DNA from: Selaginella moellendorffii
Lineage: Eukaryota; Plantae; Lycopodiophyta
Assembly (NCBI RefSeq): GCF_000143415.4
Contig: NW_003314371.1
Coordinates: 265,380 to 329,379, forward strand
Direction of reading: 5' to 3'
Length of the DNA stretch: 64,000 bases
A program made the translations under genes and the position numbers. The notes under the pieces were generated by a model. It ran no database searches. It had not been told where the DNA came from and saw only the letters and a list, made by a program, of their open reading frames with translations. Below are positions 1 through 64,000 of this stretch, one piece after another (the first letter of the stretch is position 1; every line of letters begins with the position of its first letter).

Positions 1-1463
1 AGGCCTGCCTCTCCTTGCGGAGCGCTCGCTGCGATTCCTCCACGCAAAGCTTGGCCGCCCGAGCCTTGTCCACTTCTCTCGTCAAGATCCCCTCGGACAC
101 ACCGCTCCACACGAGCGTCGACTCCATGGGTGATATTGCCTGTGGCCAACTTTGCGTTAGAGCAAGCTATGGCTAGAGGAAGAAGAAGAGGAAGAGTTTC
201 TTACGTTGAGGTTCTTCACTTGTGGAGGCCGGAGCTTCCCGACCACCGCCCTCGCATCATACAGTGTGCTCGTCGTGCCACTGGAGCTCTCCTTGAGATA
301 AACAAACCTGGAATTCGCGAGAGGAAGAATGGCGTGAGAAAGAATCGAGGAAAGAAAAGAAGAATGGAATTCGCGAGAGGAAGTAAGAAAGAAGAGAAGA
401 ATGGAATTCGCGACGAGAGGAGGAACAGCTTGAGTAAGAACAAAGAAGAGAAGAATGCGAGTGATTTTCTACTCACTGGTCCCAATTGCCATGGATTTCA
501 TAGAGCGTGTTCCCGGTGTTGGTGTCCCAGACCTTGCCACCGATCCTCCTGCTCGAGCCGTGTAATCCAAAGAATCCCTTGTTCTTGTACACGACCGTGG
601 CCTTGAGCCCCGTCTCGGCGCAGCTCACCGTGGTAGAGCCGCTCCAATCCGTGCCGGGCACGGGCAAGAACCGGAACCCCAGCTTGGGCGAGGTCATCTC
701 GTAGGATTCGCCGTGCCGCGCGAGCTTGAGGAGCCTGCGGCCTTGGATCGTGATATCGACGCCGCTGCCTGGAAGATCGAGCAAGAAAATGCATAAGAAA
801 TCCGGGATCCAAATCGCGCAAAGAGAGATCGCGATCGCACCATAGAACCTGGGAGACGCGTGGTGCCAGAATCGGAGCTGGAATCCCTTCTTCTCGTTCG
901 TGGCATAGAGCGCGCTCACGGGCGGATGGTGAGAGACCTAAAAAAATGGACGAAGCATATTAGAGGATATTCGCGCTTCTTCTTCTCACCTGTTCTAGGA
1001 GGACATTGAGATCGCCCACCGAGGCGTGGTGTGTCTCGCCCAGGATGGGGTTGTACGGCGCCTTGCCAAAGTGGGGCTGGCGAGTGGCGGAGATGTGCCA
1101 TCGCAGGGCGTGGAGGAAGCGATCCATGGGCGTGGCGGCGTCGGCGCATTGGGAGAGGATGTCCTGGGTGAAGCAGTAGACCATCTCGCCGTAGAGCTGG
1201 AGCTGCGACTTGGGGAAATTGAGGTGGACGGGCACCTGGAAGCGCGAGAGGTCGGCGCCCATGCCCTTGAACAGATCCAGGTAGCGCCCGATCCCGCCAA
1301 TCCTCGACGTCGCCGACTTGGCATCGTCCCCGCCGGGCGACGAATCCGACGCCTCCAGCTGCAGTGGCGGCGTGAGAACCGGCATTCTCGGGCGTGGGCG
1401 ATCTTCGGCGGCAGGGGCTGGATCGTGATCGGTGGCTTGCTGGAAGAATCCCAGGAGGCCCAT
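1..1463 (-). CDS. Oxysterol-binding protein-related protein (ORD-only, ORP4-like); multi-exon, 3' end runs off the window
   Basis: Spliced exons give DLSRFQVPVHLNFPKSQLQLYGE...KAPYNPILGETH...LLEQ|VSHHPPVSALY, the OSBP signature EQVSHHPP split by an intron at ~939-990. ATG at 1461-1463. Confidence 0.9.
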
Positions 1464-1671
1464 GCTACTGCACAGCTCCAGCGACATCCGTGCGCGGGAT
1501 GGGATAACGTTTCCGCGCACGAGCTATAGAGCTTGCAAAGGAAGAAAGATCGATTTCAAACGATCAATCGCGGGCGAGAGAGAGGAAGAGAAGCAATACC
1601 GGGATAGCTGGAATTCTGTGGGAATTTATCCTCAGGGCGACCCAGAGGTCCAAGAGACCTGATATAAAAAC

Positions 1672-1674
<3 letters not shown>

Positions 1675-1722
<48 letters not shown>
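1675..1722 (+). repeat. (GA)24 microsatellite upstream of the ORP gene
   Basis: Uninterrupted GA dinucleotide run. Confidence 0.95.
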
Positions 1723-1724
<2 letters not shown>

Positions 1725-2164
1725 CAAACAAGGGAAGGCGACAATAGGGCCAATTTGCGGTCACAAGCAAAGACGAGAACCCTCGATCGCGATCAATTTG
1801 ATCACGGTGTTCCTGGCGATGCCAATCAAGTGGCTATCCAAGTTACCGCGTTACTGCCAGCGTGGCTGTCCAGCGCGGAATTCCGGCGCTACGTGGCGCG
1901 AGCTGCGCCCGTCACAAGTGGCACTTTTAGGGCTCTTTTGGCGCTTTCTTCTTCCTCTTTCTGCGCTTTCTTCTTTTACATGGAGCTCGCATGAACAGAT
2001 CCTCTGCTTGATCGTATTGGGTTTTCTGGTGGGCATGTGAGCGCTGCGATTGCGAGAATTTTTTCCTCTGATCGATCGATCTGGGCGATTGCGATCGGAT
2101 GTTTATTCTAGAGAGTCACGAAGAACAGGGGCTGTACAGTGTTTTTCTAGAGGCGTAGCGCTAG

Positions 2165-5100
2165 CTATCGCACTTTGACTATAACGTCAGGCACCTCGAC
2201 ATCGTTGCCGTCGGCGTCTGTACAAGAGACTGAGAAGACGAGCTTGGTTTCCGTGGGTGGCACGGCCACCTTGCCGACGCTTGTCACCAGATCCAAGAGC
2301 GTCACTGGAAACCTGTCCTGGAGCTTCTTCCGCGGCAGAAACTCCGCGTAGAGCAGGCTTTTGCCGTAAGAAACCATTGTGATCTGGAAACGCACGAAAG
2401 AGAAGACAAACGTGAGACGAGAGCGGGCGGCAGGGAACAGTGGTGGCTTACTTCGAGGCCCTGCTGTTGCTTGAAGTTGAGCAGGAAGCTTTCCAGGGGC
2501 ATCCCCACGCAATCCATCTCGAACTTGTCCCACAGTGTCCAGTTGAGTAGGCCACCTTGCGATCGTGCAACCTGGAAACGTAAGCAAAGTCGTGAGCACG
2601 CAAGTTGGCTAGCTAGGAAATGCGTAGAGTACCGTATGCTCGAATGCTTTCATAGGTTGAGCGAAGCAAAAGAGTGGAACTGCCAAGTTGAAGTAGGAGT
2701 GCCTATAGTCACTCAGCGGCTTTTGCAGCAAGAGCTTGTAGAGCTCGAGACAGATCAAACCACCCACAACTGATGTGGACGTGATTATTGCAGGGATAAT
2801 GCCGCCCCCTATCAATCTCGCCTGCAAAAAAAAGTATACTTTTCTGATGAACAAAGAAGAAAAATGTACGAAAACCGACCTGTAACTTGGTACTTAACGG
2901 GATACCGTAGTTGTGTGCTCTTAGATTTGCAGCAGCTGCAATGAAATCGGCATGGAAGTTGTGTTCGTCATCTTTCTCAAACTCTAACGGTGTGAGGCGA
3001 TAACCCTGTAGAGAAAACAAGTGAGTGTCAGACGCAAAAGAGAAGTTTTGATTACCACAAGACTAGGAGGCGTTGGGAGCTCTTGAAGGATGGCTTCGCA
3101 AGCAGCGGTAGCATCACTGTCATCTTGACCCCTGCGTTGAGGATTCCGAACCTCACTGTCACTAACAGCAATTTTGATTCCTTCCTAATAGTTTCAAGTG
3201 TAAATGTGAATACACAAGAAAGAGCAGGAGATTAAGCGAGGTTTACCTTGGGCTGGAAGTGCGGAACAGCAACTCTTTGTACGATATCCACAAAGAGCGA
3301 ATGATCACGGCAACCCTTCAGGCCATATACGGTGGCCTGTAGATTCGCGGCCGCGATAATAAAATCCATGTGTAGGGGGTCCGAAGGATGGAAAGCCAAG
3401 GGCGTTGGGATTCGCTTCGTGCCACTCCAAAAAGGAGTGCCCGCTGAAGTTGTCATTCCAGCCGGGAAGTTATACAGCAGCTGCATGCAAAGTCTCCAAG
3501 TTAAAAGGAAAGAAAAACAAAGAAGTTTACGGACAATACCTGCTTGATATTGTTGGTGAAAAGCTCTTCAAACTGAAGACGAGCCCATTGCACACAAGCA
3601 TCAAAGCTGCAAACAAACATGTCAATCCATGGCGCACGAAGAACTCGGAAAGCGAGTACCTCAATGGTCTTTGTAGCACGAGAGCGTCCCTCAGAGTTTC
3701 GAGGATGGGAAGCCTCGTCGATGCAGGTGATTTCCGCATAGAGTCCTGAAAATCTCTCTTTGAAAGGTATGAGTTCACATCCACCGGCCGCTGTTTGAAC
3801 AGCGCTTCAAAAGTTTCCACGGCCCACTTAAGCGTATGCTCAGGTGCATACGGGAAGTTTTTCAAGGTACAGATTGGGAACTCTCTGTGCTCTGGTGGAT
3901 CTCGAGTGGACGCATACATCTCCGACTGGAAAGGCACAAAGACCTGCGCATAACAGTGTCTGTAAAATAACAATAGGCCTTAAGCTGTTTGTTCGACTGT
4001 ATTACCTGAACGCTACCTTTGGCTCCATGCTTTCCCCCGTCAATCAGAGGCCTTCTATAGTTTACGCAACGCATGTCAATGTACAGCCTCGACGTAGAAT
4101 TGTCCACAGCAGATATCACTCCTGCATGACACCGACTTTTCACGTTAGTAGAAACGATAAACCAAAGTATATAACTAGCTCACCAGTCATCGACTCAAAG
4201 AACGAAGTGTCAAAAAGGCTCTCTGATGAAGCATCAAACTTTTCTTGTAGTGCGTGAATCTGAGCAGCAGGATTTATCCTTCGTAAAGCTCTTGCTGCTG
4301 TCGGAGTTTTGGGTCTGTCTAAGTCGTCTATATGGTACAAAGCTTGATCTACTAGATTTGCCTTGGACACAGAATCCATGTCCGTCATAACAATGCGCCC
4401 ACTAGTTCCACAACCCACACCCATCAAAACAAGATTTTTCAAAACCTCGGAGCCTATTCCTCCAGCTCCCACAACCAGCCACTGAAACAGAAAAAACAAA
4501 AAACACAAGGACAGAGCATGTCAGCCAAATGCAAAGGACAAAACGGTCTATACAGCAAACCTGCGAAGAGCTAAGCTTTTGCTGAAACTCTCGGCCAAAG
4601 AGCGCCGCCTGGGAATCATACCGTGATCCCAGCGGGGTGCGTTCTTCCAAAGACGAAGACTTAAGCGGCAAACACTCCGTTGCATCAAAGTAAAACCACT
4701 GATGCACTGGCATAAAAACCTTGGACAAAGCCTGCAAAAAGGAACGGAAATCAGCAACCAACTTTGTCGGAAACTGGAACCAAACCTTGATGGCTTCCTG
4801 TGCAGCTATGCCTCCAGTGATGGCCACGATGGGACAAATCTCCACAGAACCTCCCTGTGCTACCAGCTTCACTAGTTCCTCGTCCAGCCCGGACGTCCCA
4901 TCTCTTCTTCCTGCACCTGAATCCGATGAGCAAGCTTCCTCGTTCGCGCTACTAGAGCTGTCGGCATCTCTCTTTCCCGTGGCCGAGGAGGAAGTCACAC
5001 CAGACTTGGAACGATCCAAGTCGGGAGTTTTGCACGAAAAATCTCCATTCTCTTGCAGCGAGCCGCCGGGGGAAGCCCGAAGCCACATTTCTCTAGCCAG

Positions 5101-6111
5101 CTTCACCACCTCCTCGGCATCAGCATCCTCGAGAGTTGAGCCAGCTCCCGTAGAAGACAACCCGTGCTGCCTCTCGTACTCGTCCGCGGCTTGGAACGCA
5201 ATGTGGAGGCATGGTGTCCGGCCTGCCTTTGCCGGATCGCTGATGCAAAACTCCGGCGAGTTGATGGACTTGTCCATCGGAAGAAAGCTCATCTTCTTCA
5301 CAGGCCTCTTCTTGTGGAAGTATCCCCCGGACACATACCTGTTGAATCCCCGAGTATCCTCCGGGATGGTGAAGGAGCAAGAGCCCGTGACCGTGACTGG
5401 ATACGAAGCCCTGTGGTTGAGCTCCTCCATCCCAGAGATCCCACTAAAAACCACCTCGTCCCCGTCTTCCAGGCCGTGCCTTTGCTCCTCCACCACTGTG
5501 ACAGTCGCTGGAGAGTCCTGCGTAATGCCCTCGACCAGCACGGGCGAAACAGGCTCGCCGGTCTCGTCCAGCACGGAGAAACACTCTCCCAGGTCAACGA
5601 AGACGAAGGAGAAGACCCCCCGAGAGATGGCGGCGACGAGCATCACCCCGGCCTCTCGGCACATCCGGTTGACGTGAGCGATGTAGGGGAGAGTCCCCAT
5701 GGTGACGACAAGGAGCTGGAAGTCCTTGAGCGAGCTCTCCAGCGCGGCCTCGGAGATGGCTATGGCGTCCACGCAAGGGCTGAGCTCTCGCAGAGTCCTG
5801 GCCGTGGCCACTGCTCTGTTCGACCCGACATCGCCCTCTTTGAGCAGCATCTGGCATCCCAAATCCTCCACGCACACCGTGCCTTCGTCCACCAATCCCA
5901 CGCTGGCGACGCCCGAGAGCGCCAGGTTCTTGGCGACCTCGGCGCCCATGCCGCGGCAGCCCAGCACCAAAACTCTGCTGCTCGACAGCCACTCCACGGC
6001 CTTCCTGCCAATGCTGTGCATCAATCGCGAGTAGAGTACCTCGTCCATGGTGTCCGACACCGTCGACGCCGGGCGGCCGACCCCGACGCGATCCAATTCC
6101 ATGGTCACCAT
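2165..6111 (-). CDS. Ubiquitin-activating enzyme E1 (UBA1-type architecture, divergent); multi-exon
   Basis: Inactive adenylation domain (DEVLYSRL...[22 protein letters not shown]), FCCH (RHGLEDGD), active adenylation domain ([15 protein letters not shown]), catalytic [38 protein letters not shown] and a C-terminal UFD ending [12 protein letters not shown]. First ATG at 6109-6111. Confidence 0.9.
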
Positions 6112-6418
6112 CGCCGTGCTCTCCTCCAAACCCTAAATCCTCCTCTGCCCTAAATCAGTTACCTTTAAGAACTTTTAACCATAAACCTCTAGGTTTTAAG
6201 TCTTGGTAATTAAAATATCCGTTATATTAATATTATTCTTATTTTATTTATTATTACTTTTATTTTTTATAATAAGAAAACTTTTTTTTTTTTTGCCTTT
6301 TTATGTGTTTAACCTCATTTTAATTTTCCGAAGTTTCTGCGTTTTTAGTGTTTAAATGTTTGTGAACCTCTTCTAAATTTAAGCCTCTTAAAATCTTCCT
6401 GCTTTCTCTCTTCGAAGA

Positions 6419-7121
6419 ATGCTGCTCCGGCGATGGCGCTTGCTCGTCGCTGTGGCAACTCTCGCGATTGGAATGGTGATATGGACCTCGACACTGTCTC
6501 CAAAGAGGCCACTCGTCATGCTCAAGGTGAGATAGCTCCGCCTTGTTTGATCGATCGATTGATCCCAGCTTTGCTCGTATCATAGAGCATCAAGATCAAC
6601 TACTGGAATGTTTCCATGGGCCACGACTCGCGAGGGCTGCCAACCAGCCTCCTCGCCTCCAAATCCACAGTGGTGCTCAAGATCACAAATGGCGACGATT
6701 TCTGGGGCTACAGCATCAAAGGCCTCATGACAATGAACATCTTTCTCCGCGAGATCTCCTCCACAACCGTAAGAATCTCTCCAAAAGTCCCGCAAACTTT
6801 TTGATTCTCTCTCTCTCTCTCTCGCTCCAGATCGGTCAATTCTACGAGCCGCGCAAGACCACCACCGAAGTGACCGTGGAGCTGCGATCGAGCTCCACCC
6901 CACTCTATGGAGCGTCGCCCAGCGTCGCTTACGGCGATGGCGATGAATTCTACATCTTCTTCGAGGCGGCATTGCAAACCGAGGCTGGATTCTTGCCCTT
7001 CATGTACAAGTACACATTCACGGACATTGTCACTTGTACGCTCACTGGCACAAGCGCCGGCCCTAATCGCAACCTCGCCATCGTTTCCACTGGCCATTCT
7101 TGCCCACGCCTGGACGAATAG
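6419..7121 (+). CDS. LEA_2/NHL-like membrane-anchored protein (3 exons)
   Basis: Exons translate MLLRRWRLLVAVATLAIGMVIWT (TM)...PLVMLK / SIKINYWNVSMGHDSRGLPTSLL... / IGQFYEPRKTTTEVTVELRSSSTPLYGA, resembling LEA_2 proteins with G.D..GVPT and FYQPRKS...PLYG motifs. GT-AG introns. Confidence 0.6.
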
Positions 7122-7250
7122 AAGAGAGTTTTACCTTCTAGCAAGAGCTTGTCTGTCCTGCCAAATATTATAGGGCTTTGTGGCAAGTGCGCGAATCGAT
7201 CGCGATCGATAGGTTTGCTTGATTGATGCGAGCATTGGATCGGAGCGAGC

Positions 7251-10200
7251 ATGGAGTCGAGCGATCTCCGCCAGCGCCTCCTTCCAGGCGATGAGGTACG
7301 GCGCAAGAATCTCAATCACAGCGCAGGGGAATCGATCACGCCGTATGCCTCGGCCGGATTGGCGAGCCGGGCTTTCTTCCTGTGGCTCAATCCCGTGCTG
7401 GCGCTGGGCTACAAGGCGCCGCTGGAGCCGGCCGACATTCCAGCGCTCGCGCCGGAGGATGGATCGCGGGAGGCGTGCAATCAGCTCTCCAGGGCGTGGG
7501 ATTTCGAGCGGCGGCGGCGAGGGATCGACGGCGCGTCGCTCTCCAGCGCGCTTGCGCGGTGCTACTGGAAGGAGATGGCGGCGGCCGGGGTCTTCGCCTT
7601 TCTCAAGTCGGTGACGCTCTCGGTCGGGCCGCTGGTTCTCAACTCCTTCATCGCTTTCGCCAATGGGAGAGTCCTCTTCAAAGGCGAAGGCTACGTCCTG
7701 GTGGCGGCCTTGTTCCTCGCCAAGATGGTCGAGTCCATCTCCCAGCGGCACTGGTACTTTGCGAGCCGGCGAGTGGGGATGCGAGCTCGCGCCGCGCTGA
7801 TTGGAGCCATCTACGAGAAGGAGCTCAAGCTCTCCAACCTGGGAAGACAGTCCCACGCCGCTGGAGAGATCGTCAACTACATGGCGGTGGACGCCTACCG
7901 CGTCGGCGAGTTCCCTTACTGGTTCCATATGGCCTGGACGGTTCCACTGCAGATCTTCATCGCCATGGGGATCATCTATTTCTCGGTGGGACTGGCTACG
8001 TTCGCGGGGCTGGCAGTCATCTTTCTTACGATGTTCTTGAACGGGCCGGTGGTGAGGATACAGCAAAAGTGTCAGGCCATGCTCATGGCTGCGCAAGACG
8101 AGCGGCTGCGAGCAACGTCGGAGGCTCTCAGGAACATGAAGATTCTCAAGCTGCAAGCTTGGGAGGACAAGTTCATGGCCGCGATCCAGAACCTCCGAGA
8201 CGCTGAGTTCCAGTGGATACGAGGAGTGCAGTACCGGAGGACTCTAAACTCCATATTCTTCTGGGTGTCGCCGATCCTGGTCACGACTTCCACCTTCGTG
8301 GCGGCGTACTTACTCGGGATTCCTCTGTCTGCCAGCAATGTGTTCACGGCTCTCGCGACGCTGCGGATTATCCAGGAGAGCATACGCCTCGTTCCGGACG
8401 TGATCTCCGCCTTTGTCAACGTGAGGGTGTCACTAGCTCGCATTTCTCGCTTTCTTGGCGAGGACGAGCTAGACCCCAGCATAGTCTCGAGATCGTCCTC
8501 CCGTGACAACGAGGTTGCAGTTCGCATTGAACACGCGGATTTCGACTGGGACAGTGATGAGCTTATTCCCACTCTCAAGGACATTACCTTGACTGTCAAG
8601 CGTGGAGAGAAGCTGGCGGTTTGCGGAGAAGTTGGATCCGGGAAGTCTACTCTTTTGCATGCAATTCTTGGGGAACTTCCCAAGCTTCGTGGAACGGTAC
8701 ATATGCTCGCAGTGTTCTTCCAGCTCTTCATTTATTTCTTTTTGCCTTTCAGATTCACGTGTCTGGAAGTGTTGCTTATGTCGCTCAGTCAGCGTGGATC
8801 CAGAGCGGAACGATTCGAGACAATATACTCTTTGGTCTTCCACTTGAAAACGACCGGTATATCATGACGCTCAGAGCTTGCGCTCTAGATAAGGATCTCG
8901 AGAACTTACAGTTTGGGGACCTCACGGAGATTGGCGAGAGGGGCTTGAACGTGAGCGGAGGCCAAAAGCAACGGATACAGCTTGCTCGCGCTATTTACCA
9001 GGATGCGGATGTTTACCTCTTGGACGATCCCTTCAGTGCAGTGGACGCTCAGACAGGAGCTCTACTTCTTAAGGTGATTTGGATCGTGCTGCTCTAACTG
9101 TATCTTTTAATATATTTGTGCAGAACTGCATATTAGGGGCTTTGTCGGCAAAGACAATCATCCTTGTCACCCACCAAGTCGACTTTCTGCCAATATTTGA
9201 TTCCATTTTGGTACGATTTTGTTCTTGATATTTTATTCCTGCTCGTTTTCTCATCTCTCTCTGCAGTTGCTGCACGACGGCGAGATACACAGCTTCGGAA
9301 AGTATGAAGATTTATTAAAAGAAAGCGAGCTCTTCCAAGACCTTGTTGGTGCCCACAAGGATGTCATGGGAACTCGAGCCCAGGGGCCCGAGAAACGGGT
9401 GCTGGACAGAAGGCTGAGCAGCAAAAATTCTCAAAAGAGGAAACACGACCAAGAACAAGTGGCAGACAGAATAAAAGGCGACCAACTGATCAAACTGGAA
9501 GAAGTTGAGCGTGGAGACACTGGAATGAGGCCGTATATCTATTATCTCGGCCAGGCCAACGGGTTTTTGTACATCGGGTTGGCGGTGCTAGTTTATCTCG
9601 TCTTCACTGGGGGGCAGCTTTCGTCAAACTGGTGGATGGCATCACATGTTGGAAATCCAAACGTCTCAGCTGGTCGATTGGTCGGAATATATGCAGCCAT
9701 TGGACTCAGCACAGTGCCGTTTGTCAACCTGAGATCTCTTTTTACTGTCACCATGGGACTAGAGGCTTCAAAATCCTTCTTCTCGGAGCTCACAGCCTCC
9801 CTGTTTCGCGCTCCAATGTCGTTCTTCGATAGCACTCCAACGGGGCGAATACTCAGCCGGGTATGCTTGATTGTTTTTGTCGTCGTCAATTGTTCTCACA
9901 CCTTTTTTGTTGTATTGGCAGCTATCTGTGGATTTGAGTATTCTCGATGTCGACATTCCTTTCAGCATGCAGATTGCTATGTCTGCAACTCTAAATGCCT
10001 ATAGCAGCCTGGCGGTCACAGCAGCGGTCACTTGGCAGATTTTGATCGTGGTCATCCCCGTAATATATATCAGCAGGAGACTCCAGGTAACAAACTATTC
10101 CATTGTTTCTTGTATTTACTCTAGATGCAGCTCTACTACTTGGCTTCGGCTAGAGACTTGATGAGAATTCACGGTACAACGAAATCGCCACTAGCCAGCT

Positions 10201-11646
10201 ACTTGCAAGAGACTATCGCAGGTGCTTCGACGATACGATCTTATTGTAAGGAAAAGCTTTTTATGGAGAAGATGCTACAACTTGTGGATGACAATTCAGG
10301 ACCTGCATTCTATAGCAACGCAGCCAATGAATGGCTGATCCAGCGCCTAGAGACACTCTGGTCATTAATCGTGTGCTGCTCGGCTCTTGTAATGGTGATA
10401 CTTCCCTCTGGTCAAATTTCAGCAGGTATAGTTTTGCCATTTCTGGAGGACTACCTGCTAATAGCAATTTTTGTAACAGGATTTGCTGGTCTGGCGATTT
10501 CATATGGTCTGTCCTTGAACGTTGCACAGGTGATAAGTGTGCAAAATCAGTGTAATCTGGCCAATTTTATCGTATCTGTGGAGCGTATCAAGCAGTACCT
10601 GCATCTTCCACGTGAAGAACCTCAGACAAACATTCTAAATGAGCCTCCTGCGAGCTGGCCAGACTGCGGTAAAATTGAGCTTCAAAATCTTCAGGTAGAA
10701 CAAAAGAAAAGCATCCGACTATTTTGTATTGATGAACGTTCGTTTTCTTTTCATTATCTGCAGATTAGATATGTGCCAGGATCTCCACTAGTTCTAAAAG
10801 GGATTTCCTGCACATTTGAGGGTGGTCAAAGGGTCGGCATTGTCGGGCGAACAGGGAGTGGCAAAACCACTCTAATCAGCGCTTTGTTTCGTCTAGTTGA
10901 ACCAGCAGGAGGGACAATAGTTATCGATGGTGTTGACATAACCAAAGTTCCACTTAAAGTTCTTCGTTCCAGGCTCAGTATAATCCCTCAAGAGCCAACA
11001 TTATTTCGTGGTACAGTCCGTTTTAATGTGGATCCATTGGAGGAGCATCCGGACACCTTGATTTGGGAGGTAAAATAATTCCGTATGGTTCTTTGTCCTC
11101 CTCTAAATCATTATTCGTCACGTAGGTGCTTGAAAAATGCCACCTTCGCGAGAGCATAAAAGAGAAGCCAGGAAAGCTCAGCTCATTGGGTAAGCTCTGA
11201 TCAAACTCTCAATTTCGTTATGGAAATGACGTTCATCTTTGCAGTTGGAGACGATGGTGAAAACTGGAGCGTCGGGCAGCGCCAATTGTTCTGTTTAGCT
11301 CGAGCGCTACTTAAAAAGAGCCGCATCCTCGTCTTGGATGAAGCGACAGCTTCCATTGACAACGCTACCGATGCCATCCTTCAAAAACTTCTAAGAGAGG
11401 AGTTTTCGGATTGCACCGTCATAACTGTAGCTCACAGGATTCCCACGGTCATTGACAGTGACATGGTCTTGGCTCTGAGAGATGGTAAGCTTGTGAACCT
11501 TGTTTGTTGTCCAGCCAACCTTGCTCCTTTGGTTGGCAGGTATTGTAGCTGAGTTCGACGTGCCGGAGAAGCTCCTGAATGATCGAACCTCGCTCTTTGC
11601 AAAGCTTGTGGCCGAGTACTGGTCTAGCGCTCAGCAAAATCACTAA
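7251..11646 (+). CDS. ABC transporter C family (MRP), TMD1-NBD1-TMD2-NBD2; multi-exon
   Basis: Walker A motifs GEVGSGKS and GRTGSGKT, signatures [14 protein letters not shown] and [38 protein letters not shown]. Stop TAA at 11644-11646. Confidence 0.95.
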
Positions 11647-11728
11647 GGTTGATCAATTATGAGAATAAGATGCACTGTTACTAAGGGTACATATTTTGCA
11701 ATTGGGGCTTTCTGTTCTTCAGCTCGAA

Positions 11729-12986
11729 ATGCCGCTCAAGTACGTTTCTGTGATAGGTGAGGAAATGCCCATATCTTCTCTCTTCCAACTAAGGCCTTTC
11801 ACAGGCACTGGCGCCTCCCTAGAATGCCAAGAAATTGCTCGGCAGTTTAGACTACAGTATGTTTGCTCGAAGGATCTCATCGATTCTGCGGGGTCTGTTC
11901 TAGAATCATCGTTTACAATTTCAACATTTGTAGCTCTTGTGCCTTTCCAGGACAACTGCAGCTGAATCAAAAGTCGATTTTCTTGCAAATGCGATGAACA
12001 AGAGCGGGTCGAAAAACTTTGTGATTGAGGACTTCCCCGGTACTCTCCAAGATTACCTCGTGTTTGAGCAAAAGGTTCGCAAAGCATGTTTTTATCATCT
12101 TTTTCGTTTCTCACTTCTTTGCTAACAGACTGGATTGATTCCCGAATTCGTGCTCTGCTTGGTAAGTTCTCTAGTAGTACGTGCTTTAGTAATCAGCTTT
12201 TACAGGAGGTTCCAGGGCAGCAAAATGGTTGTGAACCAACGCTTCTGCAGCATTACGAGAGTAATGGACTGCTCAGAAAAGTATTCCTTTTCTTTGGTTT
12301 TTCCATAGATCTTACTATGTTTGTTCTAGATCAATCCTTCAAATTTCCATGCGGAGTTAAAAAAGGTTATGTTCGCTCCACTTCTTCAGGTTCGTTACTC
12401 TTTTTCATATTCTAACAAAGGTGCTGACCTCTCGTAATCGTGTGTAGAATGAACTCCTTGAGCTCTCCGAGGAGCTATTGCGAGCCATTGACGACGGGGA
12501 CTATGGAACGTATGAGAAACTTTGTGACACTGGATTGACAGCATTCGAACCAGAAGCACAAGGCATGGTTTTTGTTAAATCTTTCTTCTTGCTCGCGGAC
12601 TAAGTAGATCCAAACAGGGCAATTGGTGGAGGGACTCCCATTCCACAAGTTCTACTTCGACATGAGACAATCAGGGAACTTTTCGCAAAGAGTCTCCACG
12701 ATTGCGGCTCCCAAAGTTATGCTCCTGTCGGGCGACGTTGCTCTCGTGACGTACACGAGGCTCATGCAAGCCATTGGCACACCACTGGCTGGGTATGTGG
12801 ATGCATACAACGAGACTCGCCTGTGGAAGCTGAGCAAAACCAAGGCAGATGAATGGGCATGGAAGCATATACATTTCCACCGCTCAAGGTGTCCTACAAA
12901 TGCAGAGTTTTACAAGGTTAGCATGCAGCAAACACTGCTTTAGTTCTTATCTCTCAACGCTACTCGTCGCGCAGGTCAATCGCTAA
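11729..12986 (+). CDS. Degenerate adenylate/NMP-kinase-like domain fused to a CaMKII association (hub) domain; multi-exon
   Basis: N-terminal exons read VSVIG|PFTGTGASLECQEIARQFRLQYVCSKDLI, NFVIEDFPGTLQDYLVFEQK and EPTLLQHYESNGLLRK (AK-like pattern). C-terminal exons read [51 protein letters not shown]...VALVTYTRLMQ...NETRLW...HIHFHRS (CaMKII hub). Start exon uncertain. Confidence 0.75.
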
Positions 12987-14676
12987 ACTCGCCGTTCGAA
13001 TCAAAAAGCTTAAATGGTAAGGTATTGCTTAGAGTAAAGAGCCTTTAAAATTAAACATAAGAGCTTTAAAGCTCTAAATAATGCAGGATGCAAAAGATTC
13101 CGCGCACAATCTCCCCATCGCAAGACTGAAAAGCATGCAACATTTCAGATTATAGCAGCCAGGGCCACTCAAGAAGCCCTATAGAATTTTTTTGTTTTCC
13201 TTAGCATGATTTAGTATTTGGAAGTGATGACTATATTGGATGGTCCTAATGATGGAAGTGGTTGTAATTCTTCGGATACTACTTTATCCATCACGAATAG
13301 CATCAATACAGTAATCACTTCGAAGCTTTTAAAAATAGGATCTACATATTTTGTCTTGGTAATGGGAGATTTCACTTCCTGAACATAGTCGCTTCTATAT
13401 ATCAGGTGAAGCAGGATCTAACGTCCACATCTTGATTGATTTCATTTGCTGTTAAATCCATCCATTGTTTGAATTTCTTTTCCACAAGTACAAATGGATA
13501 CTGATGAGAACGATTCTGGGCAAGTGTGGCGATCCGGCGCCAGGAATCGCCTAAAATCCATCGTGAGGCTCTTTGGGTATCGAGGTTTCTTCATTTGAAT
13601 CCTTGGAATCTTTCGGTCGTTTCTTACAAGCGCCAAGTCTCTAGGAACCTTACAAAGTTCCGCCAGATTTGCGATGCAGTCTGGGAATGTGTGCAGCAGG
13701 CATGCCATCGCTCGCTGCCAGAGTTTGAAGGCAATCCACCAGCGTCAGGAAAGATGAACCTTGATCTCGGCCAACTCTTCCTTCCACTCTATGGCGCAAA
13801 AGATATCGGGCCTCCTTGGGTACCAAGCCACGTTGGGGTTGACTTAGCACTACGGGGGCCAAGGTTTTCAGCGTACTTGGCACAACGCCCACATTTTCAG
13901 GATGACTAGGATGGTTGGTTGTCAACGTGGCCAATTCGAATTACCCCGCGAGACCCTGCCAGGAACTAGAAACCTTTGTTGGTCTACAGGAAAACGTTGC
14001 GGATGGCATTCTCTCTGGGGATATACTTTTTCTTCGCTCTCGTTTTGCTCATGGTCTGGTGGGAGAACTTGGCGCTGCGGCGATTCGTCACAGGCGCTAA
14101 CGGCCTCTTGGTTAAGACGAGCTGTGTGACCATAGGTATGGCTTCTTTCTCCTGCTTCATGTTATTTCGAGGTTGAACTTTTTGGACAGGGACCTTGCGC
14201 CTCAGCAAGGGGACAAGGTGAAAAGAACACACCAGTTCGTGCTTGATTATCAATGAGCAGAAAACAAGTGTGTAACTCGAGAGAGAAAACTCACGTCTCC
14301 TCATGGTGTTTCTTCTCCCGCACACCCAGTTCAACACATGGGAAATGAAAACTCCGCATGCAATCGAAATGAGTTGTTTTGAGTAAATTGATCTCTTAAC
14401 CTATAGAGCATGGCGAAAAGAATCATTGGTCGAAAATTTGCGGGGCTTTGTCCATACGTGTTTTCCTGTTCTTCACTCATTTTATGTTTTTTTGAAATAA
14501 ATTATTCTTGTATTACTGATATGACGGCTGCTGGTCTTTGTTTGTCAGGATTCAAATCAATGCTCTTGAGCATTTACAGTTTACGAGTGGACAAGAAAAA
14601 GAAACGACACGAAGGAAACCACGCAGCACTCCCACCAACAGTGTCTAGGACTTAGTCTCTCCCCAGAGACCTTTCC

Positions 14677-16120
14677 ATGGCGGCCGAAGATAAGACTCAT
14701 GTTCTTGTGCTTCCATACCCTGCACAGGGCCATCTCCCTCCGCTTCTGCATCTGTCAAAGGTACTGGCTGCAAATGGGATACGAGTTACCATTTTCAACA
14801 TCGAAAGCATCCACAAACAGCTGCTGAAAAGCTGGGATCCATCATCAGCTGGGAAACGCATCCACTTTGAGGCTCTCCCATTTCCAGTAGATATTCCCTT
14901 CGGGTATGATGCTTCCGTGCAAGAAAAAAGAGTAGAATTTCATCAACTTCTGATGTCAAAGTTGAGAGACGAATTTGAGGCACTGGTACCAAGACTAGAG
15001 CCAGCACCTTCTTGCATACTTGCTGATGAATCTCTTTTCTGGAGTAAACCAATTGCTAAGAAGTTTGGGCTTCCTTCAGTGAGCTATTTCCCTGGCAACG
15101 CTGCTTGGAGTTCTATCAGCCATCATCTGTGTCTGCTCGCCTCCAAAGGAGTTTTCCCTCTTAGAGGTACTAAACCTTCCATCTGTGAAGCACCTGAGTT
15201 AGCGCCTTTCGATTTTTGCAGATCCAGAGTGCGTGATCGACTATGTGCCTGGCCTTCCCCCTACAAAGTTGGAGGACTTTCCTGAATATCTGCACGATAT
15301 GGAGAAGGAAACATTAGAAGCCTGGGCGAAGCACCCCGGTAAGATGAAAGATGCAACATGGGTGCTGGTCAATTCGTTTTACGAGCTAGAGCCCCACGCT
15401 TTCGATGTTATGAAGCAGACAATAGGACCTCGGTACGTACCTATAGGTCCATTGTTTCCGTTAACTTCAACAGGGTCGGGGGAAATCAAAACAAGCCTTC
15501 GACATGAAGAACATGGATGCTTAGAGTGGCTACAGACACAAGCGGCAGGATCAATCCTATACATCTCCTTTGGAAGTTGCTCCTCATTGTCTGAGGCTCA
15601 GTTTGAAGAATTTATGGAGGGCCTGGCTGCAAGCAAGCAACAATTCTTATGGGTGCTGAGGCCGGACACAGTCCTGAATGGTAGATGCGACTTGTACCAG
15701 AAATGCAGAGAACTCACAAAAGATCAGGGCTGCTTTGTTGCATGGGCGCCTCAGCTCAAGGTCCTGGCTCATCCCTCAATCGGAGGCTTTCTGACGCATT
15801 GCGGATGGAATTCTACTTTCGAGAGCATTTGCAACGGTGTACCAATGCTCGGTTGGCCCCGACACAGCGATCAAAGCCTCAACTGCAAACTCATGTCCGA
15901 GGACTGGAAGATCGGAATGAGACTCGGCGCCTTCAATAAATTTCTCAAGAGGGCAGAGATTGCAGAGAAGCTGAGCGACTTCATGGACAAGGAGAAGATC
16001 CTAGAATTCAGGATGAATGTAAAGAAGCTGGAGAATGCAGCCAGAGAGGCCGCAGCCCCCGGAGGATCCTCGTACGTCAACTTGGAGTCATTCTTTCGAG
16101 AGATGCGTGGCGCCATCTAA
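14677..16120 (+). CDS. Family 1 UDP-glycosyltransferase (2 exons)
   Basis: HVLVLPYPAQGHLPP N-terminus; PSPG box WAPQLKVLAHPSIGGFLTHCGWNSTFESICNGVPMLGWPRHSDQ; GGSS C-terminal motif; intron ~15167-15220. Confidence 0.95.
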
Positions 16121-16899
16121 AATCCTATTACGTTCTGAGAAGTCTGAAGGAAAACCATAAGAGACATGGTGGAACCTTGCATCTGGCTGGGCTTCCTTTC
16201 ATTGGGGCGAATCTAGATACAAGGCCATTAATCTGCTTTGATGAAGTCATTGGACGAGGCTTTCCAGGTTACAGTGCTACAGTATTGTCGGTCTCACAAC
16301 GTCAACGTGAGAGAAGCTGTTGGAGTGGCCTCCTGAAAGCGAACAAGCAGCTATTCAATTCAGTAACTACATGCAAAGATGGAGGATGACGTAAACGATC
16401 TGGATCAAGTGGTTGCTGGGAGCACATGTGGCAAAACACAAACCACCGGATTTGTCAACCTGTAGAGCCGACTGGCTGAATGCATTAGCAACTTGCCATC
16501 CCTGCGCCAGGGCCTCTCAACCTCTTTCATGGGTTGCTTTGGTTAGGCAGTACTCCGAAGGAGCCATAGGCTGGGCCTACTTTTGATACCTTTGGCCGTC
16601 GACTATCTGACTTTGTCACACCTGCTCATGCTAGAGAACCATCTTTGAAGAAGTCTCAAATGTGGCGGCTGCGTGATGAAGGACTCTTAGGAAGGATGGA
16701 CGTCCACAACCACAAATTCCAGTGCAAACTATGACATGAGTCGTTTCTGTAACGTGTGAGTGTAAGTCTTCATCTGCAGAAAGCTGGAGGGACTCTGAAA
16801 AGGAGCAGAAGGACCAGGTGAAAAAGCATAAACAGCCATACCAGGAAAAGAAGAAGATAGAGGCTATATCAACATGAAAATGTAATGCTAAGAATCAAT

Positions 16900-19760
16900 A
16901 TGGAATAATAAGATCTTTGTTTAGAGAAATTTTATAAAAATTTCAATAAAAAATTATGTATTAGCATAATACTTAGATTTCAAAATTGAAAGAACTTAAT
17001 TTAAAATTGCATAATGAAATTTTTGCCAGAATTTTTTTTGTCAAATTTATATAACATAGACACCTTGAGACCCTAAGCTCATGCACCTGGAGCTTGGGCT
17101 TCCAAAGCTCAAGGACCCTGAGTAGGCACCTAGCCCTAAACTCAAGTTTAAGAATTGGGACTTAATTGATTCATGCTTCAATCACCATGTATACATGCCC
17201 CTAACCATGACTAAAACTAAGAGAAATTGGATTACTGGATTAGTCAACTAGGCATATGAACTTGAGCACCTGGACATCCAAAATGCTAGACATCCAAAAA
17301 TTCTCATTCATATTCAAAAGGTTGGATATCTCTAAAAGGTTGGATGAGGATGAGTTAACATTGGGTAGAATCTCTTACATTTACCCCTTCTGGATAAACT
17401 GATCTGCAAGTGAATGGCATATGCTTAGTATATATATAAATTTCCAGCTAGCAAGAGTCTTCTTGACATAAACATTAATTATTGTATAATAGCTAAATTG
17501 CCATAATGGATCATAATGGTTTACATTTTGATAATAGTTTACATTATGATTCAATCTTGCAATCCTTTTGTAGTGGTTCTATAATATTTTTATATTCAAA
17601 CTTCCTAAAAACTTCTAACATCTTCTTAATGGATATGGATAAATGAAATTGACTATGTCAAATAGTCATTCCCCAATGGAAGGAAAGTTTCTATAACAAT
17701 TAAGAAAATTGGAAATTTTCCATAATATGGGATAATTAGAAAATTTTAATTTTCCATTAGGAAAGTTTCTTGCTAGATCAAAATTTCTTCTAACAATTCT
17801 ATTAATAGGAAAGGAAACCACAATAAACTTTTTGTTAAAAACATTTTATTCTAACTATATGTTTTATTTTTCTTTTGATGAACTCCCACTAAAGACATTT
17901 ACTTTCTGATAAATAAATATATTCTAGATAAAAGAAGCCTCTTGATTAGTTAACTTAAATTTTTTTTTATATTAGGAAAAATTCATTTTTTCTTTAATAC
18001 CAGAAGAAATTCTTTATACAGATTAAAGGTTTTTTAGGAAAAAGTTCGCTAATATAGGATATTTTTCTTTAAACTTCTTTAGATTTTTGGTGATAGGAAA
18101 AAATATATTATTTGTATGGACCATAAAACCTTAAAATTTAAAAAATAAATTGTTGATATCTTTTGTTTTTGCAATTTGCAAGTTGGTTTGTGATTGATTT
18201 TACCTACTTTTTATTAGTAAGCAAAACTGTTTCACATTGATAAATAGTACAAAAAAATATTAAATTTTTTATAAATCTTAGAACTCAACTATTATTTATA
18301 CATTTAAATTGCTAATTTGTCATAACCCCATAAGCAATAATTTCATGAACAACATGAGTTATAAATACTATATGGTGAGGAACGGATGTTCCAAAGATTT
18401 ACTTATGGTATTGGCACATCGTACTAGAGAAAGACAAAAAAATGTAAATCTTGTGAATGTTTATTTAATTTAACATATGTTATTGTAGGTTAAAAAATAT
18501 TTTAATATAGAGTTCAAAAACTTCAATTTAATAAAGGAGGTTAAAAAATTCATGCAAAAGTTAAAGTAATCGAATTTAATAAAATTATTGTATCATCTAA
18601 AGTCTCAACCCCTACTTTAACATTTATTTTAACCATATCAACTTTTTCACTTAAAAAAGTTATAATGACAGATACTTTTTATCAGTGCATCACCAACATA
18701 TAAAGAAGAAAAATAAAAGTACATAGTTTTAATATGAACTTCAGCTAATAAAAAGCATTATACATGTTTTTTTGCAATCTTTTTTTTATTCTGTTAATAC
18801 ATAAGTTATATAGTTTTTTAGTGTCTAATTATTAAGCAACAATACACTCAATAGTGAAATCCAAATGTACTCAAAATGATTTGTTTTTTATGGTTATAAT
18901 ATAAATATTTTGATGGCTAATATAACATTTTTATATGCTTAATTGCTCAGCTTTAATTAATTGTTATTGCCTCATATATTTTTTGTTGACCATATTTAAA
19001 AGTTGCTTTTTGTTTTGAAAATAGTGGTTCTTATGTATAAATATTCATAGTTAACCTCCTTCTTATAGACAACTTCAATATAGATTTTTTTCATGAATGC
19101 TAAAATCATTTTGAAGCTTGTGGGGTGTTTATTATACACCTATAATGTCATAATAGAGGTAAAAAAAATTTAGAAGGAAAAAATATTTCTACATGGATGT
19201 AAAGATAATAAACTTTGATTTTACCACTTTTTTTTCCTAGATTGGAAAAGAACTTTTATGTGATAGGCTTATATATTCCTCAAATTTATTATTATCAATT
19301 AAATAGTAGACATCTTTTGCAATCTTTTTTGTTCTACCTTAACATTTTTTTCAATGAATATAATCTCTTTTGTGTTACTCTAACTTTTTTATATTTTATT
19401 ATTGAATTATCTTTTTTATGTCTCTCGAACAATCTTGAGTACACTTAAAATATATAGAATCTTTATATCTAACAAGGTGGTTGACCATAGTTGATTAACA
19501 AAAAATTTAAAAAATTATTCAATCCTTTTTTTAGAAAGTATTTTACATACCTTCTCTTAAAAGAAGAAAGGAAAAATCATAAAAGTGATAACTAATAAAG
19601 CAATTTAAACATACCTTCATGTTGCAACAATCACACCCATCTCTCATTGAAATGCATAAAAGTTTTACTCATAATTAAAAACTATGTAAATGCCCATCAC
19701 ATACATTTATCTCCTATTAGGAAAATGTTTGCCAACTAGAGATTTTCCCTTTGTGGCTCA
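16900..19760. other. Very AT-rich non-coding tract, probably decayed transposon-derived DNA
   Basis: Abrupt drop in GC, no meaningful ORFs, scattered (T)TAGGAAA motifs. No diagnostic termini identified. Confidence 0.35.
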
Positions 19761-20166
19761 CTTAATAACTCAATCTAATTGTTAGCACCCATCAGATCAA
19801 GTCAAATTCTGTGAGAACATGGCTGACAAACCCAACTGCCGCCTGCCAGGTTCTAAAGAACCCTCTTATCCTCAAATAACATTATGCCATGTGTTTATAT
19901 AATGGTCTCACCACAACCCATTAAAGCTGTTTTGTCGCTAGTGTTCCCTCTAGAACACACTCACCAGGTTAACACCCAACTTGGGCGGAACATGCTTGCC
20001 CTACCCAGGAACTCCTTCATCAGGTGCATTCCTTCACTATATAGAGAATTTTTATATAGATGGGCATTTGATAAACATTGATACATAATTAATGTTGATT
20101 TCTTGCCATAGAGTCATTGTCGAAAGATTTAAATTGAAGAAAGTTTGCTGATGTTATGGGGACAAT

Positions 20167-21471
20167 ATGGGTCCCCTGACAAAGTTCCAGCAGTGCACCA
20201 GATTTGCAATGCTACTCCGAGAGTGTGACGAGCCAAGACAGCTCGCTTGCGGCAGGCATCTCCACGCGCAAATCCTCGATGGCGGCCTGGGCGGCGAGAC
20301 ATTCCTCTCCAACCTCTTGGTCCAAATGTATGGCGCCTGCGGGAGCTTGCAAGACGCGAAGCAGGTCTTCGATGGGATCCAAAGGCCAAACATCTTCTCC
20401 TACACGATCATGATCACAGCCTTGGTTCAAGCTGGCCAGAGGCGGCGCGCCTTAGAGCTGTATCACCGCGTGGATCTGGAAGGCCTCGCTCCGGACGAAG
20501 CCACTCTTGTCATCGCCATCGCTGCTTGCGAGAGCTTGTCCCAAGGCAAGGCAATCCACCAGCGTCTTCAAGCCATAGGAAAGATGAACTTGATCTCGGC
20601 CAACTCTCTCCTGGGCTTGTATGGACGGCTCGGCAGCATCGAGGGCGCGGCGTGCCTCTTCCATTCCATGCTCGAGAGAGACGCGGTTTCGTGGACTTCG
20701 CTTCTATCGGCATATGCCCAGAACGGACATAGCCGGACAGCGCTAGATCTGTACCAACAAGGCGCGAATGTGGAGGAGAACGAGGTAACGTACATTGTGT
20801 TGCTTGGAGCTTGTGGCGAGCTTGGAGATCTTGCCCGGGGAATGGAGCTCCATGCCAGGATCGTTTCGAGGATGAGCAGCTGGGTCGACTCGAGCAACGC
20901 GGTGGTGCTGGCGAATGCGATGGTGACCATGCTTGCGAGGTGTGGGAGCTTGCATCGAGCTCGAAAGTTCTTCGATCGAATCGCAGCGGCCAAGACAAGG
21001 GTATCGTGGACAGCAATGCTCGCAGCTTACGTCCAGCAGGGGCTCGTGAGCAGTGCCAAGGAGGTCTTCCACGCCATGGCGGTCGAGGGAGAGTCGCCGG
21101 ACGAGGTTACGTTTGTGAGCTTGCTTCACGCGTGTAGCCATGGCGGTGAACTGGAAGAGGCTGCTCAATACTTCGGATCCATGGTGAGAGACTACGATCT
21201 GTCCCAGAGCAACGAGCACTGCCGCCGCTGCTTGCTGGACCTCCTGGGCAGAGTTGGATGGCTAGACGAAGCGGAGAGGCTGCTAGCCGAGGAGAAGGCG
21301 CTGGGATCCAGTGTGGTGGCGTGGAAAACTTTCCTGGGTGCTTGCAAGACTCATAGCTCGGCCAGGCAGGCACAGTGTAGCTCTCTCAAACTCCGGAAGC
21401 TCCAGCCAGGGGATGCTACCTCTTATGTCATGCTTTCCAATCTCTACGCTCACAAGTCGCAAAACACATAG
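20167..21471 (+). CDS. PLS-class pentatricopeptide repeat protein with E motif (single exon)
   Basis: Repeated P/L/S motifs (NLLVQMYGACGSLQDAKQVFD, RDAVSWTSLLSAYAQNG, PDEVTFVSLLHACSHGG) and E motif VVAWKTFLGACKTH...DATSYVMLSNLY. No DYW domain. Confidence 0.92.
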   Translation: MGPLTKFQQCTRFAMLLRECDEPRQLACGRHLHAQILDGGLGGETFLSNLLVQMYGACGSLQDAKQVFDGIQRPNIFSYTIMITALVQAGQRRRALELYHRVDLEGLAPDEATLVIAIAACESLSQGKAIHQRLQAIGKMNLISANSLLGLYGRLGSIEGAACLFHSMLERDAVSWTSLLSAYAQNGHSRTALDLYQQGANVEENEVTYIVLLGACGELGDLARGMELHARIVSRMSSWVDSSNAVVLANAMVTMLARCGSLHRARKFFDRIAAAKTRVSWTAMLAAYVQQGLVSSAKEVFHAMAVEGESPDEVTFVSLLHACSHGGELEEAAQYFGSMVRDYDLSQSNEHCRRCLLDLLGRVGWLDEAERLLAEEKALGSSVVAWKTFLGACKTHSSARQAQCSSLKLRKLQPGDATSYVMLSNLYAHKSQNT

Positions 21472-21616
21472 CTTGGTGGAATTCGCTGGAAAACTATCGT
21501 AAGGAATCCTTGAGAAAGAGATGGAACTTCCAGAAAAAAAATGAGGAAAACTATCTCGATATGGAACTTCGTTGAAGCACAATTATGAGAAAAACATTTA
21601 ACAAAAAGTTTAATTA

Positions 21617-21690
21617 TGTCTGAACCCAGGTTCGAACTGGGGACCTCTAGTGTGTGAGACTAGCGTGATGACCAACTACACCATCCAGAC
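21617..21690 (-). tRNA. tRNA-Val(CAC)
   Basis: Reverse complement GTCTGGATGGTGTAGTTGGTCATCACGCTAGTCTCACACACTAGAGGTCCCCAGTTCGAACCTGGGTTCAGACA folds as a cloverleaf with A/B boxes and anticodon CAC; downstream T-run. Confidence 0.95.
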
Positions 21691-21786
21691 CTTCTTGTCC
21701 ACTTCCCAAGTTTTCTTCAATTCAATCTTTTCTGTGAGTCAAGTCAAGTATTAGCACTGGAAAGATTCTAGCCACTGTGTCGCAAA

Positions 21787-22248
21787 ATGCTAGCAAAGTG
21801 GAGCGCCTTGGGCGCTTGGTTCCTCGCTTGTGAGCTTCTTCTCTCCATCGCCAGTGCGCAAATCCAATTCCCTCCAGACATCCCCACCAAGGACACAGTC
21901 CCTGGAGTGATCTACTTCAACACCGCCAGAACCACTCGAGGCAGCCCATTCCTCCAGAATCTGGAGCTCGTCATCCGCTTCCTCTACTCCTCCACTCCCC
22001 CCGATGGATTTGCGACATGTCTCGGCTATGGCGAGTTTCCCGACACCGCCTACGCGCACTCGGCTTGCTACGGCATGGCGGACCAGCAGGGCTGCTCGGA
22101 CTGTATCAAGCACACCTACACGGACATCCAGCAAGTAGCTCCGCTCACCGTCGGCGCTCGCTACTGGATCAACGGCACCGACGACCGCTGCCACTTGCGC
22201 TTCGAGGCCTACAGCTTCCGGAAGGAGCTCGTATCATCCGGTCAGTGA
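21787..22248 (+). CDS. Secreted single-DUF26 (Gnk2/stress-antifungal) cysteine-rich protein
   Basis: Signal peptide, C-X8-C-X2-C motif (CYGMADQQGCSDC), C-terminal RCHLRFEAYSF. No TM or kinase domain. Confidence 0.85.
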   Translation: MLAKWSALGAWFLACELLLSIASAQIQFPPDIPTKDTVPGVIYFNTARTTRGSPFLQNLELVIRFLYSSTPPDGFATCLGYGEFPDTAYAHSACYGMADQQGCSDCIKHTYTDIQQVAPLTVGARYWINGTDDRCHLRFEAYSFRKELVSSGQ

Positions 22249-23146
22249 TCAAAGCTCATCGATCAGCGCTGAGAGTTTTCAATTGTGTGATATGATATCC
22301 GGCTTTGATCGTTTTGCATCGCAGGTACTCTGGGTGTCTTGGGTCCGAATGGAACTACGCCTTATAGTCGTGATCTTGCGAGTGATCCAAAAACTTTTGG
22401 TGGCAAGACAGTCAAGCTCCATGTCTGACTCGGAAACGTTGGAGTCATCCAAAGAATAAATGTGAGTTACGCGTCTACGTACGTACAAGTTTGTCTATCA
22501 TGCTTGTATCTGTTAAGAGAATTTGCTGTGTTCCACTACTCGTGATGTAACTCGGAGCTTCTCGCGATTGGAGCGGCTCGAATAACCACAGTGCTTGTCA
22601 ATCGCCGCTTCTCTTCCTCGTGGTTGTCGATTTGTAAATAGTTCTTCGTGAGCCGCGCGTCGTCCAGCTTTTGGCATGGTGAGCATTCCTAAAAATTTAA
22701 AAGAAACGCTCAGTAGTCAAGGGAGATTTTCCCACCAAATAGTGCTCGATCGTCTCCAAAAACTCGTAACCGAGGAGTCGACAGATTCCCTTCAGCACTG
22801 TAACGTTCAGGCCTGACGAGATTCCGCTAGTTACATTCACAAACATTCGAACACCCTGGAAGCAAAAAAATAAAAATAAAAAAATCTCATAAGAAACCAT
22901 AACGTCGTCTCATTCACTTGCCTTGCACACTGGTCCGGATCCACCTTGATCCATAGCTATCAAGATGCAAAGACAATTGAAGTTAAGAAGTAGATCACAC
23001 ATCGATCACGTCAGACAACTTGCGCACGACGATTGAAAAATCCCGATATACAAACTACCTGCTTGAGAAAATAAACATTCCTGGATATGGAAGCGATATG
23101 TTCTGTACAAGTCCCCTATAGATAAACCAATCACGCATGCCAGTTC

Positions 23147-24023
23147 TCAGCGAACATACGGCGATAATCCCGGTTCCTTGGACAGCGATTCTTCTTCTAG
23201 CAGCTGGAAAGGATCCACGTACGGAGGCTTTCCGCCATGAAGGTCTCCCTCGTGTATAAAGGATGGACCAAAGTACTGCAGAGAAAACCAAGCAAAATCG
23301 TAACTTTCTCCATAGATGATGGATGAACTCACCAGATAGATGGCCACAAAGAGCGCGACAATCGCAATGATCAGCGGCCAGAAGGCGAGGAAAAACGTCG
23401 CGCCGAGCTTGATGAGCTCCTGAGCTCGCGGTATGAGTCCCTGGTAAAGGAAAGTTATCGAAGGTTTGCATGGGAATGGAGAACTCACGTCAAGGCCTTC
23501 GCTATTGAGCGCCAGCGTTCGCTTCAGCTGGCCACTCCTATCATCCCTCCACTCGGAGGAATTCGAGGGGGAAGAAGACGAAGAAGTGGAAGACTTGAAT
23601 GATTGAGCGGTGTCGCCACTATCCTCGCCGCTGCCAAATTCTTCGCGCTTGGTTTTGGTCTCGGTGGAAGCTCCAGAGTACTTTGTTGGCGGAGCGAGGC
23701 CGCGCCGCTTGAGCTCCTTCATGAAGAGCGACTCCGGAGGCTCGTCACCTGGAGAGAATCTATCGCCTGTCAGTCAGATTGGAATGGAGGAAGCGAGGGA
23801 GGATAGAATGAAGGGCAAGGAGGAATAGAAAGAGCCTCTTACCCGAGAAACCATCGTCCCTGTCTCCTCCTCCGTCCTGCCGCAATGCCGCGACACGCAA
23901 TGTCTTGAATCGAGAGCCCTGCCGGCCCGCGGCACCTAATCCACGCCCCGAGCCGAGCGATAATCTCCTGTCAGCAGTAGACGAGGAAGGGAGGCACAAA
24001 TTGTGCACTGCGCTGCTTGCCAT
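23147..24023 (-). CDS. Conserved plant protein of unknown function, probably plastid-targeted with one TM helix; multi-exon
   Basis: Transit-peptide-like N-terminus, SLFMKELKRRGL, LALNSEGLD|GLIPRAQELIKLGATFFLAFWPLII (TM), YFGPSFIHEG...PPYVDPFQLL. Confidence 0.7.
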
Positions 24024-24120
24024 GCCCTTGGAAAAAGTGAAATTTCCTCAAGAACCCTAAACGTATATTCTTCCAGTAAAAAAGGCGGATATTTCTTACG
24101 AGGTCAAAATGAAATATAGG

Positions 24121-24193
24121 TTCCGTTGCCGGGAATTGAACCCGGGTCTTTCGGGTGAGAGCCGAATATCCTGACCGACTAGACTACAACGGA
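24121..24193 (-). tRNA. tRNA-Glu(CTC)
   Basis: Reverse complement TCCGTTGTAGTCTAGTCGGTCAGGATATTCGGCTCTCACCCGAAAGACCCGGGTTCAATTCCCGGCAACGGAA; anticodon CTC. Confidence 0.95.
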
Positions 24194-24336
24194 TGTTTGA
24201 TCTCCGGGCACTCAAAGCGCTACGTATTTCTCCCCTGGAATACTTCTAGTCCAGGTACATTGTAAGCAAGGATATGCTTTGATTCTTCGTTTTGGATGGG
24301 CTTCACGAGGGCGTGAAAGAAAGCTAGGTCGCGAAA

Positions 24337-25543
24337 ATGGGTCGTTTGGCTCCCAGCGCCTTCAAGGCTCTGCCACCGCCTCGCGTCTTCGATGGCGTCC
24401 AGTTCCCTCGCATTCTGGCTCCATCGGCGGCGAGCTGCGATGTCGGCAGCTTCAGGGGGTGGATCCGGCAGCACAAGGATTGGATCGAGGAGCAGCTGTT
24501 TGTGAGTGGCGCTGTTCTTTTCAGGGGATTTGGCGTGGACAGCGCCGCGGATTTCGATGCGGTGGTGAGGGAATTTGGGTACGAAGAGCTGCCCTACGTT
24601 GGTGGAGCGGCCCCGAGAACAAACGTGGTAGGGAGAGTCTTCACTTCCAATGAGTCCCCTCCGGATCAAAAAATTCCCTTCCACCATGAGATGGCACAGG
24701 TTGGTTTTCCTTCTTTCTTTGGTGTTTTCAATGTTTCCTTCTGGATTTTTCTATTGCTTGCTTTGATTCTTTTCTTTACTCGCGTGTCTGTTCTCAAGAA
24801 TTTTAGAGTTTGCAAAGTTTGCAGTGACTAGATGTTGATACTCACAAACCAGCGAATTTTTCAGGTTCCAGAGTATCCGTCAAAGCTCTTCTTTTATTGT
24901 GAGGTGGAGGCCAAAGAAGGTGGTGAGACTCCGATAGTGCTCAGCCATTTAATCTACGATAAGATGGCTTCCAAGTTCCCCGAGTTTGTGAAAGATCTGG
25001 AGGACAAAGGCCTTCTCTACATCCGAGTTCTCGGCGAAGGTGATGATCCATCTTCTCCCATTGGACGGGGCTGGCAATCGACTTTTTTGACGAAAGACAA
25101 AAGCGAAGCGCAAGCCAAGTACGTAGCTCCACCGTTTTTTTCTTTGCAAGAGTTTTTTCATGTTGCATCCATCTCTCAGGGCTGCGAAGCTGGGAATGCA
25201 AGTCGAATGGCTCGACGATGGCTGCCTCAAGACGATATCAGGACCAATCCCAGCAATCAAAAACGAGAAAAGCCACGGCAGGAAGATCTGGTTCAACAGC
25301 ATGGTGGCGGCCTACACGGGCTGGGAGGACGCGCGAAACGTTGCGGAGCGCGCAGTGGTGTTTGGCGATGGCAGTCCTTTGCCGAGAGCAGCAGTCTTGG
25401 AGTGCCTGGATATTATACACGAGCTGAGCGTGGCAATCCCGTGGTGCCGCGGCGATGTTCTCCTCATCGACAACTTGGCCGTGCTTCATGCGAGAAGACC
25501 CTTCACTCCTCCGCGGCGTGTTCTGGCATCGCTTTGCAAGTGA
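24337..25543 (+). CDS. Clavaminate synthase-like (TauD/TfdA family) Fe(II)/2OG dioxygenase, 3 exons
   Basis: GAVLFRGF, IPFHHEMAQ (HxE) and GDVLLIDNLAVLHARRPFTPPRRVLASLCK. Confidence 0.92.
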
Positions 25544-25902
25544 CCACTACAAAACTCGATCATGGTAAAAGTTCTTCCAACCTTTACCTTTCACATCTCT
25601 TTTGTTCTTGTGGCAAGAATCAAGACGGACCGAAGAAACTCGAAAGATTCACGGAAACTCTGTAAAGGTTCGATTTTTAGTACATGCAAAGTGCGTTTTT
25701 TCTTTTTTAACTCGGCATCGCAAGCATTCCAAGTGGAATGAATGACGTATTTTTTCTATAAATAGCAGGCGGGGATACGTTGTTGCTATAACAAGTATGG
25801 CGGCTGAGCCGAGCTGAGTGAACAAGCAACCAAAGTGCCACTCACCACTTGTTAAAGATTGCGAGGGTTTTGCAAATTTGGGGGAAGAGCAAAGAAGAGA
25901 CC

Positions 25903-27858
25903 ATGGGGCGGTCGTTTAGATTTGTGATTCTCGGGGGCGGCGTCTCGGCGGGCTACGCGGCGCTCGAGTTCGTCAGGCTGGGCATACCGGCGGGAGATTT
26001 GTGCATCATCACCGACGAGGCTGTGAGTGCTTTCCCTTTTGTTCTTTCTTTCTTCTTCTCTAAGCAGGGGAGTGTGTGCCTGATTGATTGATTGACGAGG
26101 ATTTCCCATTCGTGCCAGGGATTTTAAGCGCGCGCTTGTTTGTTTGATTGCTTGCTTGTGCAGGTTGCCCCGTATGAAAGACCGGCACTCAGCAAGGGCT
26201 TCTTGCTTCCTGAAGGTACACTGCCTTGATCTTTTGATCGCAGCAGCTTGCCATCCTTTCTTTCGGCGTGCGTTCTTTCTCTTCTTCTTTCTTCTTCTCT
26301 TCTATCTTCTTGCTTGTGGTGTTCTTCGTTTTCGGCATTTTTTTCTGAAGACAAAAAGAAAAAAACTGTTTTTTATATTGAAAGTATTTCAATTTCCAGG
26401 CGCTGTTCGATTGCCTGCATTCCATACCTGCGTGGGTGTTGGAGCTGAGCGATTAACTGCAAGATGGTACAAAGAGCACGGTATGAGTTTCTCTTGGAAG
26501 GAAGGATAAAAAAATTCGTGATTATCCAGGAATCGAGCTACTGCTCAACACTCAAGTCGTGTCAGTCGACTTGAAACGACAAACGCTGCTCACCAGTGCC
26601 AAGGAAACAATCGCTTATCTCATGCTCATCGTCGCCACTGGTGCTCGCGTGCTGAGACTGGAGGAGTTCGGGGTCACGGGCGCCGACGCTCGAAACATCT
26701 TCTACCTCAGGAACCTCCACGATGCAACCAAGCTTGTCGAGGCAATGCAGAGCTGCAGCGGCGGCAAGGCTGTGGTGATCGGCGGTGGCTACATTGGCAT
26801 GGAATGCGCAGCGGCTTTGGTATCTAATGGAGTCCACGTAACGATGGTCTTCCCGGAATCCCATTGCAGTACGTATCCTTTCTCTTTCGTTACGCAAAAA
26901 CCTTCTTTTTTCCTTCTTTCGCAGTTGCTCGATTATTCACGCCTCAAATCGCCACCTTCTACGAGGACTACTACACAAGGAAAGGCGTGGTTTTTGTCAA
27001 AGGCACTGTTATGTCAACGTTCGAGAGCGACAAAGATGGAAAGGTAAAACGAAACTCGTCTCGATCGCCCTCTCTAACATCGCTTTCCTGCTGCGCATCC
27101 AGGTAGCAGCCGTTGTCCTGAAAGATGGAACCCGGCTTCCGGCCGATCTAGTCGTGGTTGGCGTGGGGATCCGTCCAAACACCACCTTGCTCGAAGGTCA
27201 GCTCATAATGGAGAAAGGCGGCATCAAAGTGAATGGCAAGATGCGAACCAGCAACAGCACAGTCTACGCCGTCGGCGACGTCGCGGCATTTCCGCTCAAG
27301 ATGTATGGCGATGTCCGGCGGCTGGAGCACGTCGACCACGCCCGAAAGTCGGCAGCGCACGCAGTGGAATCCATAATGCATCCGGAGCGAGCCAAGGACT
27401 ACGACTACCTCCCATACTTCTACTCCCGCGTCTTCAGCCTCTCGTGGCAGTTCTTCGGCGACAATTCGGGCGAGTGCCTGCTGTTTGGCGATCTCAAGTC
27501 GGAGAAGTTTGGAGCCTACTGGGTGGACAGGGGCCGATTGGTGGGAGCGTTCCTCGAGGGCGGCTCCAAGAGCGAGTATGCTGCGCTCGCGGTGGTGGCG
27601 AGGAAGAGGCCGATGGTGGAGGACGTGCAGCTCCTGGCGGGGCAGGGGATAAAGTTTGCGCTGGCGCTGTGCGAGGCCACTTCTTCCGACTCGCTCGTCT
27701 CGACCATGGCTGCCACTGACGACGAAAGAGGAGCCATGGCGGCTGTTGCGTCGGACTTGTTGCAGCACAGCGGATTCAAGGTCGGGGCGGGGATCGTGGT
27801 CGCTGTTGCGGTGTCTTGGGTAGCTTACTGGTATGGCAGGAAGAAGTGGAGGAAGTGA
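25903..27858 (+). CDS. MDAR4: Monodehydroascorbate reductase, tail-anchored peroxisomal type (MDAR4-like); multi-exon
   Basis: FVILGGGVSAGYAA, APYERPALSKG, VVIGGGYIGME, RRLEHVDHARKSA, YDYLPYFYSRVF, C-terminal TM helix followed by basic tail YGRKKWRK. Confidence 0.9.
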
Positions 27859-27961
27859 AGGGATTATCAGCACTCGGTAGATGACAAACAGGTCAGAGAA
27901 TTGAAAAACAATGTTTCATGATCGTTGTATGAATGGTGTTTGGATTAAGCGAAAAAGTTTA

Positions 27962-30900
27962 TTACAAAACCTTCTTCTTTGTAGACAAGTTGAACCCGAT
28001 GCTGTAAAAGATATGCCAGCCACCATTTTGTTCTAAGAGATGAGCATTTGCATCGCCCTTCTTAAAGTGCCTGCGTCCACCAAGTTTGCATCCCGAATAT
28101 AGATGGGATCTGTATGCCAGCCGAAAAAACGGACGCTGATCTCGTTTGTGCCATCGTTTTGGCCACTCCTGAGCCTGGAAACACTCATCCCGTTCCATGT
28201 TGAGTTGGAGCCATATCCCGGACACACAAATCGGGCCTTTGGCCAAGAGCTTCAGACGTATCAACTGTTGGGACCAGCCGTGCGTAGGAAGGGCACCTTG
28301 ACGATCGAGATCGAGCCAAGGGTGTGCTCTGGAATTCCTCACGGTGGCACACGAATTAAAGAACTGTCGGAATTCTGCACTTGAGACTTCAACATGTCTG
28401 TATCGAGGAAAGCTGACAGACTCTTCTTCTTGTTCATTGACCACTTTCTCCACCACCACCTGTTTGTTCTCCCACAGTAGAAATGTAAATTCGGTATGTG
28501 CCAAGTCGAGGGGAGCAAGCTTGCGCAACTCAAACCAGCACGGCAGCCAGTCTGCAACAGTGTACCGCCAGTGCTGCCATTTCAACTCTGCCATGAACTG
28601 TGGGTCGTGAGAAAACAAACCAGCTGCGGTGCCTGCAGGATCGTAAAAAATCTTCATCTTGGCCTGCTTCACTCTCACCCCAAGAGCCTACATATCCCAT
28701 AATCCATAAAACCTGGAAGATTGTTCCGGAAGAGGCATAGGTCATGACCATCCGAGTGTCTGCTGAAAACAATGGTGTAGGTGTATATACCCCCTCTTGA
28801 TACTCGGATTTCAAAATACGAATTTCCAGTATACCTCCCATGCAGGTGTTCATAATCAGACCATCCTTGATCGTGTGCCACCAGTTGGATCACAATTGCT
28901 TGCACTGGCTTGAAACCTGAAACCGTCTCTTCCAGTAGTATCACGTCCTGCATTGGCACAAGAGGCTCTATTGCTTCAGAGTTATTTAAGTGAACAGGAA
29001 CTGCCAGCTGATTCTTGCATCCAGGAGTCAATCTGGACGAGTAGTAGCTTATGGTTTGCAGCTGGGATAGAACCTTCATAAGGATAATCAAGGTATAAGA
29101 TCAATGCCATGAGAAAGGAAATACATACCTCCAAATCACTGGGGGAGATGTGAACTTTGCTACCACTGAGATAAAGACGTTGCAATGATTTGCATTTGCT
29201 AAGGCCTGGAACGTTGGCCGCAGCCAGATAAGTTGAGTGAAGTCAAGCTTGATAGTCCGGTGACACCATGTATTTCCTTGAGATTGATGCAATTGCATAG
29301 AATCAGTTCCTCTAAGTGGTGTAGTTCTCCCAGGTCTGGCAAAAATTCAAGTTGAAAGCAGTCCCCCACGTCCAGAACTCGGGGTTGCCCGGGTATGCTT
29401 TTCAGTGCTCCTGGCAGCCCACTTACCTTGGTTAATAGGAAGCAGTGATCAAGCCGAAGTTGTTCTGTTTTGTCAAGATAGGAAATAGAGAGAGGCACGG
29501 CTTGGATGCGGCTATAAGCAATGTTAAGCCTCTTCAATGAACCGAGGCCTCCAAAAGCATGCGGCAGTTGAACAAGAGCACATCCTTCGAGATCCAGCTT
29601 CAACAGATTTTTCAGGTTCTCAAAGCCTTGAGGGAGCATGCTGAATTCCTTACAGTTCTTGAGGATCAGCTCCTCCAAGCTCACCAGCTTGCCAAAATCA
29701 GGTGAGAGCTCTGTCAACTGCGAGCACTCCGTCATGTCGAGGTTAACAAGGCTCCTCAGCTCACCAAAACCTTATCGAAACATGTGGAGAGACTTCAAGT
29801 GAGATAGCCCAGCAAACGACGTCAGGCTCATGCAGAACGAGATATCCAGATTCTCGATCTTTTTTATGTTGCCAAATGCCCCAGGGAGACTAGAAACTGA
29901 CGTGCCAGCCAGATCAAAGGTTTCCAGCCATTCAAGGTTGCCAATAGAGTCAGGGAGCTCCTGAATTCTTGAACACCACCTTAAAGATAGACTTCGGATC
30001 CTGCAGTGGCTGGGAAAGTCTTGTAGCAGAGTCAAGCTTTTGCATCCCAAGCTTTTCACTCAAGTTGGCAAGTCGTGTTAGAGCGGAACAAAATCTCAAC
30101 GAGATACGTCTGATATCTTGGATAGCTCCACGTGTTTGATGGTTGTCAAGCTTTTGCATTTATCCAACACCAACTCCACCAATTTGTCCATTACCACCTG
30201 AAATGAATGGTGAACTTATGAATGGTGATTTAACCTTTTGCGACTCGCTACCTTGTGCTCGTCATGGTCATCCCAAAGCCTGTTGATGTTGCTTCCAGAA
30301 AGGTCCAAGAAGCTGATATTTGTCTTCGAGGCGGGAGATGAATGACGAAGGCTACTATCCAAAGTCATGCCCCTCCAACTCAAATAATTCAGATATGGCA
30401 TCTGCTTAAAGCCCCCGTCGATCTGACAAGACCCCATGGTTAAGAAGGCAAGACCGTTGAGTACGTTGAAGCAACGTGTGTCTCGTCTTGAGACTTTGCT
30501 GCCAAATAAGCTCATTGTTCTGATCTTTGGAGTCCCCTGGAAAAGAACACGGAGCTACATTAACTGCTGAGTCACGTCTCATGCTTCTGGTCAAGAGTTT
30601 ATCAGCGTCTTTGTAGTTCCACATCCGGCTCCTCTCTCCAATGCTTTGGGATTCCCTGTTCACTTCCTCGTGGGCCATGTCACGTATGAGATCGTGATAC
30701 GGCATCAACTTCAAGCTTTCCAGCCGCAGTAAGTGCTTGTCCAACAAGACTTTGATATCATGGTTCATCATGCTCTCCTCGACGTCTTCCATGGCTTCCC
30801 AGATCCAGCAAACGCTTGCCCTGCTCACCTCTCCAAAGAAGCAGCAAATGTCGAGAAAGATTTCCCTCTCTCTTTGATGCAGCGGCTCCAGGCTGATGCG

Positions 30901-31956
30901 CAACTTGTCCACAACTTCTGGATAGGAGCTTAACTTGCTCTTGGCGCCTCTCCAGTAGCGCTCCCTTGGAGCATCAAACCAGCCATTTCGAGCACCAGGG
31001 GTACGCCCTTGCATTCGCCCACAATCTCTTCCACCAGGCTTCGATCCAGTCCGGCGTCCGGTTTGGCATGCTGCTCGAAAAGCATCCTCGCATCCTCGTG
31101 CTTGAGTTGACCCACTGCATGGATGAAGGTGAGGCTCCTGAGGGTGTCTCTGTCTTGGCTGGTTACAATCACGCGGCTGGAACGTCCCAGAGGAGGGAGC
31201 AGCTTCAGGAGATAGGCGTGGCTTTCCACATCGTCAAGCACCAGCAAGACGTTGACGCTGGACAGGCGCTTTTGCTGGAACAAATAATGTCGAGCTTTGG
31301 ACTCGCTGAGTTCCAAACCTGGACAGGATGCCTGCCACTCGGCCTTCACTACCAACGTACCCATTTTCACTTGGATCGTCATCTTCTCCACCGGATGCAT
31401 TCAAAAGAAACTCAAATATGTCTTTGGCAATCTTTGCAGTTGTAGCACTCGTCTGTCTGCACACCAGACAACATGTAAGTCTTAAAAAACTCTGTATGAT
31501 AGAACTTAACTCATTGAGATCCACTACATGTCCTGAGATCATCGAGACCGTTGTGAATGCCGCTATCCACTCTTGAACCTCTTCCTCAGTGGCACGACCT
31601 TTGGCTGTCAGTGCTGCAAAAGAATCTCTATAACCATGTCGGAGGGTCGACTCCATGAAAGACAGGATAAATGATTTTGCAATCCGGCTGCATCTCCATG
31701 GCTTTGACAGCCTCAAGAACTTCTGCGTTGCACCATGTTGATTCTGCAAACTTGGGAGAGAAAACAATGACATAGATATTGGCATCCCTCTGTGCCCTGA
31801 GTAATTGACTGGGGATTCCTTGTCTTGGTTGCAGCTCTTCCTTGTCAAAGAATGCACATGTTGCCTCTTGAGCTCCTGATTCAGGGAATCAGCAAATGAC
31901 AGTTTTGCATCTGGCCCTCTGTGTGATATGAAGACTTCATACTTAATTGCTGCCAT
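27962..31956 (-). pseudogene. TIR-NB-ARC-LRR gene copy 1 with post-LRR extra domain(s); frameshifted, P-loop deleted
   Basis: MAAIKYEVFISHRGPD (TIR), STWCNAEV, LLVLDDV, SRVIVTS, GVPLVL, PYHDLIRDMA and LxxLxLxxC LRRs, then C-terminal ORFs 29091-28675 and 28678-27962. Several frameshifts; the ~200 bp carrying GxxxxGKT in copy 2 is missing at ~31315. Confidence 0.85.
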
Positions 31957-32296
31957 AGAAACATGTGACTGCAAAGATCAGATTTGAACCATTGGGTGCT
32001 CGAGAAGTATTATCAGGCCACAAAGCTGGCAGACACGGCTCTTGGAGCGAGAAAGGGAGGAGGGAGTGTGGTGGGAGAAAGGGCCTCAGGGTGTCTCAGG
32101 CAAGGAGACGGGGGAATGTATGATTTGTAAATCCCCTAATTATACTTCTGCAGAGAACCCATGTGAGTCCAGCAAATAAACATGCTGATGTTTGCTCTGA
32201 ACACATTGGAGGTGGCCAATTGAGATAAGAAAGTGCTATAACATCAATCATATGCAATGTGATGACTAACATTGACACTCAACTTTTTGTTCTGGA

Positions 32297-35200
32297 CAGA
32301 AGATGTGCATTTTAATTAATTTAAAAACCCTAGTTTATATACAAAAGTGAATGGTCTAGATTGAAACCAATCCAATATCTACTAAGATCTCACTACATTA
32401 ATATTAATATATAACATTATAACTATACATTTGGACCTAAAATCATCCCCTCCCCTTAGAATGATGGAAGACCATCAAAGTTTTCTTATAGATGAGCTTG
32501 CAATTAAAGGAATATCAAAAGGAAGTATTGATAGATCTGTAAGTGGTGTTAATTGTTCTTAATCCTTTTATACAAAGCATTTCAGTTGCTATACATGTAC
32601 AATTTTAAGAGGATTGGCTTACTATATATCATGTCAAACTTCATAAACTTATGATCCCACTTGCTACAACACCCAATACGGTCCTTTCTAATGAGTAAGG
32701 AGCCCCTTAAATAAATTACAAGTCAAGTAGTTAGAAGTAATAATAACATACTAATAGTTGATTATGGAAAAGGCCTCATTAGATCAAATACCACAAACTC
32801 AAATAGACAGGAAATTGCAATTAACTCTAACTATCTTTTTGCAACACGAAAGGGAGTATTACAAGCTTGGTATCAAATCCAACTACATACATACCAGATA
32901 ACATCATGTCACATCTTCGGCCAATGAAAAGACCTACAAAGCTTCTCGGTCATATGACGACGTCCCATATGCCCATCTAAAATAGGAGAATCATGGTAGA
33001 CAAAAAGAAAGCGTGGAATAAAGATTGAAAGCACCACCAACCGTAAATCATCATCAGGATTTATCCTTATAAAATAAAGAAAATTGTCATTAAGGTGATA
33101 TTAAGAATGTAAATACCGAAAAGGTAAATTATCAACAAGTGATGTAGGATTTTCAATCTTATTGTGAAGCTTTTAAATCCATGGCTTAATCTTTTGAGCT
33201 TCATAAACCTCATCAAGAGAAAATAAATTTTACTTTGCACCTTGTGGACACTAAATGTCAAGTATAACTACCGCCGATGGTACAAAATCCTCGTCCAAAA
33301 ATTCACAGATGCGGGAGCAATAGATTCGTTAAAAACATGAGAAAAAAATGAAAATGAAAAAGAGCTTGAGAAAGGGCATTAGTATCAGCCATAGACTCTC
33401 CGGGCGATGAATAACATCAAAATTATATATTTGAAGTTTCAAAGCCCACCAAGTAGTACGATCAACCAAATTCTTTTGCTTCAATAATGAAGTAATAGTT
33501 GCATGATCACCTTTTAGTAACATCAAGAACCAAATATGCATGAAATTTTTTGAAACCCCAGACTATTGCTAAACACTCATTCTTTGTCTTAGAGTAGTTC
33601 ACATTTACTAGTTGTAATGTATGGCTGATCTATGCAATAATACAGTGCTGAACAATGACATTCAGGCTCTCTTGCATCAATAGACCTTTAAGACTGATGT
33701 CAGAAGCCTTTATGTGCAAAATAAAAAGTCAAAAGTAGTCAAGATATGCCAAAACCGGAGGAGTTGTCAATAACACTTTGAGATCCATAAATGCCTACTT
33801 ATAGTCTGTAGATCAAATGAAAGATGACATTAATGATTTCAACAACACTCTCAACAGTGTAATGTAATCAAAAAAATGATCAACAAAACTACTAAGATAT
33901 TGCACCCTGCCCAAAAAATGTTGCATATCATTTACACAATTTGGAGTAGAGAGCTTTAGAATAACCACAATTTTATCAAGATCAACTTGCAAACCCTCAT
34001 GAGAAATATGGTACCTAAGATAAGTTGTATCCTTGGATCTAAACACACACTTTAACTACTTCAGCTTTAAACCAATTTTCCAAAATCAATTCAACACTTT
34101 ACAAACATCATGGATGTGTTCCTCACTTGTCCTCTCTAAGTGGATTAAGATATCATCAATAAAGTTAATAATCACCTTTAACATATTGTAAAGAACCTCG
34201 TCCATCATCCACTGGAAAGTTGTTAGAGCATACCAAACAACATCACCAAGAATTCGTACAAATCAAATGATGTACGAAAAGTAGTCTTGGGAATATCATC
34301 TTCAGCCATTAATACTTGCCAGTAATAAGAAGCAAATTCTAATTTGGTGAACTAACAACTTCTCCCTAGACAATCCAAAAGATCAGTAGTGTGAAGAAAA
34401 GGGTATAAATTCAAGACCATCAATTCGTTTAATAGATGATAGTCAATGCAAAAATGAATACTCCCATTAGGCTTCATCACAAGATGATATTCACACGCCT
34501 AAGGACTCCACAACTTTTGAATAACATACTTTTTTAACATTTCCTTAATGTTTACATATAAAATGACCAATGATTAACAAGAACCTTGATTGAGTGAGCA
34601 TCCTTAGTTGGAATAGGATGACATGTTACAATTTTGGCTCAAGACGATAGGTCAAATTCAAAGAGATTAACATACTCCTTCAGCCGGTCAATTGCTACAA
34701 CACAAAGACCGTCAAAGGGATCAGAAAAGGGAAGAGAAGAACAAGATAGAAACATAGTAGGAAGTAATTGAGAGATAAAAGTGATAGAAATAAAGGTAAA
34801 AGTAGGATGAAAAAGAATAAAAGTGAGAAGAATGAAAGAAATATAAAGAAGTATGAGATAGAAAAGCCTCAAAATCATATTTGGCATAATTGCATTATAA
34901 CCAATTCATATATAAGATGAAATAGACCTAGTTGTATGTATGAGCAGTCTTGAACTTGAGTTGCAATCATTGTGGGTGGTGCTAAGTCAAACTTTTGACC
35001 TCATCTTTAGTATATATGTGTGTATGACCGTTGCTATAAAGAATGAAAACTGCCTCTATTGCATGATGCAAATGTAGATAGCAATGTGTGGCAACAAGCT
35101 AAGTAATAAAAGATAAACTCGAGTCTATATCAACTAACATGAAAAGAAGAATAAGAGACCTTTTATTATAAAAAAAGATCTTGGAAAGTAAACATTAGAT

Positions 35201-37107
35201 GAACTGGTGCCGAATGAACCTTTTGAAAATACTCTCGAAAGAAAGATAAAAGGGTCATTGACTTATTCGCACAAAGCCCCTTTATTACTTGTGTAACTCT
35301 TCATTTCCCAAAAGCATCTTGATGTTCAAACTTTCCATTACAACAGCACCAACAAGATGTTGTTGATGCTAAGGTCTCCACCCAAGAAATGGAAGTCGTT
35401 AATCTAAAAAATGCTAACAATGCCGATAAGTGTGATTAACTTCATCGCATGTATAATAATGGACATTGGAACAGAACCATCTCCCACAGAAAGTGGAGTT
35501 GAAGGACATGCAACAAGAAGTGGAAGAAGCAACATTTCATAATGTTGTGCCAAGCGAAGAGCATCATCAAGGGTGGTGGGAGCAAATGCATACACAAGTC
35601 TTACAAAATCTTGACAAAGTCCCGGGCACAACATTTTCAATTTGATCCACTCTGACATATTTGGCTTCGCACGAAGCAAGAGGCTTCGGAAACGAACACC
35701 AAATTACATCACAGACTCATATGGCTTTTGACAAAGACAATACAATTATTAATATGTCAATTAATAATTATTACAATTATTAATATGTCAAAATGCACAT
35801 TTGAAAATGTCCGGGAGAATGCTCCAATTCTCATGAGTGGCTGCACTCAAACATTGTACCATTGCAGTGTTGTTCCTTAAAAATATGTGGGAAATTCACA
35901 TAAATGCTGAATATCATCCCAATAATGATCTGAAGCAATCACTGTGAAATGATTAAACCAATGGTATATATCATCCTAAGGATTCATATGGAAGAACTCC
36001 AGCCAGACTCGAGGATTGGCAACAAGAATAGGAAGAGCTATATTATGTGTCATAAATACTACTATCAATTGAGTTTGTGTTCAATTACAACCATATAACA
36101 TTGAGCAATTGCATTAATTGTTTCTCCAAAGTCAAAGGAAGAGGAGGTTGCTGCTCTGCCATGAAAATGAAAATGAACAAAAAGGAAAAAAACAAAAAAG
36201 AAGAAATTGAAAAAAACTATAAAGAAAAGAAAATCTAAGCAATGCAAAAGCTAAATTTATAGTAGAATCCCAAATTTAAGCACTCCTCAAAGACAAATAA
36301 AGTTGCCCCTCATTTTCACCAATGTGAGTATATTGTAAGCAACAAAAGGGAACGACTCGAGAAACGATCCGTTGGGGTTCAAATATAGAAAGAAAGGGCC
36401 CATGAATAAGAGTGCACCTCCTTTTCCAATCGGTCAAGGGTCTTGGGATACTTGGGGTTAAGTGTCCTTGGGTTTGAATAGTACTGGGTTGGGTGACCTC
36501 CCGGGTGGGCTGGGTGACCTCCCGGGAAGTCCAAACTCAGGAGCTTACATTTGGTATCAGAGAGGTCTCGGGTCTGACTCTGTTGGTTGGCTAAGGGAAT
36601 CACACCACATGTTGATTGACATTTGGCTGGTCCAGTTTGCTCCCGCTGGGCTCGACCCGAGGGGTAGGGTGTCAAGAGAGCGAGGCTCTTGGAAGAGTTG
36701 TGGCTCTCAGCTTCCGTTCACGAGGGCGTGAACTTGCAGGGAAGCGTGGTAGATTGTAAGCAACAAAAGGGAACGACTCGAGAGACGATCTGTTAGGGTT
36801 CAAATATAGAGGGAAAGGGCTCATGAATAAGAGTGCACCCCCTTTTCCAATCGGTCAAGGGTCTTGGGATACTTGGGGTTAAACGTCCTTGGGTTTGAAT
36901 AGTACTAGGCTGGGTGACCTCCCGGGAAGTCCAAACTCAGGAGCTTACATATATGAGATTATAGAAAATGTGCATTTTAATTAGCCTGAAAACCCTAACT
37001 TATATATAAGAGCGAGTGGTCTGGATTGAAATCAATCTAATGGCTACTAAAATCCCACCATATTAATATTAGTATATAGCATTATAACTATACATTTGGA
37101 CCTCACA
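32297..37107 (-). mobile_element. Heavily decayed Ty3/Gypsy LTR retrotransposon, same family as the element at 59818-64000
   Basis: Related LTRs at ~32297-32442 (partial, followed by PPT tcatcccctcccct) and 36323-37107 (TGTGAG...CTCACA, interrupted by a TRIM). Remnant gag/RT/RNaseH/IN peptides are collinear with the 60-64 kb element. Confidence 0.85.
36334..36949 (+). mobile_element. TRIM (terminal-repeat retrotransposon in miniature) nested in the Gypsy LTR
   Basis: LTRs 36334-36549 and 36755-36949 (TGTAAG...CTTACA), PBS TGGTATCAGAG (tRNA-iMet) at 36552, purine-rich tract before the second LTR, 205-bp non-coding interior, 5-bp TSD TATAT at 36329-36333 and 36950-36954. Confidence 0.92.
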
Positions 37108-37274
37108 ACTTGAATTTTATAATTCCCTTTAAGGAATTTGATAATTTTCTTTGAGGAAATTTATGCTTATAATTACTTTTCATTCAAAGTGGAATGTAAT
37201 TTGTTGTGTTAATACTATTCCAATTTAATTTTCAATGTAGCAAAATTATAATAATCAAGACAGTGTTTATATAT

Positions 37275-37276
<2 letters not shown>

Positions 37277-37313
<37 letters not shown>
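37277..37313 (+). repeat. (CT)n microsatellite, present only in duplication copy A
   Basis: Run of CT dinucleotides at the 3' end of the lipase-EP gene; absent at the matching position near 46130-46180. Confidence 0.9.
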
Positions 37314-37315
<2 letters not shown>

Positions 37316-39277
37316 ACATGCAAAACCTTAGTTTTTTTTTCTTTGGTCAACCACCACAAAGAGAGCTCAATGTCTTTGGCCAAGTCTTTGATATGTTCAG
37401 CACGTAATTCTAAGGTTCCTTCTTCTTCAACCCTGGCAAATAGCACCGAGTCTTGAGTCAAGGCTGGCAGAGAGCTCCCATCAATGTTTCGGCCTCCTGT
37501 AATTTGGTTGTGCCTATACCATTCTTCCAGTACCTTGTAACGCTTCGGCCTTGCACTCAAGTAGCTCCTCCCAGTGTCGTCTCTCTTCCCAAGTCGTTAG
37601 TAATTGGCAATGTCCAAAGGCTCAACCAAGAGCCTAAAAGTGTGCCCAGAATTAACCCATTTGTTCTGCGCCTTGAACGTCAGAGGAAGCAAACCATTTG
37701 AGTACATGTCTATGGTTTCATCCCAAAAGTTTGTCTCCACCATGCGGTTCAAGTTGGCTTCCAAAGCCATATCGTCATTATACAGCTTGAAGTGCTTCAT
37801 CTTTTTCTCACACTGCCTCTTGAACCATTCCAGCTTTGCCATTGCATGTAGCACCTTGGCAAACTCGCTGTGCCTGTTAGCTGCATTGGCCTCCACCATT
37901 TCCCTGGTTTTCCTGTCCTGGAAAAGCACCAACCTGTTCTGAACATCCTAGAAGACAACCAAACGTCATAAAGCCCCGTTGGGCGACTAGGAAATGCTGT
38001 TACTTTGATGCCGAGGCCCAACGCGTGAAGCTGGAGAGCAATCTCCAACTCAAACACCGATTGTGTTTCCTCCACTGCCATTTGCGCAAACTCTCCACCT
38101 AGTTTACCCATTATGTCCGGCAGCGTCTGTAGGATTTGCATGTAGTGCCATAGCGTGTGCTCCAAGATGTGTGCGGCAGGCTTGGACGAAACCCCGTGAT
38201 CCTTTTCCTGGAGTGTCAAGTGCAGCATCTGCAACACTGTGACGGGCTTGTCGATCATAGAAGCACCACTGGTGCAGAAGAGGTAAGCTCCAAAAGGCCT
38301 GTAGGGGCTCACTTTGCAAATGCTCCGGAGCAAAGTGTTAGCGAATCCGGTGTAGACCGCACTCGCGACCTGTGCAGATGCCTTGACAACAGTATTCACC
38401 AAGCTGGCCGATGCTTCTCCAATTGCAGCAGCAGTAGTAATCGCCTCTTCCTTGGCACCACCGTGTTTGATACGAGCACTAGTAGCGCTTGCTCTCGAGT
38501 TCCAGAAGGGGAGGAGCGCTCGGAGAGACTTTGAGATGGATTTGAGAGGAGCGAGGAGCATTCTGGGGACGATGTCGTGCCTGCAAACAACGTGTACGAA
38601 GTGATCGTCCCAGCCTTGACTCTGCGCAAGCTCGCTCAGCTTCACGTCGCCCACAAATGGCATCCCAAACGTGACGCACACAAATCTCAGCTTCTGGAGC
38701 TTGATCGCGGTGGCGGTGCGACTGAGATAAAGAAGCCACAGCGTGGCCAGGGCCGCAATGGCGCCTCCGAGTGAGTGGCCTGTGAAGATAATTATGTTTT
38801 GACTGTCTTCCAACTTCTCAATCTGCAAATGCGGACCTCGATCCTGAAGGGGAGAAAGAAAGAAGTAAGAACTTACGGTGTTCGTGAGTTTGCCATCTCT
38901 CCAGATTTCAGCAAATCTTCTTGTGAAGCCTCTGTGAGCCAGGGATTCAAAGAACAAGTCACTGGAACTGTTGCAGCCCCAATGCGCTGGTGCCTGCAGG
39001 CCTTCCCAGAGTGGTGAAAGCCTATAGTCGGAATCCATCACCACATCCTCTAGAACTGCGGTGCCTGGGAATGAGATCCACACCGTTTCTTCCTCAGCGT
39101 CATGGTAAAACCGTTCGCTTGTCAGCAATCCTGTAAGCCCTGGCCGAGCAGTCGAGCGACTTGAGGACAAGCTCCCCGTTCACCAGGAGCTCCGCATTCT
39201 TTGTTTAGGATTAGGATTAGCATCTGGGCTCAGGATTAGCATCTAGGCTTACATCCAAAAAGAGCACAAGTACTCAT
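37312..39277 (-). pseudogene. EDS1/PAD4-family lipase-like + EP-domain gene, copy A (5' frameshift, in-frame TAA after EPLDIANY)
   Basis: Lipase: IIFTGHSLGGAIAALATLWLL, CVTFGMPFVGD, FVHVVCRHDIVPRMLLAPL, YRPFGAYLFC, EH..HY. EP domain: MAKLEWFKRQCE, NFWDETIDM, KWVNSGHTFRLLVEPLDIANY*RLGK...RPKRYKVLEEW...LTQDSVLFARVEE. Start position uncertain. Confidence 0.85.
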
Positions 39278-39481
39278 CGAAAAAATCCAAGTCTTTCTTG
39301 ACTTAGTCTTTAAACACAATTCACTTGGACATATGATCAATCTTTGCCGAGATTCGCCACTTTTGATTTTGCTGCGAAATCTTCGACAGCGTGGCTCCCA
39401 GAGTCCTTCCACACTTTTTCCGCCACTGACAAAAGTGCGAGACACCAGGTTTCAGGCTTCGAGAAAGGTGGCAGACTTTGA

Positions 39482-40812
39482 CTAGCGTGCGCTCGTAGCA
39501 GTCAAGGGAGAAGCTGCGTAAGAAGAGCCGGTTTGTGACGTCGTCGTTGTCGTCGTCGTCGTCCAACCATGGTGGCGAATCTGTCCAAAGTAGTTGGGAG
39601 TGTCTACCGTGGTGAGCGGCTCTAGCTCGAGGTAACCCATGAGCATCGCAACCACGGCACTCATCGTTGGCCGGCTCCCTTCAAATTCTCGGCTACACAG
39701 CAATGCGACGTGCGTGGCTCGGTGAGCCTCTTCTGCGATGTAAAACTTTTCCAGTCTAGGATCGATTAATTCTTCGAGCTTTCCAGCACCAAAGAGGCTC
39801 CAAGCCTGCCACCAGAGGAAACAAGTAAGAAACACCAAGCTTGAGATCATGTTTTACCCATTGCGCAAGGATTTCTTCTTCCACAGGAAGTGTGTCATCC
39901 ATGCACTTCCTGCCGCTGATGATCTCGAGAACAAGAACTCCAAAGCTGAAAACATCGGCCTTGGAAGATAGTCGCCCTCGAAGAACGTACTCGGGTGCCA
40001 TGTATCCACTATTACACACTGGTGAGTTCCAGAATAACAAGCGAGAAAGGAGAAACGCTTACACTGTCCCGGCCAGTCTCGTGGTTGTGTTTTCTCTGTC
40101 CACTCCCGCCAGCTTGGAGATTCCAAAGTCGGAGATCTTCGGCTGGAGCATTTTGTCAAGGAGGATGTTGCTGGCCTTGATGTCCCGGTGTATAACCTGT
40201 TCGTGTGATTCCTCGTGGAGATAAGCGAGGCCTTTCGCCACTCCCACGATAATCTGGAAGCGAGCTGGCCAATCTAAGAGTAAACTCTTTCCTGGCAATG
40301 ACTACCTAGTTACAATGAGCTTAAAGGAAAGATGGATTCACTTACCGAACAGTGTTTGATCGAGGCTCCCTTTCTCGAGAAACTCGTAGACGATAAGCCG
40401 ATGATTCCCCTCGCAACAGTATCCCTCGAGCATCACAAGATTTTTGTGACGAATGCCGGTGATAATATCGATCTCATTCACAAACTCCCTCTTTCCTTGC
40501 TGAGACTCCACCGAAAGCCTCTTCACAGCAAACACGGTTCCATCGCCAAAGAAAGCCTACACACACGAGCTGACAAGTTTAGAAGTTGGCAAAGTTTATA
40601 TTTTCTGTGCTTGCCTTGTACACGGTGCCAAATCCGCCTTGTCCGAGTTTGTTTCGGTCGCTAAAGTCTTCGGTGGCCTCACACAAATCCCGGTAAGAAA
40701 ACGCAATGGGTCCTCTCGAACTCCCTGAAAACACAAAGCTTCAACAAAGCGAGAAGAAGAGGAGGAAATGTCCTACTTTGCAGTTCTGAAGAAGGAACTC
40801 GAGGCAACCCTC

Positions 40813-40843
<31 letters not shown>

Positions 40844-41649
40844 GGACCTTCTGCGCTTGACGAGCAGAAGTCCGGCAACTCCCAGGATCAAAAACACTGG
40901 CACCACAACACCAGCCACAATGGCTGCTGTGTTGCCTGATCCGCCACTGCCACCGCCTGAAAGAACGAATTCTCTTCTAGCTCAAAGCTTTGATTTGTAC
41001 CTGGAGTGCTAGCAGGAGTTGGAGGGGGAACCACTGGAGGTGGAGCTGGAGCGGAGGCATTTGGACCCAATATTCCTAGCGTCCCTGGATAAACAATGAT
41101 GGAAGAACTTTGACATTGGAAAGAAACAAGGAAAAACTTTGAGGCAAGAAACCAAGAAGCAAACCCGATGGCAAGTCTCTCGTAAAATTGCTATTCTCGA
41201 ACCGCATGTTGCATCTTTCTGCTGTGGAATTGCTCCAGAAACGGGCACCAATTGGAAATCTCTGAGTGAAACTCAATGAATCCATCGTCTAGAAGTTGTT
41301 CGAAACTTACAGCTCGGGCATTGGCATACGCCTGCTGGATGCAAGATGAGCAGCTGGGCTGGTCCGACATGTTGTAGCAAGCCGTGTGCGCGTAGGCGAT
41401 GTTGGGAAACGCACCATATCCGAGAGAAGTTGCAAATCCATTGGAGGGATTGAACCCCTGGAGGAATTCGAAGACCGTGTCGAGATTTCGCTGGAATGGG
41501 CTGCCTTCGCTGGTGTTGCCGGTGTTGTAGTAGAGAACGTTTGGTAGTTGACCTGGATCCGTGACGTCCACTGGTCGCTGCTGCTGTGCTGCGAGAGGCC
41601 GTGTGCCAAAACAAAGAATGAGAAGAAGAACCCACCACAAGCAGCTCAT
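39482..41649 (-). CDS. Single-DUF26 cysteine-rich receptor-like kinase (sdCRK), copy A; multi-exon
   Basis: Signal peptide, one DUF26 ([13 protein letters not shown]), Pro-rich stalk, TM helix, poly-Arg stop-transfer, kinase motifs [38 protein letters not shown]. One intron appears to be GC-AG. Confidence 0.9.
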
Positions 41650-41739
41650 CTCTAATCCTATATTTCCCTCCCGACCATAGATCATACATCTAGTTTTGTC
41701 AGGATTTCATCTTATATGATTTTTACCCTCGCTTGCTCG

Positions 41740-44491
41740 GTTTAGTTAATAGGAAGCAGTGATCGAGCAGAAGCTGTTCTGTTTTGTGAAGATAGGAAAC
41801 TGAGAGAGGCACGGCTTTGATCCAGCTATATGCAATATTAAGCCTCTTCAATGAACCGAGGCCTCCAAAAGCATCCGGCAGTTGAACAAGAGCACATCCT
41901 TCGAGATCCAGCTTCAACAGATTTTTCAGGTTCTCAAAGCCTTGAGGGAGCATGCTGAATTCCTTACAGTTCTTGAGGATCAGCTCCTCCAAGCTCACCA
42001 GCTTGCCAAATCAGGTGAGAGCTCTGTCAACTGCGAGCACTCCGCCTTGTCGAGGTTAACAAGGCTCCTCACCTCACCAAAACCTTGATTTAACTTCACG
42101 ATACCACATTGAAATATGTGGAGAGACTTGAAGTGAGACAGCCCAGCAAACGACGTCGGCAATGAGCTAAGGCTCATGCAGAACGAGATATCCAGATTCT
42201 CGAGCTTTTTTATGTTGCCAAATGCCCCAGGGAGACTAGAAACCGATCCAGCCAGATCAAAGGTTGCCAATAGAGTCAGGGAGCTCCTGAATTCTGGAAC
42301 ACCACCTTAAAGATAGCCTTCTGATCCTGGAGTGGCTGGGAAAGTCTGGTAGCAGAGTCAAGCTTTTGCATCCGGTAAGGTTGAGCATCTCAAGCTTTTC
42401 AGTCAAGTTGGCAAGTCGTGTTAGAGCGGAACAAAATCTCAACGAGATACTTCTGATATCTTTACATAGCTCCACTTGTTTGATGGTTGTCAAGCTTTTG
42501 CATTTATCCAACACCAACTCCACCAATTTGTCCATTACCACCTGAAAAATGGTCTTATGAATGGTGATTTAACCTTTTGCGACTTGTTACTGTGCTCGTC
42601 ATGGTCATCCCAAAGCCTGTTGATGTTGCTTCCAGAAAGGTCCAAGAAGCTGATATTGTCTTCGAGGCGGGGGATGAATGACGAAGGCAGTACATCCAAA
42701 GTCATGCCTCTCCAACTCAAATAATTTAGATATGGCATCTGCTTAAAGTCCCCGTCGATCTGACAAGACCCCTGGTTAAGAAGGCAAGACCGTTGAGCAC
42801 GTTGAAGCAACGTGTGTCTCGTCTTGAGACTTTGCTGCCAAACAAGGTCAGTGTTCTGATCTTTGGAGTCCCCTGGAAAAGAAACACAGAGCTGAGTCAA
42901 CGTCTCATAACTTACCATGCTTCTGGTCAAGAGTTTTCAGCAGTTCCAGATCCGGCTCCTCTCTCCAATGCTTTGGGATTCCCTGTTCACTTCCTCGCGG
43001 GCCATGTCGCGTATGAGATCGTGATACGGCATCAACTTCAAGCTTTCCAGCCGCAGTAAGTGCTTGTCCAACAAGACTTTGATATCATGGTTCATCATGC
43101 TCTCCTCTGACGCATGGCTTCCCAGATCCAGAAAACACTTGCCCTGCTCACCTCTCCAAAGAAGCAGCAAATGTGGAGAAAGATTTCCCTCTCTCTTTGA
43201 TGCAGCGGCTCCAGGCTGATGCGCAACTTGTCCACAACTTCTGGATAGGAGCTTAACTTGCTCTTGGCGCCTCTCCAGTCGCGCTCATCGCTTTTCCCTT
43301 GGAGCTTCAAACCAGCCACTTCGAGCACCAGGGGTACGCCCTTGCATTCGCCCACAATCTCTTTCACCAGGCTTCGATCCAGTCCGGCGTCCGGTTTGGC
43401 ATGCTGCTTGAAAAGCATCCTCGCATCCTCGTGCTTTAGTTGACCCACTTCATGGATGAAGGTGAGGCTCCTGAGGGTGTCTCTGTCTCGGCTGGTTACA
43501 ATCACGCGGCTGGAACGTCCCAGAGGAGGGAGCAGCTTCAGGAGCTGGGCGTGGCTTTCCACATCGTCAAGCACCAGCATGACGTTGACGCTGGACAGGT
43601 GCTTTTGCTGGAACAAATAATGTCGAGCTTTGGACTCGCTGAGTTCCACCTTTGAGATGTCTTTGACAATCCTGACAAAGAGGGCATTGGTGCCGTGGCC
43701 CTTAACCTCCTACCGGACCCTCACGAAACAAGATGCCTCAAAATTCCCTTGAATCCTGTTGAAAACCTCCTTGGCAAGTCTCGTCTTCCCAATTGCGCCT
43801 TGCCCAGTGATACCAACGCTTGTCACCATCTGCCCGCTCTTTCTAAACCTGGACAGAATGCCCGCCACTCGGCCTTCACTATCGACGTACCCATTTTCAC
43901 TTGGATCATCATCTTCTCCACCGGCTGCATTCAAAAGCAACTGAAATATGTCTTTGGCAATCTTTGCAGTTGTAACACTCGTCTGTCTGCACACCAGACA
44001 ACATGTAAGTCTTAAAAAACTCTGTATGATAAAACTTAACTCATTGAGATCCACTCCTGAGATCATCGAGACCGTTGTGAATGCCGCTATCCACTCTTGA
44101 ACCTCTTCCGCAGTGGCACGACCTTTGGCTGTCAGTGCTGCAAACGAATCTCTATAACCATGTCGGACGACCCCAGGATTGACTCCATGAAAGACAGGAT
44201 AAATGATTTTGCAATCCGGCTGCATCTCCATGGCTTTGACAGCCTCAAGAACTTCTATGTTGCACCACGTTGATTCTTCAAACTTGGGAGAGAAAACAAT
44301 GACATAGATGTTGGCAACCCTCTGTGCCCTGAGTAATTGACTGGGGATTCCTTGTCCTGGTTGCAGTTCTTCCTTGTCAAAGAAACAGTGCACTTGTTGC
44401 CTCTTGAGCTCCTGATTCAGGGAATCAACAAATGATACCTTTGTATCTGGCCCTCTGTGTGATATGAAGACTTCATACTTATTTCTGCCAT
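41740..44491 (-). pseudogene. TIR-NB-ARC-LRR gene copy 2; frameshifted and 3'-truncated at the duplication junction
   Basis: TIR KYEVFISHRGPDTK...STWCNIEV, P-loop GITGQGAIGKTRLAKEVFN, MLVLDDV, GVPLVL, YHD and LRRs. One base is lost just after the ATG relative to copy 1; LRR breaks off at LLTK near 41745. Confidence 0.88.
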
Positions 44492-44939
44492 AGAAACATG
44501 TGACTGCAAAGATCAGATTTGAACCATTGGGTGCTCGGGAAGTATTATCAGGCCACCAAGTTAGAAGAGCAAAGGTGAGGCCCTGGGCCACAAAGCTGGC
44601 AGCGCTTGCCGCGATTGAGATCTCTGGCCGCTCCAACACGGCTCTTGGAGCGAGAAAGGGAGGAGGGAGTGCGGCTGGAGAAAGGGCCTCAGGGTGACTC
44701 GGGCGGGGACATGGAGGAACGTGAGCATGGGAATGGAGGACACGAGAAGACCCCCACAACAAACTTTTTCCTGGCCACCACAACACTGCCAAAACAGAAT
44801 CTTCAGTTCAATTCAATTCAACTATAAATTGATGGTACCTTCTTTATGCACATAGGTCTAATCACTAGTACCTTTATCGAAGCTTAGAACCAATAGTGGT
44901 TCACTAGAGGACAACTGACACCTCTGGGCAATCCAATTG

Positions 44940-45800
44940 GCTAGCATGTTCATGCTTATCTATGCTGATGACATACTGCACGGAGGAACTTTAATTACAA
45001 ATCTGCAGCGAATCTGACCTCAACATCAACCTGAACAAAACGTGGATAATGATCTTTGGGCTAGACCAGAACCAGAAAGTCTTCTACCAATCCTGCATGT
45101 GGAGGAATACAAATATTCCAGCTACGTGACTCATTGGGGGGCAGGTGGTGTAGTGGAGCAGAGGAAAGCAGCTGAACGAGCATACTATAAGCTATTATCA
45201 GATTCCGGGAGGGCTGACTTGCACAGACGGGAAATCAACACAGTCTTTTATCTCATGAAGGTCACCACAGTTGTGTTGTATGGTGCAGAGATGTGGGGAC
45301 TCTGACTCGGCATGAAACAATGGCAATTGAGGCTCTATTCCGAGAAAACTTATGCAATCATGGTCATGGAGTTGGGCTTGTTACTGTTAGAGATCCTCAT
45401 CTGGCACCATTGTATATGTTCAGAAAAGTAGATTCTCAACTTGCAGATGCGGCAATCAACAACTCAAAAGCTCTTGACCAACAAAGGATGGTGGCACAAC
45501 ATGGAGTGGACCAAAAGATTTGGCTTCAACCTGGAGATCCTCACAGCAGTCTATCAAGAGGACTAGAGTTGTGGACACAGATAGCTCTTGTCACACAATT
45601 GAGGAAAAAGGCAAAGTACAATATTTAACAAAACTCAGTTAACTCCATGGAAATCTTTAGCCCCACTTTGTATAATAAGATCAACATGGAAAAGAAGAAC
45701 GTTAGCAAGATAACACATATGGAGTCACCACCTACTCATGGAACTCAGATGCAGAGTTCAACCACCAAGTCCACGGGACTGATGGATTTACTGGCTGATA
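44940..45800 (+). mobile_element. Non-LTR retrotransposon (LINE, RTE/L2-like) reverse transcriptase fragment
   Basis: MLIYADDIL at 44952, LNINLNKTWIMIFG, VEEYKY and VVLYGAEMWG spread over shifted frames. Boundaries approximate. Confidence 0.7.
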
Positions 45801-46174
45801 AGGGGTAACTGTCAAAAGGTTCTTTAACCACATCTTAGTGAATAAACATGCTAATGTTTGCTCTGAACACATGGGGGTGGGGTGAGATGAGATGATATGT
45901 GTCATATGCAATATGATGACTAATATTGACATTTAACCTTTTGTAGTGGAAATTTGATGGGCCTCTTGAATTTTATAATTCCTTTTAAAGAATTTGATAA
46001 TTTTCTTTGAGGAAACATTTACTTTTTCAAATCGTCATTCAAAGTGGAATGTAATATTTATTGTGTTAATACTATTCCAATTTAATTTTCAATGTAACAA
46101 AATTATAATAATCAAAACAGTGTTTGCTAATTGAGTAGCATATACTACATAATAGTTATATGACATGCAAAATC

Positions 46175-48128
46175 CTAGTTTTTATTTTCTTTGGTCAACC
46201 ACCACAAAGAGAGCTCAATGTCTTTGGCCAAGTCTTTGATATGTTCAGCACGTAATTCTAAGGTTCCTTCTTCTTCAACCCTGGCAAATAGCACCGAGTC
46301 TTGAGTCAAGGCTGGCAGAGAGCTCCCATCAATGTTTCGGCCTCCTGTAATTTGGTTGTGCCTATACCATTCTTCCAGTACCTTGTAACGCTTCGGCCTT
46401 GCACTCAAGTAGCTCCTCCCAGTGTCGTCTCTCTTCCCAAGTCGTTAGTAATTGGCAATGTCCAAAGGCTCAACCAAGAGCCTAAAAGTGTGCCCAGAAT
46501 TAACCCATTTGTTCTGCGCCTTGAACGTCAGAGGAAGCAAACCATTTGAGTACATGTCTATGGTTTCATCCCAAAAGTTTGTCTCCACCATGCGGTTCAA
46601 GTTGGCTTCCAAAGCCATATCGTCATTATACAGCTTGAAGTGCTTCATCTTTTTCTCACACTGCCTCTTGAACCATTCCAGCTTTGCCATTGCATGTAGC
46701 ACCTTGGCAAACTCGCTGTGCCTGTTAGCTGCATTGGCCTCCACCATTTCCCTGGTTTTCCTGTCCTGGAAAAGCACCAACCTGTTCTGAACATCCTAGA
46801 AGACAACCAAACGTCATAAAGCCCCGTTGGGCGACTAGGAAATGCTGTTACTTTGATGCCGAGGCCCAACGCGTGAAGCTGGAGAGCAATCTCCAACTCA
46901 AACACCGATTGTGTTTCCTCCACTGCCATTTGCGCAAACTCTCCACCTAGTTTACCCATTATGTCCGGCAGCGTCTGTAGGATTTGCATGTAGTGCCATA
47001 GCGTGTGCTCCAAGATGTGTGCGGCAGGCTTGGACGAAACCCCGTGATCCTTTTCCTGGAGTGTCAAGTGCAGCATCTGCAACACTGTGACGGGCTTGTC
47101 GATCATAGAAGCACCACTGGTGCTGCAGAAGAGGTAAGCTCCAAAAGGCCTGTAGGGGCTCACTTTGCAAATGCTCCGGAGCAAAGTGTTAGCGAATCCG
47201 GTGTAGACCGCACTCGCGACCTGTGCAGATGCCTTGACAACAGTATTCACCAAGCTGGCCGATGCTTCTCCAATTGCAGCAGCAGTAGTAATCGCCTCTT
47301 CCTTGGCACCACCGTGTTTGATACGAGCACTAGTAGCGCTTGCTCTCGAGTTCCAGAAGGGGAGGAGCGCTCGGAGAGACTTTGAGATGGATTTGAGAGG
47401 AGCAAGGAGCATTCTGGGGACGATGTCGTGCCTGCAAACAACGTGTACGAAGTGATCGTCCCAGCCTTGACTCTGCGCAAGCTCGCTCAGCTTCACGTCG
47501 CCCACAAATGGCATCCCAAACGTGACGCACACAAATCTCAGCTTCTGGAGCTTGATCGCGGTGGCGGTGCGACTGAGATAAAGAAGCCACAGCGTGGCCA
47601 GGGCCGCAATGGCGCCTCCGAGTGAGTGGCCTGTGAAGATAATTATGTTTTGACTGTCTTCCAACTTCTCAATCTGCAAATGCGGACCTCGATCCTGAAG
47701 GGGAGAAAGAAAGAAGTAAGAACTTACGGTGTTCGTGAGTTTGCCATCTCTCCAGATTTCAGCAAATCTTCTTGTGAAGCCTCTGTGAGCCAGGGATTCA
47801 AAGAACAAGTCACTGGAACTGTTGCAGCCCCAATGCGCTGGTGCCTGCAGGCCTTCCCAGAGTGGTGAAAGCCTATAGTCGGAATCCATCACCACATCCT
47901 CTAGAACTGCGGTGCCTGGGAATGAGATCCACACCGTTTCTTCCTCAGCGTCATGGTAAAACCGTTCGCTTGTCAGCAATCCTGTAAGCCCTGGCCGAGC
48001 AGTCGAGCGACTTGAGGACAAGCTCCCCGTTCACCAGGAGCTCCGCATTCTTTGTTTAGGATTAGGATTAGCATCTGGGCTCAGGATTAGCATCTAGGCT
48101 TACATCCAAAAAGAGCACAAGTACTCAT
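46175..48128 (-). pseudogene. EDS1/PAD4-family lipase-like + EP-domain gene, copy B (same lesions as copy A)
   Basis: ORFs 46645-48021, 46445-46780 and 46175-46408 match copy A, including GHSLGG and EPLDIANY*. Confidence 0.85.
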
Positions 48129-48332
48129 CGAAAAAATCCAAGTCTTTCTTGACTTAGTCTTTAAACACAATTCACTTGGACATATGATCAATCTTTGCCG
48201 AGATTCGCCACTTTTGATTTTGCTGCGAAATCTTCGACAGCGTGGCTCCCAGAGTCCTTCCACACTTTTTCCGCCACTGACAAAAGTGCGAGACACCAGG
48301 TTTCAGGCTTCGAGAAAGGTGGCAGACTTTGA

Positions 48333-49663
48333 CTAGCGTGCGCTCGTAGCAGTCAAGGGAGAAGCTGCGTAAGAAGAGCCGGTTTGTGACGTCGTCGTTG
48401 TCGTCGTCGTCGTCCAACCATGGTGGCGAATCTGTCCAAAGTAGTTGGGAGTGTCTACCGTGGTGAGCGGCTCTAGCTCGAGGTAACCCATGAGCATCGC
48501 AACCACGGCACTCATCGTTGGCCGGCTCCCTTCAAATTCTCGGCTACACAGCAATGCGACGTGCGTGGCTCGGTGAGCCTCTTCTGCGATGTAAAACTTT
48601 TCCAGTCTAGGATCGATTAATTCTTCGAGCTTTCCAGCACCAAAGAGGCTCCAAGCCTGCCACCAGAGGAAACAAGTAAGAAACACCAAGCTTGAGATCA
48701 TGTTTTACCCATTGCGCAAGGATTTCTTCTTCCACAGGAAGTGTGTCATCCATGCACTTCCTGCCGCTGATGATCTCGAGAACAAGAACTCCAAAGCTGA
48801 AAACATCGGCCTTGGAAGATAGTCGCCCTCGAAGAACGTACTCGGGTGCCATGTATCCACTATTACACACTGGTGAGTTCCAGAATAACAAGCGAGAAAG
48901 GAGAAACGCTTACACTGTCCCGGCCAGTCTCGTGGTTGTGTTTTCTCTGTCCACTCCCGCCAGCTTGGAGATTCCAAAGTCGGAGATCTTCGGCTGGAGC
49001 ATTTTGTCAAGGAGGATGTTGCTGGCCTTGATGTCCCGGTGTATAACCTGTTCGTGTGATTCCTCGTGGAGATAAGCGAGGCCTTTCGCCACTCCCACGA
49101 TAATCTGGAAGCGAGCTGGCCAATCTAAGAGTAAACTCTTTCCTGGCAATGACTACCTAGTTACAATGAGCTTAAAGGAAAGATGGATTCACTTACCGAA
49201 CAGTGTTTGATCGAGGCTCCCTTTCTCGAGAAACTCGTAGACGATAAGCCGATGATTCCCCTCGCAACAGTATCCCTCGAGCATCACAAGATTTTTGTGA
49301 CGAATGCCGGTGATAATATCGATCTCATTCACAAACTCCCTCTTTCCTTGCTGAGACTCCACCGAAAGCCTCTTCACAGCAAACACGGTTCCATCGCCAA
49401 AGAAAGCCTACACACACGAGCTGACAAGTTTAGAAGTTGGCAAAGTTTATATTTTCTGTGCTTGCCTTGTACACGGTGCCAAATCCGCCTTGTCCGAGTT
49501 TGTTTCGGTCGCTAAAGTCTTCGGTGGCCTCACACAAATCCCGGTAAGAAAACGCAATGGGTCCTCTCGAACTCCCTGAAAACACAAAGCTTCAACAAAG
49601 CGAGAAGAAGAGGAGGAAATGTCCTACTTTGCAGTTCTGAAGAAGGAACTCGAGGCAACCCTC

Positions 49664-49694
<31 letters not shown>

Positions 49695-50500
49695 GGACCT
49701 TCTGCGCTTGACGAGCAGAAGTCCGGCAACTCCCAGGATCAAAAACACTGGCACCACAACACCAGCCACAATGGCTGCTGTGTTGCCTGATCCGCCACTG
49801 CCACCGCCTGAAAGAACGAATTCTCTTCTAGCTCAAAGCTTTGATTTGTACCTGGAGTGCTAGCAGGAGTTGGAGGGGGAACCACTGGAGGTGGAGCTGG
49901 AGCGGAGGCATTTGGACCCAATATTCCTAGCGTCCCTGGATAAACAATGATGGAAGAACTTTGACATTGGAAAGAAACAAGGAAAAACTTTGAGGCAAGA
50001 AACCAAGAAGCAAACCCGATGGCAAGTCTCTCGTAAAATTGCTATTCTCGAACCGCATGTTGCATCTTTGTGCTGTGGAATTCCTCCAGAAACGGGCACC
50101 AATTGGAAATCTCTGAGTGAAACTCAATGAATCCATCGTCTAGAAGTTGATCGAAACTTACAGTTCGGACATTGGCATACGTCTGCTGGATGCAAGATGA
50201 GCAGCTGGGCTGGTCCGACATGTTGTAGCAAGCCGTGTGCGCGTAGGCGATGTTGGGAAACGCACCATATCCGAGAGAAGTTGCAAATCCATTGGAGGGA
50301 TTGAACCCCTGGAGGAATTCGAAGACTGTGTCGAGATTTCGCTGGAATGGGCTGCCTTCGCTGGTGTTGGCGGTGTTGTAGTAGAGAACGTTTGGTAGTT
50401 GACCTGGATCCGTGACGTCCACTGGTCGCTGCTGCTGTGCTGCGAGAGGCCGTGTGCCAAAACAAAGAATGAGAAGAAGAACCCACCACAAGCAGCTCAT
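48333..50500 (-). CDS. Single-DUF26 cysteine-rich receptor-like kinase (sdCRK), copy B; multi-exon
   Basis: Same exon structure and kinase motifs as copy A, with six amino-acid differences in the DUF26 ectodomain. Confidence 0.9.
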
Positions 50501-50562
50501 CTCTAATCCTATATTTCCCTCCCGGCCATAGATCATACATCTAGTTTTGTCAGGATTTCATC

Positions 50563-52179
50563 TTATATGATTTTTACCCTCGCTTGCTCGTAAAGTGCGT
50601 TTAACAGTTCCATGTCATGTCCATTGTCTCGATCGAGATTAGAGCTTCTCCTTCGCGAATTATCAGCTGGGGGACCCGAGGTCGAGGTAGCCGAGCAACA
50701 TCGCCAAAACGTCGCCCATTGCCGGTCGAAGCTCTCCAGTCTTGGGTGCAAAGCAAAGCAACGTGAAGCGTTCTGTGGACTTCCTCGGCGACATAGTCAT
50801 TCCCGACTCTCTCATCGACGCACTCGTCCAATCTCCCAGCCTCGCTCAAGTTCCAAGCCTACACCACAGTGTCACCGTTAAGTTTGTATGGAAGTTATCG
50901 ATACAATGCCAAACTTTCGAGCGGCACCAGCAGTTCTTCCTTGTCCGGGCGTGTTATGTCCACGCGAGCACGACTCCAAAGTTGAACAGTCGGCCTTGGA
51001 CCCACCAATCAGACAAACTTAACACGCACAGAACTTAAAAACTTAAAGGTGCCAGCCACGTTTGCGCTCTTGAAACCTTTCTCGAAGTCAAAGAGCTTGG
51101 AGATCCCAAAGTCTGCGATTTTGGGCTCCAAAGTGCTGGTCAAGAGGATGTTGCTGGCTTTGATGTCTGATTCGAGAAGATCGCCACAAATAAAAAGGGA
51201 GAGAAGAGAACGAACAAAGAAAACCAAGAACACGCAAGAACACAAGCAGCGACACGAATCCGATCGAAAGGCGACCGCCGTGTAGATATGCAAGGCCACT
51301 GGTGGGCAATCTGGAAGAGAGAAGGACCGCTTCTTTGGTTCCTATCATGATCAAATATGAAAGTGAAAAAGGATGAACAACTTACCAGGCTCCCTTGCTC
51401 CAAAAATTCATAGACAAGAAACCTGTCGTCCCCTATCCTTTGAGCCTCACAAGGTTCTTATGCTGGACGCTGGAGCTCATTCACAAACTCCTTATCTCCT
51501 TGTAGCGAGAGCTTCTTTACTGCCATCGGCCTACAAAAAAAGCTACATGAAACCAATTTTAGCTTTCCACCTTGCTTTCCTTCACTTTTGATCTCCTATT
51601 CCCTTGCTAACAAGAACACCCCAAGAACAGCACAAACAAAACAAAGCACGGCTCCTCCCACCACAGCACCAGGTATAACGCCCTTTCTCCTCCCAGCTGG
51701 AGCTAGAGCTGGATTTAGAGATGAAATGTTTGGACCCGGAGTACAAGGAGGAGAGTTATTACTCAAACTTTTATGGTTTTACCAGGAACGATCGCAAAGC
51801 TGAAAGGATCGTATCTCATGCGACCTTTGAAAGGTCTGGTTGATCCAAATGATACCACCAGTGGCATATCAAAGAAGGATGTTCATGTAGGCGTCCTGGA
51901 TGCACTGTCCACAGCTCGGCTGGTCGGACATGTTGTAGCAAACACTGTGTGCGTAGACAGGGTTTGGGAAGCCGCCATAGCCAAGGCTTGCTGCATAGCC
52001 GTCTGGCGGATTGTGCTTGTAGAGGAACTCCAGGACGGCCACCACATTTCGCTGGTAAGTGCTGTTCGCGCTGGTGTTTGTTGGGAAGTAGTATACCAGA
52101 TTTGGCTCTGTGTCTGGGTTTGGATCGTCTGGTGAGCTAACGAGCGGCCAGCGACACATGCCAAGATCAGCCACAGCAT
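50563..52179 (-). pseudogene. Decayed sdCRK paralogue
   Basis: [11 protein letters not shown] signal, DUF26 [41 protein letters not shown]...DFGISKLF and EEVHRTLHVALLCTQ, fragmented by frameshifts and deletions. Confidence 0.85.
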
Positions 52180-52843
52180 CCTACATTCTGCGGCTGGAAC
52201 TAGAACTCTACATTTCGTTTTTCAACTCTTGCATTTTTTTCTCACTGCGAGAGTTCCATCTCAACTTCGGGCAATCAAAATGTCAGGAGGAGAAAAAGTC
52301 AATGAGCACGATTGCTCAAGCTTTCAACGCTGGCAAAGAATGAATTGCAGCTCTAGTGGACAAATGGTCAAGATATTGAGGTGCTTGACGTTGTCATTAG
52401 TGCGACAAATAGCTGGATCCAGCTCGTGGAGTTTCAACTTCACGATCTCTACGGACAAGCCAAGGAAAACCTACTACGCGGTTTGTCCAGGGAATCGCTA
52501 GTACTTATACTTGTCCGGGAGCTCAGTACCTGGCCAAAGTGAAGGTTTTTATAATCGTGGCTAATTAACAGCTTCTTGCCCAACTCAAAAACCTAGAGCT
52601 GTTACTATACTCCTATATTTCCAACTCAAAGAACACGATGAAGTGGCGTGGATGGCGCTCATCACTGGGTTTGCGCAGCAGAAAGGTTGCAAGATTGCAA
52701 GCTAACACGATGGTTTAAGAGAAACTCTAGTAAAATGTGTTCGATCCAGCTTCAGCGTACCTTTCTTCTTTATTTCCTCAGCTTGAGACGACTTGGACAA
52801 GATCTTAAAGTCGGCAGAGTCCGGAAACTTCCGACACTTTTGC

Positions 52844-54873
52844 TCAACGCGGCATGTCCATGGAATTCAAGTAATCGCTACTTGTACTCGTTGAGGAGCT
52901 CATTACCTGGCCAAAGTGAAAGGGAGCTTGAGTGGGAAGAGCGCCAATCTCGAGATATCCCAGCAACATGGCCACAACGTCACTCATTGTTGGTCGAGCT
53001 TCCTCATGTTCTTGCGTACACAGCATGGCAACACGGAGCAGTCTAGAAACCTCCTCCACCGCGTAGTCACCGCCCAGCCTCTTGTCAATGCATTCACTCA
53101 TCCTGTTTGCCATGACGAGTTTCCAAGACTGCAGCTATGACAGTATTGGTTATCGGTTCTAATTTGATCGACTTACCAGTTGAAGTAAGAGCTCTTCTTC
53201 GGCTGGCAATGCCGGATCCACGCACTTTCTGCCGCTGGCGATCTCCAGGACGAGGATTCCATAGCTGAAGACATCAGCTTTGGTCGTCAATCGCCCGCGA
53301 GTTGCGTACTCGGGTGCCATGTATCCACTAGAAGAATGGCGTGAGTTTCGTCCAGACTGTGGAAGGAAGAGGAGATCAAACTTACAGTGTGCCGGCCACC
53401 TTTGTGCTCGTGAAGCCGAAGCCTTTGTCCAAGTCGAAGAGCTTTGATATCCCAAAGTCGGAGATCTTTGGCTGCAGCTTGTCGTCCAAGAGGATGTTGC
53501 TGGCTTTGATGTCTCTGTGGATAATCTGAACATGAGACTCCTCGTGCAAGTAAGCAAGACCCCGAGCTATCCCAATGGCGATTTGAAAGCGTGAGTGCCA
53601 GTCAAGGACCACATTTGATCCAGAACCTGCGGATGGAATTTTTAATTTTGTTAGAAGGAGAAACAAAGGAAGCAAAAGATTATTACTGAAGAGCGCTCGG
53701 TCAAGGCTGCCTTTGTTGAGGAACTCGTAGACGAGCAGCCTTTCATCTGCCTCGACACAATAGCCTTTGAGCCTTACAAGATTTCGGTGTTGGATTCCTG
53801 TGATAATGGTGATCTCGTTCACGAACTCTCTGTTGCCTTGGTTGGACTGCAACGAGAGCTTCTTCACTGCTACTTGCGAGCCATTGTTTAAGGTGGCCTA
53901 CAACATTTAGACAGATAGTTCTACTGTGCGACTTCACATAAAAAACAACTAACCTTGTAAACGGTTCCAAATCCACCTTGACCGAGCTTGCTTTCCACAG
54001 AGAACCCCCTGGTCGCCGCACACAAATCCTTGTAAGAAAAGACCACATGGAGACCTTGATCAAGGTGGGTCCATCTTCAGCAAGTTAGAAGCACTTCAGA
54101 TTTCCTTACCCTTGATGATCCCAAAGTCTTCGCATTTCTCCGATTTCTCCGATTCTCTTCTTCGCCTTGTTAACAAGAAGAACCCAAGAACAGCACAAAC
54201 AAAACAAAACACAGCTCCTCCCACCACAGCACCAGCTATCACGCCATTTCTCGTCCCAGCATTTTGCTTGCCAGTAGCTGGAGCTGGATCTGGAGGAGCT
54301 GGAGCTGGAGCTGGAGCTGGATCTGGATCTGGATCTGGACCTAAAGCTAGACCTGGACCTGGTGCTGGAGCTGGAGATGAAATGTTTGGACCCACAATGC
54401 CCAAAGTACCTAGAAGAAAAAGAAGAACGAAGGTATTGCACTTAAATTTTTGTGGTCTTACCAGGAACGATCTCAAAGCTGGAAGGATCGTATCTCATGC
54501 GGCACCTTTGAAAGGTTTGGTTGATCCAAATCGCACCACCAACGGCATACAGATTAACACTTTGGATGTTCGTGTAGGCGTTCTGGATGCACTGTCCACA
54601 GCTCGGCTGGTCGGACATGTTGTAGCAGCCACTGTGCGCGTAGACAGCGTTTGGGAAGCCGCCATAGCCAAGGCTCGTTGCATAGCCGTCTGGGGGATTG
54701 TTCTTGTAGAGGAACTCCATGACAGCCACCACATTTCGCTGGTAAGTGCTGTTGGCGCTGGTGTTGATTTGGTTGTAGTAGACCACATTTGGCTGTGTGC
54801 CTGGGTTTGGATCGTCTGGTGGCGCTCGAGCTACCGAGCAGCCAGCGACACACGCCAGGATCAGCCACAGCAT
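52844..54873 (-). CDS. Single-DUF26 cysteine-rich receptor-like kinase with Pro-Ala/Pro-Asp repeat stalk; multi-exon
   Basis: [11 protein letters not shown] signal, DUF26 ([13 protein letters not shown]...RCRMRYD), PAPAPGPG...[16 protein letters not shown] stalk, TM helix, [44 protein letters not shown]. Confidence 0.9.
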
Positions 54874-57079
54874 CCTAGAGTCTGTTGTTAAAACTCTACA
54901 TTTCCTTTTTGGTTGCATTTTTTTTTTCACTGTCCGTCTTGAGACTTGCTATGGCGTGCAAAAGGGTGAGTGTTACTGTGGCAGATTTCACTCACAATAC
55001 AGTGTCCATGTGGCAGTTTTCTATTGGTTCGGCATTAAATGTCATTTGGATGCCTCATGAATACCCCATGGATGTTGGCCCGATAGGTTATTGTCCCCAT
55101 AATATGAACAATGTGCTATACATAGATGCCACATATCATCAAATTTGACCCCATAAGATAGGGATTCATCAGGTCATAGGGCTTAGGTGATGCGTTGTGC
55201 AAAAGGGCGGTCGCACATTGAGCATTGTGGGTCAGCGCAGCGCAGCACCCTCGCTCTCTCTGGCCTAGGGCACCCACGAATGATGATGAATTTGTAGGAG
55301 ACCTTCTTTGCCTTAGCGCCCTGCTTTAGTGCTCTGTTATTCTATGCTTTATAAAATCTGTTTTTGGCTATGGTGTAGGGGATATTTCGGGTGGTATGGA
55401 GAGCTGCAGTGATGCTAGGGATTGATAGCAATGGCCGCGATCACAGCTCCAGATTCCAGTGTTCTGGAGCGATTCCATCACTTGTCATCACCTTCTCCCC
55501 TGCGTTGCCATCCAACTCGATGACCTCCATCCTCAAGAATTGCGGCGCAGGAGGATTCGACGATCGCCTAGACGCCGCAGCAGGTAACAATGGGAGCATT
55601 GATGATTGCGAACAGCACAGCGGCAGTTGGCAATGCGGGGAGGACATGGCGATGGCCGTCGATGATGATCAAGGCTGCCACACTCCCAAATTTTAGATGG
55701 AGTTCACTTATGCTTGCTATGAACACTATGTTAAAAGAGGTGTGCCAAAAAAGGATAATTCAGTTCTTTTGCCATGAGTGCCAAGAGCAAGATGTGAGAA
55801 TATAGTGCTCTAGATAAGGTAGTATGGTTCAATTGTCGATTTGGTTTGCAACATTAACAACTTGCTAGAATTCATGGGATGAATGGGCCATGAATGGCTC
55901 CATTCCATACATAGCATGGGTCATTGCTATGGGCATGATGCCCCATCCGGGGCATAAGGATTGGATATTCGTAAAATATTCTATGCCTGTGTTTTTTTCA
56001 CACTCATAATACATATGGACCAATAACAGGCATGTGAGTGAAATCCACCGTTGTAAAATCCACCCTTTTACGAATTGCATGCCATACTTGCAAAGAATGG
56101 GTTGTAGAATGAGACCTTGAATATATAAATTTGAAAGCAAAAATAATTTAAAGCAGTCAATTCAAATGTAAGACAGTGTGCTCATGTTTCCCTCATAACA
56201 TAGTTGAACGGAGAATGACTCAATAGAATATAGATGTTGTCCATCTGCAATGTAAGCAGCTAAGATCATTTAAATGTTGTAGATTGATCTCTTTTCATCC
56301 ATGTTTTGAAAGTTTGTTCCAATTAGGAGGGTATATGCCATGTTTGCCGAAAGGAGTTTGTGAAAGGAGATCCATTTGCAATCCATGCTATACCATCACC
56401 CAAGTTAATGCTGGTTGTCCAAGTTAATGGAAACCAAGATGGCATATATAGTAAGTTTGTTAAATCAAGATGCATGAGCAAGTGTGAGACATATTTGACA
56501 CTCTCAATATAAAAGCACCATGGCTGCCATCATATTGCTCGGAGAAGATGGTCCTAGAAGTGGCAAAAGGTGGAGATTGGAAAGATGGCATTTCTAGTTG
56601 ATAAAGATGAAGTTTGTACCAATTGAACGTGTGTTTTAATCCATATGGCACTAGGAGAAAAGATCCATTGGGATATTCCTTTGCAATTTGGGTGCCCACG
56701 ATCTTCACTATGAGACAAAGTATAGAAATCTAGTTTTAGGAGATTTGGTTGGGAATATGAAATATAAAGAGGAGGAGGATGACAAGGAGTTAGGTTGACC
56801 CTTACCTTTTTTCTCAAGCATCTAAAAGTGTTTTTGTAAAATTATAATGGAAAGTGTTTTCCAAAGGGATTTCATGGCTTGTCAATGGCAACATAGTGGC
56901 CTGAAGCTTGTGTGTGAGCATTCCACAGCCTACTAGTGGCAATATAGTAAGCTTGAAATAGTGATTTTGAATCTAAGAGTGTTTTTGAGAGATATTTTAC
57001 TAGGAGGATTTAGAGGTTTTGAGGGAGAATTCTACAGTAGGAGAGAGTGGTTCATAGCTTATTAACAGCAATGCAATGG

Positions 57080-59070
57080 CAATCAATAGAAAAGCATTCT
57101 TAATCTACTTCCTACAAGGGTGTGTGACAATGGGGCAATTGGGGGTAATTGCACGTTGCGTAACACTTTGGAACCTCCATTTTACTAGTTCTATGGTGGT
57201 TTGTAGCAAGCTAGTGAAAACATAGTGGCCCCAACTCCTCCCCTCTTTCTTTATCCTTTCTCGAATAAGATTCCTCCTATATAATGCAACAAGGAATTGG
57301 GGCTCTTAGTTTGACTAATTGGTCATTCTAGCTAACAAGTGAGTTGGGTAGTCTTGAATTTGCCTAGCCTCTATTGTTGTAGTTACTTTCATGTGTTTTA
57401 GAGGGACTTGCTTAAGTGGGCCACATGGCAAATTTAGGATATTCCACAAACACATGGGGAAATAGTGGTGAACTTCATTGTTTGGTATACCTTGGTATCA
57501 GAGAAAAGAGTTAACATTTTGCATATATAAATGTAGGGGAGGAGTTTGGAAGATTTTGCTATTCTTTAATCTAGAAAGTAGTGAGTTGGTTTGGAAAGAT
57601 TTTCAAAATAATTACACTAATGCTATGTTTATTTACCCTTGTCTCGTGGTATCTATGAGAATGGTAAATGAAAGTTTAATTTCTAAAGCATTAGAGGACA
57701 ATTCTTGGAGAAAATCTAAGTAACACACTTAGATTAAACATCAATAAAGAAGAATTAGTCAAAAAGGAGGTGATAAAAGGATTCCAACCATCCATTAGTG
57801 GACTTATAAAAGGTGCTACAATAACATCACCAACAGCAATAATGCCAATAGCTAAGCTACCAAGAGGGTGGTTAAAACAATGGATTCTTCAATAAAGAAA
57901 AATTCCAAAATCTAGGACTATAGTAAACCAAGAGGAGCTATCATATGATGATTTCACCTCCTTCTATAGGGTTAGAGAATTTTATAAAGGAAGAAGGCAT
58001 AGATTTTAATTGGCATTTGGTAGAGCAACTTCATAATGCCATAATAGGAAATTCTTATAGGTGAAAGTGTGGAATCATAAGAGTCCTTTAAAATTTGGTT
58101 ATGGAGGTGGAAGTAATAACCATGGGGGATGAAAATTGCAATCCTCACTATTAAATCATTTAGAAAGTTCCAATAATGAGAACACCAACAACCCAAGGGC
58201 ATATGAAAAGAGGATGTGGCCAAGAGGTGGGGTATTTGCTTTAAGGATCAATCAATTTATAATTAAGGGGGTTTAGGGGATCTAGAAGATGCTTCTAGAC
58301 CCCTTGATAAAGGAACTTCCATTTTGGTTAGAATGTAAAAGAATTGGACTAGGTAGATACTTAAATGTTCACTAAAAAGAAGATCTTTATGTTCTAGCTA
58401 CTTATAATTTTATATTTGGTGCGTTTGTTTATAAAGGATCACTAAAATGTTCAAAGGGTTAAAAAACCTTGTTGCACTATATGAATGTGATGCCACTATC
58501 TTTGGCAACTTTAAATTGCCTAACTTTAAACCAGATGCAAAATTGGTTGGCAACCCTTTTTACAACAAAATAGGTGAATGGCTGGTTAGCCTAGAACACT
58601 TTTCTATGGACTAAAATTGTAATATCCACTAGAGTCTAGTGAAAGTTTGGAGATTAGTTTTTCAATTTAGATAGTTAAAGGCTCCTACATGAGCTTGCGA
58701 GAAGGACTCAAAAGGACAGTGAGATTGTCTAAACTTTTGCAAATGCCCTAAGTCAATTTGTATGTTCGAGAATAATGTTCTTAATCTACTTTTTGCAAGG
58801 TTATGTGATAGTGGGGCAATTAAGAATGGCTTGTATCCAACTAATGGAAACATAATAGCCCCAAACCATCCCCTCCCCTTAAAGTACCTTTCTTCATCCT
58901 CTCTTGCACAAAATTCTTTTTGCATAATGCAATAAGGATAGCTTGACCAATTAATCTTTCTAATCAATAAGTGAGTTGGGTAGCTTTGGATTTGTCTAAC
59001 CTCCCATGCTGTAGCTACCCAAGTGGGCCACATGGGAGATTTAGGATATTCCATGGACACATGGGTGAGT
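57080..59070. repeat. Two degenerate direct repeats (~57080-57470 and ~58770-59070) in unclassified decayed, probably TE-derived DNA
   Basis: Collinear shared blocks ttcttaatctactt, ataatgcaa.aagga, aagtgagttgggtag and aagtgggccacatgg...atttaggatattcca...acacatggg. Confidence 0.6.
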
Positions 59071-59374
59071 TTGACTACTTGGGTGGTAGAAGTTAAATCC
59101 AATGGGGAAGAGTTGAGATGTGGGAAAAACATGCATAGGTTCTCAAACACTAAGAAGAGTTTATTCTTGGCAAGTTAGTATCTTCTTTTAGTTCTCAAGG
59201 CACCAAGGTTGGGAGGATCATTCATGGCAATTTATCATGGCAAATGGTAGCAGTATGGTGGATTTTTTGATGGGATGAACAACAGAATGACCAAGGGCTT
59301 CCATGATCTAATTCTCTTGATCAGCTTGCTCCCTGGCATGATGCTAGAGACCATCTACAAAACTGAAACATAAA

Positions 59375-59551
59375 TGTCAATCCACTCTTGGCAAGCTCTG
59401 TAATCTGTGAACAATGCAATTCCCGAGTGGAGCATACACCCATCTGTGGCTGGAAAAGGGCAAGCTTGAATGGCTATAATAGATGGGTGTATGCTTCACT
59501 TGGGAATTGCATTGTTCACAGATTACAAAGCTTGCCTAGAGTGGATTGACA
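59375..59551. repeat. Long inverted repeat: 71-bp arms with 35-nt loop
   Basis: Arm 59375-59445 is the reverse complement of 59481-59551 at 67 of 71 positions. Confidence 0.9.
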
Positions 59552-59817
59552 CTTTTTAAGAATATACATGGTCATACATGGGTTGTATATTCTTAAGATA
59601 TAGAATGCATGTGTCAATGGTCCTGATTTACAAATAACATGCCATACCATGGACAGCTTGGAGTAAGTGCTTAAGCTGGTCCAGATGTGCTCAGAGACAA
59701 GCTTGCAGCATGTAACATGTTTAGAAATGTACGAGAGACATAAGTCTGTTAATGAATTTACTTAACAAATGAAGGCTAAACACAGTTTGTATTAGTGTTA
59801 ATTATGAAAATTGTAAT

Positions 59818-62800
59818 AGTGAGTGCATGGAATATGGAAATGGAATACAGAAATGTGCATATCAATTAGCCAAAAACCCTAACTTATATACAGAAGCGAG
59901 TAATCCGGATTGAAACCAATTCGACGGCTACCAAAATCCCACTATGCTAATATTAGTATACGGCATCGTAGCCGTACACTTGGCCCTTATATCATCCCCT
60001 CCTCTCGGAATAATGGAAGGCTATTAGGGTTCTCTTGTAAATGGGCCGGGATCTGGAGGAATATCAAGAGGAGGCATCGGCGGATCTATAGACGGTATTA
60101 ACTGCTCTTGATCCCTTTGTATGAAGCATTTCAACCGCTATACATGCACAATCTCCGGAGGATCGGCCTGCTAGACGTCATGCCGAACCTCATAAACTTG
60201 CGGTCCAACTTGCCGCAACACCCGATATGGTCCTTTCCACTGCGCAAGGAGCCCCTTAGATAAACCACGTACCGTAAGATGGGGAAAACGGACTAACACC
60301 AAATCATCCACTTTGTACTTTGCAGGTGGACGATGATGGGAGTTGTAGCACCGTTGTTGTCCCACTTGTATGCGGCCTAAGTGTTCGGCAGACTCTGCTC
60401 GAACAAGTGGAAGAATGCTCGTCAAATATTGATCCCATAACCTAGCATCAGGAGCTCATGGCAATCGCGAAGGTAAACCCAGCTCCGTTGGTAATATTGG
60501 ATCATGACCATATAAAAGTTTATATGGTGAAGCACCAACAAAACTCTACACCCCTGTGACATAGGCATACCAAAGAGACGGCAAATAACCATCCCAATCC
60601 GAATGCTGAAAGTTCGACTACTTTGCAATCATCCCTTTGAATGTCCGAACGAGCCGTTCCACCAGACCGTCTGATTGTGGATGATAAACACTTATAAAAG
60701 TGTGGCGTATCCCCAACTGAGACATCAAAACATGAAATACCTCAGCCATAAATGCAAGACCATTATCCAAAAGAATCCGCTCTGGACAAGAATGTTGGAA
60801 CACCACTTGATTGAGGAGAAAGTATCCAACAGCAGTTGCAGAGGCGCTAGCAAGAGCACCAACTTCCACCCAACGAGTCAAGTAGTCAGAAGCAATAATA
60901 ACATATTCATTGCTAGCAGTCGACCGTGGAAAAGGTCCCATAAAATCAAATGCCACCAACTCAAACGGACGGGAAATTGCAATTGACTCAAACCGTCCTT
61001 CCGTAGCACAAAGGGGAGTATTACGTGCTTGGCACCAAACGTAGCTACGCACATACTGGATAACATCATGTCGCATCTTTGGCCAATAGAAAGACCTACG
61101 CAGCTTCTCGGTCACACGACGATGTCCCATATACCCACCTAAAATAGGAGAATCATGGTAGGCATGGAGAAACTGCAGAATAAAGATAGAAGGTACCACC
61201 AGTCGTGAATGATCATTAGGATCCGTCCTCACAAAATAAAGAAGGCCATCTTCAAGGCGATATTGAGAATGTAAATGCCGGAAAAGCAAGTCATCAGCAA
61301 GTGATGCAGGATCCTCAAACGCATCTCGAAGCCTTCGAATCCACAGCTCAATCTTTTGAGCCTCGCGAACCTCATCAAGAGAAGGTAGATCTTGCTCTGT
61401 GCCTTGTGGACACTGAACATCAAGTATAGCAACCACCAACGGCACAGAATCCTCATTTAGAAAATCCACAGATGCTGGAACAACAGGCTCATCAGAAACA
61501 AGATAAAAGAGTGGAGAAGGAAGAGGAGCTCGAGAAAGGGCATCAGCATCAGCCATAGAACTCTTTGGGCGATGAACAACATCAAAATCATATATCTGAA
61601 GCTTTAAAGCCCACTGAGCAGTACGACCAACCAAGTTCTTCTGCTTCAATAATGAAATAACGGCAGCATGGTCACCTTCAAGTAACGTCTGAGAACCATG
61701 TAGATATGCATGAAGTTTCTCGAAACCCCAAACTGCCGCTAAACACTCCTTCTTTGTCGTGGAGTAGTTCACCTCCGCTAGTTGTAACATACGGCTTATA
61801 TATGCAATGGGATGATGCTAACCAAGCACACTTAGGCTCTCTTGCATTAACACAACTCCAAGACGAATATCAGAAGCATCAACGCGCAAAATAAAAAGTC
61901 GAGTGTAGTCAGGATATGCCAAAACCGGAGGAGTCATCAACAGCTCTTTGAGATCCATAAACACCTGCTCACAATCGGAAGACCAGATGAAAGATGACGT
62001 TGATGACTTCGGCAATGCTCACAACGGTGCAGTGCGATCAGAAAGATGATCCACAAAACGACCAAGATATTGCACCTTGCCCAGGAAGCACTGCACATCA
62101 TTCACACACTTCGGAGTAGGGAACTTTAGAACGGCTACGAGTTTGTCAGGATCAACTTGTAAACCCTCACGAGAAATACGGTACCCAAGATAAGTTGTGT
62201 CTTTGGACCTAAACACACACTTCGACCGCTTCAGCTTTAAACCAACATCCCGTAACCAATCCAACACTTTACACACATCACGAATGTGCTCTGCCCACGT
62301 CCCCTCCGAGTGAATCAAGACATCATTAATGAAGTCAGCAGTCACCTCTGGCATATCACAAAGAATTTCGTCCATCATCCGCTGGAAAGTTGCTGGAGCA
62401 TTGTTCAAACCAAACGGCATCACCAAGAACTCGTTCAAACCAAACGGTGTACGAAAATCAGTCTTAGGAATATCTTCGTTGGCCATCGGTACTTGCCAGT
62501 ACCCAGAAGCAAGATCTAGCTTGGTGAACCAACGACTTCGCCCCAGACGATCCAAAAAATCAACAGTGTGAAGAAGAGGGTACACATCTGGGATCGTCAC
62601 TTCATTTAACAGACAATAGTCGATGTAGAAACGAATACTCCCATCAGGCTTTGTCACAAGATGAGGTTCACATGCCCAAGGACTCTGCGACTTCCGAATA
62701 ACACCCTTCTCCAACATGTCCTTGATGTTTGCATATAAAATCTTGATCTCCTTGGGTGACCGACAATGAACAAGAACCTTGATTGGATGAGCATCCCCGG

Positions 62801-64000
62801 CTGGAATGGGATGACGTGTGGCAATCTTGGCCCCAGACGATAGGTCAAATTCAAAGAAATCAAAATACTCCTTCATGAGCTGGTCAATAGCTGCAACACA
62901 AAGATCATCAGAGGGATCGGAAAAGGGAAGAGCAGAACAAGATGGAAACACAAGAGGAAATAGTGGGGGAACAAAAGTAATGGAAGCAGAGGTAGAAGTA
63001 AAAGGACGAAGAGGTATGGAAATGAGAGGAATGAATGAAACATGAGGAAGTATGAAACAAGGGGGAGAAGCCTGAAAGTCACACTTGGCATGATTGCGCT
63101 GCAACCAATCCATACCAAGAATGAGGTCAAAAGCTTGACTCAGCACTACCTGCAACGACTGCAACTCAAGCTCGAGATCGCCCACATGCACAACCAGGTC
63201 CGCCTCATCTCGTGCACATGCATGGGTACGGCCGTTGCCATAAAGAATGAAAACTGGATCCGCCGCACGACGCAAGTGTAGACGACAACGTGTAGCAACA
63301 GGTCGAGCAATAGAAGATAAACTCGAACCTATATCAACCAACACAGAAAGAAGAATAGGAGACCTTGTGTTATAAAAATGAGCTTGGAAAGTAAACACTG
63401 GATGAACCGGTGCCGAGTGAACCCCTTGATGATACTCCCGAAAGAAAGATGGAGGGGTCACTAACTTATTCGCGCAAGGTCCCTCCGTTACTCGCGCGAC
63501 TCCTCATTTCCCGGATGCACCTCGGTATCCAAACCTTCCACCGCAGCAGCACCAACGGGACGTTGCTGACGCCAAGGTCTCCACCCAAGAAAGGGAGGTC
63601 GCCAATTCGGAAAGCGCCAACAACACCAATAAGTATGACCAACTTCATCACATGCCCAACAACAAACATCACGGCCACGACTATGTCCTCGCCCATGTCC
63701 TTGGACTCGAGTAGAGCAGCATCAACCTTCATTGGAACAGGACCATCACTCATAGGAAGGGGAGCGGAAGGATGTGTAGTGAGATGTGGAAGAGGCGACG
63801 TCTCATAACGTTGTGCCAAGCGAAGAGCATCGTCAAAGGTGGCAGGAGCAAGTGCATGCACAAGTCCGACAAGATCTTGATGAAGTGCTAGCCACAACGT
63901 TCCTAGCTTGATCCGCTCCGACATATTAGGCTCCGCACGAAGCAAAAGACTTCGGAAACGAACACCAAATTGCATCACCGACTTAGATGACCCTTGGCGA
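59818..64000 (-). mobile_element. Ty3/Gypsy LTR retrotransposon (gag-PR-RT-RH-IN, 3' LTR 59818-59991); 5' part outside the window; inactive
   Basis: gag PVPMKVD and CWACDEVGHTYWCC zinc knuckle; protease LVDIGSS; RT FTKLDLASGYWQV, MPFGLNNAPATFQ and FIND (mutated YxDD); RNaseH VDASD and NYSTTKKECLAAVW; integrase with WKGPY motif; PPT at 59992-60005. Stops and frameshifts present. Confidence 0.95.

Follow-up and report, generated by a model that had tools for sequence, protein, structure and literature searches.

A probable fossil TIR-NLR and EDS1-family gene pair bordering a receptor-kinase array in the lycophyte Selaginella moellendorffii

In bacterial Thoeris, the gene of the TIR enzyme ThsB lies beside that of ThsA, the receptor of its nucleotide product, and among plants some angiosperm lineages have lost EDS1 and TIR-NB-ARC-LRR genes (TNLs) together. 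Literature up to 2026 describes seed-free plants as being without EDS1, with robust EP-domain homology confined to seed plants; EDS1/PAD4 homologues in some ferns were reported by Castel et al. 2025. For S. moellendorffii, Johanndrees et al. 2022 list one TIR protein, which is the TIR of the locus described below, and PMC3782705 tabulates ~2 NLRs and 0 TNLs from Yue et al.

The window analyzed here is a stretch of 64,000 nucleotides of S. moellendorffii scaffold GL377675.1 (annotation GCA_000143415.2), with feature order read on the minus strand. An earlier note on this DNA had described the minus-strand order CRK, lipase-EP, TIR-NB-ARC-LRR, occurring twice; its coordinates and orientation were upheld by Pfam and self-BLAST, and the same Pfam family order is given by the annotation. 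The note was also right that the lipase-EP is a true EDS1-family member, as both defining domains are present, and that NLR and lipase-EP copies are pseudogenised, stops, frameshifts and missing parts having been found. We consider it likely that the locus is a fossil TIR-NLR/EDS1-family gene pair and that it borders a receptor-kinase array which is still live. Its features are as follows.

27962..31974, minus strand: TNL-B pseudogene (Pfam, frame analysis, annotation)
32298..37103, minus strand: spacer of copy B, AT-rich and with degenerate Ty3/gypsy-like remains; copy A (44704-45965) lacks it
37312..39277, minus strand: lipase-EP copy B, with the same probable frameshift region as copy A and the same TAA, at 37597-37599
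39482..41685, minus strand: CRK-B, 9 substitutions relative to CRK-A
41739..41742, no strand: non-homologous duplication junction, where the TNL-A end abuts sequence upstream of CRK-B (self-BLAST)
41742..44492, minus strand: TNL-A pseudogene (Pfam, PDB alignment, frame and transcript-contig analysis)
46175..48128, minus strand: lipase-EP copy A, EDS1-family pseudogene (Pfam, frame analysis, PDB-chain alignments)
48333..50536, minus strand: CRK-A, apparently intact DUF26 (Stress-antifung) receptor kinase (Pfam PF01657 and Pkinase; annotated 586 aa)
50601..52190, minus strand: partial CRK (self-BLAST, annotation)
52844..54918, minus strand: CRK-1, 583 aa (self-BLAST, annotation)

Pfam recognizes Lipase_3 (PF01764, E 4.9e-19) in minus-strand ORFs at 46175-48021 and EDS1_EP (PF18117) in two pieces, with E 4.3e-16 and 2.8e-5; each passes the curated cut-off, and together they span profile positions 1-142 of 211. 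Like EDS1, PAD4 and SAG101 of seed plants (7xey, 7xjp, 8zf0, 4nfu), the spikemoss gene has a class-3 lipase-like domain with a Ser-Asp-His triad (copy A: Ser 47623-47625, Asp 47425-47427, His 47005-47007) and the SPYRPFG motif, as well as EPLDIANY in its EP domain. EDS1 and PAD4 structures in the PDB are matched at up to E 1e-27 by the lipase part and 3e-12 by the EP part, which scores about equally against PAD4 and the 8zf0 EDS1 chain (E about 3e-12 to 7e-12), with 5e-6 for other EDS1 chains and 0.006 for SAG101. Unlike these proteins, the spikemoss gene comes from a lycophyte, its DSCFW motif is altered, its C-terminus is shorter, and its frame is interrupted by a stop and, probably, by a frameshift. 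The stop, an in-frame TAA, lies within the EP domain at 46445-46447 in copy A, which also contains introns at 47674-47727 (54 nt) and 46796-46851 (56 nt). In both copies it falls just before the conserved Lys and Arg matching AtEDS1 K478 and R493 (AtEDS1 numbering via our own alignment), which in copy A are still encoded downstream of it, at 46433-46435 and 46388-46390. Weak but repeated similarity points to a probable N-terminal 1-nt frameshift near 47972-47981, common to both copies. An open frame for the whole two-domain protein is absent in both, and NCBI names protein P0001 “LOW QUALITY PROTEIN: protein EDS1B-like”. Truncation of the EP C-terminus by the duplication boundary was considered and found unsupported, a shortened, weaker C-terminal remainder being recognizable. 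The lipase-EP nevertheless keeps 48 of 61 family-conserved columns (at least 85% conserved among 84 seed-plant members), with real members keeping 43-61. Because these residues remain, its decay appears recent, and survival of most family-invariant residues suggests purifying selection until recently.

The lesions of the two TNL copies differ. TIR (PF01582, E 1.4e-20) and NB-ARC were found by Pfam on the minus strand at 43095-44792, and the TIR of TNL-A is intact (44055-44480; catalytic Glu 44253-44255 in the WCNIEV motif), as is its P-loop (43782-43805). This TIR is SELMODRAFT_131977, the sole TIR protein published for the S. moellendorffii genome; a protein search for relatives, restrictive in its E cut-off of 1e-10 and its length window, returned just the protein of this locus. 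TNL-A can be aligned with ROQ1 (7jlv) across TIR and P-loop (E 1.6e-27) and has both the catalytic Glu and GxxGxGKT; WHD_ROQ1 and LRRs come next in the spikemoss TNL. Unlike canonical TNLs such as ROQ1, both spikemoss copies are pseudogenes, and no C-JID was detected in them. TNL-A carries an in-frame TAG at 43710-43712, shifts frame near 43100 in the winged-helix region, and lacks its 3' end because the LRR region breaks off at 41742. An intron at 43650-43710 was rejected: since the transcript contig is colinear, with the same frame on both sides, the TAG is a true in-frame stop. In TNL-B, the TIR is frameshifted so that profile positions 1-29 alone match, a 197-bp deletion has removed the P-loop, and WHD_ROQ1 and LRRs (LRR families match 29202-29735, minus strand, by Pfam) are retained, followed by a 3' part not found in copy A. 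All domains are thus represented, but in neither copy does a single frame run through a P-loop-bearing NB-ARC, winged helix and LRRs. The C-terminal ORFs of TNL-B gave no Pfam family match; an atlas search yielded a weak F-box-associated lead for them, and a single-sequence fold had a pLDDT of 36.

Of the genes in the unit, only the CRKs look intact, and they are strongly transcribed. DUF26 ectodomain and kinase are present (Pfam), annotated products measure 583-586 aa with exon structures as annotated, and all 9 substitutions between CRK-B and CRK-A fall in the first-exon ORF, 7 of them residue-changing. High-depth RNA contigs cover the 5' end of CRK-A with the A-copy allele and A-copy upstream sequence. 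Transcription of the lipase-EP and TNL pseudogenes is low-level, and lipase-EP transcript contigs retain an unspliced intron, the RNA evidence consisting of assembled contigs in which rare spliced forms would not show. A third version of 46260-46495, with 7 differences, occurs in DNA run X8, and 47383-47600 has a high-depth variant in RNA runs; further copies or alleles therefore exist. An exact-protein look-up for the alternate haplotype returned this scaffold alone.

Self-BLAST aligned 37109-41739 with 45965-50590 (98.6%, ends ragged), 29428-31315 with 41742-43648 (90.7%) and 31311-32025 with 43841-44560 (93.1%). The repeat arose in one event, a non-homologous tandem duplication whose 8.85 kb unit comprises CRK, lipase-EP, spacer and two-thirds of the TNL from its 5' end; one breakpoint lies within the TNL. 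The CRK and lipase-EP part is 99.7% identical between copies A and B, the two lipase-EP copies differing by 1 SNP, a 3-bp indel and a 1-bp indel close to the 3' end, versus 94% with ~17 frame-breaking indels for the TNL parts. This pattern suggests that the CRK and lipase-EP part was homogenised by gene conversion after the duplication. Part of the copy B spacer (32718-35717) is 77-81% similar to an element at 60873-63983.

The lipase-EP sits 1.3-1.7 kb upstream of a canonical TNL. Searches of annotated proteomes and protein databases matched only two S. moellendorffii proteins, P0001 and P0041, and this locus is the source of both; we estimate the chance expectation for TIR/EP adjacency at roughly 2e-4 (10 kb either side, about 106 Mb). 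As the only EP locus found adjoins the only published TIR locus of the genome, chance adjacency is unlikely, and the neighboring TNL may well have been the functional partner of the lipase-EP, each being the sole locus of its kind found. A comparable arrangement occurs in Arabis alpina (CM002875.1:1756290-1784383), where EP genes immediately precede TNLs in the same orientation, in the order two SAG101-type units, TNL, second TNL; unlike the spikemoss locus, it is from an angiosperm, of SAG101 type and without CRK, and the annotator merged the genes into one 2011-aa model. Thoeris likewise places a TIR signal-maker gene next to a signal-sensor gene, but does so in a prokaryotic operon and with unrelated receptor proteins, and common descent is unsupported.

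The earlier note had gone further and proposed a linked sensor-enzyme-transducer module. In its selected form, the CRK would sense, the TIR-NLR would make a nucleotide signal and the lipase-EP would receive it, in an ancestral layout whose linkage is advantageous. The non-random-looking TIR-EP adjacency speaks for such a module, as do the independent Arabis alpina case and the co-orientation of all genes, with 205 bp from the CRK stop to the putative lipase-EP start. The CRK, however, looks like a bystander because it belongs to an array that counts at least four CRK genes or fragments and also takes in 50601-54918, and it is probably tied to the TNL and lipase-EP by position only. Nor does the duplicated unit add weight to the linkage: the two units stem from a single recent tandem duplication, probably followed by gene conversion, and are not independent evidence. 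Among five sampled angiosperm EP loci, one has TNL neighbors and four lack TIR or RLK genes within 10 kb. With no open frame in any lipase-EP or TNL copy, there is no working sensor-enzyme-transducer here today, and a second family member for a heterodimer was not found in S. moellendorffii, whose annotated proteomes and protein-database entries hold one EP type only. We therefore regard a selected three-gene module as unlikely.

In the preferred reading of a fossil gene pair, the TNL parts have drifted since the single tandem duplication copied the unit, and gene conversion probably homogenised the CRK and lipase-EP part. The TNL and lipase-EP would once have been partners and would now be being lost together, a joint loss that may parallel that of EDS1 and TNLs in some angiosperms.

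How the pair came to be in a lycophyte can be addressed through the relatives of the lipase-EP, of which the nearest are gymnosperm, at 38-43% identity. Ginkgo biloba Gb_07529 and Gb_07530 are sister to it in both trees and, unlike the spikemoss gene, encode full-length intact proteins (631-652 aa). The best tree places the Selaginella gene beside these two Ginkgo genes and not outside all seed-plant members, the grouping receiving SH-aLRT 96 in one tree and 89/88 in the other. The end branch of the Selaginella gene is long (1.13), and placing this gene outside all seed-plant members remains acceptable under the AU test (p 0.2). The “ancestral form of the pathway” suggested previously thus keeps its place as one of two readings, since the tree does not separate descent from an old transfer. 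Protein searches brought up no EP gene in a further seed-free species, and no short EP fragments in other species.

Between vertical descent from an early vascular-plant ancestor and an old transfer from seed plants, descent is favored as somewhat more likely. In the fullest version of descent, both the EDS1 family and the link between it and TIR-NLRs would be older than seed plants: an early vascular-plant cassette would have set a TNL signal-maker beside a single lipase-EP receptor, perhaps a homodimer, and S. moellendorffii would hold its decaying remains. We offer this full scenario tentatively, as an improbable one. In an ancient horizontal transfer, one gymnosperm-like fragment with a TNL and an EDS1-family gene would have entered the Selaginella lineage, which would explain both the adjacency and the absence of known EP genes from other seed-free plants. 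The Ginkgo grouping and the published confinement of EP domains to seed plants fit such an event, the TNL carries a seed-plant-type WHD_ROQ1 domain, and the names looked up for 20 best or selected matches were all of seed plants or a green alga. Conversely, the fern homologues of Castel et al. 2025 argue against it, as do the modest identity to the nearest relatives, the long end branch, the AU result and a TIR without close relative. The setting is moreover native, with 54-56 nt introns of Selaginella size, native GC content and housekeeping neighbors, and we judge transfer to be distinctly doubtful.

An assembly artefact, with two haplotypes of a heterozygous genome laid in tandem and one unit per chromosome, was rejected as highly improbable: the 98.6% identity of the whole segment does resemble that of the haplotypes, reportedly roughly 98.5% in the S. 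moellendorffii genome paper, but the window contains zero Ns, the repeat body (99.7%) and TNL parts (94%, with different lesions) diverge unequally, and contigs assembled from the runs of two other studies cross the 41739/41742 junction (X6 record 7, 41601-42183; X1 record 2, 41726-41994). Contigs from independent runs contain both this junction and the TAA stop of the lipase-EP.

The locus presents a two-domain EDS1-family gene in a lycophyte, contrary to the published seed-plant-only range. Either the origin of the family would shift to early vascular plants, or an old plant-to-plant transfer would be documented. It would further offer a natural case of a receptor and a TIR enzyme decaying together. 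Other Selaginella species and other lycophytes are where an intact pair of the ancestral type should be sought, and such a pair, if found, would make the reading of TIR signals in seed-free plants directly testable.

The long lipase ORF of the window matched, in a protein search, the NCBI entry [quoted passage not shown] (P0001), whose locus on scaffold GL377675.1 (GCA_000143415.2) agrees with window 36445-57889 at 100% identity; the window corresponds to about 265380-329379 of GL377675.1. Two sets, A and B, of a DUF26 receptor kinase (CRK), an EDS1-family gene (lipase-EP) and a TIR-NB-ARC-LRR gene (TNL) were identified:

Features of the duplicated locus (window coordinates)
48333-50536, minus strand: CRK-A, Pfam DUF26 and kinase
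46175-48021, minus strand: lipase-EP A, Pfam Lipase_3 and EDS1_EP
43095-44792, minus strand: TNL-A, Pfam TIR and NB-ARC
39482-41685, minus strand: CRK-B, second set
37312-39277, minus strand: lipase-EP B, second set
27962-31974, minus strand: TNL-B, second set
Both TNL copies, minus strand: Pfam WHD_ROQ1 and LRR families
60.6-64 kb: Ty3/gypsy element

The domains, places and minus-strand orientation named in the earlier note were all recovered by Pfam, and the gene order of both sets is also found in the public annotation. Other genes in the window are ordinary (ubiquitin-activating E1 enzyme, ABC transporter, UDP-glycosyltransferase, PPR protein, monodehydroascorbate reductase), and window 16000-20000, between the glycosyltransferase and PPR genes, is very AT-rich (GC 0.26-0.37).

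Compared with solved EDS1/PAD4 chains, the lipase part of lipase-EP reaches E-values down to 1e-27 and includes the family motif SPYRPFG. The EP part matches PAD4 chains and EDS1 chain 8zf0 at about 3e-12 to 7e-12, other EDS1 chains at 5e-6 and SAG101 at 0.006. Across 84 seed-plant members, 61 alignment columns are ≥85% conserved; the whole gene retains 48 of these, against 43-61 in real family members, which argues for selection on lipase-EP until recently. Both copies are broken, in line with the pseudogenisation of NLR and lipase-EP proposed before, which is borne out by stops, frameshifts, a deletion and 3' loss. According to an alignment to the Ginkgo proteins, an in-frame stop, TAA in A and B alike, directly follows EPLDIANY where relatives carry Tyr; in our own alignment it precedes the residues corresponding to K478 and R493 of Arabidopsis EDS1. 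The conserved N-terminal helix, showing the same weak match with several relatives, and the strand that comes next lie in different frames, with no space for an intron between them. The two short introns of lipase-EP, 54 and 56 nt long and both GT-AG, have a size typical of Selaginella.

In TNL-A the TIR is intact, catalytic Glu included, and a P-loop is present; the gene aligns with ROQ1 (E 1.6e-27), carries an in-frame TAG (43710-43712) and a winged-helix frameshift, and is missing its 3' end. The TIR of TNL-B is frameshifted, profile positions 1-29 alone matching, and its P-loop is lost to a 197-bp deletion. A post-LRR ORF of TNL-B (28675-29091) matches no Pfam family, gives a weak language-model pointer to F-box-associated proteins and yields a poor single-sequence fold (pLDDT 36). 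The CRK products, as annotated, are 583-586 aa long.

Transcription was assessed from assembled contigs only, from which rare spliced forms may escape. Lipase-EP is present from about 46100 to 47419 in three RNA-like runs, colinear with the genome, in contigs retaining the stop codon and the unremoved 56-nt intron. DNA carry-over is excluded as the source of this signal by the spacer at 44800-46000, which has zero depth in these three runs. A TNL-A contig in one run has a 104-nt minus-strand intron removed (42707-42810, GT..AG); it also skips 70 nt (43056-43125) with plus-strand GT..AG ends, which does not restore the frame. Contig word depth is 10-20 times higher at CRK 5' ends; the pseudogenes are therefore weakly and the CRK genes strongly transcribed. 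In three RNA-like runs, coverage of 47383-47600, in the lipase domain, comes from high-depth contigs alone (806-1350 nt long, depth 147-217); they differ from the window at 7-9 places, and in one run the divergence is complete below 47383. The pattern points to a paralogue or allele that is strongly expressed and has the 5' lipase part only, perhaps downstream of a CRK. In DNA run X8, the only version of 46260-46495 departs from the window at 7 of 236 nt, in a stretch that includes the stop codon; since A and B are identical there, it must be a third copy or an allele, or come from a different genotype. A variant in the same run lacks 1 nt at 46650. A stretch of 34 nt (44602-44635) recurs in well-expressed contigs of 3.5-4.8 kb that are otherwise unlike the window.

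Self-comparison revealed two identity classes between the copies. CRK and lipase-EP (50525 to 46184) differ at only 13 places, including nine substitutions in the CRK first-exon ORF, a single SNP and two indels, of 3 bp and 1 bp, with 2.66 kb (50070 to 47404) free of any difference, whereas TNL-A and TNL-B are 94% identical with 24 indels, about 17 of them frame-breaking. The CRK-B copy starts at 41739, three bases away from position 41742, where TNL-A ends, and comparison of the three sequences at the junction shows a clean non-homologous join. This junction is genuine, being crossed by contigs that come from runs of two other studies (X6, 41601-42183; X1, 41726-41994). The TNL breakpoint (29428/41742) coincides with an exon-intron donor of TNL-B, AAG|GTAAGT, where homology ends. 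The arrangement is the expected product of a single tandem duplication in which the unit measured 8.85 kb, with one breakpoint upstream of CRK and the other within the LRR region of the TNL. For the divergence to be so uneven, the CRK and lipase-EP part must then have undergone gene conversion after the duplication, a step that we infer. All nine CRK substitutions fall within the DUF26 first-exon ORF (50070-50527 versus 41219-41676), seven of them residue-changing; either gene conversion passed this patch by or diversification of the ectodomain is under way. The spacer measures 1.26 kb in copy A versus 5.0 kb in copy B, where it contains degenerate gypsy-like remains.

Whether TIR and EP genes adjoin by chance was weighed against their rarity in the genome. 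For the S. moellendorffii proteome, Johanndrees et al. 2022 list a single TIR protein in their supplement, number 131977, whose printed sequence is the TNL-A TIR, and a TIR search returned SELMODRAFT_131977 from GL377675.1; an older count, in the tabulation of PMC3782705, puts this species at about 2 NLRs and 0 TNLs. In the protein databases searched, EP/lipase matches from S. moellendorffii comprise two models only, both from this locus. By our post hoc estimate, two unique loci would fall within 10 kb in about 106 Mb by chance about 2 times in 10,000, and the pairing is probably meaningful. Among five angiosperms surveyed 10 kb either side of EP genes, Arabis alpina has two SAG101-type units followed directly by two TNLs; no such neighbours occur within 10 kb of Amborella EDS1, Nymphaea SAG101, Aristolochia PAD4 or Prunus EDS1. 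In Arabis (CM002875.1, L002 10001-20807), the two SAG101-type lipase-EP units and one TIR-NB-ARC-LRR are annotated as a single 2011-aa protein, with the second TNL beside it, reflecting either a real EP-TNL neighbourhood or an annotator-made fusion.

When 1.8 billion representative proteins were searched exhaustively, the best lipase-EP matches were gymnosperm proteins (Ginkgo, Cryptomeria, Taxus, Wollemia; 37-47% identity), with no fern, lycophyte or bryophyte among the 20 matches whose names were looked up. P0069, an 852-aa lipase of the green alga Symbiochloris irregularis, matched query residues 109-366, past the core lipase fold (E 2.9e-24), and had no match to the Ginkgo EP region. In trees, lipase-EP is sister to Ginkgo Gb_07529/07530 (support 96, and 89/88). 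Its branch is long and the backbone of the tree weak, and a placement outside all seed-plant members is not rejected by an AU test (p 0.2). Its origin may lie in descent or in an old transfer. Papers from 2019 to 2026 confine the EDS1 family to seed plants, Castel et al. 2025 report homologues in some ferns, and we found no mention of the present Selaginella gene in the literature. Of the three-gene immune unit proposed in the earlier note, gene content and order stand, but the link to CRK is not supported, as the CRK beside lipase-EP belongs to a row of four or more CRK genes or fragments; nor is a working sensor-enzyme-transducer module supported. The reading that fits the locus best is a once-duplicated and recently dead TIR-NLR/EDS1-family pair next to a CRK array that is still live.

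What the first reader, a model, noticed from the sequence alone, without database searches (positions are those of the whole stretch)
37312..39277. EDS1/PAD4-family lipase + EP-domain gene in an apparent seed-free plant
Seen: a class-3 lipase fold with putative S-D-H triad (GHSLGG, HDIVPR, EH) followed by hallmark EP motifs LEWFK..C, FWD..IDM, KWVN....FRLLVEPLDIANY, RPKRY and LTQDS...ARVEE. The N-terminal LLVNGELVLKSLDCSARAY...ERFYH recalls the EDS1 N-terminus, while the core is PAD4-like. Known: the EDS1 family has generally been described as seed-plant restricted. Inference: if the host is a lycophyte, this supports an older origin and may represent a pre-duplication EDS1/PAD4/SAG101 type.
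Basis: partly seen in the sequence, partly recalled or inferred. Interest (0 to 1): 0.88.

Follow-up and report, generated by a model that had tools for sequence, protein, structure and literature searches.

The report
Broken EDS1-family immune gene in spikemoss
The spikemoss Selaginella moellendorffii carries genuine EDS1-family immune genes (lipase-like domain plus EP domain) beside TIR-type receptor genes, although papers say seed-free plants lack this family; both copies in this window are disabled, but a close relative elsewhere in the genome is transcribed.

Summary
A three-exon gene on the minus strand (39277..37312) has a Lipase_3 domain (3e-19) and an EDS1_EP domain (4.7e-16 and 3e-6).

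The window is 100% identical to S. moellendorffii scaffold GL377675.1, so the host is a lycophyte. Contamination is excluded.

- **Intron structure:** both introns (54 and 56 nt) match an angiosperm EDS1 in position and phase.
- **Ligand pocket:** all seven EDS1-side pRib-ADP contact residues are conserved. Only one of five PAD4-side contacts is.
- **Damage:** this copy is broken. The start context is lost, 2 nt are missing at 39117, and an in-frame TAA sits at the AtEDS1 Tyr474 position.
- **Second copy:** a near-identical tandem copy (about 46159..48128) shares these defects. RefSeq calls it 'LOW QUALITY PROTEIN: EDS1B-like'.
- **Public runs:** one holds a spliced transcript of a ~98% identical relative with an intact N-terminus. 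Another holds a DNA variant with TAC instead of TAA.
- **Phylogeny:** unresolved. The sequence is basal or on the EDS1 side, and the AU tests reject neither alternative tried.
- **Neighbours:** two TIR-NB-LRR genes and three CRK kinases.

Another note of this scan (s1-420247) describes the same cluster, and s1-395616 reports a further copy elsewhere in the genome.

The parts
37312..39277 (-). EDS1-family gene, copy A (the finding): remnant start ATG to stop codon
   Evidence: ORFs and sequence; Pfam Lipase_3 + EDS1_EP; tblastn with Ginkgo proteins, E about 1e-93
39275..39277 (-). Remnant of the start codon. 'TTCGATGAG' here corresponds to 'TTCGATGGAG' at the 5' end of the expressed relative. 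From this ATG the window reads only 13 codons before a stop.
39118..39192 (-). N-terminal segment ELLVNGELVLKSLDCSARAYRIADK, in a different frame from the rest of exon 1
39117..39117 (-). Frameshift site. The transcribed relative has 2 more bases here (CC on the + strand), which join the N-terminal segment in frame to ERFYH.
   Evidence: table 4
38877..39116 (-). Exon 1, first part (ERFYH...KLTNT)
38823..38876 (-). Intron 1: 54 nt, GT..AG, phase 0. Same position and phase as intron 1 of Eucalyptus EDS1.
   Evidence: skipped in RNA contig X2 record 5 (table 5)
38004..38822 (-). Lipase-like core with the Ser-Asp-His triad (Ser 38774..38772, Asp 38576..38574, His 38159..38157) and the helix FANTLLRSICKV, which aligns with the helix of AtEDS1 preceding SPYRP
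37948..38003 (-). Intron 2: 56 nt, GT..AG, phase 0, at the lipase/EP boundary. Same column as in Cryptomeria and Eucalyptus EDS1. It is not skipped in the window-type contigs of runs X1, X2 and X10.
37600..37947 (-). EP domain, first part (LEWFK...LVEPLDIANY)
   Evidence: Pfam EDS1_EP 4.7e-16; PDB EDS1/PAD4 about 3e-12
37597..37599 (-). In-frame TAA at the position of AtEDS1 Tyr474. A DNA variant in run X6 has TAC (Tyr).
   Evidence: table 3
37312..37596 (-). EP domain, second part, in the same frame after the TAA (RLGKRDDTG...RPKRY...LTQDS...ARVEE...LWW), followed by the stop. The C-terminus is short compared with seed plants.
   Evidence: Pfam EDS1_EP 3e-6, profile 91-142 of 211
46159..48128 (-). 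Copy B, a tandem duplicate. The gene body differs from copy A by 1 substitution, one 3-nt indel and one 1-nt indel. It has the same frameshifts and the same TAA. RefSeq model P0001 is 'LOW QUALITY PROTEIN: protein EDS1B-like'.
41723..44480 (-). TIR-NB-ARC-LRR gene (TNL-1) between copy B and the CRK upstream of copy A. It is split over ORFs in different frames.
   Evidence: Pfam TIR 1.4e-20, NB-ARC 1.9e-13, WHD_ROQ1, LRR; ORFs
29199..31974 (-). Second TNL-like gene (TNL-2), 90-93% identical to TNL-1, with its TIR reading frame broken
39482..41685 (-). Cysteine-rich receptor-like kinase directly upstream of copy A. Paralogs lie at 48333..50536 and 52844..54918.
   Evidence: called genes with Stress-antifung + Pkinase, mapped onto the window

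Best explanation
This is a true member of the EDS1/PAD4/SAG101 family, with a class-3 lipase-like domain and an EP domain, in the nuclear genome of the lycophyte Selaginella moellendorffii. It most likely descends vertically from a gene already present in the common ancestor of vascular plants. In seed plants such proteins pair up through their lipase-like domains. A pocket between the two EP domains binds TIR-made nucleotides (pRib-AMP/ADP, ADPr-ATP), and this recruits helper NLRs. The Selaginella protein keeps the Ser-Asp-His triad, a hydrophobic helix at the dimer-helix position and every EDS1-side ligand contact. I therefore infer that its ancestor worked as the EDS1-type half of a TIR-signal receptor, probably with the TIR-NB-LRR genes next door. 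The two tandem copies in this window are recently disabled. They have lost the start context, lack 2 nt at 39117, and carry a TAA that removes Lys478, Thr482 and Arg493 equivalents. Intron 2 also appears to be retained in their transcripts. Shown: family membership, host, gene structure, the lesions, and transcription and splicing of a close relative. Inferred: ligand binding, a link to the neighbouring TNLs, vertical descent and loss of function.
For: Family: Pfam Lipase_3 3e-19 and EDS1_EP 4.7e-16 and 3e-6. Only EDS1, PAD4 and SAG101 chains match in the PDB. A family EP profile scores the X-joined translation at 5e-45. Host: 21,445 bp are 100% identical to S. moellendorffii GL377675.1, a 581 kb scaffold. 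Runs from 7 studies hold the stretch. Age and descent: the nearest proteins are Ginkgo at only 38-44% identity, in both the word-indexed and the exhaustive search. Both introns sit at the same alignment column as in Eucalyptus/Cryptomeria EDS1. Their phase (0) matches Eucalyptus, the only relative whose splice sites were resolved, and they are shrunk to 54 and 56 nt. Pocket: in gap-free register with AtEDS1 473 = Tyr116, the residues named in 10.1101/2022.04.01.486681 fall on R, D, N, Y, K, T and R (Arg425, Asp469, Asn472, Tyr473, Lys478, Thr482, Arg493). Lesions. They are shared by both copies. The TAA is kept in contigs of three other runs. The RefSeq model is flagged LOW QUALITY and ends at DIANY. 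Recent decay: sequence downstream of the TAA is still in frame and conserved. A DNA variant has TAC. A spliced transcript of a ~98% identical relative encodes an unbroken 206-aa N-terminus from ATG to HDIVPRMLLAPLK. The EP region shows 12 non-synonymous to 4 synonymous differences between variants, roughly dN/dS 0.76. The N-terminal part shows 5 to 7, roughly 0.2. Context: TNL genes and CRKs are adjacent.
Against: No intact full-length copy was seen. The expressed relative could be followed only to 38539, where its contig ends and its continuation is unlike the window. The RNA nature of runs X1, X2 and X10 is the tool's guess; only X2 is backed by a spliced, adapter-tagged contig. Apparent retention of intron 2 could be genomic DNA or pre-mRNA. 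The 2-nt deletion at 39117 was not covered by an independent DNA contig. No other seed-free plant appeared among the 30 hits whose clusters I looked up or among the names the searches themselves supplied. This patchy distribution also fits horizontal transfer. The tree position is unresolved. The dN/dS figures rest on 12 and 16 differences. The EP C-terminus is about 50 residues shorter than in seed plants, so even an unbroken copy may work differently.
Confidence: 0.62

Rival explanations
1. Ancient horizontal transfer. The gene, perhaps with neighbouring immune genes, entered the Selaginella lineage from a seed plant (gymnosperm-like donor). The family would then still have originated in seed plants.
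For: The best hits are all gymnosperms. No fern, other lycophyte or bryophyte turned up among the 30 hits whose clusters I looked up or the names the searches supplied. With the algal outgroup alone, the ML tree nests the sequence on the EDS1 side among gymnosperm groups, with SH-aLRT 98 for the 22-row set. FastTree gives the same side.
Against: Identity to the nearest seed-plant protein is only 38-44%, and the branch is long (0.98-1.38). The AU test does not reject all seed-plant proteins forming one clade without it (p=0.229). With six outgroups it sits at the base. The introns are conserved in place but are of Selaginella size. The neighbouring TIR has no close relative outside Selaginella at E<=1e-5.
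Confidence: 0.15
2. The window copies are functional. Under this reading the frameshifts and stop are assembly errors, allelic noise or are bypassed, and the gene encodes a working EDS1-like protein.
For: Sequence after the TAA stays in frame and conserved. A TAC variant and a +2-nt variant exist in public runs. Window-type contigs occur in runs that are probably RNA.
Against: Two copies carry the same lesions in a Sanger-era assembly. Contigs of three other runs keep the TAA. The RefSeq model needed a correction and stops at DIANY. Window-type contigs keep intron 2, which shifts the frame. From the upstream ATG the frame closes after 13 codons.
Confidence: 0.12
3. Contaminant seed-plant DNA in the assembly, or a generic class-3 lipase with a chance EP-like tail.
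For: None beyond the unexpected taxon.
Against: The gene lies inside a 581 kb Selaginella scaffold between Selaginella-annotated genes. It is held by DNA and RNA runs from 7 studies. It is less than 45% identical to any seed-plant protein. The EP scores are far above the curated cut-off.
Confidence: 0.01

Closest known systems
EDS1 (Arabidopsis AT3G48090; structures 4NFU, 7XEY, 8ZF0)
   Same: The architecture is Lipase_3 + EP domain. The Ser-Asp-His triad is present, as in AtEDS1. The three-exon structure has both introns in the same place, and the phase matches Eucalyptus EDS1. All EDS1-side pRib-ADP contacts are kept: Arg425, Asp469, Asn472, Tyr473, Lys478, Thr482 and Arg493.
   Different: Identity is only about 30-40%. 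The His476 position is Leu. The EP C-terminus is about 50 residues shorter. No partner gene (PAD4 or SAG101 type) was found. The window copies are broken. Orthology to EDS1 specifically is not established.
PAD4 (Arabidopsis AT3G52430; 7XEY chain B)
   Same: The EP piece scores as well against PAD4 as against EDS1 (4.7e-12 against 2.9e-12). 'RPKRY..V.E.W' and Lys380 ('NKW') match PAD4. A sister position to PAD4 is not rejected (p=0.107).
   Different: The PAD4 ligand contacts Arg314, Lys379, Tyr383 and Phe387 are Met, Asn, Asn and Thr here. No ML tree places it with PAD4.
Gymnosperm EDS1-family proteins (Ginkgo Gb_07530/07529, Gb_22765 and others)
   Same: These are the nearest relatives by every search: E 7.5e-57 and 2.4e-71, at 38-44% identity. 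They share 'YYRLGK' and 'NKW'.
   Different: They are full-length (630-650 aa) with a complete EP domain, and they belong to large seed-plant families. Selaginella has only a small, decaying cluster.
Green-algal and bacterial class-3 lipases (Symbiochloris, Chlorella, an Acidobacteriota MAG)
   Same: They are the closest lipase-like domains without an EP domain.
   Different: They have no EP domain and are separated by very long branches.

Membership tests
EDS1/PAD4/SAG101 (EP-domain) family | N-terminal class-3 lipase-like alpha/beta-hydrolase domain | tested here: met
   Pfam Lipase_3 3.2e-19, 69.6 bits against a cut-off of 22; aligned to EDS1 and PAD4 chains at 6e-26 to 6e-22
EDS1/PAD4/SAG101 (EP-domain) family | C-terminal EP domain (PF18117), found in no other protein family | tested here: met
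   EDS1_EP 59.5 and 27.4 bits against a cut-off of 23.1, covering profile positions 1-142 of 211. A family EP profile gives 5e-45. The last third of the domain is short or diverged.
EDS1/PAD4/SAG101 (EP-domain) family | Shared gene structure (two phase-0 introns: one before the GHSxG strand, one at the lipase/EP boundary) | tested here: met
   Same columns as Eucalyptus EDS1 (exact model found, phase 0 for both) and Cryptomeria EDS1. Humulus PAD4 exon boundaries fall in the same regions.
EDS1/PAD4/SAG101 (EP-domain) family | An intact, translatable gene | tested here: not met
   Both window copies have two frame breaks at the N-terminus and an in-frame TAA. This concerns function, not ancestry.
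EDS1 proper (as opposed to PAD4 or SAG101) | Groups with seed-plant EDS1 in a phylogeny | tested here: inconclusive
   EDS1 side; basal with the outgroups. The AU tests do not reject a position outside all seed-plant proteins (p=0.229) or with PAD4 (p=0.107).
EDS1 proper (as opposed to PAD4 or SAG101) | EDS1-side ligand contacts in the EP pocket (Arg425, Asp469, Asn472, Tyr473, Lys478, Thr482, Arg493) | tested here: met
   All seven fall on identical residues in gap-free register (residue list). Several of them are also conserved in PAD4, so they are family-wide rather than EDS1-specific.
EDS1 proper (as opposed to PAD4 or SAG101) | Hydrophobic helix of the lipase-like domain that drives heterodimer formation ('LLIF' motif) | tested here: inconclusive
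   FANTLLRSICKV aligns with AtEDS1 AFLETL-SSFLEL just before SPYRP, with the hydrophobic pattern kept. The exact LLIF residue numbers were not verified, and no partner is known.
PAD4 | PAD4-side ligand contacts (Arg314, Lys379, Lys380, Tyr383, Phe387) | tested here: not met
   Only Lys380 is kept. The others are Met, Asn, Asn and Thr (alignment to 7xey_B; residue list).
EDS1 signalling module | Binding of TIR-made nucleotides, a dimer partner and a helper NLR (ADR1/NRG1 type) | not testable with these tools
   TNL genes are adjacent. No binding, partner or helper was examined.

The most novel reading that the evidence does not exclude
The EDS1-type receptor for TIR-made signals, physically linked to TIR-NB-LRR genes, already existed in the common ancestor of vascular plants. 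Under this reading the Selaginella lineage keeps a single, undifferentiated EDS1-like type that works without a PAD4 or SAG101 partner, for example as a homodimer. At least one copy would still be active: the transcribed relative, or the TAC allele. The 'seed-plant innovation' would then be only the EDS1/PAD4/SAG101 split.
Probability: 0.3. Interest if true: 0.88.

Novelty: new member of a known kind. Interest (0 to 1): 0.7.

Why it matters
Reviews and primary papers up to 2026 state that the EDS1 family and its EP domain arose in seed plants and that seed-free plants lack EDS1. That leaves open how the TIR receptors of mosses, lycophytes and ferns signal. A genomic EDS1-family locus with a clear EP domain, conserved ligand contacts and conserved introns, next to TNL genes in a lycophyte, would move the origin of the family back by well over 100 million years (dating from general knowledge, not tested here). 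It also gives a concrete protein for testing whether TIR-nucleotide sensing is that old.

It explains the earlier miss as well. Proteome-based surveys could not see these genes, because one copy is annotated as a 77-aa fragment and the other as a LOW QUALITY model.

There are limits. The existence of the gene is already visible in RefSeq, the copies read here are broken, and horizontal transfer is not excluded.

Tried and rejected
1. Contamination or a wrong taxon was rejected.

2. Reading the gene as one ORF is impossible.

3. I searched for other seed-free homologues three ways: a word-indexed search with the lipase piece, the same with Ginkgo Gb_07530, and an exhaustive phmmer search with P0001. 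Among the 30 hits whose clusters I looked up, the EP-bearing ones were all seed plants and the rest were algal or bacterial lipases or carried no name. Most of the top 150 hits remain unnamed, so this is not proof of absence.

4. Rooting with lipase-only outgroups was unstable. The root moved between the Selaginella branch and the EDS1/PAD4 split.

5. Both AU tests were non-significant.

6. I looked for a missing C-terminal exon by tblastn with four gymnosperm proteins. Nothing matched beyond 37423.

7. A search for relatives of the neighbouring TIR found only the Selaginella protein itself.

8. The fern 'EDS1/PAD4 homologues' of PMC12512272 rest on orthogroup tables from transcriptomes. I could not check whether they have EP domains.

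9. The full sequence of the expressed relative could not be obtained. Its contig ends at 38539.

10. Structure prediction was not run.

Full report
**What is in the sequence**

The finding lies on the minus strand. Reading 39277 down to 37312 gives the following parts:
- a remnant start ATG at 39277..39275, which closes after 13 codons;
- the segment ELLVNGELVLKSLDCSARAYRIADK (39192..39118) in one frame;
- ERFYHDAEEE...KLTNT (39116..38877) in another frame;
- a 54-nt GT..AG intron (38876..38823);
- the lipase-like core with GHSLGG, HDIVPR and LEH (38822..38004);
- a 56-nt GT..AG intron (38003..37948);
- the first part of the EP domain, ending in LVEPLDIANY (37947..37600);
- an in-frame TAA (37599..37597);
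- in the same frame, RLGKRDDTGRSYLSARPKRY...LTQDSVLFARVEEE...LWWLTKEKK up to the stop at 37314..37312.

**Family**

Pfam gives Lipase_3 at 3.2e-19 for the lipase piece. It gives EDS1_EP at 4.7e-16 and 3.1e-6 for the two EP pieces. All three scores pass the curated cut-offs.

Against the PDB, the only relevant matches are EDS1, PAD4 and SAG101 chains. The EP piece scores almost equally against rice EDS1 (2.9e-12) and PAD4 (4.7e-12), and much worse against SAG101 (5.6e-3).

The EP match stops at profile position 142 of 211. tblastn with four gymnosperm proteins finds nothing beyond 37423. The C-terminal third of the EP domain is therefore short or diverged.

**Host**

The best protein hit is RefSeq 'LOW QUALITY PROTEIN: protein EDS1B-like [Selaginella moellendorffii]' (P0001). 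Its locus on scaffold GL377675.1 (581 kb, GCA_000143415.2) is 100% identical to window 36445..57889 over 21,445 bp. The window is therefore S. moellendorffii itself.

Runs from seven studies hold the stretch. The next-best proteins are Ginkgo, at only 38-44% identity. Seed-plant contamination is excluded.

**Two copies**

P0001 is not the finding's copy. It is a tandem duplicate at about 46159..48128. The two gene bodies differ by one substitution, one 3-nt indel and one 1-nt indel. They share both N-terminal frame breaks and the TAA.

The finding's copy is annotated only as a 77-aa lipase fragment. This explains why proteome-based surveys missed the family here.

**Are the lesions real?**

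Logan contigs of four public runs were laid on 37100..39500.

- Window-type contigs of X1, X2 and X10 (depth 6-11) cover about 37234..38568. They keep the T at 37597, so the TAA is not an assembly error. They do not skip the 56-nt intron. If these runs are RNA (the tool's guess), window-type transcripts retain intron 2, which shifts the frame, as in ORF 37797..39170.
- X2 also holds a 653-nt contig at depth 85 that skips exactly 38823..38876 (GT..AG on the minus strand). It carries 12 substitutions and 2 extra bases behind 39117. It ends with 15 unlike bases followed by an Illumina adapter. I rebuilt that observed contig from the listed differences and translated it. It gives one open frame from ATG: METKNAELLVNGELVLKSLDCSARAYRIADKGERFYH...GHSLGG...HDIVPRMLLAPLK. 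A ~98% identical relative (allele or paralog, not in this window) is therefore transcribed and spliced, and it has the N-terminus that the window copies have lost. The spliced form is absent from the DNA run X6.
- That contig stops at 38539, and its continuation is unlike the window. Whether the relative has an EP domain is unknown.
- DNA run X6 holds a variant of 37323..38201 with 16 substitutions. One of them is T>G at 37597, which makes TAC (Tyr) instead of TAA. The variant also has a 10-nt deletion at 37402 and a 12-nt insertion.
- k-mer depth in X6 is several-fold higher over the 5' half of the gene and upstream. This suggests further partial copies in the genome.

**Constraint**

These counts are small and only suggestive. 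Between the X6 variant and the window, the EP region has 12 non-synonymous and 4 synonymous differences, roughly dN/dS 0.76. Between the transcribed relative and the window, the N-terminal part has 5 and 7, roughly 0.2.

Over the long term, 38-40% identity to Ginkgo across about 550 residues, with all family motifs kept, implies selection until recently.

**Gene structure**

An exact three-exon model of Eucalyptus EDS1 places its introns after codons 107 and 356, both in phase 0. In a MAFFT alignment the first falls in the same column as Selaginella intron 1 (...KLTNT|IEKLED against ...RLRSE|VKKALD). The second is at the lipase/EP boundary (...GIK|DVQNRL against ...LNL|DATARL).

The Cryptomeria boundary at residue 382 falls in exactly the Selaginella column. 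Humulus PAD4 exon boundaries lie in the same regions. This supports homology of the whole gene at the DNA level and argues against a retrocopy.

**Ligand pocket**

The pRib-ADP contacts in Arabidopsis are as follows (10.1101/2022.04.01.486681):
- EDS1: Arg425, Asp469, Asn472, Tyr473, Lys478, Thr482, Arg493.
- PAD4: Arg314, Lys379, Lys380, Tyr383, Phe387.

Tyr116 of the EP piece aligns with AtEDS1 473, and no gaps are needed. All seven EDS1-side positions then carry the same residue in Selaginella.

The TAA sits at the Tyr474 position. A truncated product would lose Lys478, Thr482 and Arg493.

On the PAD4 numbering (alignment to 7xey_B) only Lys380 is kept. Arg314, Lys379, Tyr383 and Phe387 are Met, Asn, Asn and Thr. 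The pocket is EDS1-like or undifferentiated, not PAD4-like.

The triad Ser, Asp and His aligns with that of AtEDS1. A hydrophobic helix (FANTLLRSICKV) aligns with the AtEDS1 helix that precedes SPYRP.

**Phylogeny**

- In a FastTree of 144 family members the sequence falls on the EDS1 side, on a long branch.
- In a careful IQ-TREE (LG+C20, 54 rows, six lipase-only outgroups) it falls at the base, next to the outgroups.
- With only the algal outgroup it is nested on the EDS1 side, with SH-aLRT 98.
- Holding all seed-plant proteins together costs 2.4 log-likelihood units (AU p=0.229).
- Forcing it with PAD4 costs 7.3 units (p=0.107).

The position is unresolved. A pre-duplication lineage, an EDS1 orthologue and, less likely, a PAD4 relative all remain possible. 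Clade names were checked through cluster look-ups. Among those look-ups the EP-bearing proteins were all seed plants.

**Surroundings**

On the minus strand the order is:
- CRK (54918..52844)
- CRK (50536..48333)
- EDS1-like copy B
- TNL-1 (44480..41723)
- CRK (41685..39482)
- EDS1-like copy A
- TNL-2 (31974..29199)

TNL-1 has TIR at 1.4e-20 with the WCxxE glutamate present, plus NB-ARC, a Roq1-type winged helix and LRRs.

Each TNL has at least one frame break that the other lacks. In TNL-1, WIWEAM is followed by a frame change before EESMMNHD. In TNL-2 the TIR frame is broken. The whole cluster therefore looks like decaying immune genes.

Papers credit this species with about 2 NLRs, no TNL and a single TIR protein.

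**Literature**

The held library has no paper reporting an EDS1-family gene in Selaginella.
- Lapin et al. (10.1101/572826), Ngou et al. (PMC10834447), Chia et al. (PMC11218826) and a 2026 preprint (10.64898/2026.05.20.726525) all place the family or a robust EP domain in seed plants only.
- One 2025 paper (PMC12512272) mentions rare fern homologues, taken from transcriptome orthogroup tables.
- The RefSeq name shows that the gene has been visible in databases.

**Verdict**

This is a real EDS1-family locus in a lycophyte, most likely inherited vertically. It is recently disabled in both window copies, and at least one close relative is still transcribed.

Two other notes of this scan bear on it. 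Note s1-420247 describes the same cluster; I checked its gene content here. Note s1-395616 reports an EDS1-like lipase next to an NB-ARC-LRR on another piece of the genome; I did not check it, and it may be the transcribed relative.

Noticed in passing
window 41723-44480 and 29199-31974 (minus strand): Two TIR-NB-ARC-LRR genes flank the EDS1-like copies. Papers credit S. moellendorffii with about 2 NLRs, no TNL and a single TIR protein. In the public record TNL-1 is split into a 214-aa TIR protein (SELMODRAFT_131977, partial) and a 161-aa protein. Each TNL has a frame break that the other lacks.
   Followed up: partly
window 39482-41685, 48333-50536, 52844-54918 (minus strand): Three cysteine-rich receptor-like kinase genes (Stress-antifung + Pkinase, 583-586 aa) alternate with the EDS1-like and TNL genes. 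The CRK + EDS1-like unit is an 8.85 kb tandem repeat at 98.6% identity.
   Followed up: partly
window 38539-39500, in DNA run X6: k-mer depth is several-fold higher over the 5' half of the gene and the CRK 3' end (200-750) than over the EP half (about 45). Loose ends at 38707 and 38838 run into unrelated sequence. This suggests more partial copies of the lipase-like half elsewhere in the genome.
   Followed up: no
window 37262-37322: A (GA)n microsatellite lies directly at the 3' end of copy A. Copy B has different sequence there, and a 1-nt indel in the preceding A-run gives the two copies different last residues (...KEKKTKVLHV against ...KENKN).
   Followed up: partly
window 16000-20000, 32000-36000, 56000-60000: AT-rich blocks (GC 0.26-0.37 against about 0.48 elsewhere) separate the gene clusters. 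They were not examined and may be repeats or transposon remains.
   Followed up: no
proteins P0098, P0140, P0159 (Symbiochloris irregularis) and P0244 (Chlorella): The nearest lipase-like domains without an EP domain come from trebouxiophyte green algae, ahead of any land-plant lipase among the hits whose clusters were looked up.
   Followed up: no
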